This document shows, piece after piece, positions 1 to 64,000 of a stretch of 64,000 bases of DNA. The number at the start of each line of letters is the position of its first letter. Position 1 is the stretch's first letter. The stretch is from a bacterium (GTDB taxonomy: Bacteria; UBA8248), in assembly GCA_965207065.1 (NCBI GenBank), contig OZ242260.1:1482551-1546550 (forward strand), in the 5' to 3' direction. The notes under the pieces were generated by a model that was given only the letters and a program-made list of their open reading frames with translations, was not told where the DNA came from and made no database searches. Made by a program: the position numbers and the translations under genes.

Positions 1-468
1 TCAACGCAGACGTCCACGGAAGCGGGGTCGCGATCATGGACCCGTGCGCAGAACCAGTCGACGGCGCACCGGTAATCATCGACCGTCTTGGCGGCGTAAC
101 CGAGGCTGCGTAACTCTGCCAGGAACGCGTCGCGATGAGGCGCCAGCCGGCCGGGGCCGCCCGGCGCCGAAGATGTTTCACGATTGAGGCTGGAAGACAT
201 GTGCCGCTCCTTTCCCTGTAAGGTGGATGGAGCGAACGAGCATCGGCCAATCCGGCGTCCGCTTCCAGATCGTCGATTGGGAAATCGCCCGGGTATCGCC
301 GTGCGAGCGAACTCTCCGCGTGCTAAAAACAGGTTCAGGGATGCTCCCGATTATGCCGACAAAGCGAGAGCGCAAGTGAGCGGAATCAAGGGGTTCGAAG
401 ACGAACGCGGCATAATCCGGTTAGCGGCATTAATGGCATTATGCCGATATCGGCATAACGCCAGGGAA

Positions 469-723
469 CGGGCGATCCGCGGGCCGGCCATCGGGCGCCG
501 ATTGAGCTTCGGTTCCAACAGCGAGGACGGCGCGAAGTTCACCGCCACCATGTACTCCGTCATCGGCACGCTCTCGATGAACGGCATCGACGTGCCGCGC
601 TGGCTGGAGGCATGGTTGGACGCCTGCGCGAAGAATGGCGGCAAACCGCCGGACGACCTGTCCCCTTGGCTGCCCTGGACGATGAGCGACGCGCGCAGGC
701 GCAAGTTCACGGCGCAGGAATGA
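469..723 (+). pseudogene. IS66-family transposase (TnpC) C-terminal remnant
   Basis: Translation ...AIGRRLSFGSNSEDGAKFTATMYSVIGTLSMNGIDVPRWLEAWL... matches the conserved C-terminal block of IS66 TnpC proteins; only ~85 aa remain; the frame is open from nt 100 but the upstream part is non-homologous. Confidence 0.55.
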
Positions 724-1601
724 CCGGCGCCATCGAGTGCCGGTACCACGGGCGCGACTTCACCACCGATGAGATGGCGCTGCTGCGCGCCCTGATCGCC
801 GCCGATCCACAGCCGACCCGCGCCGCCCTGTCCAGAGAGTTCTGCCGGCGTATCGGCTGGCTCAAGCCCGACGGCGGCCTCAAGGACATGATGGCCAAGG
901 TGACCATGCTCGCCATGCACCGCGACGGCGTGATCGCCCTGCCGCCGCCGAGGGGCAGGCAGGGCCGGCCCAAGCCCATCGTCTTCGGGCCTGACACCGA
1001 GCAGCCGCTGTTCCCCGCGCCGAGGACACTCGACGAGGTTCGCCCGCTCGACTTCCGCACCGTCGTGCGCAATACCCGGGAAGGCAGGCTCTGGAACGAG
1101 TTCGTCGCCCGCTACCACTACCTCGGCTACAAACGCCTGGTCGGCGCCCAGATGCGCTACGCCGTCCATGACCGAAACGGCTGGCCCGTCGCCATGCTCG
1201 GCTTCTCCACCGCCGCATGGAAGCTCGCCCCGCGCGACCGCTTCATCGGATGGACGCCCGAGATGCGCGAGAAGAATCTGCTGCTGGTGGTGGACAACCC
1301 GCGCTTCCTGATCCTGCCATGGATCAAGATCCCCAACCTCGGCTCCCACCTCCTCGCCATCGTGCGCCGTCGCCTGCCCCGCGACTGGACCGCGCGCTAA
1401 AACGTCACCCCGGTGATCATCGAGACTTTCGTCGAGACCCCGCGCTACACCGGCGCGGTCTACCGCGCCTCGGGCTGGACCCGCGTCGGGACCACCCAGG
1501 GGCGCGGGCGCTACGACACCCACATGAAGCGGGCGGAGCCCAGGAAGGACATCTGGCTGCGGCCGCTGAGACGAGACTGGAAGCGAACGCTCAATCGCTG
1601 A
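720..1601 (+). pseudogene. DUF4338-like protein, interrupted by an in-frame TAA (1398-1400)
   Basis: ATG at 720 overlaps the stop of the upstream ORF (ATGA); conserved block WNEFVARYHYLGYKRLVGAQMRYAV...FLILPW...; the same frame continues after the TAA as ...VIIETFVETPRYTGAVYRASGW... Confidence 0.5.
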
Positions 1602-1754
1602 AATCACCATCCATCACCTGAGAACGGAAGCATTACCCTCCTCGCCATGGCCACACCGCTCATGGGCCGCGACCACCACGTCACGTGCGTGCATCGTCTT
1701 CAGCCCGTTCGCCTTCTCGATCGGCAACGCATCGGGGGCGGGGAAGTTGGTCAT

Positions 1755-2930
1755 TTAGGCCCGGATCGCGTAGGCGGGCCTGCCGTTTGCGGCCGCGAGT
1801 TCTCCCTCACCCAGGCCCAGCGACCCGGGGATGACGCGCCGGGTCACCACGTAGCGGATCACGTGATGCGGCAGCGAGCGGCGACACTCCGACGAGACGT
1901 AGGGAAGCTCGGCGCATTCGAGTTTCGGCTTGTCCGGCCCCGCCGCACCGACCCCCGTCTCGGCCGGCGCCGCCACCGGCTGCCAGGCATCGTCCGTGAG
2001 CCGCGCCACCTCCGCCATCAGCTGCGCCGAGCGTGTCGCGCCGCAGATCAGCCCGATGGTCCCGAACCGACGGGTCCCCTCGCTACGGAAGCCAGGGTCG
2101 TTGCAGGTGCGGATCACGTCGTCCTGATAGCCCGCCCCGTCGGTGCGCAGCGTGACCCGGCGGACATCCCCGGGCGGCTGCAACAGGGTCTCCCGGAGTG
2201 CGCGCTCGTTGTCGAGCTTCGCCGGCACGTTGCCGTCACGGCTCTCCAGCCACGGCACCATCCCGATCTCGGGACAGAAGGCGACCAGCGGGTGGTAGCC
2301 CCGCTCGCCCGGAACCAGACCCTCCGCCGCGCGGTAGGTATACAGGCACTCGCGCTTGCCGGACGCGATGATCGTCGCATCGAGGTCGATGGTCAGCGCG
2401 ACCGCGCCCGCCTCGCGCACCCCTTCCGCCATTAGACGCCGGCCCACCTCGCGGAACAGTTCGTGGCGCTCGGTGTGCGCCGGGATGAAGGCCGTGCCCT
2501 TCTCGCGCTCGACGTCATGCACCCCCGCGATATGGAACCGGTCGAGCCAGTCGCGCAGCGAGCGCGCCGAGGGAAAGCAGCGCTCGCGTCCGCCCCGGAA
2601 CCGCCTGGCGATGGCGCGCCGCGACAGCCCCAGCAGCTTCGGCTCGAAGCGACCGAGCATCGCGCAAAGCCCCGCATCGACCTCCAGATGCTCGATGTCC
2701 GACACCCGGTCGAACCCGGTGACGTTGAGAACCAGTACCGCGAGGATCATCTGCGCGTCGCTCCAGCCTTGCGCCGGGCTGCCGCCTGTGCATGGGAGGC
2801 CAATCAGGATGCGCTTCGCCGCCAGCACTTCGAACAGCAACACCAGCCCGCCGCGTGCCGTCGCGGCCGCGCCCTCCCGAGACACTTCGAGCTTGCTCGG
2901 AGAGCGATAAGGCTGTACCATGGTCTTCAC
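1755..2930 (-). mobile_element. DDE transposase, IS1380/IS701-like, probably C-terminally truncated
   Basis: 391-aa ORF with a transposase-like composition (TIDLDATII..., YHPLVAF...); shorter than full-length family members; family assignment by recollection only. Confidence 0.45.
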
Positions 2931-3033
2931 TCGGCTGGTGACGCCCCAAGGGGCGGGTTAGAGGCACTAACCCATCGTAAGCAATGGCCCAGCCGGGCAC
3001 TCACCCTTTTCTGCTCGCCGATCGGGGCTTCGG

Positions 3034-3978
3034 TTGGTATATGTTAAAGATGGGCTAACCACGGGAGAAAGACGCATGGCATACCTAAATGGACAATCGG
3101 GGCGAGCCGCGATGCAGGCGGTTGTCGCCGCGTCCGCCCTGTTAATTCTTGCTTCCTGCGGAGGCGGTGGTGGGGACAGAAACAGCGGCCCTGCTTCCTT
3201 TCCAACTTCCAGCAGCATCCAAGTTCTGACCAACTCGCAACCTCCGCAAGAAACACCGGCCGATGTTTCGTCAAGGCTGGCGGAGGTTATTTCCCGAATG
3301 GACTCCTTGTTCGCCTCAACATGGTTCGAACAACCACGTGAACCGTCTGCTTCAACGCTCAGTGTCCCATCATCATGTGACGGGACAACATGCAGGTTTG
3401 AGCCACAAACCGGGGGTTCGGTCACTTACGACCAGAACAATATCGAGTACGACCCCACGACGAACAAAACCGTTCTCAGCAAGCATGGAATTACCATTAC
3501 TAGGGCCGGGGCAAGTTACGGATCCTTGATGAACCACAGCCTGTTTTCAATTTTAAGCGATGATAATGGGGAAGCCAATGCCTTGCGCCGTTTCTCTTAT
3601 GCTGGCGGGGACCTGACGGGATCACGGCCAAGCGCATCCGCCACTTGGCACGGAATCATGGTAGGAGTTCCGATTGCCGCTCCCGGGCGCAACGATTTCC
3701 TGCAAGGGGACGCAATCCTAACCTACGACTTCTCGGGAAGTTCTCTTGATGCGTCGTTCACCAACATCAAGGACATCACGAGGAATCGTGATCACTCTGT
3801 CCCCAGCGTCCGGTTCCCTGATGTTCCTGTAGCTTCGAGCGGGACATTTCAGTTTCAGGACGGGACAAAGGGGAACCGCATTCAGGGTGGGTTTTACGGC
3901 CCCGGACATACCGAGACGGCGGGCACCTTCGAGCGGTCGGGCATCGTCGGTTCTTTCGGAGCCAAACATCGGCCCTAA
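3034..3978 (+). CDS. Surface lipoprotein of the TbpB/fHbp-like (Slam-type SLP) family
   Basis: Lipobox LLILASCGGGGG; C-terminus ...GTFQFQDGTKGNRIQGGFYGPGHTETAGTFERSGIVGSFGAKHRP is the typical TbpB-like 'handle' barrel ending (GxFYG...E.GG.F...GAFGAK); the start may be the internal Met at 3076. Confidence 0.6.
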   Translation: MVYVKDGLTTGERRMAYLNGQSGRAAMQAVVAASALLILASCGGGGGDRNSGPASFPTSSSIQVLTNSQPPQETPADVSSRLAEVISRMDSLFASTWFEQPREPSASTLSVPSSCDGTTCRFEPQTGGSVTYDQNNIEYDPTTNKTVLSKHGITITRAGASYGSLMNHSLFSILSDDNGEANALRRFSYAGGDLTGSRPSASATWHGIMVGVPIAAPGRNDFLQGDAILTYDFSGSSLDASFTNIKDITRNRDHSVPSVRFPDVPVASSGTFQFQDGTKGNRIQGGFYGPGHTETAGTFERSGIVGSFGAKHRP

Positions 3979-4051
3979 ACCAACATAGATCTCCTATGAG
4001 GCGCGCAGAACTGGCGTTATCGCTCTGCATATGTTCCCTCTATAGGAGATA

Positions 4052-4248
4052 CGGATATCGAGGCCACCTTCCGCAGCCTCTAATCCGAGTTCGGCCTTCG
4101 CCCGATCTGGCACCAGTTCGACCGTCGCATCGCGGCCCACCTGCTGATCGCCGTGCTGGCCTATCACGCCGTGCATCTGATCCGCACCCGGCTGGCCGCG
4201 CGGGGCATCCACAGTGTTCCCCGCCCGCGCGGGGATGAACCTAGTTGA
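4052..4248 (+). pseudogene. IS4/IS1634-family transposase C-terminal remnant with in-frame stop
   Basis: Translation ...ATFRSL*SELGLRPIWHQFDRRIAAHLLIAVLAYHAVHLIRTRL... is the conserved extreme C-terminus of IS4-group transposases; TAA replaces a Lys codon. Confidence 0.5.
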
Positions 4249-4360
4249 AGCCCCATGGCAAAACTCGCTAAGTCCTTATCGAATAACTGATAAGCTGATC
4301 TATTCATCGTTTAGAGGGTTTGGATTCTGAAGTTCGTAAGACTGTAATTACAAGCTCGAC

Positions 4361-5263
4361 TCAGATTGTCGAGAGTGTGTCTCGAAGCTTTGTCCACAGT
4401 TGGCGTTCTTGCTGATAGCGGTCCCCCGCCAATTCCAACTCATCAGGGGACAGCTCCTTCAAGAATGCGAAACCCCGCGCGCAATCGGCAGTGATTTGTT
4501 CCTGCTCGATCGTCTGTGTTTTCCGGACCAGTTGCCTGAGGTCGTCCCAATCGAAGGCATCGGCCTCCTGAAATTTCGCCATGAGTGCGTCCGGGTCGAA
4601 GACGTCTCCTGCCTGCCAGAGCTTGAGCACGACGAGCCGACGAATTAGCGGTTTATCGAGCGGCCGGGTCGCAAACATAGCGAGGTCGTAAATGTCACGT
4701 GCCTTGTTTCGCTGGAAGCAAGCACGAAGCTTCTCGGCGATAATTTCGGGCAGTGCCAAGCATGTGATGTCGACTGGGTCGAAGGGTAAGTGTCGGAAGT
4801 AACTCTGTGAGCATTGCGATTTCCGTGACAAGGAAAGACTGGGTATCTCCCGCTGGCTGATCTGAATCCTGATCTCGCTTTCTCCGCCTGGATTCCATTC
4901 GTGTGCGTAAACCGGATTGACACCCCATGACAAACCATCCTGCGTTTCGTAGTAGCTGCCATCCGAAATGCTGAACTGGATTCCGTGAAACGGATGCTCG
5001 AACGCTTCCATTATGGCAAGGATGACGTCTTCGTGATCGTGCTCTTCGGTCCCCGTAAAATCAAGATCGGTCGAAAATCGCCCTCCACTTCCGATGAACA
5101 TCTTGCGCAGGCAGGTGCCACCTTTGAAGGCGAGCCTTTCTAGAATTCCGTGCTCTGCCATCAGCTGGAGCATGTAGGTGAGCACGACTTCGATTTCTGC
5201 GATCATGATGTTGCGCAGCCCGGCTTCTGCGGAGTAGCGCTGGACCTGTGGACGGGTAAGCAT
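4361..5263 (-). CDS. abiEii: AbiEii/AbiGii-family nucleotidyltransferase toxin (type IV toxin-antitoxin)
   Basis: Motif KGGTCLRKMFIGSGGRFSTDLDF typical of DUF1814/AbiEii; start overlaps the antitoxin stop. Confidence 0.75.
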   Translation of the reverse strand: MLTRPQVQRYSAEAGLRNIMIAEIEVVLTYMLQLMAEHGILERLAFKGGTCLRKMFIGSGGRFSTDLDFTGTEEHDHEDVILAIMEAFEHPFHGIQFSISDGSYYETQDGLSWGVNPVYAHEWNPGGESEIRIQISQREIPSLSLSRKSQCSQSYFRHLPFDPVDITCLALPEIIAEKLRACFQRNKARDIYDLAMFATRPLDKPLIRRLVVLKLWQAGDVFDPDALMAKFQEADAFDWDDLRQLVRKTQTIEQEQITADCARGFAFLKELSPDELELAGDRYQQERQLWTKLRDTLSTI

Positions 5264-5266
5264 GGC

Positions 5267-6136
5267 TCAACTTACCCGGTCGACCGTGTGCCGCCGTGCG
5301 AGACTGGCACTCTCGCGCAGTTCCTCTATCCCGACGTTGACGTTGAGCTGCCAGGCGTCCTGATAGCCGATGGCGCTGGGTTTGGGGTTTCTCGGGCCGA
5401 GGAATGCCTTGCTGTTTCCTTTCGATAAATCGAGAAGATGTGCGTAGACGTCGTTAGGGACGGTGGCACCGGCATGATCGGCCAGCCATCCGAAACGTCG
5501 CGTGAGGGTGCGGGAGGCAATCCGTTCCAGATAGTTGGTCGCCCTGTACCAGTCGATGCGACGGCATGCTGTTGCGAGAATAGTCGCGGCCTCTCCCTCA
5601 CCGCCGGCGAGGTCTGGGCGGTCGATGCAGTCGATGACGGTCTTCTCCCGGTCCGACATCATGACCGTGTAACCCAGCACCTCGACTGGCCCGAACCCGA
5701 AGAATTTGCATTGGACCGGATTGATGATACGGACATCGGTATCGAGCACACGCCGGTTGCGCGTACGCACTGGTGTGACGAGCTGAACTACATGGCGGTG
5801 CTGTGTTGTGAACCCGTAGTGCGTCGCGGCCGTGCCGTAGCCGAAGTAATAGGGGTCGGCGATGCGGCTGGCGAGTGCCAATACATTGCTTTCCCCTAGG
5901 GCGTCTGGGCCCATTTCAGGAGGTATGAGCAGATACCGGCCCCAACTCGCGCGTTCCAGCCAACCCTTCCGGCGCAGCGCCCGGATCACATGATCCGCAG
6001 CTTGCGGGCTGACGCCCAGCATGTCGATGATCTCCTGGCGCTCCACTTCCTTGCTGCCGTGCTCTGCCAGACTGAGGACGACACGGCTTTCCTGGGGCGA
6101 TAACGACCGAGTATTGAACGCCATAGTTCCATCCAA
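5267..6136 (-). CDS. abiEi: AbiEi-family antitoxin / transcriptional regulator
   Basis: 289 aa, N-terminal winged-HTH-like region; immediately upstream of and translationally coupled to abiEii; low-GC island. Confidence 0.65.
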   Translation of the reverse strand: MDGTMAFNTRSLSPQESRVVLSLAEHGSKEVERQEIIDMLGVSPQAADHVIRALRRKGWLERASWGRYLLIPPEMGPDALGESNVLALASRIADPYYFGYGTAATHYGFTTQHRHVVQLVTPVRTRNRRVLDTDVRIINPVQCKFFGFGPVEVLGYTVMMSDREKTVIDCIDRPDLAGGEGEAATILATACRRIDWYRATNYLERIASRTLTRRFGWLADHAGATVPNDVYAHLLDLSKGNSKAFLGPRNPKPSAIGYQDAWQLNVNVGIEELRESASLARRHTVDRVS

Positions 6137-6198
6137 TGCGAAACATCATCAAAACTGCGTTTTCGCGAAAAAAGTATCATGCACCAGAATAACAATCA

Positions 6199-6251
6199 AT
6201 ATAATATGTAACAAAACAAAGATATTATTCATGTTTTGTTACATATTATAT
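6199..6251. promoter_or_regulatory. Perfect 20-bp inverted repeat (ATATAATATGTAACAAAACA-N13-TGTTTTGTTACATATTATAT), candidate AbiEi operator
   Basis: Read directly from the sequence ~60 bp upstream of the abiEi start; AbiEi antitoxins autoregulate via inverted repeats in their promoter. Confidence 0.6.
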
Positions 6252-6838
6252 CATCGCTCACGGTCGGCACCCAAGACACTCCGGCATACTCCGCAAATTC
6301 GAGAATGGGCAAATACGTCGGCGGAAGACCGCCATCCCCTAGAGCAATGTCCCGCACCAGTAAGCATTATCTAATGCCATTTTCGGCATGATGCGTGTCG
6401 CTGACGTGCAGCGCTGGTTCGATTCCATGAGCGACACCCCATCAACTCCAATCGGACTTTGCCTGTGCTCTAATGATGTGACAGACGGGGCTTTGGGAGT
6501 TTCACCCTCAGCGTTCACACCTCAGTAGCAACATGCGCTGCTAAATGGCAAAGCCGCACGAGCAGTTCATGTCGCCGGACAAGCTGAAGCACTTAGGCTC
6601 CATGCTCGCTCACGCTGATGGCAATCAGGCTACAGTAGAACCCCGGCTCTACTACTCGCAGAGGTACGGTCCTCGGAAACCACCGGCCTCAGATGGAACT
6701 GGATATTCGGCACCAACGTGGTGCTGCCCGATAGCAAGACTGACCGAAGGCAGACCAGCTTCCACTGCCCGCGCGAGTTACCTCCCCACTGGGAAATCTA
6801 GATTCGACGGAGAGATGGGGCGTCTCTAACCCAGGCTA

Positions 6839-9679
6839 TTAGAGTCCCAGCGTTGCGCAAAGCTCTTTCAGTTTTTCTTTGGGAGATTCGGGAATGTCGG
6901 ATTCGATGAGCTTGTCGATGAGTTCTTTGCCCTTATACCACGCATGAGGGGGCGATTCACACCCGCCCAAATGGAGCAACAGCTTCGCAACCACCTCTGG
7001 ATACCGCCGCCACAAATCGGAGTGGTTGATCTTATGAATTGACAAACCACGTTGCATCGGCTCTTTCGGCATACGAACTGCCAAGACAATTGCTTCGGGA
7101 AATACGTCGCTCTTCAAATACGGCAGCCAATTAAGCATTTGCTCGATTTCACCGACGTTGAGCGGCTTTGGTACACCCTTTAATCGGTTTTGCCAATAGC
7201 GCTTGAGCCAGCGTTTCCACAATGCTTGTTGTTTTTCTTCATTCATTCTACGAAGAAGTTCGTGTATTCGTGATGCGAAATGACTCTGGTCCTCTTCATC
7301 AGAATTATTAAAGAATTCGGGAATCCAGTCCTGGATAGGATCATCGACATAGTACACTAGCATGAGGGTATAGGCTTCGATGAAGCTTGCTCGTCGAGGT
7401 CCATAAAAAATTTCATTTTTGATCTGCGAAACCGCTTCAAGAAAAGGAGCCTTCATAAGCTCGGCCACGGGCGGGCTGAGGGACACATACCGAAAACCAT
7501 CCCATACCGCCTGATAATCACTTATATTGTCATTTGCCATGAATAAAGCCAGCAAATTTTCTCTTGTCCATTTTTCATCGACTGTCAGCAAAAAGGGAAG
7601 TTGACTTACGAGAACAGAGCGCCCCAATCTTCCAGCCAACGATTTCTCTTGAACGATACGAGACAACGCGTCGAGATACTCACCACGGAGAGCATCAGGC
7701 TTAGAGTCTTGCGCTTTTCGCCGCAGAGAAAGACTCCCCAGCCAGAACTGGGCGAGCACGCCGCCGGGATGAACAATGGCTTGATTGTGCCAATTAGAAG
7801 AATTATCGGATGATGCGTCGCGGTCGAGATGTTCCCACAACCTCATGGCAACCTCGTGGGCTTTGGGGAGTAACCTAGGCGTATAAGGCGCGCCGCCGCT
7901 CCTTACGAGCGTGTAAAGCACATCGGCAACTAAACGAGCGCATTCCTGGTACAGTTCACCTCTACTCAGTCGGCAAAGCACTTCGCGGTGCTCGTCCTCA
8001 GTCAGTTCGTTCGACCACGAGCGGAGCAAGGGTTCCCAAAGATCGGAATCCCACACATCCCGCTTGGCTAATTCGTCTACCAAACCGATGCCCCACTCGA
8101 AATTCTGATTTGCCGCATCCTCGACAGCACGAACGAGTCCTCTGCGGTCAGGTCCGTCAAATCTCGACAAATCCGTTTCTTGAAAGGACAATAACTTGTT
8201 CACCCATTCCTCGGCTGGCCGAGACAGAAGTTCCTCGGTGCTCCAAGGGCTTTGAGAGCCAACCGACATCCTATGCCAGGATAATAGATCCGGATGTTCA
8301 TACGGTTGGAAATCAGGATATTGCTCCGATACATCGTCTAGAGCTTCCTTGGCAAAAGGACAGTCCTGGTCGGCGCTATGAAGCCAGTGGAGCAGGCGAA
8401 AATGATGATAGGCAGTCGATTCCTCTTTGTCCTCGTCCTTTTTTATGGGCCAATGGAAAGCGTGCACAGCCTTGATAATGGCCTTTCGCCGTTTCGAGTC
8501 GGCTTCGGGATATGTTTGTTTCAAAAACACAAACACTTCATGATGCGCGGGAGTATCGTGCAAATCCATTCGAGTCAGAAACCAGTCGATTTTCTCGTTT
8601 GGGGTCAAATCTTCGCGTTTAAGCAATGTATGTACCGCCAATCGACGCAAAAGCGGCGCATCCAAATTGACGAGTTGGTCGCACCATCGCGCTGCCGCCT
8701 CCGGCCGATGTGACACCAGCCATTCCAGACAATCACGCGCCACATTTATCAGCATACTGATCGGTTCGTAGTATTCATCTTGTTCATGAGGTTCAATGGC
8801 GCTGCGGCAAAAACTCGACGGATCATAATCACGTGTCGCCGCCTGCCATGCGCAAAGCCTGCGGTGTTGCGCCGCCAAGTGTTCGACGACAGGCGCCAAT
8901 AAAAGCTCTGCCACACGATCTATATTCGGCTTCAACCCCTTTTCCCAAAGTTCATTTAGCTCATACAAACTATGCGTCGACGACAACTCCACATAGATGG
9001 GCGGGTGTTGGTCGTCCGTATTTTCACCAGAAGAGGTAAAACCCGGTTTGATTTCAAGATGACTCGTTGCGCAAGCCACGAAGATTTCAATGAGACTATT
9101 CACCAACCCCGCCTCAATGCAGCGCTCTCCCAAACATTGCAACAGGTGCTCGTCAAGATGTGCAGGAGCAGTGAAAAGCAACAACGAAACCCAACGCGAT
9201 AAGGTATCCGCATCCAGAGGCGGATCATTTTGCAATCCAATCTTCCAGCCTAATCGAGACCAGAACTCTGGGTGCACACGCATTCCGTGTCGGCCAATCA
9301 AGAGAAAAAGTGCATCGGCATTTTCATATACGAATTTCTGCGCCAGCCACCATGCCAATAGCTTATCTCGTTCGCAGATTTCACCGACGCAGAAGAGTCC
9401 GTCCAGATGCTTGCGCTCATCAAGCCAGTCGACCCATTCAGGTGATGAAGCGGCTTCGACGAAGAAACGCGTTTTCACTACATCCGACAGGGCTTCTTCA
9501 ATGAGATCCATTTCTTCCTCGTTAAGGGAAGGCCGCTTCTCCGCTAGGTCAGTTATCTCGCGCTGCCAGTCCAGGATGCCGCGCGCCGCATAATCGGCAA
9601 AACCCTTAACGCCGTTGTAGAGATTTTTTTGTCGGTCGACGGTGGATAGATAATCGGCTCGATGCCGAGCAGTCGCCAC
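6839..9679 (-). CDS. Large alpha-helical C-terminal region (DUF4020-like) of a DSR-like SIR2 defence protein; separated from the SIR2 ORF by a frameshift at an A7 tract
   Basis: 946-aa Trp-rich helical ORF with no P-loop; it would be fused to the SIR2 ORF by a -1 shift in caaaaaaatc (plus-strand ttttttt ~9624-9630); low-GC island. Confidence 0.55.
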   Translation of the reverse strand: MATARHRADYLSTVDRQKNLYNGVKGFADYAARGILDWQREITDLAEKRPSLNEEEMDLIEEALSDVVKTRFFVEAASSPEWVDWLDERKHLDGLFCVGEICERDKLLAWWLAQKFVYENADALFLLIGRHGMRVHPEFWSRLGWKIGLQNDPPLDADTLSRWVSLLLFTAPAHLDEHLLQCLGERCIEAGLVNSLIEIFVACATSHLEIKPGFTSSGENTDDQHPPIYVELSSTHSLYELNELWEKGLKPNIDRVAELLLAPVVEHLAAQHRRLCAWQAATRDYDPSSFCRSAIEPHEQDEYYEPISMLINVARDCLEWLVSHRPEAAARWCDQLVNLDAPLLRRLAVHTLLKREDLTPNEKIDWFLTRMDLHDTPAHHEVFVFLKQTYPEADSKRRKAIIKAVHAFHWPIKKDEDKEESTAYHHFRLLHWLHSADQDCPFAKEALDDVSEQYPDFQPYEHPDLLSWHRMSVGSQSPWSTEELLSRPAEEWVNKLLSFQETDLSRFDGPDRRGLVRAVEDAANQNFEWGIGLVDELAKRDVWDSDLWEPLLRSWSNELTEDEHREVLCRLSRGELYQECARLVADVLYTLVRSGGAPYTPRLLPKAHEVAMRLWEHLDRDASSDNSSNWHNQAIVHPGGVLAQFWLGSLSLRRKAQDSKPDALRGEYLDALSRIVQEKSLAGRLGRSVLVSQLPFLLTVDEKWTRENLLALFMANDNISDYQAVWDGFRYVSLSPPVAELMKAPFLEAVSQIKNEIFYGPRRASFIEAYTLMLVYYVDDPIQDWIPEFFNNSDEEDQSHFASRIHELLRRMNEEKQQALWKRWLKRYWQNRLKGVPKPLNVGEIEQMLNWLPYLKSDVFPEAIVLAVRMPKEPMQRGLSIHKINHSDLWRRYPEVVAKLLLHLGGCESPPHAWYKGKELIDKLIESDIPESPKEKLKELCATLGL

Positions 9680-10374
9680 CGCGCCGCATCGGTCTCATCC
9701 GTGAGCGCGAAACGCCCTCCTGTTTCATCCACCGGCAACGCCCGAGCCAGATAATTCATAATCGTATCGTTGTGGCTATAGCCGACGAAGAGAACGGTGA
9801 ACGAACGGAACAAGTCGAGGAGAAAACGCCGCGCCCATCCCTCAGTCAGATATGCGCGACCGAAATCCGCGTCCGTAAGCACCATGTCCACAGGATGGGT
9901 GACCGCGCCATGAACGTGAACTATGCCATTAAAGTCATGACCCAGAGGAAGCGCCGGTGCCCGAAACACTTCGAGCTTAGAGTCGAATATGTCCTCCGCC
10001 GCCTGTTCGAACAGCAGGTCGAAGTTAGTGGTGATAACCCGAATCGGTCGTGGCGCCGAGTAGAGTCTTAGCAGAGCACGATGCAAGTCGGTCGGTTTCG
10101 GATCATTTCTGAAAAGTTCTTCTTTCACCCGTTCATGTACGTTAACGCCCTTTTGCCGGAGTTTACCCAGAAAGCGGTCCTCAGTCTCATGCTCTCCTAG
10201 TTTTTCCCCGGTCCCTTGCGCAACTGCCAGTACCAGATCCCTGAAGTTCGGAAGATTCGCCGGTTCACCCATCGAAACACCCGCGCCCGCAAAGACGACC
10301 AAAGTCCCGTCACGCAAGGCGTCCAACAGTGGTCCGGGAAAATCAATGCCTGAAATCTTCACGCTTGTCTCCAA
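9553..10374 (-). CDS. SIR2-family (SIR2_2/ThsA-like) NADase domain protein, N-terminal part of a DSR-like defence protein
   Basis: LVVFAGAGVSMG (Rossmann), ITTNFD (catalytic Asn), VHVHG (catalytic His), FVGYSHND; 3' end overlaps the next ORF by 127 nt. Confidence 0.7.
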   Translation of the reverse strand: METSVKISGIDFPGPLLDALRDGTLVVFAGAGVSMGEPANLPNFRDLVLAVAQGTGEKLGEHETEDRFLGKLRQKGVNVHERVKEELFRNDPKPTDLHRALLRLYSAPRPIRVITTNFDLLFEQAAEDIFDSKLEVFRAPALPLGHDFNGIVHVHGAVTHPVDMVLTDADFGRAYLTEGWARRFLLDLFRSFTVLFVGYSHNDTIMNYLARALPVDETGGRFALTDETDAARWRLLGIEPIIYPPSTDKKISTTALRVLPIMRRAASWTGSAR

Positions 10375-10548
10375 TGACTACCGGAGAACTATCGGCGGAG
10401 TTCCATGCCAAGATACTATGAGGGAATCATCAGTCTCACGCCAGTGACTAGTGCGGCCAATAATGATGGCTTTACCTTCCTGAACCACTCGGACCGGGGA
10501 ATCCGAGTCACGAGTTGTCATTCTCTGAATTCGCACGATCTCACATTT

Positions 10549-10770
10549 CTTTCGCCGATTTACCAGGTAATTCGGGCGCGACTTCGGAGATAGTCCGGCT
10601 GATTTGCTCGATCTCTTCCTCTCGTCCGGCCTTCTCCATGTCGCGGATGATGGCCTGCGCGGTGAACATGGCAGAGCGCAGGAGGTGAATTTCCGCCTCC
10701 GTGCGCGGCCATTCGCGGCGTTTCAGACCATCCATTGTGAACTCGACCACGAGCCGGTTCGGTGAAATGA
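10549..10770 (-). repeat. Copy A of a repeated element encoding a MobC/RHH-like small protein (ORF 10541..10888)
   Basis: Shares the left end AATTCGGGCGCGACTTCGGAGATA... and ~75-85% identity with copies at 22182, 25095, 27420 and 62436; encodes ...NRLVVEFTMDGLKRREWPRTEAEIHLLRSAMFTAQAIIRDMEKAGREEEIEQISRTISEVAPELPG. Confidence 0.6.
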
Positions 10771-10875
10771 CACCCTGAACACAATAGGCAACTTCCGGTT
10801 TGAGCGCCAGATTGTGGCGTGGCGGGATCGTTCGTAATTTGCTCTTCGCCGCAAGGGATAATATTATTATGACAA

Positions 10876-11073
10876 ATGACACGTTCAACGAAGTCCCAGA
10901 AAGCCGAGCGGATCAACGCAGCCTACACGCTGCTCGAGCAGGGCGTCACGGCGAACGAGGCTGTAGCGCTGCTATCGCAGCGTTTCGGCGTATCGCAGCG
11001 GCAGTCCTACCGCTACGTTCAGCAGGCGGTAGCCATGGGCCGGCCGAGCCGGTCGAATCCCGGATTCCCATGA
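10876..11073 (+). CDS. Small HTH protein (65 aa)
   Basis: ORF with ...TANEAVALLSQRFGVSQRQSYRYV (HTH-like); the stop overlaps the next start (ATGA). Confidence 0.4.
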   Translation: MTRSTKSQKAERINAAYTLLEQGVTANEAVALLSQRFGVSQRQSYRYVQQAVAMGRPSRSNPGFP

Positions 11074-11192
11074 CAATCAAGATTCCGGGCGCGTTGGCGC
11101 AAGCCCTGCGTATGCAGGCCAGAAGCAGCGGTCAGGCCATCGGGGACATCGTTGGACGGGCCCTGAGACGCTTTCTCCCGGATGTGGATTGA
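11070..11192 (+). CDS. Ribbon-helix-helix (Arc/CopG-like) protein, 41 aa
   Basis: MTIKIPGALAQALRMQARSSGQAIGDIVGRALRRFL fits a beta-strand/helix/helix RHH fold. Confidence 0.4.
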   Translation: MTIKIPGALAQALRMQARSSGQAIGDIVGRALRRFLPDVD

Positions 11193-11347
11193 AATGGCTG
11201 CGCGTCGCCCGGGTTCGCGGCCCGGCGTTGAACTTGATTATCGATTCGATCGCCTGTTCGCAGCCAGACTCCAGAATGCCTACGAGATACTGGTTCCTGA
11301 TCAGGTCCACAAAATCCCTGCCCGAAGACATGACACAGGAGACGAGG

Positions 11348-12585
11348 ATGAAAGTCGCAGCCCTTTATGCGTGGGTCTCGGGCGAGCAGCAGAGGGAGAG
11401 CAACACGATCGCCAGCCAGACCGAGGCGCTGGTCGAATACGCCAGGAACCACGGCTACAGCGTCGCGCCGGAGATGCTCGTCTAGGATGACGGCTACAGC
11501 GGCGCTGTTCTCGAGCGTCCGGGGCTGGAGCGGATCAGGGACCTCGCCGCGGAAGGGCGCTTCGATACATTGGTGGTTCATGCCCCGGACCGTTTGAGCC
11601 GCCGCTACGCCCACCAGATGCTGATCATCGAGGAGATGGCCCGCCAGGGCGTTGAGACCGTGTTCGTGAACGCGCCGTCGATGGAAACCCCGGAAGACAA
11701 CCTCCTCGTCCAGTTCCAGGGCATGATCGCGGAATACGAGCGCGCACAGATCCTGGAGCGTTCGCGTCGCGGCAAGCGTCATCGGGCGCAGCGTGGTGAA
11801 GTTGCGGTTCTCGGAGGCGCGCCTTATGGCTACCGCTACCACAAGAAAACCTTCGAGAGCGATGCCTATTATGAAGTGCTCGAACCTCAGGCGTCGGTGG
11901 TTCGCGAAGTCTATCACTACTATACTCATGACCACATGAGCATTGGCGAGATCACCCGCAAGCTCAACGAGCGGGCGGTGCCCACGTCCTCCGGTCGCGG
12001 ACGCTGGGAGCGTTCGGCCGTGTGGGCGATGCTGCGCAACCCGGCGTACAAGGGCAAGGCGTGTTTCGGCAAGACCCGCCAGATGCCGCGAAAAATCGTG
12101 ACCCGTCCCTTGCGATTGCGCGGCGGTGTGGCCGGCGCCACCACCGGCGGTCACGAGAAACCGCGTGAGGAATGGATCGAGATTCCAGTGCCGGCGATCG
12201 TCAGCGAGGAAACCTTCGCCCTGGCCGAAGAGCGGCTGGAGATGAACAAGGCCCGCGGGCCGCGCCGAACAAAGACGCCCAGCGTGGTGCAGGGGCTGGT
12301 CTCATGCGCCAAATGCGGCTATTCCCTGTATCGCACATCGACCCGGACGAGCGCCCGCACGATTTACTATTATCGCTGCCTGGGGCCCGATGCATGGCGG
12401 CATCTCAACGGGCCGGTATGCGACAATCGGCCGGTGCGCCAGGATCTACTTGACGAAGTTGTCTGGAGCGAAGTCGTCCGCCTTCTCGAGGATCCGAATC
12501 TGATCGGCGCCGAGATCGAGCGTCGGCTGGAGGCGGCCCGCGACTCCGACCCCTGTCGGCAGCGCGAGACCGACTTGCGGCGCCG
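11348..12585 (+). pseudogene. Large serine recombinase with in-frame TAG (11483-11485) and a degraded C-terminus
   Basis: Resolvase N-terminus MKVAALYAWVS...; LV*DDGYSGA (stop inside the conserved DDGYSG block); recombinase domain ...ITRKLNERAVPTSSGRGRWERSAVWAMLRNPAYKGK; zinc ribbon CAKCG...CLG; C-terminal coiled-coil replaced by junk. Confidence 0.7.
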
Positions 12586-12840
12586 GTGTTCGTCGTCGAG
12601 GGAGAGACGGCGGAGTTCAGGGTCAGGTTCCAGATACGGCCTTATTACCTTCGCTATTCGTACCGTACGGAAGATGAAACGGCGACGGGGGGTGAGGATT
12701 ACAGTCCTGTCGAGGGCACGGTGGAGTTTGCTCCGGGAGATACGTCCCGGACGGTTTCGGTAGCGACTCTTGCCGACGACGTTTCGGAGGGTCACGAGAC
12801 TTTCAGGTTGGTGTTTGATAATCTCAAGATCAAAAACAAG
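12586..12840 (+). pseudogene. Calx-beta domain gene fragment
   Basis: VFVVEGETAEFRVRF...GGEDYSPVEGTVEFAPGDTSRTVSVATLADDVSEGHETFRLVF matches the Calx-beta repeat; orphan fragment abutting the broken recombinase. Confidence 0.55.
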
Positions 12841-13735
12841 GCGACGATCTACGATGCCCTGCGCGGGAGCGGTCCGGAATGGCGTGACCCCGGCCCCGGC
12901 GAACTCGCTCTCTTCCCGGGGGAGTGGGCCCTGTACGCGGTGATCAGGGGGTCGAACTGATTCGATCGCTGCGTAATCCCCGAGGCGGCCCCCGGCGCCG
13001 CCCGCGCGGAGCAGGACGGGCTTGACCCGGGATCCGGTCCGGAGCATTTCGTCCCTTTTGAGCGTAGCGCGAAGGTATGCGTCGCGATAGATACGTTTGA
13101 TTTAGGCCGCGACTTCCGGCGGAAACTCCTTGAAAACGCTTGAGAGGCCACCCGCGAACCGGATACAAGTGTCAGCGATCCCGGGAAGATACTAGCACCC
13201 CCGCCGAGCGCAAAGGAGGGTCCGTTTGATGGAATAAGGTGAAACCAGAAATGGCTCATTGAGTCTGCTTCATGTGCTCCTGCAATTTACGTCCCTTGTC
13301 CGTCAGCTGATACCTCTGTTTACAGTTTTGAGGCTTGTCCGCGATTCCGTGAGGAAGACGTACGAAACCTTTTGAGGGAACGTACGACAGGTCAAAGTCG
13401 GATTACTTGGTCGTGAGGCACAGCCGCACTGTCGGACGCCGACTTTCTGGCCGGCCTATCCGGCACACAGGTCGGCCAAGATTGGTCGCCGGATGTTAGT
13501 GCGTGGAGACAAACCTTGGCCACATAGACGACCGCCTCGGTACGATACAGACTTCGTGGCGTTGGTGGGCCCTTGATCGACGGGTACCCAGCCGCCACAT
13601 TCTCGATGAGATCAACGAGGGAGTCGAACGGCTGTAGGATGGGGAGTCGGCCCGAGGAAGAAATTCTTAAACAACCGGGTTAGTGTCCTCGATATTGCAA
13701 AGATTTCGTTTCAGATAGCCAAAAGGAGAAAAAAC

Positions 13736-14194
13736 ATGGGGAAACGGGAAATATTATCAATGCTCCTGTTCGTCTTCCTGCTGACAGGCTGCGGCGCATC
13801 GTTGCGCGACCTGCAGAACATGTCGGCAGATGACAGAGCCGATTATGTTTGCGAAAGGCGCCCAAAGGTCAAAGCCCTGTACAATAAGGTCAACGGGTCC
13901 GTCGATGCCGTCCAGAGAATCGAGAAGGCGCTAAGTTCAGGTTATTGGGAGCGACAGAAGTGCACAACATACCAATACCGGGACAAGAAAGGGTATCTCC
14001 AATCCTATAGACACTGCGTGTCCTTGAAAGGCTCCCCTGTCGACCAGCTCAGAGCGAAGGCAGCCCTATCCAGAGAGGGGGAACGACTCGCAGGGTACAA
14101 GGCGGTGCATCAGAAGGCGTTGGCCAACTGCAAGACACGAGTGATGAACATGACCCCCGAGCGAGCATTCGACTACTACGAAGAGGGTAAATAA
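13736..14194 (+). CDS. Lipoprotein, unknown function
   Basis: Signal peptide with lipobox LLTGCGAS; SD-like AAAAGGAG upstream; low GC. Confidence 0.5.
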   Translation: MGKREILSMLLFVFLLTGCGASLRDLQNMSADDRADYVCERRPKVKALYNKVNGSVDAVQRIEKALSSGYWERQKCTTYQYRDKKGYLQSYRHCVSLKGSPVDQLRAKAALSREGERLAGYKAVHQKALANCKTRVMNMTPERAFDYYEEGK

Positions 14195-14286
14195 GAACGG
14201 GTATGTCCGATGATGAGCGGGCTATGGTAGGCTCCCTTACCGCTTTCGTGAATGGAGACGGACAGGTGAAAGGGGCAGTCACGGCG

Positions 14287-15111
14287 TCAGCGGAACCTCC
14301 ACGTCCTGCCATCGCTCTTTCGGCGCTTCAGTATCTCGGCCCTGCGCAACTGCAGTTCGGAGACCGCTGCTTTCTTCACTTTCTCGCTCAGTAGAATACC
14401 GACGAAGAGGTGCCTGAACGTTGCTCGCGTCACACCGTTTTCTTTCGCCAAGGCATACCAGATGTATGCCTCTTTCTTGTCGACCGACACCCCATCGCCA
14501 ATGTCATACATCTGGCCGAGCCTGTACTGTGCGGAACCTTGACCGCGCAAAGCCGCCGGACGCAGCCAGCGCAAAGCCTTCTTCTTGTCCTGAGAGACTC
14601 CTTTCCCCTCTAAATACATCATGCCCAAGGCGGTTTGCGCTTGAGGCACATCCTTTTCTGCCGCTTTCCGCATCCACTCAACCGCCTTCTTGAAGTCCCG
14701 TGGTAGAACGCCTTCCTCCCCGTTGTAGTACATGAAAGCGAGTTTTGCGTTCGCCAATCCGTCTCCTTTGTTCGCCGCTGAACGGAACAGCCTTAGTGCC
14801 TCGACCCTGTCCTGTCTTACCCCTTGGCCATTGTAATACATATTGCCTAGGTTGGCCTCCGCGCCAGGCCACCCCTGTGCGGCCGCTAGGCCGTACCATT
14901 TTAACGCCGCTTGCAGATCACGAGCGATTTCTTTGCCCTTGTGATACATTACACCGAGATTGAATTGTGCGACAGGATCGCCCTTCTTGGCGTCACTCAA
15001 TGTCGACTCGAAACGGGAGAGCTTGGCGGAACCAGCTGAGCATCCGCTCAGAAGAGTCGCTAACAACAGGGTCGCCGAAAGCGTACTCCAAAAGGCCTTT
15101 GCGTTTTTCAT
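14287..15111 (-). CDS. Sel1-repeat (TPR-like) lipoprotein
   Basis: Lipobox LLSGCS followed by repeated GxxxA..LGxMYxxGxGVxQD..A..W..KAA Sel1 units. Confidence 0.7.
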   Translation of the reverse strand: MKNAKAFWSTLSATLLLATLLSGCSAGSAKLSRFESTLSDAKKGDPVAQFNLGVMYHKGKEIARDLQAALKWYGLAAAQGWPGAEANLGNMYYNGQGVRQDRVEALRLFRSAANKGDGLANAKLAFMYYNGEEGVLPRDFKKAVEWMRKAAEKDVPQAQTALGMMYLEGKGVSQDKKKALRWLRPAALRGQGSAQYRLGQMYDIGDGVSVDKKEAYIWYALAKENGVTRATFRHLFVGILLSEKVKKAAVSELQLRRAEILKRRKSDGRTWRFR

Positions 15112-15191
15112 CTATACCACCCCGATTGCAAGAACAAACAATATCAAACTACTTCTATCAAATTAGTTGCGTGACATCCAGACACCCTCCG

Positions 15192-15617
15192 TCAATGATA
15201 TATATAGTCTGCTCCACATGGCAGGCAGCTATTACCTAGAGAAGGCAAACCGGTTGCGGACATATATCCGGTCTCTTGATGAGAGCGCTTCCACTTCCGG
15301 TCCCTGATGGATATCGCACACACCGGCCTCAAAAACCGAGCAGTCTTGATGACCTTGACACTGACTAAGCTTTGGACGTGTCGGGTCAATCTGCCTGCTA
15401 TCACTGAGATTATTTTTTTCTCATTCCAGAATTTATTCGCCACTTTGCGCCTATGCGTTGACGCTCTAATGGACCAAAAGACGGCGACCAATTCATCGTC
15501 TCGAACTGCGCTCTCATATTTGAAGAACCCGGCAAGTTCTTCATCGCAAGTTTTGCAACGGGGAAGGTTCGTCGCTTTGTCCTGGGAAATGATGCTCTTT
15601 GTAATTACGTCATTCAA
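15192..15617 (-). CDS. Hypothetical protein
   Basis: 141-aa ORF in low-GC DNA, no recognisable motifs. Confidence 0.25.
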   Translation of the reverse strand: MNDVITKSIISQDKATNLPRCKTCDEELAGFFKYESAVRDDELVAVFWSIRASTHRRKVANKFWNEKKIISVIAGRLTRHVQSLVSVKVIKTARFLRPVCAISIRDRKWKRSHQETGYMSATGLPSLGNSCLPCGADYIYH

Positions 15618-15682
15618 ATTCGATGATCAGACTATTTTGCTCTTCATTCAGGTGAAGTCCTAAACTTGCTGGAAACTATGGA

Positions 15683-17582
15683 GGGGGAGCGCTAGGCGAA
15701 TTGGTGACAGTGCAGCCGGTGAGAGTCCGGCAGGAGGGAGAAGGCCAGCCACCACCTCCACCCCGAGTCATGGGCCGCCACTCGCGAGGGTGGGGGCCAA
15801 GCGTTGACAGGGGCGCCGTGCGAGCGGGGCTATTGAGCACCGAAAGAATTATTGTCCGGGATGTCGAGGTTTTCCCCTCAGCCGAAGACAGCATCCGACC
15901 CGCCGATATGGCGAGGCGTGCCGGAATCCCGCGGTGTCAAAGAACGCACGTACGCCCTCTTCCGGGACCTGGGAGGTCTCCATGTCACCCCGCCGTCGTT
16001 GCGGGGTCGCAGAGGGAAGGGTGCAGCGAGACTAGCTGCTGTGCTTGCGGGTGAAAGTCCCGCCGGCGCAATTCTCAGTTTGGCGCCGTAGTCATATCCG
16101 GCAGGCATTCGGGGCGACCCGGTGACCTGATAGCCCGGAAGTAAAAGCCTCGGGAGGCCGGGGAACCTTCGGGAACTCCAGGCCTGGTCAGCCCGCTGAG
16201 GCGAGCGAACAGGAGGGCCGTAGCGAGAGCGAACGGACTAGACGCCGAAAACTGCGACCCGCGTGAAGCTGATTCGAGCGGAGTTATCGGAGTTGCCAAG
16301 GGTTTCTCCTTCCTACCTGATGGCCAGTGTCGATACGGAAGAACTGAGGCGCACGTATCGGAGCTCCCGGCGTAAGCTGAAGGCGGCAATCCTGGAAAGT
16401 ACAGCAGTGAAAGTCCGGAAGGTGTGGAGGTTGGACAGGATGACCCTGTGAATGTCGAAGACCGTCTCTATAACCGGGGGAGCCGGGAAGTGAGACGGAG
16501 ACCCCCACACTGGCGGATGAGGTCGCCAAGCGATGAAGGGTGGGACAACATAACCCACCCGGAGCGAGGACCTCTGGGCACAGGCGGCGGAGCCGTTATG
16601 AGCATCCCGCACACAGAGGCGGGTTAACCGCTCTCTCAAATGGTGACGCCTGAGGACGGAGTAAACGTTGGACTCGCCGAGGGGTATGATGGGGTCGGTC
16701 TTAACCCCGGCGGTTCCGCGGAAGGCTCCGCTCCAAACTGGGAGGTGCCTGTTGCTTGAAGCCGTACCCGGGAAAACCGGACGTACGGAATTTCAGGGGG
16801 GACGCTGGAAACGTGGTCTATGGTGGAATTGCGCACCCACCCGCAATCGAAAGAGCGGGGTCGGACAAGCCTCCACCTAAGGATGCGCGCGCCAGTGTCC
16901 TACCCGACAGGAATCCGTAACCGATGATGAACGGCATGGAGAAGTCAGACTTAAGTGTAGTAGCCGAGAAGCCGACGAACAAGGGGACGCGAGTTCTGGC
17001 GGAGTCGGTGGAGCGAAGGGCCGGGCCCGAGGGGAATCCGGGAAGCCAAAGCACGCGCCGGACACAGGGCCGGGAAAGCGTGTCACAAGCGGCCGACCGG
17101 ATACGGCAATTCGTTGTACAGGAACCACGGAGCGTCTGACGACGCTTCTCCACCATATCACGGTCGATGCGCTGCGCTGGGCGTTCTTCGAGTTGAAGAG
17201 GGACGCTGCGGCGGGTGCGGACGGGATGACGTGGCGGATGTACGAGGAAGGGCTGGAAGGCCGTCTAGCCGACCTGCACGAGCGCGTACACACGGGAGCG
17301 TACCGGGCGACGCCGTCACGGCGGGTGAACATTCCGAAGCCCGACGGCGGGACACGACCGCTCGGCGTCGCGGCCATCGAGGACAAGATAGTCCAGAAGG
17401 CGGTGACGGAGCGAAACATCGCCGTTCACAAGTTCCGAGATTGTCGCTTGGCGTACGCCGAGTATCCGCGCCGCCGCCGTAACGCTCAACCCGAATTCCT
17501 CAAGTATTTCCAGGCAGATGAAGGCTCTGGGGTGCGAGGGTGGCATCCCCATCTTGATGCCGCCGCTGTTCATCAGTGGTAG
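15683..17582 (+). mobile_element. Group II intron remnant (structured 5' domains plus a truncated intron-encoded reverse transcriptase); 5' boundary uncertain
   Basis: GC-rich structured RNA-like region followed by the IEP N-terminus ...TTLLHHITVDALRWAFFELKRDAAAGADGMTW...RRVNIPKPDGGTRPLGVAAIEDKIVQKAV (RT domain 0/1); the ORF stops at 17582, so ~300 aa of the RT, the maturase domain and domains V/VI are missing. Confidence 0.65.
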
Positions 17583-17733
17583 TCCTCCAGATTCAGACGC
17601 TCAATCTCGCTGTCTCGTGGAGGCCCCGATCGCCGAGCGGGCATACGGCTCGTATTTTCGGGAGAATTCGCGTTTCGCGGAGTTGCGCTCAGGCTTGGCG
17701 TGTGACTATTATGAGTCTAGGAGGCGTAACGCG

Positions 17734-18033
17734 ATGGCTCTAAAGACGATAGCGGCAGTGGTGGCCCTGGCGGCGACTTTCATGAGCGCACCGGCAACCG
17801 CGCACATACTGAAATCCTGCCATGCAAAATACAACCAACAAATAAAGGCAGCTCATTATGACGTGAAATCTGTGGAACGTGTCGTGAAGAAACATTTGAA
17901 AACAGAAGGATGGAGCGAAGACAAAGAAAAAATGAAAAAGATTGTACAATTGCTGCTCCTGGAAAGAAAAAGGATATCCAATCTTGCGAATTTGGTAATC
18001 AAACTCGCGGCGTGCGGCAATAAGAAAAAATAG
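17734..18033 (+). CDS. Small secreted protein
   Basis: AGGAGG 10 nt upstream of the ATG; signal peptide MALKTIAAVVALAATFMSAPATA; Lys-rich mature part. Confidence 0.45.
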   Translation: MALKTIAAVVALAATFMSAPATAHILKSCHAKYNQQIKAAHYDVKSVERVVKKHLKTEGWSEDKEKMKKIVQLLLLERKRISNLANLVIKLAACGNKKK

Positions 18034-18140
18034 AAACCACAGCTTTCGAACCAGTGGATTCCGATGAGTTGGATTGTCTGATCGGGAGATGGCCAAAGTT
18101 GAAAAATCTGAATTCATACCCATATAATAACCGCGCAAGT

Positions 18141-18160
18141 CCCCCCCCCCCCCCCCCCCC
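18141..18160. repeat. Homopolymeric C20 tract
   Basis: 20 consecutive C read directly; intergenic, ~310 bp upstream of the tandem SLP genes. Confidence 0.9.
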
Positions 18161-18468
18161 GAGAATCTCGGTACTAACTTTTTTCAGATCGGCATCGGAA
18201 AAGAACCACATGGAAATTCCGGCGCCGATACCTTTACAGGTTCCATTTCAAACCGTCCAGTCCACAGTTCGGCTTCGAACTTACGTCTCGGAAACCCTCT
18301 TGAGAACGGGCAACCATCAACCCTTGCGCCCAAGTTACGGGCAGAAAAATGCTTAAAGCTGTTGAAATCAGGGTCTGTTCCTGGTCATTCGAGTTCAAGT
18401 ATTCGGGAGCCTATCTTGTTCGTTCTTGCTGATGTGGTTGCCGAATTAACCACAACCAAGAGAATAAA

Positions 18469-19872
18469 ATGACGCGACACAATAAGAAAGTAAACCATAA
18501 AACCTTTTTTTCTTTCATGATGATTTTGATAACAATTGCTTGCGTTTACACATTATCGGGCTGTGGTGGAGGGGGTGGTGGTAGCGTGCCCGGCACTGGC
18601 CCAATGGTAATGCCGGAGCAGCCGGAAATGCCCGAGCAGCCGCCAATGGATACTGTCACGCTCCCGATGGATTTCGTCACCCACGCAAATCCTGGTGCGT
18701 TGGACCCGCTGCCGTCGTTCCGCGCCGCGTCAGATCCCGCGTCCAGCAGGTTCGATTACCAACGCGAAGCTCCCTCTGGTGCTCCCGCGCTCGAGATCAC
18801 CCGCTACACGGCACCCGGAACAATTGCGCCCGCTGATCTGACACCAATGTTAGAACGCGCGGCCAAGCTCTGGACCAGGCGCATCTCGGGTCTCCGAGCG
18901 CCTGGTGGGAAGCATCAATTCTTCCCGCATGCGGAACCAGGCGCCGATGTCCGGATTGAACTGGATTTCCTCGTCGGCTATGAACAACCACGCTGTCCAG
19001 ACACTGCTGCCTGTGGGAACCATTACGGTGATCGTCTGATGCTGCCCTCCGGGCGCGCAAATGACGGTGAGAATCCGCACGTTACCGTCATGCCTGCGTT
19101 TCTGACCCGGGATGTACGCGATGGAAAACTCACGATCGGCGGTTTTCGTACACTGGCGCACGAGTTCGGACATATTTTCGACCACGGCGACCAGTTAAAC
19201 GATGGTAATTACCATTCAGATTGCCGTGGCGGTGCTATCATGTGCGATATCTGGGACTCGAACGTACCTGCGGTCCCGGTAGAACAAGACTTCGACGGTA
19301 TTCGTCACCATTATGATTTGAGGCCCCACCTCGACTACGAACAGTTCGGCATCTGGGCCGAAGTTCCGGGAGAAAATTCTAACCTCGAGCGCTTCGGCGT
19401 GTATGTAAGGCGAATGCTGACGGTCAAGGATGCCATCGACATTTGGGATGTATCGGCCTCAGAATTCATCAGCGATCAGGTCTCGATCGAGACCATCGTC
19501 TTGGGTGTCGCGAGCAGCGGACCGCACCCTGGCATTGGAACAGTAACGTGGAGCGGCGACCTGATCGCGGTCGATACGACTCGTTTCCAACCGATCCTTG
19601 GCACGGCTCGCTTGGGTATGGACCTGACGTCTGTCGAATCACTTGATGTGTCGTTCACCGGCTTGCGCCGGACCGATGACGCTGGCGGGACCCACAATAT
19701 CCCGAATCTGGACTACACGCTTGTGCGAATCGGAACAACCTGGGTCGACGCACGTGGTACCGTAGCCGCCAACTTCTACGCCGTTGACTCGGACCCTGGC
19801 GGCGCTGTCGCTGGCAAGCTTCATGATGACACGCAGAACCTGATGGGGGCCTTTGGGGCGCTTCGCGATTAA
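18469..19872 (+). CDS. Surface lipoprotein (TbpB-like handle/barrel C-terminus) with an N-proximal HExxH zinc-metalloprotease motif
   Basis: Lipobox LSGCGGGGGGS; HEFGHIFDHGD; C-terminus ...GTVAANFYAVDSDPGGAVAGKLHDDTQNLMGAFGALRD. Confidence 0.6.
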   Translation: MTRHNKKVNHKTFFSFMMILITIACVYTLSGCGGGGGGSVPGTGPMVMPEQPEMPEQPPMDTVTLPMDFVTHANPGALDPLPSFRAASDPASSRFDYQREAPSGAPALEITRYTAPGTIAPADLTPMLERAAKLWTRRISGLRAPGGKHQFFPHAEPGADVRIELDFLVGYEQPRCPDTAACGNHYGDRLMLPSGRANDGENPHVTVMPAFLTRDVRDGKLTIGGFRTLAHEFGHIFDHGDQLNDGNYHSDCRGGAIMCDIWDSNVPAVPVEQDFDGIRHHYDLRPHLDYEQFGIWAEVPGENSNLERFGVYVRRMLTVKDAIDIWDVSASEFISDQVSIETIVLGVASSGPHPGIGTVTWSGDLIAVDTTRFQPILGTARLGMDLTSVESLDVSFTGLRRTDDAGGTHNIPNLDYTLVRIGTTWVDARGTVAANFYAVDSDPGGAVAGKLHDDTQNLMGAFGALRD

Positions 19873-20062
19873 TTGGTGGCTGAATTGGGGATGGATACAA
19901 CTCATTTATTGACTTGAGCGCACAGAACGGAGGATTGGTCACCCTATCAGGAAGAGAAAAAGATGGAATAGAAGCAGGGCTTGTCGAACTGATCAGTAGT
20001 GGCGTCTCCGATGAATCGCCCAACATAAATTTCCGCTCACCTGAATTGAGGAGGAATCGCCA

Positions 20063-21391
20063 ATGTCCGATTTGAAACACATTCTTGCTTTTACAGTTGC
20101 CGCATCCTTTGCACTACTCCTGGCCGGATGCGGCGGTGGCGACAACAACAAGGCACAGCCTCCTGCCCAAATGCCGCCGACAACCGGTACCGTAACCGAA
20201 TTCGCCGGTTTGAAACCCACAAACGCCGACTACGCGGCGACTGCCGCTAGCAGAGCCGCTGATGCCAGACCCCGCTCGGGCAGTGTCACACAGTCATCGA
20301 ACGTCAACAACGGCATCACGGTGGATCGCGTATCGGTGACGGCTCAGCATGGATCCGGCCGGAACAACTACTCGATTCACAACGGGTCATCGTGGTCCAT
20401 CAGCACAAGCGACGGCAATCCCGTAACGATTTACGCTAACGCACCATTCGATGGCCAGGAACTGTACAAGCGCATCAATGGGGGCACACTCTACGTCGAT
20501 ATTTATTCCGATATCGAGGCGCCCAAAACTACGACCATCACCACGACGATGCCCGGTCAGCCCCAGGATGTCGGGTCCGGAGACCGAATTGTAGGTCTTT
20601 CCTGCCTTGGGCCGAGATGTACGTCGGACTCTCAAGAAGGGACACTGAATGGCGTAAGCGGTACGTTCAGCTGCCCTTCCGGTTGCAGCATTCAATTCGG
20701 AGGACTGTCACTCTCTAGTGGCAGCAACATTTCCTTTCAGGGAGCCACATTCAATGGCCTGGTAGTCGGAGAGGACGAGTTTAGGGTCACTTCCGCGACA
20801 GGCATAACGTTCACGCCGGCACAATCGACACAGCCGTCTGAGCAGACGACTTCCGACACAGACTATCTGGCGGGTGGTGTCTGGCTGTTCGTACCCGACG
20901 ACGCGGCGAGCGCCGACGATGTAGTGATCGGAGCCTTCGGGGATGGCAACGACCCGTTCGACCAGAACAACCTGATGGCGGTGCAAGGCTCGGCGGACTA
21001 TGTCGGTTTGGCGACGGGCGTCTACGCGGACAAATCAGAAAATGAAGTCGGATATTGGGGCGGCAACGTGACCCTGACGGCCGACTTCGGGGGGCGAAGC
21101 GACCTGGGATCGATTAGCGGTAGGATCACTGGCATCGAAGCAGACGGCGAAAGCCAATCAGGCTCCGTGAGCCTGGATCGGGCCAATATCGGGTCTTCGA
21201 ACAGCGGTTTCTTTGAGGGGCAGTTGAGCGGCGCCGTCAACGGGGGCGGTTTGACCGGTCGATGGGGCGGACAGTTCTTCGGAAACAGCGAGACGGACGG
21301 CAAGCCCGGGTCCATCGGCGGGACGCTGGGCGGACGATCTCAAGACCGCAGCGTGAGCTTCGTGGGAGTCTTCGGCGCCTACAAGCAGTGA
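20063..21391 (+). CDS. Surface lipoprotein, TbpB/fHbp-like (SLP family)
   Basis: Lipobox LLLAGCGGGDNN; C-terminus ...GGQFFGNSETDGKPGSIGGTLGGRSQDRSVSFVGVFGAYKQ. Confidence 0.6.
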   Translation: MSDLKHILAFTVAASFALLLAGCGGGDNNKAQPPAQMPPTTGTVTEFAGLKPTNADYAATAASRAADARPRSGSVTQSSNVNNGITVDRVSVTAQHGSGRNNYSIHNGSSWSISTSDGNPVTIYANAPFDGQELYKRINGGTLYVDIYSDIEAPKTTTITTTMPGQPQDVGSGDRIVGLSCLGPRCTSDSQEGTLNGVSGTFSCPSGCSIQFGGLSLSSGSNISFQGATFNGLVVGEDEFRVTSATGITFTPAQSTQPSEQTTSDTDYLAGGVWLFVPDDAASADDVVIGAFGDGNDPFDQNNLMAVQGSADYVGLATGVYADKSENEVGYWGGNVTLTADFGGRSDLGSISGRITGIEADGESQSGSVSLDRANIGSSNSGFFEGQLSGAVNGGGLTGRWGGQFFGNSETDGKPGSIGGTLGGRSQDRSVSFVGVFGAYKQ

Positions 21392-21585
21392 TGGACTAGC
21401 ACGTTCGCCTTCTAGCGCACCCGGCAACGATCGTCACCGATTTCTGCGTTTGTGGAACGACTCACGACGCTGCACCGTGAGCGCAAGCGAATGGCGAGTT
21501 TGCTGATCAAGGACGTCACCCTCGCCAAGGGGCGAAGAGTTGCTCTTGGGAGTGCGTCTGCGTTCCGGCGCCGGAGCGGCCCGCG

Positions 21586-21999
21586 CATGAGGTTTATAAA
21601 ACCCCCGGCGAAGTCGTTGCCGAGATCGACAGATTGCTCGAAGCCCACACTGACCCCGAGATCGCGACAATCCTCAATGAGCGAGATTACCGGAGCGGAT
21701 ACGGCCACGCATTCCACAAGGGGATAGTCTGGAAGATCAGCACCAACCATGCCCTGAGGTCGCGCTATGAGCGCCTGCGGTTACGCGGGCTGTTGCCCAT
21801 CGAAGAGATCGCTGAGCTGCTCATCGTCTCGACATGGACAATCAAGAAATGGCGCGCAAGCGCGAGTTTTTTGCACGGACACGCCTATAACGATAAACCC
21901 TGCTGCTTGTACGAGCTTCCGGAGTATCCGCCGATCATACGAGTGGGGGCAGTATCTCGCGACAGCTTCTGCGAACGTCGGTGGTGTAACCATGTGTAA
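21586..21999 (+). pseudogene. Serine-recombinase-like fragment (recombinase-domain block plus HTH)
   Basis: ...EIATILNERDYRSGYGHAFHKGIVWKISTNHALRSRYE resembles the IA.LN..G..T..G..W....V..IL.NpaY.G block of large serine recombinases; no catalytic domain present. Confidence 0.3.
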
Positions 22000-22181
22000 C
22001 ATTCGGTAATAAGGTGATGGAGGTTGGCCAAGCGAAGAGTTGCGGGATGTTTCTATTCTTGCGCTGCCGCTGATATTAGTGGTCTTACCCGGCTGAAACA
22101 CCTAGATCAGGAAAGCCGACTCACTCCTTGCTATTCTGAAAATCGAATGATGGGATGTCCGGTTTCGAAAGTTTCTCTGGC

Positions 22182-22300
22182 AATTCGGGCGCGACTTCGG
22201 AGATATTCCGGCTGATTTGCTCGATTTCTTCCTCGCGGCCGGCCTTCTCCATGTCGCGGATGATTGCCTGAGCGGTGAACATTGCCGAGCGCAACAGGTG
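22182..22300 (-). repeat. Copy B (truncated) of the RHH-element repeat
   Basis: 119 bp sharing the common end AATTCGGGCGCGACTTCGGAGATATTCCGGCTGATTTGCTCGAT...; diverges after ...GCAACAGGTG. Confidence 0.6.
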
Positions 22301-22989
22301 GGTGCGACAGGCTGCTAGGTTAAATTATTCAGATAATCGGAATAATGCCGTCGCCCGCTCGTAGCCATGGACGTCACGCTTACCGATATTGTCCTTATTC
22401 TCGCGCCACAACTTCACCCCTTTCAAGAGGGACATTGAGGCGCGTGCGCAGCACCTCTTGCGCCTGCAGTTCATTCTGTATTGTTCAGTTTCCCGCCGCT
22501 TCGTTACGGCAGTCGCATCATCAGCCGCTTCGTTCGCCAAGTGGAGATGCGGGTCGAAGCAGCGTTCTCTATGAGGCGTACTGGATCGCCCTAGAAGTCA
22601 CCCTAGTTGTAGGAATTAGTGAAACTCGTGGCCGTGATGCGTGCACGCTTAGACAATGACCGCAACGCTTCGATGTCCCTGGTGCCAAGCGGGCGATCAA
22701 TCCGTTTGTATTGGTATTCGCTCACGACTCGCCCTACCGGTATTAGGCCATTGCGCTATTCACCAAGATTCGGATTCTGCAAGAAAAATGATCCCCGTGT
22801 TTATGCTTGATGGCAACCGTGTGCGGCGCATACCCGGCGAAGACGGCAGGAATTCCTTTACCTTGCCTGCAAATTTACTTCCACCTTCTCCAATCGAGTT
22901 GGCCGGGACAAGTTTATTTGCCCCGGTTTTGTGGCCGAAACTCTTGTGGCCAGATTTACCCACCTGTTATTATCTCAATATAGATAATT

Positions 22990-23290
22990 GCCGAAACTGG
23001 TCCGTGCCCAACTAGAAGAAGGCGGTCTCCGCTTCGAGCCGACGCGAACTCTTTGCCCGGTGCTGGTAGCCGTAAAGATACAGCTTCAGCAGCAGCGCCG
23101 GGTCGAACGCTGGCTAACCGGCGCCGCAGTTCCCTTCGGCATGCTCGAATCCCAGCGCCCGCAGATCCAGCGTACCGACGAACGCATCAATTGCGCGCAC
23201 CGCATTTTGCCCGGACATGTAGTCGTCCAGAGACGGCGGAAGCAGCATCATCTGGCTTCGGGACTGCACCTCCTGATAACGCCTCTCGGA
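22990..23290 (-). pseudogene. IS5/IS1182-family transposase N-terminal fragment (DUF772 region), frameshifted
   Basis: MMLLPPSLDDYMSGQNAVRAIDAFVGTLDLRALGF and, in another frame, FDPALLLKLYLYGYQHRAKSSRRLE. Confidence 0.55.
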
Positions 23291-23621
23291 CATGGAGGTG
23301 ATCCTTGATTGGTTGTCTCGCTCGCCGATAATGATAGCACCTACAGACAACTCAGACATCACTCGCCATCGTCTCATACCTGACTCGTTGAATATTCTGT
23401 CATAGTGTCGTTCGATATTTGTGAGAATACTTTCACAGTCTCCAACGCGGCGTATTTACCGCGATGCCGGGCGCTGAGGGCCACCGGCTTCGAACGAAGC
23501 CGGATAGACGCCCTGAGACAGGAAATGAACCACAACTACGAGGGGGGAAACGAACTCGGTCGCAAGTCCTTGGTCGATGTACGTCTAAAGGAATTTTCCA
23601 GCATTATTCGGACTTGATCAA

Positions 23622-24014
23622 TTACTTTAATTTAGGTGTTCTCAAGCAACTCAGCGTGACTGTGTAGCTATGCTCTCCGAATAGATTGAGAAGACCCCTA
23701 CCTTGCTCGGCGGTCTCTTTCACTTGTTTGAGAATCTCCGCTATATTTTCTGCAATATTCGGCCATTCAAAATACGAATATGACATAACTCCCGAGGTGC
23801 CGCTTTTACCGCTCCCAGTAGAATTTTCGCCGACCACCTTCTCTACAGTACATGCGTACACGGCAACAGTATTGGTATGATCTATGATAGAGGTGGCACT
23901 TTGCAGCACCGATCCAGTTCCGACGGCAATTACTTGATTATCCGAACGCGTAATCGTCACTTTTGAACACGCCGCAAGCGAAAGCGCCAGCACAGCCAAC
24001 ATGATTCTATACAT
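23622..24014 (-). CDS. Small lipoprotein
   Basis: MYRIMLAVLALSLAACSKV lipobox; ~130 aa. Confidence 0.4.
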   Translation of the reverse strand: MYRIMLAVLALSLAACSKVTITRSDNQVIAVGTGSVLQSATSIIDHTNTVAVYACTVEKVVGENSTGSGKSGTSGVMSYSYFEWPNIAENIAEILKQVKETAEQGRGLLNLFGEHSYTVTLSCLRTPKLK

Positions 24015-24313
24015 TGTCAAAACTCCTTGATACGGTCGTGAGATTACCTTGAACACGATACTAGAACTAGCAGCTCTCAGCAACGGTGCGACCGAGTCGA
24101 GGTTCGGGTTGGCACAAAGTCCTTGGGGCCCACTCCTGGGGCTTTGTCCATCCACCAGACAGGGATCCCGGTCGTCAGCCTCAGAAAGCCGGAGAACGAC
24201 ACGGATTTGTTCTTCTTGATGTTTTCATACTTCACAATGAGATAACTGTAGATCTGGCGTCTCGTGAGATGGGACACTGCCTATTCAATGCCGTTCTAGG
24301 AACTTTGCTGTCC

Positions 24314-24727
24314 TTATTTACATTCAAGTTTCCATTGATAGAAGCAACCGCCGGGCCGGTGATCCGTGTCGTCGCGAAACACCTTCGTCCAGTTTCCTGT
24401 GCGCAATGACGTGCTCCAACCACTGCATGTGTTCCGATTCCTCTGACATTGGTCAGAGCCTTCGGTTTCTCGGAAGCAGATTCTGCACTCCTTTATTCTC
24501 TTCGTCAGTTCGTTTGTCGCGCTCTTCAAGCCGCTCTCATTGGCCGACAAGCGGGCTTCCGCTGTTCTCATATCGTCGGTAGTTGCACCATTCATAGCCT
24601 TAATCAGCCAGCCATCAGTCACCTTTTCCAAAACGAGAATTCCGATCGCGAGCAATATGGCGGTTACCACCCCGCCGATGACCTGAGTCTTGATTACATT
24701 GAACATCTTGCGTTGATCGTCGGACAT
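24314..24727 (-). CDS. Membrane-anchored hypothetical protein
   Basis: N-terminal TM helix VIGGVVTAILLAIGILVL; Cys-rich C-terminus. Confidence 0.35.
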   Translation of the reverse strand: MSDDQRKMFNVIKTQVIGGVVTAILLAIGILVLEKVTDGWLIKAMNGATTDDMRTAEARLSANESGLKSATNELTKRIKECRICFRETEGSDQCQRNRNTCSGWSTSLRTGNWTKVFRDDTDHRPGGCFYQWKLECK

Positions 24728-25094
24728 TGTTGGTTCTCCCTGTCTATAAAGAAAAGATTCGGAGGCCCGCTCGGGCGCATCAACAGCGGCGAGATACCGG
24801 CACACTTGAACGGCGGCCCGGGTCTCTCGTCAGTGGCGGGCTTGATTGTTAAAGCGTTCGCATTTATGCTCGTAGCCATTCGGATATACTGAGGCGTTTT
24901 GGCCAAGGTTGAAGGGTCACTAATGTGCACAACATACCACAACCGGTTGCTGAGAAACCAAACTCTTTATCTTTACAAAAATGGTAGATATAGGCGGCTT
25001 TACTTGGCTGAAACTTATGAATTGTTACAGTCTGCCTGCTTCCCCTTTTCTCTGAACCTGCCTGCTTTTTGAATCTTTCCCTGATTTCCCCGGA

Positions 25095-25196
25095 AATTCC
25101 TGCGCGATTCGGGAGATAGTGCGGCTGATTTGCTCGATTTCCTCCTCGCGTCTGTCTTGTTCCATGTCGCGGTCTTGGGCTGCGAACATGGCCGAC
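25095..25196 (-). repeat. Copy C (truncated) of the RHH-element repeat
   Basis: ~100 bp homologous to the common end of copies A/B/D/E. Confidence 0.55.
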
Positions 25197-25439
25197 GAGG
25201 TGAACGATCCCTCCCGGCAATATCACACCATGACAAGGTGACGTCGTATATGGACGCGACCGAGCCCGGATGCGCGAAAGTTGCAATGAATCCGCTTATT
25301 GGTTGATTACATGTTGCGCAAGAGGGATCCTAGAGAAGATGGGAAAAATCATCCAATACAAGTAGTTTCAGCAGAATATGAGGATTTCACAACTGGTGGA
25401 AATTGTCGAATGTCTAGATTGATAAATTGAGCGAAATCT

Positions 25440-26120
25440 GGTGGAAATCCGCAAAAAATGTCTGTACGCGCTCACCGTCACGGTGTCCTCCTTCAAACCC
25501 GCCATCAGGTGCAGCAGGACCTTGGCACTGTTCGCCGTGAATCCCCAGGCCGCTAATACTGGTTCTCACCTACTTCCTGGGCGGATACGTACCACAATCC
25601 CGTCGGTGAACAGATAGACGTCCTCGTACGTGCCCAGATCCTGCAACGCGAACTTCTGATAGTCTTCCCAGAGTCGCTCCCCGAATTCCGAAACCGCCGT
25701 GCGCGAAAGTAGCAGACGATCGCTCTCGTCGGTGAAAACTTCTTCAACCTCGCGGACCGACAGACCGTGTGCCAGAAGCTCCACCGCCAACCCTTCGAGC
25801 GTCTCGGTGCGACCCTTGAGATTATCCCGGATATCCGAGTGAAACCCTTCCCCGTGCCCGGCAATCTGCGGGGACGCGTACTCGATAAACCCTTCCGCCG
25901 CTTTCAGACGACCAAGTCGGTGGCCCTAGCCGGGTTCCGGTCCGTGCTCGTAATATTCCCGGCCGAGAGCGTCGCGGCTTTCCGCCTCCAGCGCTTCTTC
26001 CACGATGAGGCGCGTGGCCGGCTTCACCAGGTTGGCTTGCGCATCGGGAGTCGACAGGCGAACTTCAATCAGGGCGGACAGGGCTTGGCAAGTGTGAATC
26101 GATACCTGTCATCACTTCTT
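25440..26120 (-). pseudogene. IS256-family transposase N-terminal half, with stop and frameshift
   Basis: ...LIEVRLSTPDAQANLVKPATRLIVEEALEAESRDALGREYYEH...GLSVREVEEVFTDESDRLLLSRTAVSEFGERLWEDYQKFALQDLGTYEDVYLFTDGIVVRIRPG; continues frameshifted as ...LAAWGFTANSAKVLLHLMAGLKEDTVTVSAY. Confidence 0.6.
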
Positions 26121-26423
26121 CATGGGTGCCTCCTCTGTTGGATGCTGGCACTCACCTGCACGGTTTTATGATGCCTCTGTCGAGGATACATCACTTTCGG
26201 AAATTTCCAGCAAGTTTAAGACTTAACAGTCTGTCGAACTTGGCTTGCTGAGAAGGTCGAAGCGCCGTCGTAGGAGCAATTCTCGGGGTTCCCTGTCATA
26301 GATTCGCGTTGGACAGCGATTCGGTGTCAGGAGTCATGCTCGACCTTCACTGGCCCGGTGGTGGTCGTATTGGCCGTAGGTAGGCCACGGGACGAGGCGT
26401 TTTATTGCCGGAGCACGCCAACG

Positions 26424-26990
26424 TCAGGTTGTGTAGGCGAATGCAGTGTAGGCTGGCATCACCAAAGACCCCCACTCACCCTGCACCTTGTCGAGACCGC
26501 GCAAGTGGAAGTGCCTGAAGAGCATCGCCTGCTTGACGATGCCGAACACCGGCTCCACCGTCTGTCGGCGCAGGAGATATCGGGCACGCTCTTCGGGCTG
26601 CGCCATCTTCGTGCGCATCGCAGCAATCCAGTCTGCCCGAACCGCCGGACATGGCCGGAAGTCGTGCCGACGGCGTTGTCCTTCGGATTCCGTGCCCACC
26701 AGAATCCGGCGCCGCGTCCCTTGAGTCGTTCCACATCCTTGACAGTCGCATAGCCGCTGGCCGCCAGCACCCGGGTCGGTGCGCCAATCCTTGGCGGAAT
26801 CGCGTCCACACCCGACACCAATTCCCGGTGGTCGCTCGCATTGTTGCTCACCAGCGCACCCAACACCAACCGGCTGCCCTCGGCATCTACCGCCGCCTAC
26901 GCGTTGTAGGCCTGACGGTACTCGTGCCTTTTGCTCTTGCGCATCAAGGCGTTGTCCCCATCCGTCAGGTTGATCTGCCGCCTTCTTCGG
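26424..26990 (-). pseudogene. IS5/IS1182-family transposase C-terminal part, frameshifted
   Basis: ...NLTDGDNALMRKSKRHEYRQAYNA..., ...VLAASGYATVKDVERL..., ...LLRRQTVEPVFGIVKQAMLFRHFHLRGLDKVQGEW... Confidence 0.6.
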
Positions 26991-27419
26991 GCCCCTCCCG
27001 CGCTTGCATCACATGGTTTCCGTGCCAAGTAAGCTTGCACCATCATCGTGCGCGACGTGAAATTAATAGAGATTTCCCACGCGCTTCTCGTCAAATTAAA
27101 TTCTAAGGAATGGTTCAGAGGAATGCGCAAGACCAAGAGATGTTGCGGCTATTGCCTGCAAATCTCTGCTTCATCATTTTGTATCAACGCAGTTCGGGCC
27201 GATGCACAGGTCTCGGTAATCACATCGTGCCCCGAACAAAGTGTCAGTTTGAACATGTAAAGCAACGATATCTCGCGGATACGGTCTGTCGAATGTCTAT
27301 GTGGCGTGAATTTTCGACTTTCATAACCATTTCTCAGATGATCCATGATCGCGCAGTTTATGGATTGACGCCGCTCGAGTCTGTCCAACCCCGCATAATC
27401 TTCTGCCGATTTACGCTGC

Positions 27420-27962
27420 AATTCCGGCGCGGCTTCGGAGACATTTCTGTTGATTCGCTTGATTTTCTCTTTGCTTCGGGTACTTTCCATGTGCGGATGA
27501 TGACCTGTGCGGAGAACATCACAGAACACAACAGGTGAATTCCCGCCTCAGTTTGCGACCACTTGCGACGCTCGATAGCCTCCATTGCGAGTTCGACCAC
27601 GAGTCTGTTCGGCGATTTTTCTCGCCTTTCGGCTTCTTTTTCGAGGCGCCTCCACTGCTCGGGCTTCACCCTGACGTTCTTTTGTATTGTCTGAAGCCTC
27701 GGTTTTGCAGCTTCTTTATTGAAGGTTTTCACTCTAATTGATCGCAAAACGGGTCGGAAAATCCCGTTTCCTTGCATCGGGCTCGCTACATTTTGGGCGC
27801 ATGCATCCTCAAAAAGCCCCGGTCGATGAGATACCAAACGGATAGCCATCATAGCGCAGCGCACGCCCATCCGTATTCTCATAGCATACGTGCAGGAAAC
27901 ACCCTGATACCAGATGTATGCCATCAGCATAGTGCGCCGTGGAAAGGCGCCATTCCCTAGCG
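27420..27962 (-). repeat. Copy D of the RHH-element repeat (most complete ORF, 27358..27777), interrupted at its right end by a group II intron
   Basis: Encodes MQGNGIFRPVLRSIRVKTFNKEAAKPRLQTIQKNVRVKPEQWRRLEKEAERREKSPNRLVVELAMEAIERRKWSQTEAGIHLL...; hairpin AAACGGGtcggaaaatCCCGTTT; ~80% identity to copy E over ~540 bp. Confidence 0.6.
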
Positions 27963-28850
27963 GGTGCGAATCCCGCCCGGCAACTGTCGCTCCAGCCGGT
28001 AGCAATCGGGGCGGGTGATGGAGGCAACGACATGGCCTGAAGCACTCCGATGGAAAAGGGCCGCCACGGGCGGCTCAGCGACCATGCGGGCCGCAACGCG
28101 AGTGAACGCCGAGCAGGCCTCGAAAATGCATGATGCGAGTGCCGACCCGCCTATGCAACGGGGAAGGCTGTCACCGGCCGGGAAGCGAGCGACATGAGCA
28201 CCGGCCGGGTCTCGCCGGGGTAGTGGCGGCGGCACGCATGGAAGATGGGAATGGCAGCAACACGGGAAGCCCTGCCGGTGGAGCGCACACTCCAACCGGA
28301 ACCCCGCGAGGGGCAGGCCGGGCCGGCAGGGTGGCGGATGGGCTCGTAGTACCTGAGAGGCCGGGTAACGCCGGCGGAGGAAAGGAGCCCTGGTTCGGGA
28401 GCGATGCGGAAAGGGAGGAAGGGCATGACCACTGGCGAGAGCCTATCAGGGTCGGAAAAGGCTCGGAAACTCCAGACCGTGTTACATGCGAAAGCCAAGG
28501 AAGAACCCGGACGGCGCTTCCACGCGCTGATAGACAAGGTGTGGCGCGAAGACTTTCTGGCCGAAGCCTGGAGGCGGGTCCGCCGCAATCGCGGGGCCGC
28601 CGGGGTGGACGGAGAGACGTTCGCGGACATCGAGGCGTACGGCGTGGGACGCTGGCTCGGGGAACTGGCGCGGGAACTGAAGGATGGGGTATACGCACCG
28701 AAGCCTGTGCGACAAGTGCTCATCCCGAAGAAACAGCCCGGCAAGTTCCGGCCTCTGGGCATCCCCTGCATAAGGGACCGGGTGGCGCAGACGTCGGCCC
28801 TGCTCGTGCTTGAGCCGATATTCGAAGCGGACCTGCAACCGGAGCAGTAG
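27963..28850 (+). mobile_element. Group II intron (5' end GTGCG, domains I-III, truncated intron-encoded RT 28404..28850)
   Basis: Starts GGGTGCGAATCCCGCC...; IEP ...AAGVDGETFADIEAYGVGRWLGELARELKDGVYAPKPVRQVLIPKKQPGKFRPLGIPCIRDRVAQTSALLVLEPIFEADLQPEQ; cut off by the IS110 end at 28851. Confidence 0.7.
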
Positions 28851-29931
28851 AGTTACTGTCAAATGTTGTGTATGGCCGTATGTGGACGGCCCCGTAAATG
28901 CAAACATGTTGTTTGAACGATTCAGGGTCTGTGGTCAGGTGCAGTCGTATGTCCGACCTCTTGGTGCGGCATATCTCTCACCGCGGGCCCGTATGGAGAT
29001 GCGCGGATCGGGTCCGAATCGTCCTGGCGAGCTCAAGGGCTCTCGGCCATACCCCGGTTTACCCGACCCTGTCTCATTGACCATTTACCCTTACCCGTCC
29101 TCCGACCTGCTCACATTCCTGGATAATCCGTTTGTCTGCCGCTCAGGCGACCGGCGCCGGTTCCTGGTAGACTTCTTTCTTCGTCATCAGCGCCCATGCG
29201 ATGCGCGCCATTCGATTCGCCAGCGCCACCGCGACCAGCATTCGTGGCTTGCGCGCCAGCATCCGGGCCAGCCATGAGCCCGCCGGCGCGCCGCGCCGGA
29301 CCGCGCTGCGCACCACCGTCATAGCACCTATGTTCAAGAGCCGCCTGATGTCGCGCTGTCCCATCTTCGACACTTTGCCCAGTCGGGACTTGCCTCCGGT
29401 CGAGTGCTGTCTGGGCACGAGGCCGAGCCAGGCGGAGAAGTCCCGTCCGCGTTTGAAGCTCTCCAAAGGCGGCGCGAAGGCCAGTATCGCCGACGCGGTG
29501 ATCGGACCGATTCCCGGGATGCTCATCAGACGCCTCGCCTCCGCATCCGCGTAAGCGCCCGCGTGGAGTTGCCTCTCCAACTCCCTGATCTTCTCGTTGA
29601 GTTCGGCAATTTGATCGAGAAGAACCCCGCCCAACTCGCGGACCACCGTCGGCAGCTCCGTAACCGGGTCTCCAAGAGCCGCCGCCAGGCGAGAGGTATT
29701 CACTAGTCCCTGCGGAGCGATGACCCCGAACTCCGCGAAGTGACCGCGCAACGCATTGACAGTCTGCGTGCGCTGGCGAACCAGGAGATCGCGCGTGCGG
29801 AACATCATCCCCTGGGCCTGCTGCGTTTCGCTCTTCACCGCCACGAAGCGCATGGTCGGGCGCGAGGCGGCCTCGCAGATCGCCTCCGCGTCCGCCGCGT
29901 CGTTCTTCTGACGCTTGACCAAAAGGGTCAC
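28851..29931 (-). mobile_element. IS110-family element, 3' noncoding end plus transposase C-terminal ~260 aa (ORF 29143..29931)
   Basis: ...VKRQKNDAADAEAICEAASRP...SIPGIGPITASAILAFAPPLESFKRGRDFSAWLGLVPRQHSTGGKSRLGKVSKMGQRDIRRLL...; the noncoding tail is homologous to 41610-41900. Confidence 0.7.
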
Positions 29932-29954
29932 ACACTGCCCGTTATCATGATGGG

Positions 29955-30395
29955 GTGAGGGTTTATTACCGCTACCATCCGCTGGCGGGCTGCCGCGTAA
30001 CTTGCCTTGGGCGTCGAAAGGCGTATGGGCAGAGGATGTTGATCATCCGGCATCCGGACGGAACACAGATGCATGTCCCGGAGTGGATGACCAGGCCGGA
30101 TGCGGCCCTGCTCGAGGTTCGCGACGTCCCGAGAATCTCCCTGCGGGCGCTTCGTGAATTGCGGAATCTCATCGATGCGTCTCTTCTTGTACCGGACCAG
30201 GCCCGGAGGGGAGGAGACGATGAACACCAGACGCCGAAATTCGAAACAGGGGGAACTGTTTCCCCCGGAACAACCGCCGCACCTGATAACGGACGAAAGA
30301 CGCGAGGCGCTGATACCGCTCCTGTCGATGACCATCGCAGTGGCCATGGAAGCTCCGGGACCGGAGAGCCCGACGAGTCGGGGGGCCGGCCATGA
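29955..30395 (+). CDS. Hypothetical small protein upstream of the serine recombinase
   Basis: ORF ending in ATGA overlap with the recombinase start; N-terminal ~80 aa look protein-like, the remainder is low complexity. Confidence 0.3.
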   Translation: MRVYYRYHPLAGCRVTCLGRRKAYGQRMLIIRHPDGTQMHVPEWMTRPDAALLEVRDVPRISLRALRELRNLIDASLLVPDQARRGGDDEHQTPKFETGGTVSPGTTAAPDNGRKTRGADTAPVDDHRSGHGSSGTGEPDESGGRP

Positions 30396-32467
30396 GGGGT
30401 GAGCAAACAAGGATCACCGCCGGCCATCTGGCGCGCGCGGCCTGTGTCTACGTTCGACAGTCCTCACTCGGCCAGGTTCGCAACAACCTGGAAAGCCAGC
30501 GCCTTCAGTACGGATTGCAGGCCCGCGCGAAGGAGCTGGGCTGGCGGGAAGTGATGACGATCGACGAGGACCTCGGCCGTTCGGGAGGTGGCGGCGTCGA
30601 GAGGCCCGGCTTCCAGAAACTCCTGAGCGCGGTCTGCGAGAACAGGGTCGGCATCGTGTTGTCCGTCGACGCCTCCCGCCTGTCCCGAAACGGCCGTGAG
30701 TGGCATACTCTTCTCGAGTTCTGCGCCGTGGTCGGCTGCCTCCTGGGAGACGGGCGCGGCATCTACGACCCCGGTCTGCCCGATGATCGCATGCTGCTCG
30801 GCATGAAGGGGAGCTTCAACGAAATGGAAAGCTCGCTCCTGCGCCAGCGCTCCCACGACGCCCGTCGCCAGAAGGCGGAGCGGGGCGAGTTGTTCCTGAA
30901 CCTGCCGGCCGGATACGTGAAGGTCGGGCGCGACGCCATCGCGCTCGACCCCGACCAGCGGGTGCGCGACGCGGTACGGCACGTATTCCGCAAGTTCACC
31001 GAGCTGCGGAGCATTCGCCAGGTGTTCCTGTGGTTCCGGCAGGAAGGAGTCGAGCTTCCGTATCGCTCTCTCGACACCGGCGTTCATGGATGGCGGGTCG
31101 CCTGGAAGCTGCCGGTGTACAATACCGTCCACCAGATCCTGACCAACCCGATCTACGCGGGCGCCTACGCCTACGGTCGCAGGAGGCGGCGGAGGGTGAT
31201 CGAGGAGGGGCGCCAACGCATCGTGAACGAGGTCAGGCGCAACCCGGAGGAGTGGGCGATATTGATTCGCGACAACCACGAGGGCTATATCTCCTGGGAG
31301 GAATATGAACGCAATCGCGGCCTGATCGCGGCCAATGAGCCGAAAATCAAGGGAGCGGTGCGCGAGGGCGGCGCGTTGCTGACCGGCTTGTTGCGATGCG
31401 GTCATTGCACCCACAAACTCCAGGTCGTCTATTCGGGGAACAGCGGGGTGGGCCGCTACCTCTGCCAGGGCAGGCGGTCGCACACGGATGGTACAACCTG
31501 CATCTCCTTTGGTGCGGGCGACGTCGACGAGGCCGTCGCCGCCGCCGTGTTGCGAGCGGTAGAGCCGCTGGGAGTGGAAGCCGCGCTCGGTGCGCTCAAA
31601 GAGCGCGGAAAGGAAGCAGCCGAACGCGCCCGTCTGGCGGAGCTGGCGCTCGAGGAAGCCCGGTTCCAGGCGGAGCAGGCGCGGGCGCGGTTCGAGGCGG
31701 TCGATCCCCGCAACCGCAACGTCATCGGCAATCTCTCGCGGGCATGGGAGGAGCGCCTCGAGGTCGTGCGGGAGCGGGAGGCCCGGTTGGAGGCGGCGCG
31801 CTCACAACTCCAGCTTCAGGAGCCGACACCCTGCGAGCGAGCCGCGTATCTCGCCCTCGGCGCCGATCTGGAGCAGGCCTGGAACCATGAGAACGTGACG
31901 ACCGCGATGCGCAAGCACATTCTGCGCGCGGTGCTCGTTGAGATCATCGTGACCGTCTCGGCCGAGCGGATCGATCTCGTCCTGCATTGGGAGGGCGGCG
32001 ATCATACGGGACTCTCCGTACGCAGGAGAAAGAGCGGACTAACGCGTATCGCGGCGGACGCCGACACCGGGACCATGATCCGGGAACTTGCCCGCCTCAT
32101 GCCGGACCGGGCCATCACCGCGTTCCTGAACCGGGCCGGGAAGCGGACCGGCAAGGGCAATGCCTGGACCGAGGCGCGCGTACGCGCCTGGCGTTCCCAT
32201 CACGGCATAGCGGTCTATCGTGATGGGGAGCGACAAGAGCGCAACGAACTGACACAGACCGAAGCCGCGGCGAGGCTGAAAGTCAGCGCCAGAACAATGA
32301 ACCGTCTGATCAAGCGCGGCGTTGTTCCGGCCCGCCAGGCCTGCAAGGGCGCGCCCTGGGTGATATCCGCAGATGCTCTCGAACTGCCGGATGTTGCCCG
32401 GGCGCTGAAAAAGGGAGTATACCCGCCGGCACCGGATGATGAACAGAAAACCTTTTGTTTTCAATAA
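30392..32467 (+). CDS. Large serine recombinase (intact, 691 aa)
   Basis: Resolvase domain (VYVRQSS...), recombinase domain, zinc ribbon CGHCTHKL...YLCQG, long Ala/Arg/Glu coiled-coil, C-terminal HTH. Confidence 0.75.
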   Translation: MRGEQTRITAGHLARAACVYVRQSSLGQVRNNLESQRLQYGLQARAKELGWREVMTIDEDLGRSGGGGVERPGFQKLLSAVCENRVGIVLSVDASRLSRNGREWHTLLEFCAVVGCLLGDGRGIYDPGLPDDRMLLGMKGSFNEMESSLLRQRSHDARRQKAERGELFLNLPAGYVKVGRDAIALDPDQRVRDAVRHVFRKFTELRSIRQVFLWFRQEGVELPYRSLDTGVHGWRVAWKLPVYNTVHQILTNPIYAGAYAYGRRRRRRVIEEGRQRIVNEVRRNPEEWAILIRDNHEGYISWEEYERNRGLIAANEPKIKGAVREGGALLTGLLRCGHCTHKLQVVYSGNSGVGRYLCQGRRSHTDGTTCISFGAGDVDEAVAAAVLRAVEPLGVEAALGALKERGKEAAERARLAELALEEARFQAEQARARFEAVDPRNRNVIGNLSRAWEERLEVVREREARLEAARSQLQLQEPTPCERAAYLALGADLEQAWNHENVTTAMRKHILRAVLVEIIVTVSAERIDLVLHWEGGDHTGLSVRRRKSGLTRIAADADTGTMIRELARLMPDRAITAFLNRAGKRTGKGNAWTEARVRAWRSHHGIAVYRDGERQERNELTQTEAAARLKVSARTMNRLIKRGVVPARQACKGAPWVISADALELPDVARALKKGVYPPAPDDEQKTFCFQ

Positions 32468-32481
32468 CGTAGAGGGGTGAC

Positions 32482-32751
32482 TTAGTATGACTGGCGTTTC
32501 ACGTAAGGCTTCACGTAGACCGGTGGCATGAGCTTCACCTCGTGACCGAGCCTGCCGATCTCGCGGCCCCAGTAGTGCGCGCTCGCGCACGCCTCCATCG
32601 CAATCAGGCAGCGCGGCTGCGAAGCCAGAAAACCCGGTACATTCCCCCGGGTCAACTTCTTGCGAAACGCGACCGAACCGTCTATGCGCGCGCCATGGAG
32701 TTGAAAACCATGTTTCACCAAGTCGATACCGATGATGTGAACCTGTTCCAT
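32482..32751 (-). mobile_element. IS110-family transposase N-terminal ~90 aa (separated from its C-terminal part by the 29932..32481 cassette)
   Basis: MEQVHIIGIDLVKHGFQLHGARIDGSVAFRKKLTRGNVPGFLASQPRCLIAMEACASAHYWGREIGRLGHEVKLMPPVYVKPYVKRQ; ends at the same VKRQ motif with which ORF 29143..29931 begins. Confidence 0.65.
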
Positions 32752-32870
32752 GGGGTCCTCCTTCCGGGCGGTATGAAGACGCCACCTCGCCACAGTGTGA
32801 TACCTGCCAGGAGGGGTCGTCCACCCCATCGTCCTGAGTTCAGCGGCCTCCCTGCCGGTTTCTTTTTCGT

Positions 32871-33420
32871 TCACCCCATCGATGAACCTCACGTCGGTGA
32901 TCACGTCGGCCAGATGACGCAAGCCGCTTAGCCGCCCCCATCGCTTCTCGGCGCTCATGGCGAGTTGATGCACCAGGCTCAGCGCCGTCTTCTCGCTCAG
33001 GCAGTTCCTCGTCTTCGCCGTTCGCAGCCGGATCGTGGCGAAGGTCGACTCGATGGGGTTCGTCGTCCGGATACTCCGCCAGTGCGCCGCCGGGAAGTCG
33101 TAGAAGGCGAACAACTCCTCGCGGTCCCGCGCCAGACACTCGGCGGCCTTGGGGTACTTCGCCTCCCAGGTGGCGAGAAAGCGTTCAAACGCCTTCTCCG
33201 CGCGCTCGCGGGCGTCGGCCCCCCACATCTCATACAGCATCGGCCTCGCTTCGCTCTGAACGCTTTTGGGCAGCTTGTCCAGAACGTTCGCCGTCTTGTG
33301 AACCCAGCAGCGCTGCGCCCGGGTCTCGGGATACACCTCGGCCAGCGCCGACCAGAACCCCAGCCCCCCGTCGCCCACCGCCAGCTTCGCCGCCTTCACC
33401 CCCCGCTCCCGCAGGCTCAA
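32871..33420 (-). mobile_element. IS256-family transposase C-terminal half
   Basis: ...ESKESWKAVLLSLRERGVKAAKLAVGDGGLGFWSALAEVYPETRAQRCWVHKTANVLDKLPK...FYDFPAAHWRSIRTTNPIESTFATIRLRT...; read through in frame into the IS110 5' region. Confidence 0.7.
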
Positions 33421-33426
33421 CAGAAC

Positions 33427-33446
33427 CGCCTTCCAGCTCTCCTTCG
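33427..33446. repeat. 20-bp perfect palindrome TTATGTAGAG|CTCTACATAA flanked by CCGG, resembling two abutted RIT termini
   Basis: Read directly; each half differs from the RIT terminus TTATGTGGAG by one base; sits between the IS256 C-half junction and the RIT left end. Confidence 0.6.
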
Positions 33447-33641
33447 ATTCCCGGTTATGTAGAGCTCTACATAACCGGGATTATGTGGAGTTCATGGTTA
33501 TGTGGAGTTCATCCTGGAGTTCGTTGTTTTTGTGTGGTTTGCGGGTAGCGAACTCCACATAACTTTTGCATCGTCTCTCCTGTCCGCGTCGTTTCGGAGA
33601 GCGGCGGCAAGACAGGCCTGCCGCCGCTCTCCGTTCCCTCA

Positions 33642-34652
33642 TCAGCACCTCGAGCGTTGTCCGTCTCCATTGCCTGCGAGCATGGCGAGCAGCTTGTCGG
33701 GCGCCCGGAAGCGACCCGGCCGGAGGTCCGGCAATCGGGCGCCGTCGAGCATCTCGAGTTTTTCTGTGGGGTCGGCGTGCAGATAGACCTCGGTGCTCTG
33801 GATGGTCGCATGTCCGAGCCAGAGGGAGACCTTGCGCATGTCCCCGGTTGCCTGAAGCGTATGCATCGCGCAACTGTGTCTCAGGGTGTGGGGCGTCACG
33901 TGTTTGCCGGCGAGGCCCGGCTCCGCCCTGGCCGCGTTCTTCAGATGTTTTGCGAGTATGACGTTGAACCCCCAGCGGCTCAGCCTTCGCCCGAGCCGGT
34001 TGTGGAACAGTTCCGGGTCGCCTTCGGGGTCGCGCAGGCGGAGCCATGCCTCGATGCCCGAGCGCGTCTCTTTCCAGAGCGGAAGTCTCCGCTCGCGGCG
34101 TCCCTTGCCCATGATCCGGACGCCGGCCGGCGCCCGGCGGTCGTAGTCGTCGAGCTTCAGGGCGGTCAGTTCACTGACGCGCAGTCCGCAGGCGTACGTC
34201 AGATGGAGCATGGCCCGGTCACGTATTCCGTCCCTTCGCCCCGGGTCGGGCGCGTCGAGCAGGGCCTTGATCTCGGCGCGGGTGAGCCAGGCCACCAAGG
34301 CCTTGTCTGCCTTCTTCTTCGGGATCAGGGCGATCCGGACGGCTTGCTCCAGGGTGCCGGGCTCGCGCCATTCGACGAAGCGGAAGAACGCCTTGACGGC
34401 CGCGAGGCGCGCGTTGCGCGTACTGACGGCCGCGCCCTTGCGCTCGACGTGCTCCAGGAAGGCGAGCACCATATCCGCGTCGATCTGCTCGAGAGCAAGC
34501 TGCGAAGGTCTCACCCCGAGCCTGCGGGCGACGAAGCGCAGCAGCAGCGACAGCGCTCGCGAGTAGGCGTCCACCGTGTTCGGGCCGGCGCCCTTCTCAA
34601 AGGGGAGATGCTCGGACACGAAGGCGCTTGCATGCCGGGCCAGCGGGGTCAT
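33642..34652 (-). CDS. ritC: Tyrosine recombinase RitC-like
   Basis: Start MTPLARH overlapping the ritB stop (ATGA); ...HTLRHSCAMHTLQATGDMRKVSLWLGHATIQSTEVYLH. Confidence 0.6.
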   Translation of the reverse strand: MTPLARHASAFVSEHLPFEKGAGPNTVDAYSRALSLLLRFVARRLGVRPSQLALEQIDADMVLAFLEHVERKGAAVSTRNARLAAVKAFFRFVEWREPGTLEQAVRIALIPKKKADKALVAWLTRAEIKALLDAPDPGRRDGIRDRAMLHLTYACGLRVSELTALKLDDYDRRAPAGVRIMGKGRRERRLPLWKETRSGIEAWLRLRDPEGDPELFHNRLGRRLSRWGFNVILAKHLKNAARAEPGLAGKHVTPHTLRHSCAMHTLQATGDMRKVSLWLGHATIQSTEVYLHADPTEKLEMLDGARLPDLRPGRFRAPDKLLAMLAGNGDGQRSRC

Positions 34653-35566
34653 GACGCGTCCTCCCCATGGAAGGCTTCCGTCCGCCGGGCGACTTCTCCC
34701 AGCAGCGCCTCGGTGCTCTCGTGATACCACCAGGTATGGGCGACGGAGGCATGGCCGAGCCAGGCGCTGAGAGCGACCATGTGCCGGGCGACCGCCCGCC
34801 GCCCGGAGCCGCAGGCTTCGAGCGAGCGCACCGCGAAGGTGTGGCGCAAGTCGTGGATACGCGGGTTGCGCCCGTCTTCCCGCGCACCTGCGAGACCTGT
34901 GCGCGAGCGCATCCGGCGGAACACGGCGCGGGCCGCGGAAGGACCCATGCGGCCGCGGCCGTCGGCCAGGAAGAGGGCTTCGGTATCCGCCGGCACGCGA
35001 ACCCGCGCCCGGAGGTGACGCGCGAGTTGCGTTTCGACCGTGGGATGGAAGGGCAGCAGGCGCCGTCCTCCACGCTTCGCCGTCCTGACCATCAGTCCCT
35101 CCGGGGTGACGTCATCCACGTCGATCGCCAGCGCCTCGCAGCCCCGCAGTCCGGTGGCGGCGATCAGCCCGAACAGGATCCGGTACTGGCCCGGGACCGG
35201 GCACCTGATCGTGGCGCACTCATCGGCCACGGCCAGGAGCGCGGCGATCTCGGAAGCAGAGTAGATGTAGGGCTTGGGCCGCACCCGGTGCGCGCGGGGC
35301 AGGACGTCCGCCGGAGGCGCCTCGTGCCGGGGGTCCTCCACGGCCATCGCCAGGGCGAAGCGGCGCACGAGCAACACCAGTCTGCGCCGCTGCAGGGCCG
35401 ATGAGGAACGGCGCGCCCATTCGAGGACGCTCTGCGTGTTGACGTGGCTATCGCCGCGGGCCTGCGCGAAGGCGGCGTAGTTCGCGAGACGCCGGGCGTC
35501 CTTGCGGAAGCTGCGCCCGGCGGCGCGGATGGAGGCGACGTATCGCTCGACGGCATCGACGATCAT
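34649..35566 (-). CDS. ritB: Tyrosine recombinase RitB-like
   Basis: Start MIVDAVERY; ATG overlaps the ritA stop (ATGA); ...HDLRHTFAVRSLE...LGHASVAHTWWY; the long upstream extension of the 640-aa ORF is antisense junk. Confidence 0.6.
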   Translation of the reverse strand: MIVDAVERYVASIRAAGRSFRKDARRLANYAAFAQARGDSHVNTQSVLEWARRSSSALQRRRLVLLVRRFALAMAVEDPRHEAPPADVLPRAHRVRPKPYIYSASEIAALLAVADECATIRCPVPGQYRILFGLIAATGLRGCEALAIDVDDVTPEGLMVRTAKRGGRRLLPFHPTVETQLARHLRARVRVPADTEALFLADGRGRMGPSAARAVFRRMRSRTGLAGAREDGRNPRIHDLRHTFAVRSLEACGSGRRAVARHMVALSAWLGHASVAHTWWYHESTEALLGEVARRTEAFHGEDAS

Positions 35567-36804
35567 GACGCGCCTCCCGGCCAGGGCTGCGCAATCTCGC
35601 GAAGCCGTATCGGGTCCGTTCTGGCGTAGATGGAAGTGGTCAGTATACTCCTGTGCCGCAGGAGCGTGGCGATGGTCTCCAGCGTGGCGCCGTCTTCGAG
35701 CAACCGGCAGGCCACCGAATGGCGAAGCAGGTTTACGCCTCCCGATGGAGTATCCTCCAATCCCGCGCGGCGCAGGGCGCTCGCGACGATTGAGCCGACG
35801 ACGGACGAGGAGGAGAAGGGACGCCAGGGCGGACGCATACAGAGGAACACGTGCGGGTCGTCCAACGGCGGCCGCCCGTCCTTCAGCCAGACGAGGATGG
35901 CGTCGCCGACCTCCTGGGGCAGGGGCAGCGTGGCCTCGCGACGCCCCTTGCCCGTGACGCGCAGACGTCCGCGCCGCCAGTCGATCTGCTCGAACGTCAG
36001 GCCGCCGGCGTCGCCCGCCCTGAGCCCCAGCCGGGCGACCAGGAGCAGGAAGGCGAGGTCCCGCCGTCCGATCGCCGTGCCCGTGTCGCAGGAGGCGAGG
36101 AGCCGCTCCACCTCCGCCGCCTTCAGGCCGCGCGGAACGTTGTCGCGCCGCGGCATGACGACGCACGGCACGGCTCTTGCCAATATCGCCGGACACCGGT
36201 CGAGCGCGGCGTTGTACCCGAGCCAGGAGCGTAGCGCCGTCGCTCTCGACTTCCGGGAGGGCAACTTCCCGGACAGACCCGCGTGGGAGAACGCCGCGCG
36301 AAGGTTCGCGGCGTCGTAGCGCGCCGGGTCCGTGCCGACCAGCGGCAGCAGTTGGCTCAGCGCGCACTCGTAGCGCCGCAGGCTCGAGGCGGCCAGCCCC
36401 TTGTGCCGCCCAAGCCAGTCGAGCCAGGCCGCGACCTCCGGCGCCCGTTCCGGCGTTCGCACCGCCGGAGCATCGGTCACCCCGCTCCCTGAGAGGAACC
36501 GCACGAACCTTCGCACCCCGTAGAGGTACCTCTTGCCGGGCGGACGGCGGCGCGCCCCGGGACAGCGGCACTCATGAGCGCCGAAGCGAGCCACATCGCT
36601 CTCGACGGCGTCATCCGGACATCTGCCCGTCAAGTGAAGCCAATGGCAAAAATGCCGGGCTGCCTGAACGTATCCCTCCACCGTCGAGCAAGTGTGATCG
36701 AGTTGGAACAGATGATGCCGGTAGGCGTCGACGTGCCGGGCGTGCGGCCCCATGTCCATCAACCAGCGTCGTGTGACAGGATCGAATCGTGTCGTATCGG
36801 GCAT
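35563..36804 (-). CDS. ritA: Tyrosine recombinase RitA-like
   Basis: 413 aa; C-terminal catalytic region ...LRHSVACRLLEDGATLETIATLLRHRSILTTSIYAR (HxxR...Y). Confidence 0.65.
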   Translation of the reverse strand: MPDTTRFDPVTRRWLMDMGPHARHVDAYRHHLFQLDHTCSTVEGYVQAARHFCHWLHLTGRCPDDAVESDVARFGAHECRCPGARRRPPGKRYLYGVRRFVRFLSGSGVTDAPAVRTPERAPEVAAWLDWLGRHKGLAASSLRRYECALSQLLPLVGTDPARYDAANLRAAFSHAGLSGKLPSRKSRATALRSWLGYNAALDRCPAILARAVPCVVMPRRDNVPRGLKAAEVERLLASCDTGTAIGRRDLAFLLLVARLGLRAGDAGGLTFEQIDWRRGRLRVTGKGRREATLPLPQEVGDAILVWLKDGRPPLDDPHVFLCMRPPWRPFSSSSVVGSIVASALRRAGLEDTPSGGVNLLRHSVACRLLEDGATLETIATLLRHRSILTTSIYARTDPIRLREIAQPWPGGAS

Positions 36805-36952
36805 CGTAACCTCCTGTTGTGAATAGGCGCCCGAAGCGCGGGCGCGGACAGGAGAGACGATGCAAAAGTTATGTGGAGTTCGCTACCCGCAAACCACACA
36901 AAAACTACGAACTCCAGGATGAACTCCACATAACCATGAACTCCACATAATC

Positions 36953-37582
36953 CCGGAAGCCCGGCTCCAGGGCCAGGAAGCGCTTGCGGCCCCGCGCGTC
37001 GCAGCCCACAACCACCAGAAGACAGCGCCGCTCCCCGCTGCGCACGTTCACGTAGATGCCGTCCGCCCACAGATACGCGAACTCCTCGTCATCCCACGCC
37101 CGCTCGCGCCACTGCGCGTACTCGCGCTCCCAGCCCTCCTTGAGACGCGAGACCGTCGACGGGGACAAGCCCCCCACCGACTCGCCGAACAGCGCCCGGA
37201 GCGCCTCATCGAAGTCGTTCGTCGATACCCCCTTCAGGTACAGCCACGGTATCACCGCCTCCACGCGCCGCGTCTTGCGCAGATACGGCGGCAACAACTC
37301 CGAGCGGAAACGCCGCCCCGAACCCGACCTGTCCCGCGTCCGCGGGACACGGACACGCACCCGACCCACTCCCGTCAATACCTCCCGCGACGGCAGATAG
37401 CCGTTGCGCACCACCGCGCGACGACCCTGCGCGTCGTGTTCGCCCGCATGTTCTGCCAGATAGGCTTCCAACTCCGCTTCCACCGCCTGGCGGATGATTC
37501 GCTGCGCGCCCGCGCGTACCAGTTCGCTCAACTCGTCGCGATAGGCTGGATTCCGGAAGGGAATCGTCGTATCTTCTCTCAT
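36953..37582 (-). mobile_element. IS256-family transposase N-terminal half
   Basis: MREDTTIPFRNPAYRDELSELVRAGAQRIIRQAVEAELEAYLAEH...RNGYLPSREVLTGVGRVRVRVPRTRDR...LKGVSTNDFDEALRALFG...YLWADGIYVNVR...LVVVGCDARGRKRFLALEPGFR. Confidence 0.7.
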
Positions 37583-37772
37583 GGTGGCGCATCTCCTTGT
37601 GCTGAATGACCGGGCTTCTGACAACCCTATTTCAGCAGGATGCGCCGCCTTCTTCAATTCAGCCCATACACAAGTTCTGAGAGTAACTCCAGTATATACG
37701 ATGATTTTTGCAAAAGGAAAAATTGGTGATTGGTCGTAATTGCATAAGGCATATACTCACTTGACTAACCCA

Positions 37773-38741
37773 CTATCTATCAGGCCATATTTCAGCATCC
37801 TCGCCCGGTTCTTGATTTGGCCTGAAATCCAGCAGGTAGGTTTCGGGGTCGATTTTCGAGAACGTAACATCTGTCCGGCCATACTCGATGAGGTGATGCC
37901 TCGTCACATACACGCCAGAACCAACACGTAGACGCGCCCTCAAGTAAGCACCGAGCAAACTGTTGTCCTGTGTAGTGTGCAATCCCTTTCCGGCATCTTG
38001 AGCGCGAACACATATGAAGCTGTCGCCATCATCCGTAAGAACCGTGAATTGCTCAAACCTGTCAGGGAAGAATCCACTACGCCCCACGCTTGCGGGAATG
38101 TTGATGTAGGCTTGGTTCGGGTTTCTCCCAGACCTTTGCCCCCAGTTAATGCCCGATCTGGTAGGCGTCTCACCTTCTCTCGAAAGAAGAGTGAGGGTAA
38201 CGCTTTCAAGTGGGCTTCCCGTCTCAAAACCCTTCCGGCTTTGCAGCAAGGTGATCTGAGTGTCGATATGGGGCTGAATGCAGTCCGATGCGTTCCTGAG
38301 AATGAGGTTGTGGAAGTCGTTTGCATCGCATGAATCGGCTGGGGACATGACCTCTATTTGCGCCCTTCCGAATCCCGTCATAGTATAGTTGGCGGAGCCG
38401 CAGAAAGCCTTTATCGGCTCTCCTTTGGCATTCAACCACACATACGATTTAGCATGAACTGGATTGCCTCGAACCACGTATCGGCAAATGAAGTCCGTAT
38501 CCCAGGACGGATGATCCATCATTTTGCAGAATGCGGAATGCTGGGCTTCCTCTATCCCGTGTTGTATCGTCATGCCGATTATGAGTTCTATCGAGATGTT
38601 GAGGTCTAGTTCCTTCAGGTGCTCCATATGCCTGTCGGCCATATTCGCGGTAGCGAATCCGCTGACAATACGCAGGCGCCCTCCGTTCACGTCATACGCG
38701 GGCGATAGCAGGACTTCACGGAAGAGGTCTTCGTGGATCAT
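37773..38741 (-). CDS. Type II restriction endonuclease, PLD (HKD) family with B3-like C-terminal domain (NgoFVII/BfiI-like)
   Basis: HAKSYVWLNAKGEPIKAFCGSANYT = HxK(x4)N(x6)GSxN PLD motif; start overlaps the methylase stop (ATGA). Confidence 0.6.
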   Translation of the reverse strand: MIHEDLFREVLLSPAYDVNGGRLRIVSGFATANMADRHMEHLKELDLNISIELIIGMTIQHGIEEAQHSAFCKMMDHPSWDTDFICRYVVRGNPVHAKSYVWLNAKGEPIKAFCGSANYTMTGFGRAQIEVMSPADSCDANDFHNLILRNASDCIQPHIDTQITLLQSRKGFETGSPLESVTLTLLSREGETPTRSGINWGQRSGRNPNQAYINIPASVGRSGFFPDRFEQFTVLTDDGDSFICVRAQDAGKGLHTTQDNSLLGAYLRARLRVGSGVYVTRHHLIEYGRTDVTFSKIDPETYLLDFRPNQEPGEDAEIWPDR

Positions 38742-39841
38742 ATTGTGAGTTCATAAGCAGGGACGTCATGCTTGACGAGTGAATTCAGGACGGCGCGATA
38801 AACGACCTCCGCGCCCTTCGGTGGAACGGCCATGCCGATTTGCTTTCGCACGGATTCTTTCCCGCCCTCAAAGACAAAGCTGTCGGGAAATGTTTGGAGT
38901 CTCGCCCTTTCTCTATTCGTCAAGGCGCGATTTTCTTCCCAATGATATAGATGCGTTCCACCGCCACCGGAACCAGTAACCGTATAGCTTGGCGCATCCG
39001 GCTTGAGTCTTCTGTAAATTTGGCTGATGGTTGCGCCGCTCTTGAGGTTCAATTTTAGATGCTTGGGCAAATCAGCCGTGAAGGCGTTCTCTCCCGGCTT
39101 GATATGTTTCAACCTCTCGACAACATTTCCAGACTGGTTTGTGCGCTCGTTGTTGGTCGCATCATCCGGTATGTCGCTCAATGCTTCTTTAGCCGTATTG
39201 AAATTATCCATGTGTGTGGGCGCAGGATGCTCGAAAGAATCAATGCCCAGGTCTTTGCGAAAACCGACCACGAACAATCTGTGGCGCGCTTGAGGCACTC
39301 CGTATTCCTCTAGGCGATAGGTGTGCGGGAAAATCGCATATCCGGCTTTTCGCAGGGAAGACAGGATGATGGCAAAGTCTTTATTATCACCGCTCGACTT
39401 GATGCCGCTCACATTCTCGGCTACGAAAAATGCAGGTTTCTTCGCCTTGAGCGCACGCACTCCCCAGATGTAAAGGCCACCATGCTGGCCAGATATACCC
39501 CGTCGCTCTCCTATTACGCTGAAATCATTGCATGGGAACCCGAAGGCCAGCCCGTCAATATCCGCCAGTTCCTTGAAGTCCAAGTCCTTCACATCCCCGC
39601 ACATGACACCGCCTTCCGGCAACGGGATATTATTTTCGAGCGTCTTGCAAGCATCCGCGTCCCTGTCGTTTACCCACACGTGAACGAAACCATGCCCGCC
39701 CACCTTCGCGTTGTGCGCGCCCAGCGTCATGCCTCCTGCACCAGCAAATAATTCACCTATCCGATAGGTCTTGTGATCCGGAGATGGAGCCATAGCGAGC
39801 GCAAGCTGATTGTCGAAGCTCATCCGGTAAGCTCCCGCCAA
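38738..39841 (-). CDS. DNA cytosine-5 methyltransferase
   Basis: Motif I FAGAGG, motif IV GFPCNDFS, ENV, PQARHRLF; 367 aa. Confidence 0.75.
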   Translation of the reverse strand: MAGAYRMSFDNQLALAMAPSPDHKTYRIGELFAGAGGMTLGAHNAKVGGHGFVHVWVNDRDADACKTLENNIPLPEGGVMCGDVKDLDFKELADIDGLAFGFPCNDFSVIGERRGISGQHGGLYIWGVRALKAKKPAFFVAENVSGIKSSGDNKDFAIILSSLRKAGYAIFPHTYRLEEYGVPQARHRLFVVGFRKDLGIDSFEHPAPTHMDNFNTAKEALSDIPDDATNNERTNQSGNVVERLKHIKPGENAFTADLPKHLKLNLKSGATISQIYRRLKPDAPSYTVTGSGGGGTHLYHWEENRALTNRERARLQTFPDSFVFEGGKESVRKQIGMAVPPKGAEVVYRAVLNSLVKHDVPAYELTI

Positions 39842-40746
39842 GAGAGTTTCCCGCAGGTGATGCGGCTGATGATGTTTTCACATCGGATGCCTGAGCTTCG
39901 CTCTTTCCTCATGTTGAATCGAGCGGAGTATTCGTCCACATAGCGATGCAAATGCTTCGCGCTCATCTTGTAATAGACGCCGATATAACCGCGCTTGAGC
40001 AAGCTCCAAAAGCTTTCCACGCCATTCGTATGCGCCATGCCCTTCACATACTGGCCTACGCGGTGGTTCACCATGACATGATGATAGAGACGGCCTAGAT
40101 GCCGATAGGAGAGAAACTCATCCGTTGAAATGACCGACCCGGATGCGACCGACTTGAGGACTTCCCTTGCTATGGTGCGCTTCTTGGTGTTCTCGACTGG
40201 ACGGGCCACAATATCTCCGCCTCGTTGTAACATCGCCAGGACGGGTTTCTTCGTTTTTAGACTGCGCCCCTTGGTTCCTCCGGTGCGCTTGTGTTTATGC
40301 TTGTTGGCCTCTCGACCCCCGATATAACTTTCATCGACCTCAATCGTTCCCGAGAGCTTGGGAGCCTTTTCGGTTGCGCCAAAGGCTTTTCTGATTCTGT
40401 GTTCCATGAACCATGCCGTATTGTATGCAACGCCAAGCTCACGCTGCAACTGCGTAGCGGGAATGCCTCTGCGATTCGAGGACATGAGCCATATCGCCAC
40501 GATCCATTTTCGGAGAGGAACTGGAGAATCCTGAAATATCGTGCCGATTCTCACAGTGAATTGATCACGGCAATCAGCGCACTTATACCGCTTCCCATCG
40601 CTGAAAGCATAGACCTTGCCCGTGCTTCCACACTTAGGGCAATACATCCCATGCCGCCACCTGATTTGCGCGATGTACTTGTGAGCCGCTTCCTCGTTCG
40701 GTATGTTTTCGTATAGCTGATTCAGGCTGTCAAAACTTATTTCCAT
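39820..40746 (-). CDS. IS1595-family transposase
   Basis: N-terminal zinc ribbon CPKCGS...CADC, then a DDE_Tnp_IS1595-like core (IEVDESYIGG..., HTNGVESFWSLLKRG...). Confidence 0.7.
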   Translation of the reverse strand: MEISFDSLNQLYENIPNEEAAHKYIAQIRWRHGMYCPKCGSTGKVYAFSDGKRYKCADCRDQFTVRIGTIFQDSPVPLRKWIVAIWLMSSNRRGIPATQLQRELGVAYNTAWFMEHRIRKAFGATEKAPKLSGTIEVDESYIGGREANKHKHKRTGGTKGRSLKTKKPVLAMLQRGGDIVARPVENTKKRTIAREVLKSVASGSVISTDEFLSYRHLGRLYHHVMVNHRVGQYVKGMAHTNGVESFWSLLKRGYIGVYYKMSAKHLHRYVDEYSARFNMRKERSSGIRCENIISRITCGKLSWRELTG

Positions 40747-40999
40747 GACCTTCCCTCCCTATGATGATAACAATATACATCATTTAATTGGGTTAGTCAA
40801 GTGAGTATATGCCTTGCATAAAGGTACACTCTACGTTACGTCTGTTCGGTATTTCTTTTTTGCTCCTTATTCCCTATGTCCAAATCTTCGATCCACACGG
40901 AACTAACTGCGCCGTCAATATTATTATGTTCAGCTTACCACGGAATGATCTCGCAGCTGACTAGATACTGAGATAATCACTATCATTGGCACCAGAAGG

Positions 41000-41900
41000 C
41001 TGCGGTGCCATCTGGCGGAGTTCGGGCTCATCGCTCCAAAAGGGGCCGGTTCATCTCACATGGTTGCTGTTGGCAGTGAAAGGTCTGGACTCGGGTCTGC
41101 CGGAGGCGGTGCACGAACTGGGCGGGGTTCTGCTCGCGTAGATTGCCAGCCTGAAGGAGAAGATACAGGAGTTGGAGGGGCAACTGCGCGCGAGCGCGCG
41201 CGAAGACGAGGAGGCGAGACACCTGATGAACATCCCGGGGGTCGGGTCGCTCTGCGCGTCGGTGATACAGGCCTTCGCGCCGCCGATGGAAAGCTTCCGA
41301 CACGGGAGGGATTTCTCCGCCTAGATCGGCCTCGTGCCCCGACAACACTCCACGGGCGGCAAAACGCGGGTGGGCAGAATATCAAAGATGGGCCAGCGCG
41401 ACATCAGGCGGCTTTTGATCATAGGGGCCATGGCGGTAGTGGGTTGGGCGGTCCGGCGCGGCGCGCCGGCGGGTTCATGGTTGGCCCGGATGTTGGCGCG
41501 CAAACCTCTTATGCTGGTCGCGGTGGCGCTGGCGAATCGAATGGCGCGCATCGCTTGGGTGTTGATGACGAACAGGGAATTCCACAAGGAGCCTGTGCCG
41601 GTCATCTGAGCGGCAGGCGAGTGAATATAGCCGGGAGGAATGTAAGCAGGTCGGAGGACGGGTAAGGGAAAATGGTCGACGAGACGGGATCGGGAAAACC
41701 AGGGTACATTCGAGAGTTAACAAGCTCGCGAGGCCGATTCGGACCCGGTCCGCGCATCTCCATACGGGCCCGCGGTAAGAGTTAAACGCCGCAAACGAGA
41801 GGTCGGACATACGACTGCACCTGACCACGGACCCTGAATCGTTGAAATAACATGCTTGTATTCACGGGGTCGTCCACATACGAATGTACGACAGAGCCTG
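41000..41900 (+). pseudogene. Second IS110-family copy, degraded (stops and frameshifts), with homologous 3' noncoding end
   Basis: ...LKEKIQELEGQLRASAREDEEARHLMNIPGVGSLCASVIQAFAPPMESFRHGRDFSA*IGLVPRQHSTGGKTRVGRISKMGQRDIRRLL... Confidence 0.6.
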
Positions 41901-42068
41901 ACCGTATTGCGACGAACCCTCCGAAGAAAACGCTTGCATTCTAGTGGGCGTCCATGTTCATAAATATACGATTGGGTGAACGCGACCTCCCATCGACAGC
42001 GACTCGTTTGCTTTTGTTGCCAAGTCAGCGCATGCCACTTAACGAGATGTATCAGTGGGAGTGAGGAA

Positions 42069-42420
42069 ATGAACATCGCAGAACTCAAACAAATTAGCCG
42101 GACTGGACCGGTTCTCGACATAACTAATTACACAGATCATTTCATAAGGTCACTTGTTAAGTTGATCCGAAGCACGAAACGTCACGGCGTTATGTTTGAG
42201 ACGGAATCGTCGACTTCCGCAGCCGCATGGCTACTGTGTATAGCGGATGCCAATGCTTTCGGAACCCTCAGCACCGACGCTCAGTTGGAATGTACATTTC
42301 CCGAGATGGCTCCAAACCAACTCCTAGGATTTCGGGGGCAGAAGGCCAAATATGAGAGTATTGTGACTAGACTGCATCGATTATTGCGCCAGGCTAAGCC
42401 CTGGAGAGGAGGATGCCATG
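42069..42420 (+). CDS. Hypothetical protein (low-GC)
   Basis: MNIAELKQISRTGPVLDITNYTDHFIRSLVKLIRSTKRHGVMFE...; the ORF continuation beyond ~42420 enters GC-rich DNA and is probably not coding. Confidence 0.3.
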
Positions 42421-43288
42421 ACCTGAAACCTCTCGTAGCGACCCAGAGGGTTCGACTCCCGCCCGGCAAAGGCGAAGCCGGCCAGCCGGAAGCGAGTCTT
42501 GCATGGCGTGCGGCAACGCCCGTCGTGAAGCGTAGACAGCAGGTGATGAAGCGGCGGGGTAAGCCTCGAAATCGGTCAATCGACGACGCCTTCATTGTTA
42601 ATCGTGTGGGGGCAGCACCGGGAGCGCCGCCAATGGCGAGGCGCAACGGGTCGTCCGGGGTCGTGGGCCGGCGCAAAGTCACGGGACGGGTCGCCAGGGA
42701 ACCTGGGAGATCCTGCTCTTGCCCGTGGGCAAGAACGCTGGAAAGGGGACGGCCAGCGTGAACAATCCAGACCCCGGCCCGTCGCCGGACCTGCACGGCG
42801 GCGGGAGCGCCCCAGGGCGGACACGAACCCGGCAGGCGCCCGCGGAACCGGCTGGCCAAAACAATAAGCCGAAGGACATGCGAGGGTAGGAAGTCGTAGC
42901 GCCCTGATAGTACCGCTGAAGGCGGGGAACCGTGGCCATCGGGACCCGCTGGAGGGAAGCGGGGCGTCATCTGTACAGAACCACTGATGGGAAACGATGG
43001 AGGAAACTCTGAGTTCCACCAACACGTACACGAAACAGCAGTGGATAGCCGAACAGGCGAGGAATGCCTCGACCTGCGGACCAAGGGTGACAACCCCTTG
43101 AGCGAACCTGTCAGGTGAGGAACCGAGTGCGTCAATCGCGCACGCTCGGGTCTGCGGGGGGAGGGGCGCAGCAATGCCCCCTCCTACCCGGCCCTCAAGA
43201 AAAGCGTGTCGAGGCAGACAAAGCTTTCAGTTGGTTTCGTGCTGCAATTTCAGCTTGGCACAATACAAACTTCCGCTACCTTAATGAC

Positions 43289-44227
43289 ATGTTCGACAAT
43301 GGTGGGGTTGAGCATGAGTCCGCCATGGGTGTCGCGCAACATTACCAACTCCCCACTTTTTTAGTGGACTGGACATGGAATCCTTTCGTGGCCTTGGCGT
43401 TCGCCATGTCCGATCTAAGGGATGGTGAAGAGGGCGTGGTCTTTCTTCGAGATTTTGGCGACGGAACTAACCCAACATCCGACTATAACGTTCTTTTGCC
43501 GCCGTCGTTTGCCAAGAGAGCTTGGCGTCAAAGGGCGTTCTTTTCCTGGCATCCAGTTGCTCCTGAGGATTGGGACAATCCGGTCGTGCAGAGAATTGCA
43601 GGGGATATTCCGCGGCATAATGCAATGCCCAACAATTATTATCACATCAAATTTCGTGCGACTGAGAGTGACATAAAATGGGCGAAACAGAGTTATGCTG
43701 GATTGATGAAGGAGGATCTGCCCGGCTTGGGTTGCTTGGCGAAATGGTGTTTAGAAGCCGCACGAAAGGGCGCGAATGGGCCTTTACATCCCAATGTTCT
43801 CTCGTTGGATGATTTCCAGAAATGGTGTAATCGTTGCAACTTGAATTTACCTGAGTTTGTGGTGACGAATCGAGAAGTGGAAGTAACAGAGAACTTTGCT
43901 CTCATGATGGATTATATAGATGAAATGAGCGTTAGGCGTAATCCAAGTAATGGCACAATCGGTTACTTCATTCCGAGTGTGTTAACGGCCTGTGTGGGAA
44001 TGCCATGGAACAGTTGTATGAAGTATCCCGCCCGCGGACTTAAGAACCTGAATGATCCAAGAGCAGATGTTTTCTTTGACGATGATGGGCAACCCTGTAT
44101 GGATCACTGGCATAAAAAGCTGAGCTATATGAAGTCGTTGGTTGACATAAGACGTATACAGAACGACGATTTTTTTCGATCAATGTTTGTAGAACGCCCG
44201 CGGGGAAAGAGGCAACAAATCGGTTAA
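43289..44227 (+). CDS. FRG-domain protein
   Basis: HESAMGVAQHYQLPTFLVDWTWNPFVALAFAM matches the FRG core (QHYGLPTRLLDWT.NPLVALYFA); ~46% GC. Confidence 0.55.
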   Translation: MFDNGGVEHESAMGVAQHYQLPTFLVDWTWNPFVALAFAMSDLRDGEEGVVFLRDFGDGTNPTSDYNVLLPPSFAKRAWRQRAFFSWHPVAPEDWDNPVVQRIAGDIPRHNAMPNNYYHIKFRATESDIKWAKQSYAGLMKEDLPGLGCLAKWCLEAARKGANGPLHPNVLSLDDFQKWCNRCNLNLPEFVVTNREVEVTENFALMMDYIDEMSVRRNPSNGTIGYFIPSVLTACVGMPWNSCMKYPARGLKNLNDPRADVFFDDDGQPCMDHWHKKLSYMKSLVDIRRIQNDDFFRSMFVERPRGKRQQIG

Positions 44228-44584
44228 ATGTGGACACAATGATTGTACGACTAAAACTTTTGCTTTGTTCGGGTGAGCTACTGTCGATGGGATGGACACA
44301 GAATCTATCTTGCAAACTGGGCCCGATCATTGTTTGCAGCAAGTGGAAAGGGGTTCCAATGAGAAGAAGAGCGGAGATGAGGGATTGAGTGTCAAATGAA
44401 CCACGTGCCAAAATCGCTACATGAAACCGAAAATTATTGGTGTTTGGGTCCAGGTGTGGATGCGGGAAGATCGCGGCATATTTTCACATTGCTGAGGAAT
44501 TCATGGAATTGGGGATAGGGCGATTGGATGCATCGTCGTTTTCCCAGATAGGGTTTTATCGTTACAGCGTCGGCGTATTTTGTC

Positions 44585-44911
44585 TTGGCCATGCGTTTGA
44601 ATTATTGTAAAAAGGCATTATTAAAAGAAAATGTTACAGGGCATAAATTTGGAACCTTATACAAGGCAATAAACGATTCGCGAAGGAGCGAGCTTGAAGA
44701 TATCATTGTTGGTGAAGGATGGTCGTCAGTGGACGAGTTCCACAAATTCCTGCTTAAAACAATTAACCCCGTGAATAGAAAGTATTTTGATGAGAGTAGT
44801 GGGTGGGATATTTGGAGTCATGATGGCATTGGAAATGTAAACCATAAGTTGTGGCCGGGCTTAGTTCAATTGTGGAAACGAGTACACGATTACGCCGCGT
44901 CTAAAATTTGA
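44585..44911 (+). CDS. Hypothetical protein
   Basis: 108-aa ORF in low-GC DNA. Confidence 0.25.
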   Translation: MAMRLNYCKKALLKENVTGHKFGTLYKAINDSRRSELEDIIVGEGWSSVDEFHKFLLKTINPVNRKYFDESSGWDIWSHDGIGNVNHKLWPGLVQLWKRVHDYAASKI

Positions 44912-44958
44912 AAAAATCCCAATCTTTCGAACTGATCCTTCGCCCGTTTTCAGACGGC

Positions 44959-44968
44959 GGGGGGGGGG
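44959..44968. repeat. Homopolymeric G10 tract
   Basis: Read directly. Confidence 0.85.
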
Positions 44969-45440
44969 TCAGACTGGCGGGGAATCTTTGTAGTTTGTTG
45001 ATAGTATTTTGGATGTTAGTTTTTTCGAGCTTCGTTGAGGATTTGCTTATCTGCAATACGTAATCAAAACGAAAGCGGATGAATTATAATTTGTGCGTAT
45101 CCTAGCGGGCCCGTGTCGGTGTAACCGCGCAGCCGTTCGTCCAGCGGTATATCGGTATTGTCGTTAAACGCGGTCATGGCGCGCGAACATAAGGAAAGAA
45201 CGAGTGTCCGTTCAATCGTTATTTCTAGCGCGGAATATACACCAGTGAAGAGCCCGCGCCCGCGCCGGCGAGTGGGTCGCTCATCGATTCGACCTGAAAT
45301 CAAGGGGATTTTGCAGAGAAAAAATGACGCCGGAAGATACAGGAACAGGCGCTACGGAAAAAACCGATAAATCCGAAAGCCCGGGATCGAACCCTCAAAA
45401 GACTCTTTCGTTCACGCCCCTGTACCCGCCGCGCCCGGCC

Positions 45441-46280
45441 TCACTTGCCGTAGCGCAGCCTTGCCACGGCGCCCTGTTGCGCGAGTTGCCCCTGCGCGTA
45501 GCGCCCAGGCATGGTCGGCGATTGCCAGCGCCCGGCGAGCTGCATCTCGACCAGGGAAGCCCCCGCCGTGGCCAGGCTCTGCGCGCTGCCCACCCGGAGG
45601 CTGTGCCCACTGATCCGCCCCTCCACTCCTGCGTCGCGCGCGCGATGGATGATTATGCGGCGGATGCTCCCCTCGGTTAGACGACCTTTCCGCAAGCAGC
45701 CCGATCTGTGAACGGGCCGGAAAAGCGCCCCCTCCGAGATTGAGGCAATCTCGAGCCAGGTACTGATGCGCACGATGGTGGGTTCTCCCAGAAACTGCAC
45801 GACGCCCGCACCTTCCTGGTCCGTCTTCGAGCGCCGGATGAGCACAGTCTGCTCGTCCAGGTTCACGTCGGAGACGTCCAAAGCTTCCATCTCCGACACC
45901 CGGAGCAACGCGTCGCTCGCCACAGAGATGATCGCGGCGTCGCGTAGTCCGGCCAGATCCCCGAACCTTTCGGCCAGTTCCGCGGCATGGTCCGCTTGCT
46001 CCCAGCGCACCCCGGCCACCTGACCGCGACCGCGCTCATAGGCCAAGCGCCTAAAGCCGGCCAGCACCCGCTCCGTCGCAGGTCCCACGGGCGAGTCCCG
46101 CCCCGCAAGTCTCACCCGGAAGCGAAGCGCCGCCACCGTCAGCGAGGCGGTAGCAGCCGAGCGGCCCTCCTCGTAGAGATCTCCCAGATACGCCGCCACA
46201 CCGACGTCGGTTTCGGGGTGCCCCGAGCGATCAAATCCCCGCAGAGCCGCCCCGTACACCCGACGGGTGTTCTCAGACAT
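45441..46280 (-). CDS. Tyrosine-type site-specific recombinase/integrase
   Basis: ...RRSKTDQEGAGVVQFLGEPT...GHSLRVGSAQSLATAGASLVEMQLAGRWQSPTMPGRY (R...HxxR...Y). Confidence 0.65.
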   Translation of the reverse strand: MSENTRRVYGAALRGFDRSGHPETDVGVAAYLGDLYEEGRSAATASLTVAALRFRVRLAGRDSPVGPATERVLAGFRRLAYERGRGQVAGVRWEQADHAAELAERFGDLAGLRDAAIISVASDALLRVSEMEALDVSDVNLDEQTVLIRRSKTDQEGAGVVQFLGEPTIVRISTWLEIASISEGALFRPVHRSGCLRKGRLTEGSIRRIIIHRARDAGVEGRISGHSLRVGSAQSLATAGASLVEMQLAGRWQSPTMPGRYAQGQLAQQGAVARLRYGK

Positions 46281-46555
46281 CGAGGCCCTCGCCAAGTTTG
46301 CTGCCAGCGGAGCTTGAACCGCTTCCTTGGCCCCGGCGTCTTCGTCAAAGCGAAGTTTCGTGTCGGGCCGGATGGTGATGCTCCCGTCGCCATGATGAGA
46401 GGCCAACCCCCAGGATCGGCGGCTGATTCCTTTACACGAAGCCGTTCGAGCGCCTCGTGTACTAACAAATATAGACAGTTGCGGGGAAATGCCAAGGAAA
46501 AAACGTCGTTCGACGGCACGAAGTCAGGCTCCAAGGCAATGAATTTTCTAAAGAT

Positions 46556-46578
46556 TGATAATTATCATTATCAATTTT
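46556..46578. promoter_or_regulatory. Fur-box-like palindrome ATTGATAATTATCATTATCAAT (a second partial site is at ~46728)
   Basis: Resembles GATAATGATAATCATTATC; intergenic between the integrase and the Tat-lipoprotein gene. Confidence 0.3.
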
Positions 46579-47000
46579 TTCTACAAGCATTCTGGAGGCA
46601 CGTCAAGCGTAATTCCGGGGCCTTGAAGGGGTTTTGAGGGCCGTTTCGGACCGTATTGCGTCCTTTTGCGCAAGTTTGCGCCTCGAAACAGGGGTTCAGG
46701 AAAGATAATGGAACTACTGGCATCCCGCAATGATAATTATCGATGGATACGCAGGAATCGAGACGCCCAAGACGGTCAGCGTCGTCGTCCTGGACAACTT
46801 GGTTGATGTCAGCGGTTAAACCTTCAAATTGCGGCTCAGCAACGCCTTCAGTGTACAGATTGCCGACTCATAGTCGACTGGCACAAACGAGCCTTTAAAA
46901 GCTGTGCCATAAGGCCGACGGAGACCGAAGAGAAAAAGATATATCAGGTGATAGCAAGGCTGGAAAAATCATTAATTCTATTTACTGAAAGGACTCGACT

Positions 47001-47768
47001 ATGAACTACACGAGAAGGCAGTTTCTGAAGAACTCAGCAACAGCCTCCGCCCTCCTCGCGACCGGGTGCGTCAGCTCCCATGGAGAAAAAGCATCCTACA
47101 CCACCCAGATTCTAAAACCCCAAAACCAAAACACCGTCTTCCACTGGATCGACGTGGCCTTACAGCAGGTTCGGAACCAGCGGCTCCTCGTTCCCCGGGC
47201 GGCATACAATTACGGGCTGACCATGGCCACCGGCTTTCTCGCCGCGAATGGAATCCTACAAACTTATGATGAACCTTTCGGCATCGGCCCCGGCCCGCAC
47301 GGCGCGGATCCGGAAGTTGCCTACGGCGTTGCCTTCGCAGAGTCGGCGGAAGAAGCGTTCCAGCAGCCTTTTTCGTTCGAGCGCGCCAGATTCCTGAGAC
47401 GCTTTCCCGGAAGCGAGGCAAAATCCTTGGGCGTTAAGTGGGGCCGCACAGTCGCCCGCAAGGTGCTCAGGATGCGGACGAACGACGGCTCCGAACCCAG
47501 CGAAGCCAACTATTATCTAGGGCGTTACGAGCGACGTACAGACTCACTGCGGTGGCGCCCCACCGGCCCGTTTTACGGCGCGACACCGGGACCGGCGTTC
47601 GCCTCTTTCGACCGCGGCCTCTTTCCGGGCCATGGACAAATCAAGCCTTGGACGATGAGGAGTGGTTCGCAGTTTCGAGTAGGCGATTTCTACGATCCGG
47701 CGAGCCCCGAGTTTGCCGAAGAATTCGATAACATCCGGCGCATCGGGGATATGCGCCATTATGTTTAA
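47001..47768 (+). pseudogene. Tat-exported lipoprotein, vanadium-haloperoxidase/PAP2-like N-terminal region, 3'-truncated by an IS
   Basis: MNYTRRQFLKNSATASALLATGC (twin-arginine plus lipobox); the ORF ends where the IS4-like fragment begins. Confidence 0.4.
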
Positions 47769-47769
47769 T

Positions 47770-48586
47770 TGCACATAACGGCGCGCATCTGCTGTGCGCG
47801 CGGTTGCGCCGCTTGAACGTCGACGCCTCGGCCGGCAGCGAGGAGGAGTTGGCGCGGATCGTGGCGCAGGTCCGCAGGCGCTGGCCGCGTACGCGGGTCG
47901 TGGTCCGCGGCGACTCGGGGTTTTGCCGCGAACCGTTGATGCGCTGGTGCGAGGAGAACGGCGTCGACTACGTGTTCGGCATGGCGCGTAACGCGCGGTT
48001 GGTCCGGGCGATTGGCCGGGACCTCTACCGGGCCGGGGTCGTGTGCCACCGCAGCAGTGAACCGGCGCGCCGGTATCGCGACTTCCGCTATCGCACACGC
48101 AAGAGCTGGTCCCGAACCCGGCGGGTGGTGGGCAAGGCGCAGCACCTGCCCAGGGGGGCGAACCCCCGGTTCGTAGTCACCAGCCTCCGCCCCCGGCGGG
48201 CCGACGCCAGGCGCCTCTACGAAGAACTCTACTGCGCCCGGGGAGAGATGGAGAACCGCATCAAGGAACAGCAACTCGGCCTGTTCGCCGACCGCACCAG
48301 CAGCGCCACCCTGAAGGCCAATCAGTTGCGACTCTACTTCGCCTCCTTCGCCTACGTCCTGATGCACGGATTGCGACGCCTGGGGCTGGCCGGCACGACA
48401 TACGCCAGGGCCCAGTGCGCCACGCTCCGGCTGAAGCTGCTCAAGCTCGGCGCCCGCGTGAGGGTCACCGTGCGCAAGGTCCGGCTGTCAATCTCCGGAG
48501 CCTACCCCCATGCGGCGACCTTCGAAAAGGTGCTGAACAACCTGCGTACGCACCCGCCCTGGCCGGCGGCGGGGGAGAGAAGCTGA
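47770..48586 (+). pseudogene. IS4-family transposase, 5'-truncated
   Basis: ...RGDSGFC...YCARGEMENRIKEQQLGLFADRTSSATLKANQLRLYFASFAYVLM... Confidence 0.55.
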
Positions 48587-48810
48587 ACGTACAATCGCAG
48601 CGACGCTAATCCTTGCAGGGGGAAACCTGCGCCTGCGCGTCGGCCGACACTCCGAAAAAGCATTCGTAAGGGCCGGGGAAACGCCTCTCGGGCACCGTGC
48701 GTCATCGTATCATGCCAGCGAAGAAGGCTGCCTCCCGAATAAAGCCGTCCACAACTTCAAATCAGGCCGATCCGCAGCCTCGGTGAAATATCCGGGCTAA
48801 TCATGTCGGC

Positions 48811-49518
48811 ATGAAGATTTGCACAGAAGATATTCAGGCGGAAGTTTCGTTAGTCGAGAGGTCGGATGTCCCACGGCCTCATCCCCCCGGGTTGCCCGCA
48901 ACCGCAGAGGCGTACTGGCGTTCGCTGTACGAGCGCGAGCGTGCGCGCGCGGAGGCGGCGGAGGCGCGCTGCGAGGGGTTGCGGCTCAAGGAGGTGGCTT
49001 CGCGCGCGCGGGCGGGTTCGCTGAAGTGGCATCTCGACAACAGCCGGAGGAAGCTTGCCGCGCGCGTCAAGAAGTTGAAGGAAGTCCGCCGCGCCGCGAA
49101 GCAGGACGTCCTGGCGCTCGAGGCGGAAGTGGCTCGACAGGAGAAGCTTCTCCGCAAAGCCGATGTCGAACCGGGGGAGCGCAGCCCGCTCGAGTCGCTG
49201 CGCAAGGAGATTGAGCGGTGGAAGGAGGCGCACGCCCGGCTGAAGAACCGGCTGGCCTGGGAGAAGCGGGAGACGCTCAGGCGAACGTTGAAGTCGTCCG
49301 AACCCGTCAAGTCACCGACCGAGACCGCCGTCCCGTCCCGAGCGACGCAGCGCGCGCCCGCGCAATCGAACGTCTCCCCGACGAGCGTCGCGCCCCCGCC
49401 TTCAAGCAAATCGCGGGCATGGGTACTGGTGAGGAGCAGCGCGTCGGCGCGCCCGATGTGGGACGACTGGATCTTCGTCACAGAACCGCCGATCCGTCGT
49501 CTCGACGGAGTTGTCTGA
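48811..49518 (+). CDS. Coiled-coil hypothetical protein
   Basis: Arg/Glu/Ala-rich heptad-like region; no motifs. Confidence 0.25.
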   Translation: MKICTEDIQAEVSLVERSDVPRPHPPGLPATAEAYWRSLYERERARAEAAEARCEGLRLKEVASRARAGSLKWHLDNSRRKLAARVKKLKEVRRAAKQDVLALEAEVARQEKLLRKADVEPGERSPLESLRKEIERWKEAHARLKNRLAWEKRETLRRTLKSSEPVKSPTETAVPSRATQRAPAQSNVSPTSVAPPPSSKSRAWVLVRSSASARPMWDDWIFVTEPPIRRLDGVV

Positions 49519-49666
49519 TGGTCTGCACCGGCGAGAAGCCAACCTGTCATAAAAAAGTGGCGGCCATGGACATGAAGCCATACAATAGAAGGCAGATATC
49601 ATAGAGGTATGGGGAAAAAGATTACCGGAAGCTGCACGAGTCGGCATCGCGAGAAGGAATCAAATC

Positions 49667-52006
49667 ATGCGGGAAAGCGCACAGAACATGACATCCAAGT
49701 CGAAGTCCGGTTTTTTCGATCTGGTAGTGGGTCGATACTTCTGGACGATAGCCGTCACATTCCTGGTGACCGCGGTTCTCGCCGCGGGAGTGCAGCACCT
49801 GATTACCGTCAATGTAGGCATCCGAAATCACTTCGATGAAGATGATCCGCATTTGATCAAACTCGACGATTTCGAAAAGACCTACGCAGTGTCGGACAGC
49901 GTGCTCGTCATTGTCGCCCCGCCGAACGACACCGTTTTCACGCGCAAAGCACTCGATGCGATTGAGCAACTGACGGAGGTGTTGTGGCAAACGCCTTATT
50001 CTGTCCGTGTCGATTCGATAACCAATTACCTGCACACCGAGGGAATCGAGGACACCCTGATTGTCGAGCAGCTGGTCGACGATGCGGCTTCGCTGGACGA
50101 GGTCAAACTCGCCCGCATTCGAGAGATTGCGCTCACCACACAGGAAACGGCCGGCCGTTTCGTCTCTCGCGATGGTCGTGTGGCCGGGCTGATCGTGAGC
50201 CTGGCAATTCCCGATGAGAAACGGAAACAGCGCAAAATCGAAGTGGTCGACGGTCTCTACGGTCTCGTCAACAAACAGCGCGCGGCCAACCCCGACATCG
50301 AATATCACATCTATGGTGAACTGTTGTTGAATCGGGCGGTTCGCGAGGCGCTGAATGAAGATATGTCCTTTTTGGCGCCAATCGCGTTTGCGATGATGGT
50401 TCTGGTGGCCATTCTATTGCTGCGTTCGGTTTGGAGCGTTTGTGGAATTTTTGCGATGATAATTGCGGTGATGGCATCGAGTTTCGGTTTAACCGGCTGG
50501 TTCGGATTGAAATTCTATGCGGAAAGCGGCGCCGCGGTATTCGTTCTGATGGCGATTGCCATCGCACACTCTGTCCACCTGATCGAAGGAATGACCGATG
50601 GAATGCTTCGTGGAATAGAACGTAAAGCCGCTGTTGTTCATTCCCTGCAAATCAATGCCCATCCGATATTCCTCACTTCGCTCACCACCATGGTCGGTTT
50701 TCTGAGCCTGAATTTCTCGGAAATGCCCCCGTTTCGAGTGATGGGAAATATCGTTGCGTTCGGCGCCATGTGCGCATTCGTTTACGCGGTCACGCTTTTG
50801 CCCGCATTGTTGGCGATGATGCCCATGCGGGCGCCCGCCGAAAAGAGAAACGGAACGAAAACATTCAAGCGTTTGGGAGATTTCGTCGTTTCCAAAAGCA
50901 CCTTGTTGCTTTGGGCTTTCGTCATACTCGTTCTGGTGAGCGCATATGGCGTCTCGAGAATTAAACTGAATGACAACAACAACGCCAAGCTGCTTAATGA
51001 AAGCTACGAGTTGCGCCGATCGGGGGATTTCATAAACGAGAACTTTTCCGGGCTGGATTCCTTTGAATATTCCCTGATCTCCGGGCGTGCAGGGGGAATC
51101 ACCGACATTGAGTACCTGCATCGGGTGGATTCGTTCGCCAATTGGCTTCGCGAACAGCCTGAAGTTTCTCACGTCACCTCGATTGCCGATATCATGAAGC
51201 GGATTAATCAGAATCTGCACAATGACGCAAAAGGCTCCTATGCCCTGCCGGCAAACTCCGACCTTGCGGCGCAATACCTGCTTTTATACGAGTTCTCTCT
51301 ACCGGTCGGCCGCGACATAAACAATCTCATCAACTTTGAGCGTTCGGCGACCCGGATGACCGTCGTGATCGGGGGAATGTCGGTCAAAGAGCAAATCGAG
51401 CTGGACAATCGCGCTTCTGCCTGGCTGGGAAAAAATGCGCCGCAAATGCGAACCGGAGCGACCGGCGTCACCATTGTCGGCGCTTACTCGGTGATGAGAA
51501 ACATCGTGAACATGTTACTCGGCACCTTCATCGCAATCTCGATCGTCTCGCTGCTGTTGATTTTTGCATTCAAAAGCCTTCGTTTGGGGCTTCTGAGCTT
51601 AATACCTAATTTCGTTCCGGCAATCATGTCCCTGGGGGCTTGGGGTTACGCCGTGGGAACCGTGAATATTGCGGCGTCAATCGTTACCGCGATAGCGTTT
51701 GCCATCGTTGTGGACGATACCATCCATCTCCTGTCCAAATACCTAAAATCACGCGCAGAGGGCAAATCACCTTCCGAAGCTATCGCGCCGACTTTCGAAC
51801 TCGTTGGAAAACCACTACTAAGCACAACCTTGATTTTTGCGGTGGCGTTTTTCGTCTTTGGCGCATCGGGGCTAGTGACCAATCAGACGCTCGGGTTGCT
51901 GGTCGGAATGACGGTCATCATTGCGCTCGTTGCGGACCTCTTTTTACTACCGCCGCTTCTGCTGGCGCTCGACAGGACGAAACACGGGCAAGCGCTCGGC
52001 GACTAG
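49667..52006 (+). CDS. RND-superfamily (MMPL/HpnN-like) lipid exporter
   Basis: 779 aa with 12 predicted TM segments in a 1+5/1+5 arrangement and two large periplasmic loops. Confidence 0.65.
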   Translation: MRESAQNMTSKSKSGFFDLVVGRYFWTIAVTFLVTAVLAAGVQHLITVNVGIRNHFDEDDPHLIKLDDFEKTYAVSDSVLVIVAPPNDTVFTRKALDAIEQLTEVLWQTPYSVRVDSITNYLHTEGIEDTLIVEQLVDDAASLDEVKLARIREIALTTQETAGRFVSRDGRVAGLIVSLAIPDEKRKQRKIEVVDGLYGLVNKQRAANPDIEYHIYGELLLNRAVREALNEDMSFLAPIAFAMMVLVAILLLRSVWSVCGIFAMIIAVMASSFGLTGWFGLKFYAESGAAVFVLMAIAIAHSVHLIEGMTDGMLRGIERKAAVVHSLQINAHPIFLTSLTTMVGFLSLNFSEMPPFRVMGNIVAFGAMCAFVYAVTLLPALLAMMPMRAPAEKRNGTKTFKRLGDFVVSKSTLLLWAFVILVLVSAYGVSRIKLNDNNNAKLLNESYELRRSGDFINENFSGLDSFEYSLISGRAGGITDIEYLHRVDSFANWLREQPEVSHVTSIADIMKRINQNLHNDAKGSYALPANSDLAAQYLLLYEFSLPVGRDINNLINFERSATRMTVVIGGMSVKEQIELDNRASAWLGKNAPQMRTGATGVTIVGAYSVMRNIVNMLLGTFIAISIVSLLLIFAFKSLRLGLLSLIPNFVPAIMSLGAWGYAVGTVNIAASIVTAIAFAIVVDDTIHLLSKYLKSRAEGKSPSEAIAPTFELVGKPLLSTTLIFAVAFFVFGASGLVTNQTLGLLVGMTVIIALVADLFLLPPLLLALDRTKHGQALGD

Positions 52007-52185
52007 CTTCCGGGACGTTTCGTGATGGCGTAGGTCGAAGGCATGAGGCCGTCGAAGCGCCGATCAGGCCGGGGTAGTTCCGCCGGTGTCTCGCGAGCAA
52101 ACTTCCGCCCGTCCGCGTCCACGTTTGCGGCATGCCTTCATTCTCGATAGCGTCCGTATTGCCGGTCAGGCCTGCAGGAGCACCT

Positions 52186-54216
52186 TCAAGCCGAAATTTC
52201 GCGCAACTGGCTTGCGATGCGCAGCCGAAGTTTCTTCGTAACCGACAATGCCGGGAACGGGTTGATTTTCAGCTTATAGTCTTTAGGCGGCAGCGCGAAC
52301 TCGAAATGATGCGCTATAACCAACACGGTAACCGTCAACTGCAAATGCATCCATGCCCATCCTGCGCACGAGTGGGTATCCAAGCCGTTCGGAGCGTATC
52401 CAGGACCTTGATGCTCATTGCGCGGCGGCAGGTAACGGTCGATATCGAATTCGTAGGGGTCTGCGAAGCAATCACTCATGTAGTGCGCCGCGGTTTGCAC
52501 AATGTACAACCGTTCCCTGAGCGGCAGTGAATAATTTTCCACGACGCAAGAACTTGCGACATCGCGAAGATGTATGCAGATAATCGGATACATTCGTAAA
52601 CATTCCATGAGAAAACGTCTGGTAACGTCATACTTGTCCGGCGAAAACTCGTCTTTATCCGGGTCGCCGCCATCGAAAAGCGCGTTTGCCTCTTCACGAA
52701 TTCTCGCCGTAATTTCCGGCTGTCTGGCCATTTCATAAAGCACGAATCCCAACATGTCCCCTAGATAAATACTTTGAAACACAGGCGTTACCGCCAGCAT
52801 GAACAGCAGGTTTTGCTCCGGGATAAACTGCGGGTCGCTGTTGTGCAGAGAAATCAGTTCGTCCGCCAGATCCTCGGCAACACCTGCGCGGTGAATGGGT
52901 ATATGGTTCTGCTCGATGCGCCGCAGGAGTTTCTCGTAAAGCTGAAAGCGATACTTCATGCCGGGAGTGCGCGTCAGGAATTTCGGCAGAAAATCCGCAA
53001 CGTAGCAAAGGATTGCTCTTTCATTCCATTTGACCAGATCTTCAAATACATCTTGCGAATCCGTACTAATAAGAACCTGAGACATTTGAAAATTGGTCAT
53101 CAACCGGGTATCTCGCTGTACTTCTAGTCTCGAGCCCGCCTGCCACTCTTGACTTATCATGAATTGGCGGCTCAGTCGGAACATATCATCCAGCCTCTCA
53201 TAGAAACTGGCTTTCGAGTAAATTCTCCCCATCAGCTTGCGCAATCGAAAATGATCGGCTCCGTCCATCGACGGCAGTAAATTGTTTGCGCCGCAAACCA
53301 TCTCCATCTTGCGAAAAAAATTGCCGGAAGTTAAAAACCTTCGGGAATTTCGACGCACCCAATGATTGATATCAGGTCCAGCCAAAAATGTTCGCGGCTC
53401 TTGAAACGGCGCACAGATTTGAAAGACCGGACCATATCGGTCGGCCAGATTTCCGAACAGCGCCGGCAGGTTGCCGTCCCACAAATGCCGATTTGCAAGC
53501 AAGCTCTTTAGGGGAATCTTCGGAATTGGTTTTGTGAGGGGTGAGTGTTGCAATGCAGGCGTAATGGCGACTTGCTTGACGGCAGTGGAAATGACCCGGT
53601 TGAGCAGTTCCGTTTTACAAACCAGGTCAATTCGCTTTTTCTCTTCCTCATCCAGCTCGAAAATAAATTTAATGATATCGCACGCATCCAAAAGACCGAT
53701 TATCAGGGAATCCCTCGGGTCCGGAATGATATCCGTGAAAATCACCTCCTCGATTCTCGATTTGATGTACCTTCCGACGCTCTCGCTTCGGGGATAACGT
53801 TCCAATTCCGCATGCCAGGCGCAGTGGTTCGTTGTGTAAAACTCACCATCATGGCGCGTCAGAATTTCGGACTTGAGCAAGTGCTTCAGCGTAGCATCGA
53901 TGATGTCTTCCGAATGAACTGCAAGCCGCTCAATCCAGTATCGCGGTTCTTCCAGATTGGGATGGGATGCGATCTCTTCCAGGCATAAATCCAGTGCCAG
54001 GTCGCCTGTTTTGGTTGAATCCAGGAGAAAAAGCGATTCTTCATCTGTATCAACGCGTGATTTCAAGGAGAGATCGGCCAGAACAGCGCCGATGGTGGCG
54101 CAGTTCAACGTCCAGCCCTCCACTTGGTGGAAATAACCGTTCTGCTCGTTGAGAATCGTCAGGATGAATTCTTGCGGGATATTCAACGATTGCTTCGTTA
54201 TCATGTTACACTCCAT
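52186..54216 (-). CDS. GPP34 (GOLPH3-like) domain fused to a cytochrome P450 domain
   Basis: N-terminus ...LNCATIGAVLADLSLKSRV...; C-terminus ExxR (ECLRMYP), PERF-like DRYL, haem loop NGLDTHSCAGWAWMHLQL; the in-window start is probably MECNM/MITKQ (the upstream extension is junk). Confidence 0.6.
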   Translation of the reverse strand: MECNMITKQSLNIPQEFILTILNEQNGYFHQVEGWTLNCATIGAVLADLSLKSRVDTDEESLFLLDSTKTGDLALDLCLEEIASHPNLEEPRYWIERLAVHSEDIIDATLKHLLKSEILTRHDGEFYTTNHCAWHAELERYPRSESVGRYIKSRIEEVIFTDIIPDPRDSLIIGLLDACDIIKFIFELDEEEKKRIDLVCKTELLNRVISTAVKQVAITPALQHSPLTKPIPKIPLKSLLANRHLWDGNLPALFGNLADRYGPVFQICAPFQEPRTFLAGPDINHWVRRNSRRFLTSGNFFRKMEMVCGANNLLPSMDGADHFRLRKLMGRIYSKASFYERLDDMFRLSRQFMISQEWQAGSRLEVQRDTRLMTNFQMSQVLISTDSQDVFEDLVKWNERAILCYVADFLPKFLTRTPGMKYRFQLYEKLLRRIEQNHIPIHRAGVAEDLADELISLHNSDPQFIPEQNLLFMLAVTPVFQSIYLGDMLGFVLYEMARQPEITARIREEANALFDGGDPDKDEFSPDKYDVTRRFLMECLRMYPIICIHLRDVASSCVVENYSLPLRERLYIVQTAAHYMSDCFADPYEFDIDRYLPPRNEHQGPGYAPNGLDTHSCAGWAWMHLQLTVTVLVIAHHFEFALPPKDYKLKINPFPALSVTKKLRLRIASQLREISA

Positions 54217-54284
54217 TCCTCGTGATTTGATTCTTTCTCGTGATGCCGATTCCTGCGGCTTCCGGTCCCCTTTTTTCCATCCCT

Positions 54285-57200
54285 CTACGAGATCTTCTTT
54301 GCCGTTCCGGTTCCGCCGTCCGGCTTCATGTCCACAGCCGCCACTCTTCCAGCCATGACGCGTTGACTTCTCGCCGGTAATATCATGCTCTTTCGTCGCT
54401 TCCGGCGACGCTGCTCGTAGAGACCAAGCGCGTGCAGGGGGAAATACTGGCGGTAGAGCACGTAATCCAGGAGCGCCGTCCGAAAAAAAACGCCGGGCAT
54501 GTCCTGCTTGGGCCAAGTCCCGTCTGCTTCCTGCGTATTAAGCAGGAAGCCAGCGCCCCGGGAAATCGCGGCCCAGTCTGTTTCGTCCGCCTTGAGGAGT
54601 GCTATCAGCGCCCACGCGGTCTGTATGACCTGGCTTTCCTGATGCGGGACGTAGCAACCGCTTAGGCAGCCGCTGTGGTGTTCGCCCCATCCCCCGTCTG
54701 GCTGCTGGCGCTCCAGCAGCCAGCGGCAAGACGCGCGCAGCGCCGGATCGCTTGGACCGGCCCGGTCCGAAACAAGGCCCCAGATGCCGAAAAGGGTGCC
54801 GTAGATGTACTGGACCCCCCATACGCCGCGCCAACTGCCGTCAGCCATCTGGTTCCGTCGCAACCACAAGGCGCCCCGGGCGATGGAGTCGGCAACCACT
54901 GACCTGTCGCCAATTTCAGGAAATCGATCCCGGCAGACAGCCAGCGCCGCGATACAAGACGCGGTACATTCGACAAAAGAATGCTCGGTCATCGATTCGC
55001 CGAACATCTCTGCAGGATTCAAGCGCTCCAGATCAATTGCCGAGCGCCTGGCCTCATAACTGCCGAAGCCGCCGTCGGGGTTCTGGCTTCGCAACATAAA
55101 GCCAATCGCTTCGCTGAGCACGGACGAGTCCGTGTCGTCTCCGTGGGCGGCGACGAGTCCAAGCACCGCCTGCGCCGTGCAGTCACTCACCGGCCAGCCA
55201 TGCCACCCACCGGCGAAGCACCAGCCGCCTTTGGGGTCAGCGCGGTAGGCTTCACGAAACCGTTCAAAGCTGATCTTGATCTGTTCGCCGAGCAGAAAAT
55301 CGGCGCCGCGCCGGAGCGCATCCCGAACACGGTCCGTCTCAGGCATGGTAGCCAGAGCCTGCAGCGCGAACCCGGTATCCCACGAAGCGCTTCTTGCTCC
55401 GGTGACCCGCAAGCCGTCGTCTTCGTCTTCCCATATCCAGGAATCCATTTTCGATAGCGCCCTTCGGCAATCGGTATCGTCCGGATCGTGCAGCCACAGC
55501 GCCAGAATGTTGAGAATGCCGCTGACTGGAGAGATGCTCGTATGGCTGGTGGTCTGCAGTTCCCATCTGATCTGCCCGAGAATTGCATCCATGCACCGTG
55601 TGCGCAGGTGTTTGCTGTGGAACCGCTCGACCAGCCGTGCAAATCTATATCCGAGCCTGAGCCAGACGGACGGCCTTGCAAAAAGATCGGCATCCCGAAG
55701 CCGGTTCCTAGCGGCGAGAAAATCGGCCCTGGCAAAACCTTGCGGATAAAGCTCTTCCCGCAACGCAGCGATAACTGGTGTGACGGGCGCCTGGTACCGG
55801 CGGGCATAAATCGACGCCATCGCCATATAGATGAGCCGTGTATGGCAGTACCAGTTGGAGGGATGCAGCGGTATCTTCCGCGGCAGGCTCCACAATTCCG
55901 GCAGAACAGCGTTCACGCCGTTCCAATCATAAAGATTAAGGAGCGCCAGCCAGAATTTTCCCCAGCTCGGAATGCCGAGAATCCCCTCGGCCTGAATGAA
56001 CCGCCGGGCCGGCGCGATCAGGGGGTCATCCGGCTCTACACCGAGCAGCCGCGCCGCGACATAAACGAGGGCGGTGACGAACAGATGGGGCGACGAATGC
56101 TCGTGCAGGCCCCATGAACCGTCTTGGAGACGGGTCCTCTCAAACGAGTGCAGCACCCGGCGCCGCTTTCCCGGATCGAGCGGCTGGCCGATGATGTGGT
56201 GGAGCAGTACGTATTGCGCCGTGAGCATGGGACACCAGACCATCTCGCCTTCCCAGTCGCCGTCCTCTCTCTGCAGTTGCACGAGGCATTGGGCGGCGCT
56301 TTCCAGCGCCGGACCGGCATCGGGCGAATCGACCTCTCCGGCGCGGGCGGGCCGCTCCGATTCGGTTTTCGAAGGGATGGTATAGGGGAATGCCCGTCGT
56401 AGGTGCTCTCGCGCTTTCGCGCTTTCCTCCCTTCCTTCCCTGGCCGCCTCCCTCAACTGGCGGATGCCGAGCAGCAACCACCAAAGGCGAGCAGCCAACG
56501 CGCGAAAGTTCACCAATATCCGACGCCATAGAAACCTGCGGATGGAGAAGGTTGTCTCCCGGCTCATTGCCCGCGCGACAGTTTCGCAAAAGGAGAAAAC
56601 CGTCATTGGCATGGACAACTCTTGGCAGGCAAGTATCCGCATGGTCCGGTCCCGATACCCCGAATTCGCTCGCCAGCCCTGGTAAACGGCCTTTCTGAGC
56701 ATAACCGATTCGGTGCGGTAATCGGTCAACACCTCATAAAGCCCCATGGCAAGGAACTCGGGAATACGGGTCGCCTGGAACCGCTTTGCGGTGAATTGCT
56801 GGAAGTCCTCGCTTTCGGAGAGCGCCAGCGCATCGCCGAAGCCGAGAGTCATGCCGACTGCCGTCATGGGATGATAGTGTCCGGCCGCATCGCCGATAAG
56901 CACCCGGTGCGGGTTCCCGTACGTGACACGCGGTCTCAACTGGTTGGCGGCGGCATAGAATCGCCTGACGTGCAGCGCTTCGACGAAGGCCGGCCCGAGA
57001 TTTCCTGGAAGCAGCCTGCCATAGGATTCAGACAAGAAACTTATCCGGTCCTTGGAATTCCAACAATCCAATGGGACATCCAGGTTGACCCGGACGGAGC
57101 CGTTCGCAAGTCCGTAAATGAAAATTGGACCCGGCCCACCCAGAACCAGATGGCCGTATCCTTCAAACAGCAGGTCGGCGTCGTGTAACGTCACCCCGAG

Positions 57201-57718
57201 CATCCGCGAACAGAGCATCGGGTCCATGGAATATCCCAAGGATCTGCGCACGATCGAAGCGCGGCCGTCGGCGCCGATAATTCGGTCGACATTTATGGCG
57301 CATTCCAAGCCATTTCTCGAGAAGGTAATCCGTTCGTCTTCAACGACATTGACCCGCGCGTGGGAAATGAAATCGACATTGGCCTCGTTCTCAATGACCT
57401 CGCGGAGGCTTGAAACGAGCAGCGCGTGGTCGCATACCAGACCCCGTGAACCGTCTGGATAAGGAAGCAGGATCGGGTCGGAGTCGTCGTCGGGCAGCAC
57501 CACGAAACCGACGCCCGACTTGCTGCCGGACAGCGTGTCGACATCAATCCCGATGTCACGCAACAACTTCACTCCCGGCGGATGCAACCATTCGCCTGCA
57601 AGGCGTTTAGACGCTTTCGGATTCGCTTCGAGCAGGGCCACCTTAACGCCCTTGCGCGCAAGGACAATTGCGCATACGCTTCCCACCGGTCCCGCGCCGA
57701 TAATGGCGGCATCATACT
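54285..57718 (-). CDS. Bifunctional squalene monooxygenase (FAD) - oxidosqualene cyclase fusion protein
   Basis: N-terminal domain: YDAAIIGAGPVGSV (FAD GxGxxG), GEWLHPPG (cf. GELLQPGG), IIGADGRASIVRRSL, IGDAAGHYHPMTAVGMTLGFGD (squalene-epoxidase GD motif). C-terminal domain: QW-type repeats, GWPVSDCTAQAV (OSC catalytic VxDCTAE motif), GGWGEH. Single frame with no stop; the likely start is GTG at ~57718 (the track Met at 57839 adds an Arg/Ser-rich junk extension). Confidence 0.7.
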
Positions 57719-57729
57719 TCGGCACCGAG

Positions 57730-59016
57730 TCAGCGCTCCTCAAAGGGCGCTGAGTACAGCGCGGCGGCGGTTGTGAAGGGCAGGTCGCCGTCCTGGATCG
57801 AGAGCAGGAACGTTTCCGGACCCTCGATCTCGTCATCATGCTCGGTGGGAATAGAGAAGCGGTACCGGGGCCACCCCGCCGGGATAGTCAAATTGTAGGG
57901 GCCGCCCGTGTAGTCCCCTTGTTCCGACGCGGTCTGGTCCGTGTTCACCAATGTAACAGTTGTATTCGTGAACCGAGGCCACGAGAACATCAGTTTCCAT
58001 CTCGAGCACCTCGCCTTTGGCCACCGAGTTGGCGTTGTCCAGATACTCAACACGCTTGTCAGGTCGCTGTGCGTCACGGTCTGCTGGCCGGCGTGCCCAC
58101 GGGCAGGCCGCAGGCGACGTTGGTGTTGCTTGCCCTCGCTCCCGAAAACGACGTTCAGCGTCCCTTCGTAGGCGTTGCCTTCTTCTAGGTTCGCCACTGG
58201 GGTGAGCATGATGAGCGCCTACTGCACCACGTTCGTGGCGAGGCCGGTGAAGGTCAGAGTCAGGTCACTTCCCGTACCGGACACCGTAACGCTGGTTCCG
58301 GTGGTGGCGTAGGAGTAGTCCGAGGTCACGTGATTGGTGTTGCGGACGGTGGTCGAGTTAGTGCCTATGCCGATGGAGAAGTGCGCCACGTCGTCCGTCA
58401 GCAGCCGCTGGCCGAGCTTGACCCTGACCTGCGCCGTGTCGGTCGCGTCGCCTTCGGTCATCCACGTATCCATCGCCTCGAAGGAGACCGTGACCTGCGC
58501 GGTGGCCTCGTCGGCAAAACCCGCCGACAGCAGGACAGGCAACAGCAAGGACAGGAAGAGACGGTGCGGGGAAAAGGTGGTCCGTTTCCAGGGCGTGCGT
58601 CCCGGGGCGCCGATTCTTTTGCGGAGTCCGGAAGCCGCGCCGCGCGGACCGGAGCGGCGGGAAAACTCAGGCGGTGAGGCTGGAAGGCAAAGGCAGCGCC
58701 GCCATGCGGTAACGCTCATGGCCGACGTTCGGTTCGGTTCGGTTCGGTTCGGTTCGGTTCGGTTCGGTTCGGTTCGGTTCGGTTCGGTTCGGTTCGGTTC
58801 GGAGAACATGGTGAAGAACGCTCTCGTCCGGCTTGTCAAGCCCTGATATGAAGCTTTTCTGCTATTGAAGAAGGCCCGAAAAACCAAGGGGAATGTTGCA
58901 AGGCGGCGCGCATCTTCGGTCTCCTTAAAGAATGGGAATAATTCAGCAAAGTTAACAAAGATTTTAGAGATTAACTTCATCATTGAGTTCATCGAATCTT
59001 GATCCTGAATGGTCAA
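57730..59016 (-). pseudogene. Secreted Calx-beta domain protein with in-frame stop (58219-58221), preceded in frame by a (TEPNR)n repeat
   Basis: Signal peptide ...HRLFLSLLLPVLLSAGFADEATAQ, then Calx-beta-like VTVSFEAMDTW...; the second half MLTPVANLEEG...GEGDYTGGPYNLTIPAG... is in the same frame after a stop. Confidence 0.45.
58726..58802. repeat. Pentanucleotide microsatellite (GGTTC)14-15, i.e. (GAACC)n on the coding strand
   Basis: Read directly; lies between an upstream ATG (MFSEPNRT...) and the signal peptide of the Calx-beta gene. Confidence 0.9.
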
Positions 59017-59334
59017 ATTAAGCGTTTATGTTTGCAAATGCTTCTTTCATATCTTGAGCCGTTATCCGGTTCCTTGCATAGATTCATACTATTCATTTTT
59101 GTATTGGCGTCAGCCGGAACGGATCGGGCCGAATGCCGCTTAACCTATGAGTTTTGGAGTGGGCTCCTGCGTATTCACTCGAGAATGAGGGCTTGTATTT
59201 CGAAAGCGATCCCATTATCGGGTCAACCCGCAAACCATGTTGCATTGAATACCTTGGCTATGTCAACGAAATTTGTCAAGAAAAATTGATTTGAAATATT
59301 TGGCATCATGAGCGCCCAGAAGCGATGGCGCCGG

Positions 59335-59871
59335 CTACGCGGCTTCCGTCAATGACGCGGACGCTGCTCCCCAAGTCCTCATGCCTGCGGATGCGCCCGG
59401 CGTCTGCGGCACGCACCAGAAGCAACTGGCGGAACGCGATGTGCCCCGACGTAAAGACGACGGCCTCCTCCCAGCCGCATCGAGAGTTCGCGAATCGAGG
59501 ATCGTGATGCCCCCGCCCACCATGTCGAACTGCGATCCGGCCGCGCGAAGCCAGATGTTCTTCCAAGACGCGATGCCGCGGCGGGAAAAAGAGAGGCCCG
59601 CGCCCTTCATCGCTTCGAGGGCGCTCAACAGATTCGACTCGTAGCCTAGATGGACGTGGGAGCCGGCGGAATTTGGAGCGGGGTCGGCGCTGTAGCTCAC
59701 CGGTTTGAAGAAGGCATAGTATCCGAATATCAGAGGACGTCCATCACTCGTGCAAGCCACCGAAGGTGTGGCGAACGCGCCGACAGCGAGAACGAGACAA
59801 ACCATCGAGGCGCAGGCGGCGAGTGATGTCCGTCCGGGCAGGCGGGAAAACAGCGCAAGCATGCCTTTCAT
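59335..59871 (-). pseudogene. Periplasmic solute-binding protein family 3 (PBPb-like) N-terminal part, apparently frameshifted or truncated
   Basis: Signal peptide; ...LIFGYYAFFKPVSYSADPAPNSAGSHVHLGYESNLLSALEAMKGAGLSFSRRGIASWKNIWLRAAGSQFDMVGGGITILDSR. Confidence 0.4.
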
Positions 59872-60120
59872 CCTTTCGGACGTAATGGAGTGGCGGCGAA
59901 TTCGTGATGGAATCCTGCGCCTGAGAACGGCATTCTCGTATCATCCGCGCAATCGCCCAAGCGTCGAACCCGTACCATCTTTCGAATTCACCGGTTTCTC
60001 GACGTCATATCCGTCCCTCACATCCATTTCTTCACGTCGCTTGGTTTTGAGAGCGAATGAGAGTTTGGCCTTTTTCCAGAATGGTTTCGAATACTCTTCG
60101 AACCCAATTGTAACCCCGCT

Positions 60121-60381
60121 GTGATAAAATGCGGCGTACGCGGACGACGGATGGATCCCACAACAGCAGAAGGAAACGCAAGCCATGAAGCTGGGCGTAT
60201 TGACGGGGACGGCGACTGCCCCGGCCTGAACGCGGTCATCCGCGCGGCGACGGCATCGAACTTCCACCGGGGAAGCCATACGCTGGGTATCCGCCCGGGC
60301 TGGCACGGCCTGGTGGACGGCGATTTCACCGAGATTACGGGCCCGGTGATCTCCGGTATCAGTGACAATACCATCGCTTAA
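60121..60381 (+). pseudogene. (PPi-)phosphofructokinase N-terminal fragment, frameshifted
   Basis: MKLGVLTGTATAPA* and, in the next frame, ...GDGDCPGLNAVIRAAT...GIRPGWHGLVDGDFTEITGPVISGIS (cf. MK.IGVLTSGGD.PGLNAVIRAVV). Confidence 0.5.
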
Positions 60382-60552
60382 CCGAAAAACTATAAGGGGC
60401 CGACGAGGCAGCTGCAAAGTTGCTTTTCTTCACGATTCGTAACGCAGAGGTCCTTAGGGGCGCCGCGTTGACTGGAGCGCTGCGAAGGGGCAGTTTGCCA
60501 TTGTGTTTGGGGAATACCCAGATGTTCGGACAGCCCCTTCAGGAGGTTTCGA

Positions 60553-62310
60553 ATGATGTCCGTTTTTACCTCCAGGATTGTTGGACTCGTCGCCATGATC
60601 GCAATCATGTCCGGCTGCAGCAGCGCAACCAGACAAGGCCACGGCGTCCCGCCTGCAGGAGAATTGTTCCACGGGCAGAAAGCATTGATGGAAAAAGTCG
60701 AAGCCGGAGGTCCCCTCGAGGGTGTTCTGACGATTATCGATACGGAGTGCCGGGTTGCGGAATCCCACTGCGCCGTGGTCACTGAAACCGCCGCGGCGTT
60801 CGGAACACCTCGGGGAAACATACTCCACACGGAAAAAGGGCGCTTCGGCGATGCCGACTATGAGTCCGTGCTTACTCACCCTGAAACGCTCGAAGAACTC
60901 ATTGCATCCGGCGGATTGGAGGCCATAATCGAGGAGTTGAAACTTCTTGGGACGGCTCCGGGGACTTTCCTGACCCGGGCAACGTGGGAGGCGCACAGAG
61001 AACGGACGAAAGTCGTGGTCATGCCGTTCGGTCCGGTTTTCAACCGGCCGGGAGACGGTTCCCTGATCGCAAGTCGCAACATGCTGTTTGTCGCGTCAAT
61101 CGGAAACGTCATCACCGATGAGAGCCAGCCGTTCGACAAGGATAGCTTCGTGCGCAACTGGTACACGCCCGGCTGGTGCAGCGATCGGGAATCGGTGGAG
61201 CGGCGCACGGGCAGCGGCAACTTCTATTGCGATCTCCTGAACGACGCACAGCTCGCCAGCATCTTCAGGAACCTGAAGGAGGCGCAGGGAAAGGCTCTGT
61301 ATGCGACCTGGGGAGACATCAAGGACGGAGAAGTCACGCCCTATCCTTTTGCGGTGAGCTGCGGGGAAGCGAAGAACGATTGCTTCACGGTCATCCTGCC
61401 GCCTGAGCATCGGGGCCGGAAGATCGAGAGTTTCGATGATATGGCGCAATACGCCGTCGGCACCTCGTTTGCGTCGCCGGCTCTCGGCAGCTATCTCTTT
61501 TATCTTTCCCAACTCTGGGACGATGCGGGAGAGGTGCGCAGGATTCTCAACGAATGCGCCATCGACGTTGGAGAACCCGGAATCGACAGGGAATTCGGCC
61601 GGGGCGTTGCGAGCGCCGACTGTCCGCAGGTGGCGAAGAGGGAAAGGACCACCGCGCGGGCGAGCGTCTCACTTGACATGCGCTCGCCGCTGATGAATGC
61701 GCGGGATGCGGTGGTGTCTGCTGCCGCGGCGAGGGGCTACGAGGGGTCCAGGTCTTCGCGGCGGGAATCCGAATCCGGCGCGAGGGGGCCGCTTTCGTTC
61801 CACACCGCCCGGCCGCGGGGCGGGGCGAGAGCGCCGCTTCGGTTTTCGTTCGCCTCCTCGGCGCGGCAGCGTGTCGTTCCGGAGATTTACCTGGCGGAGG
61901 GCATTCTGGGCGCCGGGGTGACGAAACGCTTCACCACCGGCGAGAGCATCTCCTTATCGTTCGGGCATGGGTACGACACCCTTGCGGCGTCTTCCTTCCT
62001 GGCCGGCCCCGGACGCCGGGAATCGTTCATGGAGGTCGGCGTGCGTAAGCCGCTACTTCTAGGCCGAAACACGCTCGTCGAACTGTCGGGTTCATACGGG
62101 CGGGTGAACGATGAAATGCGACTCCAGGTATTCAGGGCGGGACTGAGGTCGGTGCATCGGGAAGGCAACCATAGCGTTGCATTCGACCTCGCGTATGCGC
62201 GGGCGGCCGGTTCTCTCGGCATCCCCGGCTATAGAGACGTGGGCAGGAACAAGGTCCCCTTCATGAAGGAGTCGTTTGACACCGCCGTTTCCTGGCGCCT
62301 GGAATTTTGA
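60553..62310 (+). CDS. Lipoprotein with S8/subtilisin-like serine motif and autotransporter-type C-terminal beta-barrel (NalP/SphB1-like architecture, tentative)
   Basis: Lipobox IMSGCSS; GTSFASPALGS (GTSxAxP Ser-site motif); C-terminus ends ...VSWRLEF (aromatic-x-aromatic barrel terminus); Asp/His catalytic motifs not confidently identified. Confidence 0.35.
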   Translation: MMSVFTSRIVGLVAMIAIMSGCSSATRQGHGVPPAGELFHGQKALMEKVEAGGPLEGVLTIIDTECRVAESHCAVVTETAAAFGTPRGNILHTEKGRFGDADYESVLTHPETLEELIASGGLEAIIEELKLLGTAPGTFLTRATWEAHRERTKVVVMPFGPVFNRPGDGSLIASRNMLFVASIGNVITDESQPFDKDSFVRNWYTPGWCSDRESVERRTGSGNFYCDLLNDAQLASIFRNLKEAQGKALYATWGDIKDGEVTPYPFAVSCGEAKNDCFTVILPPEHRGRKIESFDDMAQYAVGTSFASPALGSYLFYLSQLWDDAGEVRRILNECAIDVGEPGIDREFGRGVASADCPQVAKRERTTARASVSLDMRSPLMNARDAVVSAAAARGYEGSRSSRRESESGARGPLSFHTARPRGGARAPLRFSFASSARQRVVPEIYLAEGILGAGVTKRFTTGESISLSFGHGYDTLAASSFLAGPGRRESFMEVGVRKPLLLGRNTLVELSGSYGRVNDEMRLQVFRAGLRSVHREGNHSVAFDLAYARAAGSLGIPGYRDVGRNKVPFMKESFDTAVSWRLEF

Positions 62311-62435
62311 ATTCATCGGTACGCATCGTTTACGGGTGAACCGTTATCGAGGCGGCTCTGCATAATGGCGCGCATTGTCCGGACGCCGATGCCGTAAGAG
62401 TTTTTTATAAAACAATTCATTCCAATAATCCCGGC

Positions 62436-62935
62436 AATTCGGGCGCGACTTCTGAGATATTCCGGTTGATTTGTACGATTTCCTCCTCTCGTCCGTCCCG
62501 ATCCATTTTGCGTATGATGGCCTGCGCCGCGAACATCGCGGAGCGAAGCAGGTGGATTTCCGCCTCGGTTCGCGGCCATTCGCGACGCTCCAGGGCCTCC
62601 ATCGCGAGTTCGACCACGAGTCTGTCGGGTGAATTTTCCCGCCATTCGGCTTCTTTTCGAGGCGCTTCCACTGATCTGATTTCACCATGACGTTGATTTG
62701 TATCGTCCGGAGCACCGGTTTTGCTGCTTCTTCATGAAATTTTTCACCCTGATCGATCGCAAAACGGGCCGGAAAAATCCCGTTTTCTGCATCGGGTGCA
62801 CTACATTTTGAGCGCGTGCACCTTCAAATTGCCCCGGCCCATGAGATACCAGACTGGTATCCATCATAGCGCAGCGCAGGCCTGCTCGATACCAATTCAG
62901 TATCTCCGCAGGGGAAAGGCCATTCGCTGCTACCG
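62436..62935 (-). repeat. Copy E of the RHH-element repeat (ORF broken by frameshifts)
   Basis: Same AATTCGGGCGCGACTTC end; ...SPDRLVVELAMEALERREWPRTEAEIHLLRSAMFAAQAIIRKMDRDGREEEIVQINRNISEVAPELPG; hairpin AAAACGGGccggaaaaatCCCGTTTT. Confidence 0.6.
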
Positions 62936-63388
62936 CCGGTCACTCGATCCATCCATATGAGGGGCAAGCGGAGCGCAGGCATTCGCATCATGGGCGACCC
63001 GCCACCTGAAAGATATCAGGATGGTATTACATTTTCCGGCGCGACGGGAGCACTCAGGAATACGAATTTTCACGGCATACTGCACGCAGTCGTATCACTG
63101 TAACACCAGCATCAGCGATGCGTCGGGTGTACTGAAAGAAACGCCGAAGGGCGGCTAGCGCAGGGATTCTTAGGAACGCGAGTCGAGGGGAATCATGCCG
63201 GTGAGAATGGCGAGCGGGAGCCGTCGCGGCGATTGAGCGCGAGGAGCAATGCGGGGAGTTGTTCCTGCGGCAAGACCAGTGGAGTCTTCATCGTTGCCGG
63301 CGCAAGCGGCGCGAGCGTTGGTCGACGAGACGCAAAGGGCCGCGCCGCCGCCGGGCGGGGTGGCGACGCGACCCGAGGTGTTTTCGCG

Positions 63389-64000
63389 TCAGGCTGCAAC
63401 GCGCTGGACGGGGATACCGAGGGTTTTAGCTTTGTCGACGAGGTTGTCGGTGATGCCCGAACCCGGGAACGCGATCACGCCCTTGGGCAGGAGTGCGAGG
63501 AGTTCGTCGTTCCTGCGGAAGGGAGCGGCCCTGCCGTGGGCGTCCCAATCCGGTTTGCAGACGACCTGGTGGACGCCGTTCCGCTCGGCCCATCCCGCCG
63601 CTATCTTCTCCGCACCGGGGCCGCCGCCGTGGACGAGAACGACGTCGGCGTACTTGGCCTTGACCTTGTCGAGGTGGCCGATGATTTTGCCCGCATCGCT
63701 CGCCTCCTTGCCTCCCGCGACGGCGACGAGGGTTCCCTGGGGCAAGTGGGCCGTGTTCTCGCGGTCCTTTCTGGCTCGCTGGAAGTCGCGCGCCTCGATG
63801 ACAGCGGAGGTGAGCTTGCCGGTCTGGCTGACGTGGGAACCTCGCCTCGGCCGCCATACCTCGCCGGTCTCGATGCGGTAGGCTTCTGCTGCCGTGTCCC
63901 TGAGTCCCTCGAAGGCGTCCCTGCGCTCCGTGAGGTTGTTGGCCCGGTCGGTCTTGAGTTCGAGTTCACGCGACCTGATCTCGGAGCCGTCCTGCTCACG
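63389..64000 (-). CDS. DUF2493/SLOG-like protein (partial, runs off the window end)
   Basis: ...LVAVAGGKEASDAGKIIGHLDKVKAKYADVVLVHGGGPGAEKIAAGWAERNGV...; the frame is open beyond 63745 to the window edge. Confidence 0.45.
   Translation of the reverse strand, partial: REQDGSEIRSRELELKTDRANNLTERRDAFEGLRDTAAEAYRIETGEVWRPRRGSHVSQTGKLTSAVIEARDFQRARKDRENTAHLPQGTLVAVAGGKEASDAGKIIGHLDKVKAKYADVVLVHGGGPGAEKIAAGWAERNGVHQVVCKPDWDAHGRAAPFRRNDELLALLPKGVIAFPGSGITDNLVDKAKTLGIPVQRVAA

Follow-up and report, generated by a model that had tools for sequence, protein, structure and literature searches.

The window analyzed here, a stretch of 64,000 nucleotides, carries on its minus strand a gene in which a squalene monooxygenase (SQMO) and an oxidosqualene cyclase (OSC) are joined by a flexible tether. 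We estimate at roughly 85% the probability that its product genuinely combines two enzymes in one polypeptide and belongs to the MsbE or “fused SMO-OSC” family. Both enzymes lie in a single frame, their domain identities and catalytic motifs are recognizable, and the whole is strongly conserved across hundreds of genomes. Fusions of this type have been described before and are frequent among bacteria associated with sponges, and the present gene is another member of that known family. Its host is probably a sponge-associated bacterium as well.

A single reading frame in a widespread family

The fusion ORF spans positions 54285–57839 on the minus strand and comprises 1184 codons and a stop, with no internal stop codon, which bears out the original prediction that one uninterrupted ORF encodes both enzymes. 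Those limits are correct for the maximal ORF but probably not for the coding sequence, which would start at GTG 57725 (54285–57725, minus strand; 1146 aa plus stop), leaving the 38 codons back to ATG 57839 (57726–57839, minus strand) as a 5′ extension that is probably untranslated. The GTG is favored because a GAGGAG motif lies 9 nt upstream of it, because the resulting product is 100% identical to a database protein of 1146 aa (P0001), because it abuts the stop of an upstream ORF (57730–58209), and because the 38-aa extension, which overlaps that same ORF, is unconserved among relatives. No Shine-Dalgarno motif was seen for a start at ATG 57839.

In cultured sterol producers the two enzymes are encoded by adjacent but separate genes, as the original prediction held and as is the case for MCA2872/MCA2873 (PMC4919349), and a stop codon lost, or a frameshift introduced, during sequencing or assembly could have merged two such neighbors. 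This artefact is effectively refuted by the recurrence of the same single frame in all 80 best homologous loci, many at chromosome level, as well as in over 120 protein clusters defined at 90% identity. In addition, the ~100 residues that separate the Pfam domains can be aligned and show partial conservation (e.g., the invariant R413), and L001, which together with L002 is the nearest record (both are unclassified MAGs), shows 96.8% identity over the whole block.

Relatives of the fused protein occur in at least 539 species-level genomes. The best 80 loci, which are separate genome records except for two (L003 and L004) from one MAG, are all full-length fusions distributed over many phyla, many of them from sponge microbiomes, and each gives one continuous match across the junction (residues ~3–1110). 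The junction is likewise present in every member of a 50-sequence family alignment with a mean column identity of 75%, fused relatives at 44–48% identity retain WPVSDCTA, and all fused cyclase domains fall in a single sub-clade of a neighbor-joining tree. Many relatives carry sponge-symbiont names, and many of the 80 loci bear bin-style labels (jk18x, p16x, SB06xx, APA/CAR/RHO) resembling those of sponge-metagenome MAGs. The same architecture appears in published annotations, as MsbE in 2020 (PMC7074536) and as “fused SMO/OSC homologs” in Brown et al. 2023 (PMC10070321). Kelly et al. 2022 mapped the gene cluster across 10 phyla, called the gene LSS, inferred horizontal transfer and found the “LSS” gene of Ircinia symbiont clusters to be under purifying selection, with an omega of 0.17 (PMC9531527). 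The suggestion that the fusion was undescribed therefore fails, since close homologs show it to be common. Our literature search retrieved no biochemical assay of any fused member.

The two enzymes and their tether

By domain identity, the N-terminal half is a complete squalene monooxygenase, with epoxidase activity predicted from its sequence. Its FAD-binding and substrate-binding domains (aa 1–305; 56811–57725, minus strand), delimited with Pfam, human SQLE (6C6N) and motifs, contain all of the anticipated squalene epoxidase fingerprints (GxGxxG, GEWLHPPG and GDAAGHYHPMTAVGMTLGFGD). In 1146-aa numbering the motifs of these domains are GAGPVG at 10–15, GEWLHPPG at 44–51, GADGRAS at 151–157 and GDAAGHYHP at 278–286; in 1184-aa numbering GAGPVG stands at 48–53, GEWLHPPG at 82–89 and GDAAGHYHPMTAVGMTLGFGD at 316–336. 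Pfam FAD_binding_3 matches at ORF aa 42–341 (1184-aa numbering) and the SE profile (PF08491) at ORF aa 188–416, scoring 73.1 bits against a gathering cutoff of 20.1. Among solved structures, this half is closest to human SQLE (phmmer, E 4.3e-26), the next match, the probable FAD-dependent monooxygenase 6SW1 (E 1.2e-8), lying ~18 orders of magnitude behind. The C-terminal helical domain (aa ~306–445; 56391–56810, minus strand) was delimited from AF2 helices, at 308–334, 338–353, 355–365, 372–397, 400–429 and 436–445 (pLDDT 54–84), and from Kyte-Doolittle hydropathy. Its borderline-hydrophobic helix at ~397–420, with a Kyte-Doolittle peak of 1.55 centered on residue 412, is presumed to associate with the membrane. 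From squalene, O2 and a reductant, the N-terminal half would produce (3S)-2,3-oxidosqualene.

One feature of this half could be taken as a sign that it is inactive as a squalene epoxidase and serves instead as a flavoprotein monooxygenase for another substrate, or as a scaffold or membrane anchor, with oxidosqualene supplied from elsewhere. The Q168/Y195 pair of human SQLE, reported as critical and in which Y195F abolishes more than 90% of the activity (PMC6327030), is replaced by H48 and F74. The modest Pfam SE score and the restriction of the phmmer alignment with human SQLE to residues 6–299 point the same way. However, the first position is His in all 54 bacterial relatives compared, including 27 standalone epoxidases of 420–530 aa, and the second is Phe in all but one, which has Leu; the substitution is therefore a clade trait rather than decay. 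The GxGxxG, DG and GD motifs are intact, and their core residues do not vary among 50 family members. No other solved structure comes close to SQLE as a match, and the N-terminal half is conserved as strongly as the C-terminal one. Moreover, related clusters that otherwise encode a complete post-squalene pathway contain no second SE-like gene. We thus regard an inactive epoxidase half as very improbable and retain the assignment as a squalene monooxygenase.

The C-terminal half (aa ~471–1110; 54396–56315, minus strand), delimited with Pfam and TIGRFAM models, human LSS (1W6K) and motifs, is a complete cyclase of the OSC rather than the squalene-hopene cyclase (SHC) type, whose activity is predicted on the same grounds. 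SQHop_cyclase_N (PF13249) matches at ORF aa 513–807 with 182.6 bits and SQHop_cyclase_C (PF13243) at 817–1142 with 184.2 bits (each E ~1e-54). The features first claimed for this half are all present: QW repeats (three canonical motifs at 988, 1035 and 1094 in 1184-aa numbering, plus partial ones), the catalytic VSDCTAQ (aa 846–852 of the 1146-aa protein and 884–890 of the 1184-aa ORF; window 55170–55190), and the lack of the SHC motif DxDD/DxDDTA, which is absent from the fused ORF. VSDCTAQ aligns with human D455, the His232 equivalent lies in WYCHTR (625–630), VECTAS occupies 918–923, and the equivalents of human LSS Asp455, His232, Cys456 and Cys533 are all kept. The scoring of OSC against SHC gave a consistent answer, with 720.8 bits for the OSC model TIGR03463 vs. 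265.2 for the hopene cyclase model, and an E of 7.5e-134 to human LSS, over LSS residues 67–724, vs. 4.7e-51 to the A. acidocaldarius SHC. The TIGR03463 score stays below the curated cutoff of 851, and the broader TIGR01787 passes (504 vs. 322.7). The Asp of VSDCTA would protonate the epoxide and thereby trigger cyclization to a protosterol.

This protosterol is most likely lanosterol, because the position equivalent to human 453, within WPVSDCTA, is Val. In bacteria, 453 was the only position of the classical lanosterol triad that tracked with the product, Val yielding lanosterol in every strain tested and Ile marking cycloartenol (PMC4919349). Judged by the remainder of that triad, cycloartenol, parkeol, an arborane-type triterpenol or a product of 2,3;22,23-dioxidosqualene might be considered: the triad is not matched, position 449 being His, a cycloartenol-type residue, and position 381 being Ala, which fits neither type, and the TIGR03463 score falls under its cutoff. 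A product of this kind appears unlikely, however, as the Val is conserved throughout the family (WPV[S/T]DCTA in 119 of 120 sequences), the authors of MsbE made the same lanosterol call (PMC7074536), and most related clusters contain CYP51, ERG24 and C-4 demethylation genes, which act on lanosterol-type substrates.

Between the two enzymes lies a flexible, Pro-rich tether of ~25 residues (aa ~446–470; 56316–56390, minus strand), recognized from AF2 disorder and from the alignment, with pLDDT below 50 and no secondary structure at 452–465. It is poorly conserved, yet present in every member of the 50-sequence alignment. The AF2 model of the fused protein is only moderate (pLDDT 72, pTM 0.51) and therefore lends no support to a fixed domain arrangement, a defined interface or an inter-site tunnel. 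Channeling of oxidosqualene between the fused halves would be a plausible benefit, and the fused members pose the question of whether joining the enzymes improves flux or reduces oxidosqualene leakage. Both halves are expected to be monotopic on the cytoplasmic membrane, so that the fusion would enforce a 1:1 stoichiometry and hold the enzymes together there.

Genomic neighborhood and possible role

The fused gene resides in a recombinase-rich island, a setting unusual for the family. At E <= 1e-8, tblastn gave no match in the 64-kb window for msbA-D (SDR, Rieske, ERG24 and CYP51) or the SMT gene. The downstream neighbor (52186–54216, minus strand) encodes a GPP34-cytochrome P450 fusion protein of 676 aa, identified by the Pfam GPP34 and p450 domains, with CYP51s as its nearest relatives among solved structures (E 2e-14). 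It matches the published “GPP34_L” architecture, which was reported to be exclusive to sponge symbionts and considered a candidate phagocytosis effector (PMC11706023); the words “sterol” and “cyclase” are absent from that paper. Convergent with this gene is one (49667–52006, plus strand) for an HpnN/HAE3-like RND transporter of 779 aa with a sterol-sensing domain (Pfam MMPL, Sterol-sensing and Patched), whose NCBIfam HAE3 and HpnN matches are all below cutoff and whose BstA match is very weak. The transporter gene is co-conserved with the fusion. In 20 of the 80 loci, as in the window, the fusion has a full-length GPP34-P450 gene no more than 10 kb away, and all three genes occur together in roughly one in four related loci. 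No description of a link between the three was found in the literature search.

Two arms of an inverted repeat flank these neighbors. Arm A (49527–49672) is directly upstream of the RND transporter gene and runs into its start; it contains a remnant of the 3′ end of the fused gene. Arm B (54218–54378) is directly upstream of the GPP34-P450 gene and reaches into the fused gene, overlapping its final ~31 codons. Most of the non-conserved C-terminal tail of the fused protein (aa 1111–1146 plus stop; 54285–54395, minus strand), defined by the loss of alignment conservation after residue ~1110, is encoded inside arm B, from 54378 down.

The physical linkage of the three genes is observed, and we tentatively propose, at somewhat less than even odds, that the fusion, GPP34_L and the sterol-sensing RND transporter may be functionally coupled as one compact, horizontally mobile sterol module of three genes for making, modifying or binding, and exporting sterols, distinct from the msb or steroid gene clusters. 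Such a reduced context within an island suggests a minimal mobile module for sterols, and also a sterol-related role for GPP34-P450 proteins, which are currently read as phagocytosis modulators. If the proposal is right, GPP34_L would be a sterol-pathway protein in which a P450 related to CYP51 is attached to a domain that binds lipids, and the sterol clusters and GPP34_L, two genomic signatures of sponge symbiosis published separately, would belong to one and the same system.

The fused enzyme could feed a specialized pathway, such as one leading to sarasinoside-like steroid saponins or to a host-directed sterol, rather than supply sterols for the membranes of its own cell. The sarasinoside aglycone has been proposed to derive from MsbE (PMC7074536), the present gene has a P450 gene and one for an exporter-like RND transporter as neighbors within an island-like, mobile region, and the gene spreads across phyla within sponge microbiomes (PMC9531527). 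On the other hand, the nearby genes in the window include no identified glycosyltransferase or other tailoring gene, RND proteins of the HpnN/BstA type (NCBIfam names, with matches below cutoff here) move hopanoids or sterols to the outer membrane of their own cell, and strong purifying selection together with a broad distribution fits a housekeeping membrane role equally well (PMC9531527). A specialized role is thus a possibility of some weight, if the lesser one. Fused genes would give uncultured sponge symbionts of many phyla a sterol-making capacity that bears on the origin of sponge sterols and on the interpretation of sterane biomarkers (PMC10070321, PMC9531527).

Comparison with known sterol systems

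MsbE (PMC7074536), likened here by its description, resembles the window protein in having a FAD epoxidase at its N-terminus and, at its C-terminus, a cyclase that carries the lanosterol-type Val. Its cluster runs in the order NAD(P) oxidoreductase, Rieske, sterol reductase, CYP51, fusion and SMT (PMC7074536), and this order (msbA-F) surrounds the fusion in most of the 80 homologous loci, whereas the window copy is without msbA-D and SMT within 64 kb and is flanked instead by the GPP34-P450 and RND genes. Sponge-associated gammaproteobacterial homologs are ~65% identical to the window protein. The Ircinia “clusters of steroid genes” (ERG24-CYP51-LSS; PMC9531527) and the homologs of Brown et al. 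(PMC10070321) belong to the same gene family; the former assignment agrees with the LSS codon alignment of 3765 positions, a length that fits the fused protein (PMC9531527), and Kelly et al. found MT026193.1 (MsbE) to be the best match for such clusters (PMC9531527). They label the gene only LSS/ERG7, and in their cluster it is invariably preceded by ERG24 and CYP51, which the window lacks.

Methylococcus capsulatus (MCA2872/MCA2873), Gemmata obscuriglobus and myxobacteria have the same two enzymes with the same catalytic motifs, and the bacterial SQMO signature GEW[LIV]HP...GF is common to standalone and fused forms. Standalone relatives are 38–51% identical to each half. The cultured producers make two polypeptides from adjacent genes (PMC4919349), whereas the window encodes one. 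With respect to the human enzymes LSS (1W6K) and SQLE (6C6N), the fusion keeps the LSS catalytic residues named above and the FAD motifs, and AF2 predicts for it a C-terminal helical domain; it differs from SQLE in having His/Phe in place of Q168/Y195, in being without the N-terminal regulatory domain, and in joining the two enzymes in one protein.

A continuous reading frame for two sterol enzymes

The minus-strand ORF at 54285-57839 runs for 1184 codons with zero internal stops, which bears out the original prediction that squalene monooxygenase (SQMO) and oxidosqualene cyclase (OSC) are encoded in a single frame. The cited motifs GAGPVG, GEWLHPPG, GDAAGHYHPMTAVGMTLGFGD and VSDCTAQ were all found, the claimed QW-type repeats are represented by three canonical QW motifs, and the DxDDTA motif typical of squalene-hopene cyclases (SHCs) is absent, as had been stated. 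Translation probably starts at GTG 57725, yielding a protein of 1146 aa, because an identical 1146-aa protein (P0001) exists in a public collection, because GAGGAG sits 9 nt upstream of this GTG, and because the 38 extra codons reaching to ATG 57839 are unconserved and would overlap an upstream ORF. Residue numbers hereafter refer to the 1146-aa protein, and Pfam ranges to the 1184-aa ORF. Neither of the upstream ORFs (58219-59016, minus strand, and 57730-58209) shows a significant family match, and conservation of the two is confined to L001, a homologous locus from another genome. The first of these ORFs, which is unannotated, contains a perfect (GTTCG)n microsatellite of pentanucleotide units, ~95 nt long (58717-58812), a short way upstream of the fused gene.

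The N-terminal half matches the Pfam domains FAD_binding_3 (aa 42-341) and SE, the squalene epoxidase domain (aa 188-416; 73.1 bits for a cutoff of 20.1), and its GxGxxG, DG and GD motifs are all intact. Its closest solved structure is human SQLE (E 4e-26), the runner-up being ~18 orders of magnitude weaker, and the proposed squalene epoxidase identity is thereby upheld. H48 (codon at 57582-57584) and F74 (57504-57506) occupy the positions of Q168 and Y195 of human SQLE, a pair reported to be essential in the human enzyme, in which Y195F causes >90% loss of activity (PMC6327030). Decay of the epoxidase half was considered as an explanation and rejected, since the same residues recur across the bacterial clade: of the 54 bacterial SQMO relatives inspected at 50% clustering, which include 27 standalone proteins of 420-530 aa, every one carries His in place of Q168 and, with the exception of a single Leu, Phe in place of Y195. 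The two residues are thus a trait of bacterial SQMOs rather than a sign of decay in the fusion and, judging from these substitutions, bacterial SQMOs must organise the Q168/Y195 region of the active site unlike human SQLE.

The C-terminal half carries both squalene/oxidosqualene cyclase domains of Pfam (aa 513-807 and aa 817-1142, both with an E-value of about 1e-54) and scores above the cutoff of the general cyclase model TIGR01787. Its assignment as an OSC rather than an SHC stands: the OSC model TIGR03463 gives 720.8 bits, under its cutoff of 851, vs. 265 bits for the hopene cyclase model, and human lanosterol synthase (LSS) aligns over its residues 67-724 with an E-value of 7.5e-134, vs. 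5e-51 for squalene-hopene cyclase. The equivalents of the catalytic Asp455 and of His232, Cys456 and Cys533 of human LSS are kept. In bacteria, the cyclization product was reported to track with residue 453 alone (human numbering), Val at this position predicting lanosterol (PMC4919349). The cyclase half has Val453, and lanosterol is the probable product, though not a certain one because positions 381 (Ala) and 449 (His) are both atypical.

An AF2 model of moderate quality (pLDDT 72, pTM 0.51), built from a 50-sequence family alignment, retains the C-terminal helical domain of the epoxidase as helices across residues 308-445, followed by a Pro-rich, low-confidence tether (~446-470) and by the cyclase from ~residue 471. 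The protein is thus modelled as a complete SQMO tethered to a complete OSC. Neither a defined domain interface nor a tunnel between the active sites was demonstrated in this model, whose domain orientation is not interpretable at a pTM of 0.51. Hydropathy of the fused protein revealed no clear transmembrane segment; one borderline-hydrophobic helix (~397-420) precedes a highly charged helix.

Distribution and published record of the fusion

A word-indexed protein search retrieved 561 relatives, the best 120 clusters of which (65-100% identity, 1044-1184 aa) all possess both halves, and an exhaustive search at 50% clustering added more fused clusters, 44-48% identical, in which WPVSDCTA is retained. 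When one genome was scanned for each species, at least 539 genomes proved to encode a relative. Residues ~3-1110 are matched in a single continuous stretch, at 62-96% identity, in 80/80 of the best loci from these genomes. Such continuity across both halves in many genomes effectively excludes an assembly artefact; the fusion is real and common. According to record titles, the best 80 loci include Paracoccaceae, Rhodospirillales, several orders of Gammaproteobacteria, Nitrospirales, Nitrospinaceae, Binatia, Thermodesulfobacteriota, Acidimicrobiia, Acidobacteriota, and Opitutales, and many titles bear explicit names of sponge symbionts (Spongia_Bin9, lac_sponge TsSOB, Ca. Poriferihabitaceae, Ca. 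Porisulfidus, Ca. Rariloculus).

In a rough neighbor-joining tree of cyclase domains, calculated with no bootstrap support, all fusions fall into one sub-clade of bacterial OSCs, within which just two standalone sequences are placed, a topology that fits a single origin of the fusion. The database proteins P0161 and P0163 nest within the fused clade. Degenerate OSC halves occur in P0164, whose catalytic Asp is replaced by Lys, and in P0168. Outside the window, 13 further clusters of 1030-1200 aa (P0228, P0232, P0244, P0247, P0249, P0259, P0264, P0272, P0275, P0278, P0282, P0294, and P0298) combine an N-terminal half resembling SQMO (39-46% identity, GEW[LI]HP...GF retained) with a C-terminal half of ~650 aa that does not align with cyclases and has neither DCTA nor DxDD. 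They represent other SQMO-domain fusions, likewise uncharacterised.

The fusion is already known to the field through the description of the msb locus, in which MsbE is a fused SE/OSC (Mohanty et al., 2020, PMC7074536), and through Brown et al. (2023, PMC10070321), who refer to “fused SMO/OSC homologs.” Kelly et al. (2022, PMC9531527) examined 537 Ircinia MAGs and described “clusters of steroid genes” (ERG24-CYP51-LSS) in 115 of them, spread over 10 phyla; they inferred horizontal transfer and measured an omega of 0.17 for “LSS.” In GenBank their best match was to the msb locus from a Melophlus symbiont, and their LSS codon alignment of 3765 positions is of a size that fits the fused gene, though the authors make no comment on this fit. 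The original prediction held the fusion to be undescribed; given how common it is among close homologues and in the face of these publications, that novelty is unsupported. No biochemical characterisation of any fused member was found in the literature.

Genomic context of the fused gene

Immediately downstream of the fusion lies the gene for a GPP34-P450 protein of 676 aa (52186-54216, minus strand), convergent with that for an HpnN/HAE3-like RND transporter (49667-52006, plus strand) bearing a sterol-sensing domain (SSD). The nearest solved relatives of the P450 domain are CYP51s, albeit distant (E 2e-14). The protein was rejected as the cluster's own CYP51 on the grounds of its 22-29% identity to msbD-type CYP51 over partial alignments only, its extra GPP34 domain and its presence alongside a genuine CYP51 at several loci. 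This architecture corresponds to “GPP34_L,” which has been reported from sponge symbionts exclusively and interpreted as possibly modulating phagocytosis, in a paper that nowhere mentions sterols or cyclases and draws no link to sterol genes (PMC11706023). Its tight linkage to the SQMO-OSC gene, full-length copies lying within 10 kb in 20 of the 80 related loci as well as in the window, suggests a sterol-related role.

Over positions 49321-59327 the window shares 96.8% identity with L001, compared with only ~76% over a neighbouring flank. An inverted repeat of ~150-170 nt with arms ~80% identical (49527-49672 and 54218-54378) brackets exactly the RND and GPP34-P450 pair; each arm consists of a remnant of the 3′ end of the fused gene, a shared leader and the first codons of the gene that it precedes. 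In L003 and L004, which stem from one MAG, and in L006, the bracketed segment lies the other way round with respect to the fused gene. The repeat may serve as a common regulatory leader, as an inversion substrate, or as both. Outside the window it can be detected in L001 and L002 alone, and it was rejected as a general feature of the pair.

Beside the sterol block, positions 1-48000 form an island-like mosaic, which comprises a serine recombinase (30392-32467, plus strand), two tyrosine integrases (34649-36571 and 45441-46406, both minus), a C5 cytosine DNA methylase (38738-39841, minus) and an FRG-domain protein (43115-44227, plus). A weak match to a DDE transposase, under the Pfam cutoff, lies at 1755-2930 (minus). 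GC content varies from 0.50 to 0.70 across the window, in which a tRNA scan found no tRNA genes. A stretch of ~220-315 nt from L001 (7276-7590) matches three sites of the window at 74-85% identity (10548-10768, 27399-27712, and ~62430-62750), which suggests a dispersed repeat or small mobile element.

A typical relative, the Nitrospirales locus L033, follows the published order of a 3-beta-HSD-like SDR, Rieske, ERG24, CYP51 and the fusion, with an SSD-type RND transporter and SMT also nearby. A tblastn survey located SDR, Rieske, ERG24, and CYP51 genes upstream of the fusion in most of the 80 loci. In the window and in ten other loci (L001-L004, L006, L007, L023, L043, L050, and L057), the flanks of the fused gene contain none of these four genes and have the GPP34-P450 and RND transporter genes instead, and ten further loci hold both sets. 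The fused gene adds a new and uncharacterised member to a known enzyme-fusion family, and its gene context is a less common one.

Follow-up and report, generated by a model that had tools for sequence, protein, structure and literature searches.

Five defective copies of a predicted ribbon-helix-helix gene in a 64-kb bacterial window, probably decayed remnants from the edge of a mobile element backbone

The window, that is the whole 64-kb stretch of DNA analysed here, contains exactly five copies of one repeat, named A to E, and all of them lie on the minus strand. They were found by nhmmer with a nucleotide profile built from 48 homologous loci, in which the start codon is profile position 301; homologous loci elsewhere are designated by L numbers below. 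E-values ranged from 1e-28 to 1e-115, and tblastn found the identical set of five. Repeat finding and an alignment of all five likewise gave related segments on a single strand. A sequence-only reading of the same DNA had described five or more copies that all begin at an identical sequence. The 24-mer named there occurs four times at up to three mismatches against 0.00 expected from shuffles, which is not chance. It is exact only in copies A and B, and has one mismatch in E, three in D and five in C. The profile, tblastn and shuffle results together indicate that the core observation of repeats is real; the identical start in all copies was not confirmed.

Three of the copies are 3' fragments of a gene predicted to encode a ribbon-helix-helix (RHH) protein. 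Copy A (10507-10771; profile 379-643, E=1.2e-82; tblastn aa 28-101, 89%) extends from codon 28 to the stop codon at 10541-10543. Copy B (22142-22303; nhmmer 22164-22301, profile 462-599, E=2.9e-48; tblastn aa 55-100, 93%) comprises codons 55-100. Copy C (25041-25204; nhmmer 25061-25195, profile 475-615, E=1.4e-28; tblastn approximately aa 53-101, 63%) runs from about codon 53/58 to the end, has a 6-nt deletion and is the most diverged of the five. The other two are full-length pseudogenes, each delimited by alignment as well. Copy D (27358-27931; nhmmer profile 69-642; tblastn aa 2-101 in two frames) is an orphan with 232 nt of leader. Copy E (62389-63041; nhmmer 62414-63040, profile 2-603; tblastn aa 1-30 and 22-96 in two frames) was aligned to D and the family consensus; it has a GTG start at 62713-62715 and a promoter/operator leader, and is the sole copy in the window still joined to the conserved module described below. 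About 230 nt of upstream sequence, including a hairpin, are common to D and E.

All five copies are defective. Copies A, B and C are truncated at the 5' end and are without codons 1-27, 1-54 and approximately 1-53/58, respectively, and all three keep an open frame. The 5' halves that would correspond to A, B or C were not found in the window. Copy D has AGG in place of the start codon (27697-27699) and a mutated ribosome-binding site, and its frame is shifted by the loss of one nucleotide near 27494. The ribosome-binding site of copy E is also mutated, and a 1-nt deletion in an A-run near 62652-62656 shifts its frame.

The sequences adjoining the 5' breakpoints differ from copy to copy. The leader of copy D is cut at position -232 by the 5' part of a group II intron (27932-28849, plus strand; Rfam RF02003 at 27958-28101, 86.7 bits), which is 94% and 87% identical to the intron copies in L028 and L043, respectively. 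The sequence-only reading had placed a group II intron insertion in copy D, and the 5' end of the intron is indeed at about 27932. A common homing site for the introns in D, L028 and L043 was rejected because their positions and orientations differ. The window also contains fragments of group II intron reverse transcriptase. Near copy A, some 420 nt from its 5' breakpoint, lies a large serine recombinase pseudogene in two frames (11189-12763, plus strand), with Pfam Resolvase, Recombinase and Zn_ribbon_recom matches on 11570-12763 and the N-terminal part in the other frame at 11189-11485. The breakpoint of copy B is flanked by unknown sequence and by a fragment of an IS that is present in seven other loci; an ORF at 21634-21999, considered as a recombinase C-terminus, had no Pfam match and no similarity to the recombinases of the window. 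A fragment of an IS256-type transposase (25466-26235) lies about 270 nt upstream of copy C. Recombinase genes had been proposed beside both A and E, and an integrase adjacent to each copy had been suggested as a check. A recombinase was found only at A, as the frameshifted pseudogene, and none at B, C or D. Copy E is preceded instead by a YAcAr/SLOG gene (63392-64000, minus strand; Pfam PF10686, E=4.6e-22), of which the C-terminal 203 codons are in the window before it runs off the edge. This gene appears intact, with 94% amino acid identity over 203 aa to its L001 homologue and no frameshift.

Decay of the same kind of gene was seen at other loci. An IS110-family element lies inside the gene in L055, group II introns lie in the gene or leader in L028 and L043, and a 1.8-kb insertion lies in the gene or leader in seven loci. 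All 7 or 8 truncations fall within the 300-nt gene and none in the leader of about 700 nt or in YAcAr, and 4 or 5 of them fall at nt 134-143. Several breakpoints nearly coincide (L039 at nt 141, L055 at about 142, the L060/L062 end at 143, L057 at 134), while fragment starts as a whole span nt 79 to nt 218. L057, L060 and L062 are fragments that keep the 5' part only. The clustering of breakpoints in the gene, especially near nt 140, is not what random deletion would predict, and a site-directed process may contribute.

The intact gene encodes a protein of 101-113 aa that starts with MVQTIQKN behind an AGGAG ribosome-binding site. The ORF of about 140 aa proposed earlier is too long, as longer ORFs result from upstream read-through. 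A search with the protein reconstructed from copies D and A gave 670 homologues, the best at 76-86% identity and most of them 101-113 aa in length; none is named. No homologue of the gene was found in 72,556 plasmids. Divergence at the three codon positions among 23 loci is about 0.11/0.08/0.33, and values of 0.09/0.06/0.31 were also obtained; such a pattern indicates that the protein is under purifying selection.

The NikA-like Pfam family (PF21983) was matched by 24 of 25 members, with a best E-value of 1.2e-5 but scores short of the cut-off, and HicB was matched by 21 of the 25. The gathering threshold of PF21983 is 27 bits; the best whole-protein score shown was 21.6 and the reconstructed window protein scored 15.8. 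In a profile search of the PDB the top match was Arc repressor (residues 2-44, E=0.09). The AlphaFold2 monomer model, of low confidence (mean pLDDT 66), has helices at residues 13-25 and 30-43 as well as two more, with residues 95-113 predicted to form a disordered tail, and Foldseek with this model gave no significant match in the PDB. These consistent but weak sub-threshold matches point to a predicted RHH DNA-binding protein, and in this respect the repeated protein-coding unit with an RHH core noticed in the sequence-only reading is supported. Its assignment as MobC-like found no counterpart: MobC was absent among Pfam hits at E-values up to 10 and in the 25-member scan, and NCBIfam gave no hit. 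The predicted N-terminal strand-helix-helix of about 45 residues resembles that of the Arc/MetJ/CopG superfamily and of NikA of R64 (PF21983). Unlike the NikA-like family, however, the family in the window scores below the cut-off, mostly has no recognised oriT and no relaxase beside it and lacks plasmid homologues, and its C-terminal domain (aa 47-95), which is the best-conserved part of the protein, has no known relative. The lineage of L035, L039, L040 and L041 is mosaic, its two parts meeting near codon 46: aa 1-46 are at 43-52% and aa 47-95 at 86-94% identity. A type II antitoxin of the RHH type was also considered and rejected, since the next downstream gene differs at nearly every locus and is often on the opposite strand.

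The gene is preceded by a conserved non-coding leader, about 685-700 nt long, with repeats and palindromes. In copy E, two operator-like palindromes, GATACCAGACTGGTATC and GATACCAATTCAGTATC, surround a TATGAT box at 62843-62906 (inverted repeat I1); the conserved tail of about 100 bp reported earlier corresponds to this region. Most loci keep TACCA-N3/4-TGGTA twice in the leader. According to sequence comparison across lineages, three operator types co-vary with three sequences of the beta-strand: QTIQKNIRV occurs with the palindrome TACCA-N3/4-TGGTA, KTINKHIRV with TGCGTCGCAAAnnCGACGCA and QTVTRTIRV with GCAGTCAATCTGACTGC. We infer that the RHH protein may repress its own promoter through these putative palindromic operators. 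RHH regulators bind repeated or palindromic operator DNA that usually lies upstream of their own genes, and the palindromes here, which co-vary with residues of the strand, may be such sites. Many RHH proteins have a C-terminal helical extension as predicted here.

The hairpin in the 5'-UTR of copy E (AAAACGGG-N10-CCCGTTTT, 62761-62786), read from the sequence, has its equivalent in copy D at 27746-27769. The sequence-only reading had called it conserved. It is shared by D and E, but the AAAACGGG hairpin is confined to the lineage of D, E, L027 and L032. A conserved RNA hairpin in the leader was rejected for the family, which has no consensus structure.

The most conspicuous feature of the repeats in the earlier account was a fixed end combined with a ragged one. 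The copies do have a common 3' end and ragged 5' ends, but the 24-mer is not the end of the repeat. In copies A, C and D the homology continues about 20-60 nt past it to the stop codon, and A, B and C share with L023 and L014 a block beyond the stop codon that extends about 130 nt further. The motif TTCAGCCRRGTAARRCC lies within this block, 83-85 nt past the boundary given earlier, and besides it no shared short repeats were found at the unit borders. The 3' ends of the window copies are spread over profile positions 599-643. Column conservation falls stepwise, from about 0.9 up to nt 284 to 0.6-0.7 over the next 18 nt (GKSAKD) and 0.3-0.5 over the rest of the tail, and this low-conservation tail overlaps the part that the AlphaFold2 model predicts to be disordered. 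A razor-sharp recombination border at the 24-mer was therefore rejected, as conservation declines in steps and A, B and C have about 130 nt more in common. Of 987 pairwise homologies, 93% stop at gene nt 270-309.

An att or oriT site acting in cis in the 3' half of the gene was considered for this shared end. In the same nine loci, synonymous (third-codon-position) divergence is 0.31 in the RHH gene and 0.22 in the neighbouring YAcAr gene. The synonymous variation of the RHH gene is thus normal and gives no sign of a cis-acting site, and this candidate was rejected because third-position divergence is higher in RHH than in YAcAr. What had appeared as a fixed end is the point where a conserved gene naturally stops, at a border between backbone and cargo.

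This border is seen in other genomes. With one genome per species scanned, 61 loci were obtained. The record titles of the metagenome-assembled genomes (MAGs) carrying them name Nitrospinota, Poribacteria, Alphaproteobacteria and Gammaproteobacteria, and many come from sponge projects. There are up to eight copies per genome (in OZ241875.1), and CBDBEV010000001.1 has seven. Around four of the copies, gene calls gave the order SSB, DUF4326, YAcAr/SLOG and RHH, followed by unrelated genes. SSB is preceded at some loci by a large helicase, a primase (DUF7146/Toprim_3) or an AlkB-like gene. ORF clustering over 56 loci with 10-kb flanks showed that all clusters present in at least 24 loci lie upstream of RHH. 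The commonest downstream cluster, an IS256-type transposase, reaches at most 12 of the 56. The genes that follow RHH vary and include AIPR with AbiE; an SMC-like ATPase, PIN_4 and Mrr with a methyltransferase; DUF2971 with a cytosine methylase; and restriction-modification genes. As shared clusters are only upstream and downstream genes differ, RHH is the last gene of a conjugation-associated backbone, after which variable cargo begins. A TrwC relaxase gene is found in 13 of 56 loci, 6-9 kb upstream of RHH on the other strand.

The conserved block is thus conjugation-associated, multi-copy and horizontally spread, as is an integrative conjugative or mobilisable backbone, and consists of primase, SSB, DUF4326, YAcAr and large helicase genes, with TrwC at some loci. 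It appears to be the backbone of a conjugative or integrative element family that is apparently undescribed; a literature search on DUF4326/DUF2493 found nothing relevant. The RHH gene may be either the terminus of the element or the edge of an internal cargo hotspot. Both are compatible with the 10-kb flanks, within which no complete element with both ends was seen. The link to integrative or mobile DNA made in the sequence-only reading therefore holds, as the gene lies at the edge of this multi-copy backbone. That reading had named, as a finding that would speak against it, copies that are the conserved end of a multi-copy IS or transposon with its body to the left. The copies are essentially the end of a multi-copy mobile element, but its body lies upstream of the gene, to the right.

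Genes for tRNAs were examined as integration sites. There were four predictions. Two of them, located within long ORFs of about 1,100-1,200 aa, are probably false. The prediction in L057 is followed by ordinary-looking genes without the backbone, and that in L037 has no adjacent integrase; these two were also rejected.

The five copies of the window are 73-91% identical to one another and are equally close to copies in other genomes; B, for example, is 92% identical to L021. They are diverged lineages and not the near-identical copies expected of an active element. Their mutual identity and their equal closeness to other genomes indicate separate arrivals rather than local duplications. The flanks behave differently. 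The sequence downstream of copy B (16909-22034) is 96.5-97% identical to a block downstream of a 75%-identical RHH copy in L056. In the MAG contig CBDBZU010000004.1, this flank and a sterol block (50136-59327 in the window) are 96.5-97% identical to those in the window, and each lies just downstream of an RHH copy there, whereas the identity of these RHH copies to B and E is only 75-76%. Near-identical flanks beside diverged RHH copies indicate that the backbone end turns over and the flank stays. Extra copies were found downstream and in one orientation in 8 of 8 cases, namely the four in the window, downstream of E, and four in L021, L035, L039 and L051. Sequence from the 5' part or the promoter is present in copy D and in the second copies of L035 and L051.

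The reading that we favour, and hold to be probable, is that the repeats are decayed remnants of the RHH gene at the edge of the element backbone, left by serial accretion of related elements and subsequent decay. Related elements would arrive repeatedly at the locus in one orientation. Insertions of other mobile DNA and deletions would then remove the older backbones, and ragged 5' ends would result. The cargo, largely defence genes, would be retained, presumably by selection. Each older element would in this way be reduced to the 3' part of its last backbone gene together with its cargo, and only the rightmost copy, E, still has its backbone. With such a history of accretion and then decay, the window would hold the remains of at least four or five separate element arrivals. 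An example of the cargo is found directly downstream of copy A, where Dsr1 is split into two overlapping ORFs (6839-10374, minus strand; PADLOC 8.9e-41 for the N-terminal and 9.9e-32 for the C-terminal part; Pfam SIR2_2) and is followed by AbiEi/AbiEii (4361-6136; PADLOC AbiEii 1.3e-77 and AbiEi 1.6e-62; Pfam AbiEii).

An alternative that we regard as unlikely is that the copies are att-site scars. Islands or elements would integrate site-specifically within the gene's 3' half, and every integration would leave or bring a partial 3' copy, so that a one-way array would be produced. All copies do have one orientation in the window, as also in L021 and L039, and breakpoints cluster at nt 134-175, with those of L039, L055 and L060/L062 nearly coinciding; yet the starts of the fragments are spread over nt 79-218, and the 5'-only fragments of L057, L060 and L062 exist. 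In L039 the end of a tyrosine-integrase pseudogene precedes the fragment by about 125 nt, and the serine recombinase pseudogene adjoins copy A, but no recombinase family recurs beside or downstream of the copies in 56 loci, and none is present at B, C and D or at L021, where nothing but a type I restriction-modification system and an ATPase lies between the two copies. The 97%-identical flanks beside different RHH lineages in two genomes and the mosaic junction near codon 46 in the L035/39/40/41 lineage speak for site-specific integration. Against it, 5' parts or promoters belong to copy D and to the second copies of L035 and L051, which is unexpected of att duplicates; synonymous sites are without extra constraint; the border is graded; and at 73-91% identity there is no identical core beyond coding conservation. 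The att-site remnants suggested in the sequence-only reading can at best call on the one-way arrays and the clustered breakpoints, and are opposed by the lack of a recurrent recombinase and by the presence of 5' parts.

We consider it quite unlikely that the RHH 3' half and about 130 bp beyond it form a docking site for serial insertion, in one orientation, of defence-cargo modules or sister elements. If this were true, the site would be a cargo-acquisition platform of mobile elements across several phyla of sponge symbionts. The 3' fragments would then be insertion scars, and the breakpoints at nt 134-143 and the codon 46 junction would mark the recombination point.

It is more doubtful still that the leader and the RHH gene together represent an oriT with a relaxosome accessory protein like NikA or TrwA. 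The copies would then be orphan transfer origins, and relaxase-mediated recombination or partial transfer from a fixed nick would give the fixed end. The consistent, though sub-threshold, NikA-like matches and the conserved non-coding leader of about 685 nt with its repeats and palindromes would suit an oriT, as would the neighbouring SSB, primase, DUF4326 and YAcAr genes, which we take to resemble the leading region of a plasmid. No nick-site motif was identified in support, however, and the family is without a homologue among the 72,556 plasmids. TrwC is encoded 6-9 kb upstream in 13 of 56 loci, but not next to the gene, and most loci have no relaxase within 10 kb. The border is graded here too, and the shared end is at the end of the gene, far from the leader, so that nicking of the leader would not give rise to that end.

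Finally, truncation in the style of a retro-element, with copies reverse-transcribed from a fixed 3' end, as the sequence-only reading had also suggested, would yield a common 3' end with ragged 5' ends and could draw on the reverse-transcriptase fragments of the window, but has practically no chance of being correct: the copies are different lineages (73-91%) and not derived from one master, their 3' ends lie as much as 45 profile positions apart, their flanks have no A-tail, target duplication or shared flank words, and intact members are ordinary chromosomal genes with their own promoter and ribosome-binding site.

Serial accretion followed by decay, the reading favoured above, has precedents, and the kind of object is known, while the element family appears undescribed. 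In Streptococcus thermophilus, ICESt1/ICESt3 and the CIMEs represent tandem accretion of integrative elements and their decay to cis-mobilisable remnants. As there, related elements in the window appear stacked in one orientation, the older ones are end fragments with cargo, and lineages differ at the same flank. The window differs from them in that no att repeats or shared integrase were identified and the remnant is a 135-265-nt gene fragment instead of a short att core. At the borders of genomic islands, partial 3' copies of tRNA genes are also direct in orientation and have the 3' end of the gene in common. Those repeats, however, match the target exactly or nearly so and have an integrase gene at their side, whereas the copies here are 73-91% identical, have inconsistent recombinases and include full-length genes and 5' fragments. 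The hotspots of SXT/R391 are an example of ICE cargo hotspots. As in cargo hotspots and defence islands, the conserved backbone switches after one gene to variable defence cargo (Dsr1, AbiE, restriction-modification, PIN, AIPR), but unlike in ICE cargo hotspots nothing downstream recurs within 10 kb.

The puzzling repeat of the window is thus explained by gene remnants, and most of the 64 kb is a pile-up of mobile and defence DNA beside a mobile-element backbone. The RHH gene is a convenient marker for a highly successful, defence-carrying element family common to sponge-associated bacteria that are labelled as different phyla. Mapping this element family could reveal the routes by which defence genes, and possibly metabolic ones, spread in sponge microbiomes.

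In the homologous loci L035, L039, L040 and L041 of other genomes, the ribbon-helix-helix (RHH) regulator gene (10001-10297) was a mosaic. Its N-terminal DNA-binding half was replaced (43-52% amino acid identity), as was the operator, and its C-terminal half was retained at 86-94% amino acid identity. The junction was located at about codon 46, the same place as the cluster of truncation breakpoints (gene nt 134-143) in other loci. At locus L055 an IS110-family transposase gene (578-1813) interrupted the RHH gene, with gene nt 26 on one side of the insertion and about nt 142 on the other. Because IS110-family elements select insertion targets according to their sequence, the conserved RHH gene may be favoured by this family.

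Beyond the coding end, the motif TTCAGCCRRGTAARRCC was found at RHH copies A, B and C of the window (10468-10484, 22081-22097 and 24996-25012) and at one other locus, L023 of the MAG sequence CBDBZU010000004.1 (10365-10381). Its spacing was constant, about 85 nt past the point where strong conservation of the coding sequence stops. The motif could represent a terminator region or another type of site. Immediately downstream of copy A (4361-10374) were the defence gene Dsr1, broken into two ORFs that overlap each other (9553-10374 and 6839-9679), and after it an AbiEi/AbiEii pair (4361-6136).

A sterol-type gene cluster (49667-57839) comprised a gene for an MMPL/sterol-sensing-domain protein (49667-52006), a single ORF uniting a GPP34 domain with a cytochrome P450 domain (52186-54516), and an ORF of 1184 aa in which squalene epoxidase is fused to oxidosqualene cyclase (54285-57839). 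L023 contained a 97% identical block, with another RHH copy 0.85 kb upstream of it. Where element-proximal DNA meets the sterol block, a 273-nt segment (window 59354-59627; L023 10901-11174) lay in opposite orientations in the two genomes and had an inverted repeat of about 18 nt at either border. This short stretch may be invertible.

Two repeats of about 0.8 kb (28877-29660 and 41092-41882), inverted relative to each other and 80-92% complementary, enclosed 11.4 kb of DNA carrying a 691-aa serine recombinase, an interrupted IS256, an NgoFVII-type restriction-modification pair and an IS1595 transposase. The repeat unit was without a Pfam match and was present again in L039. The IS256-type transposase gene (32482-33420 and 36905-37657), uninterrupted in other loci, was split at 33475-36956 by three consecutive tyrosine recombinase genes on the minus strand (33642-34730, 34649-36571 and 35563-36804), which were bracketed by 114-nt inverted repeats with 99% complementarity. 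The trio together with these repeats resembles a 'recombinase in trio' element.

At 15683-17582, a group II intron carried 889 nt (16021-16908) in addition to the sequence shared with its 88-97% identical copy in locus L056. The insert held a second intron-like 5' domain (Rfam match at 16045-16228), which suggests that one intron is nested within another.
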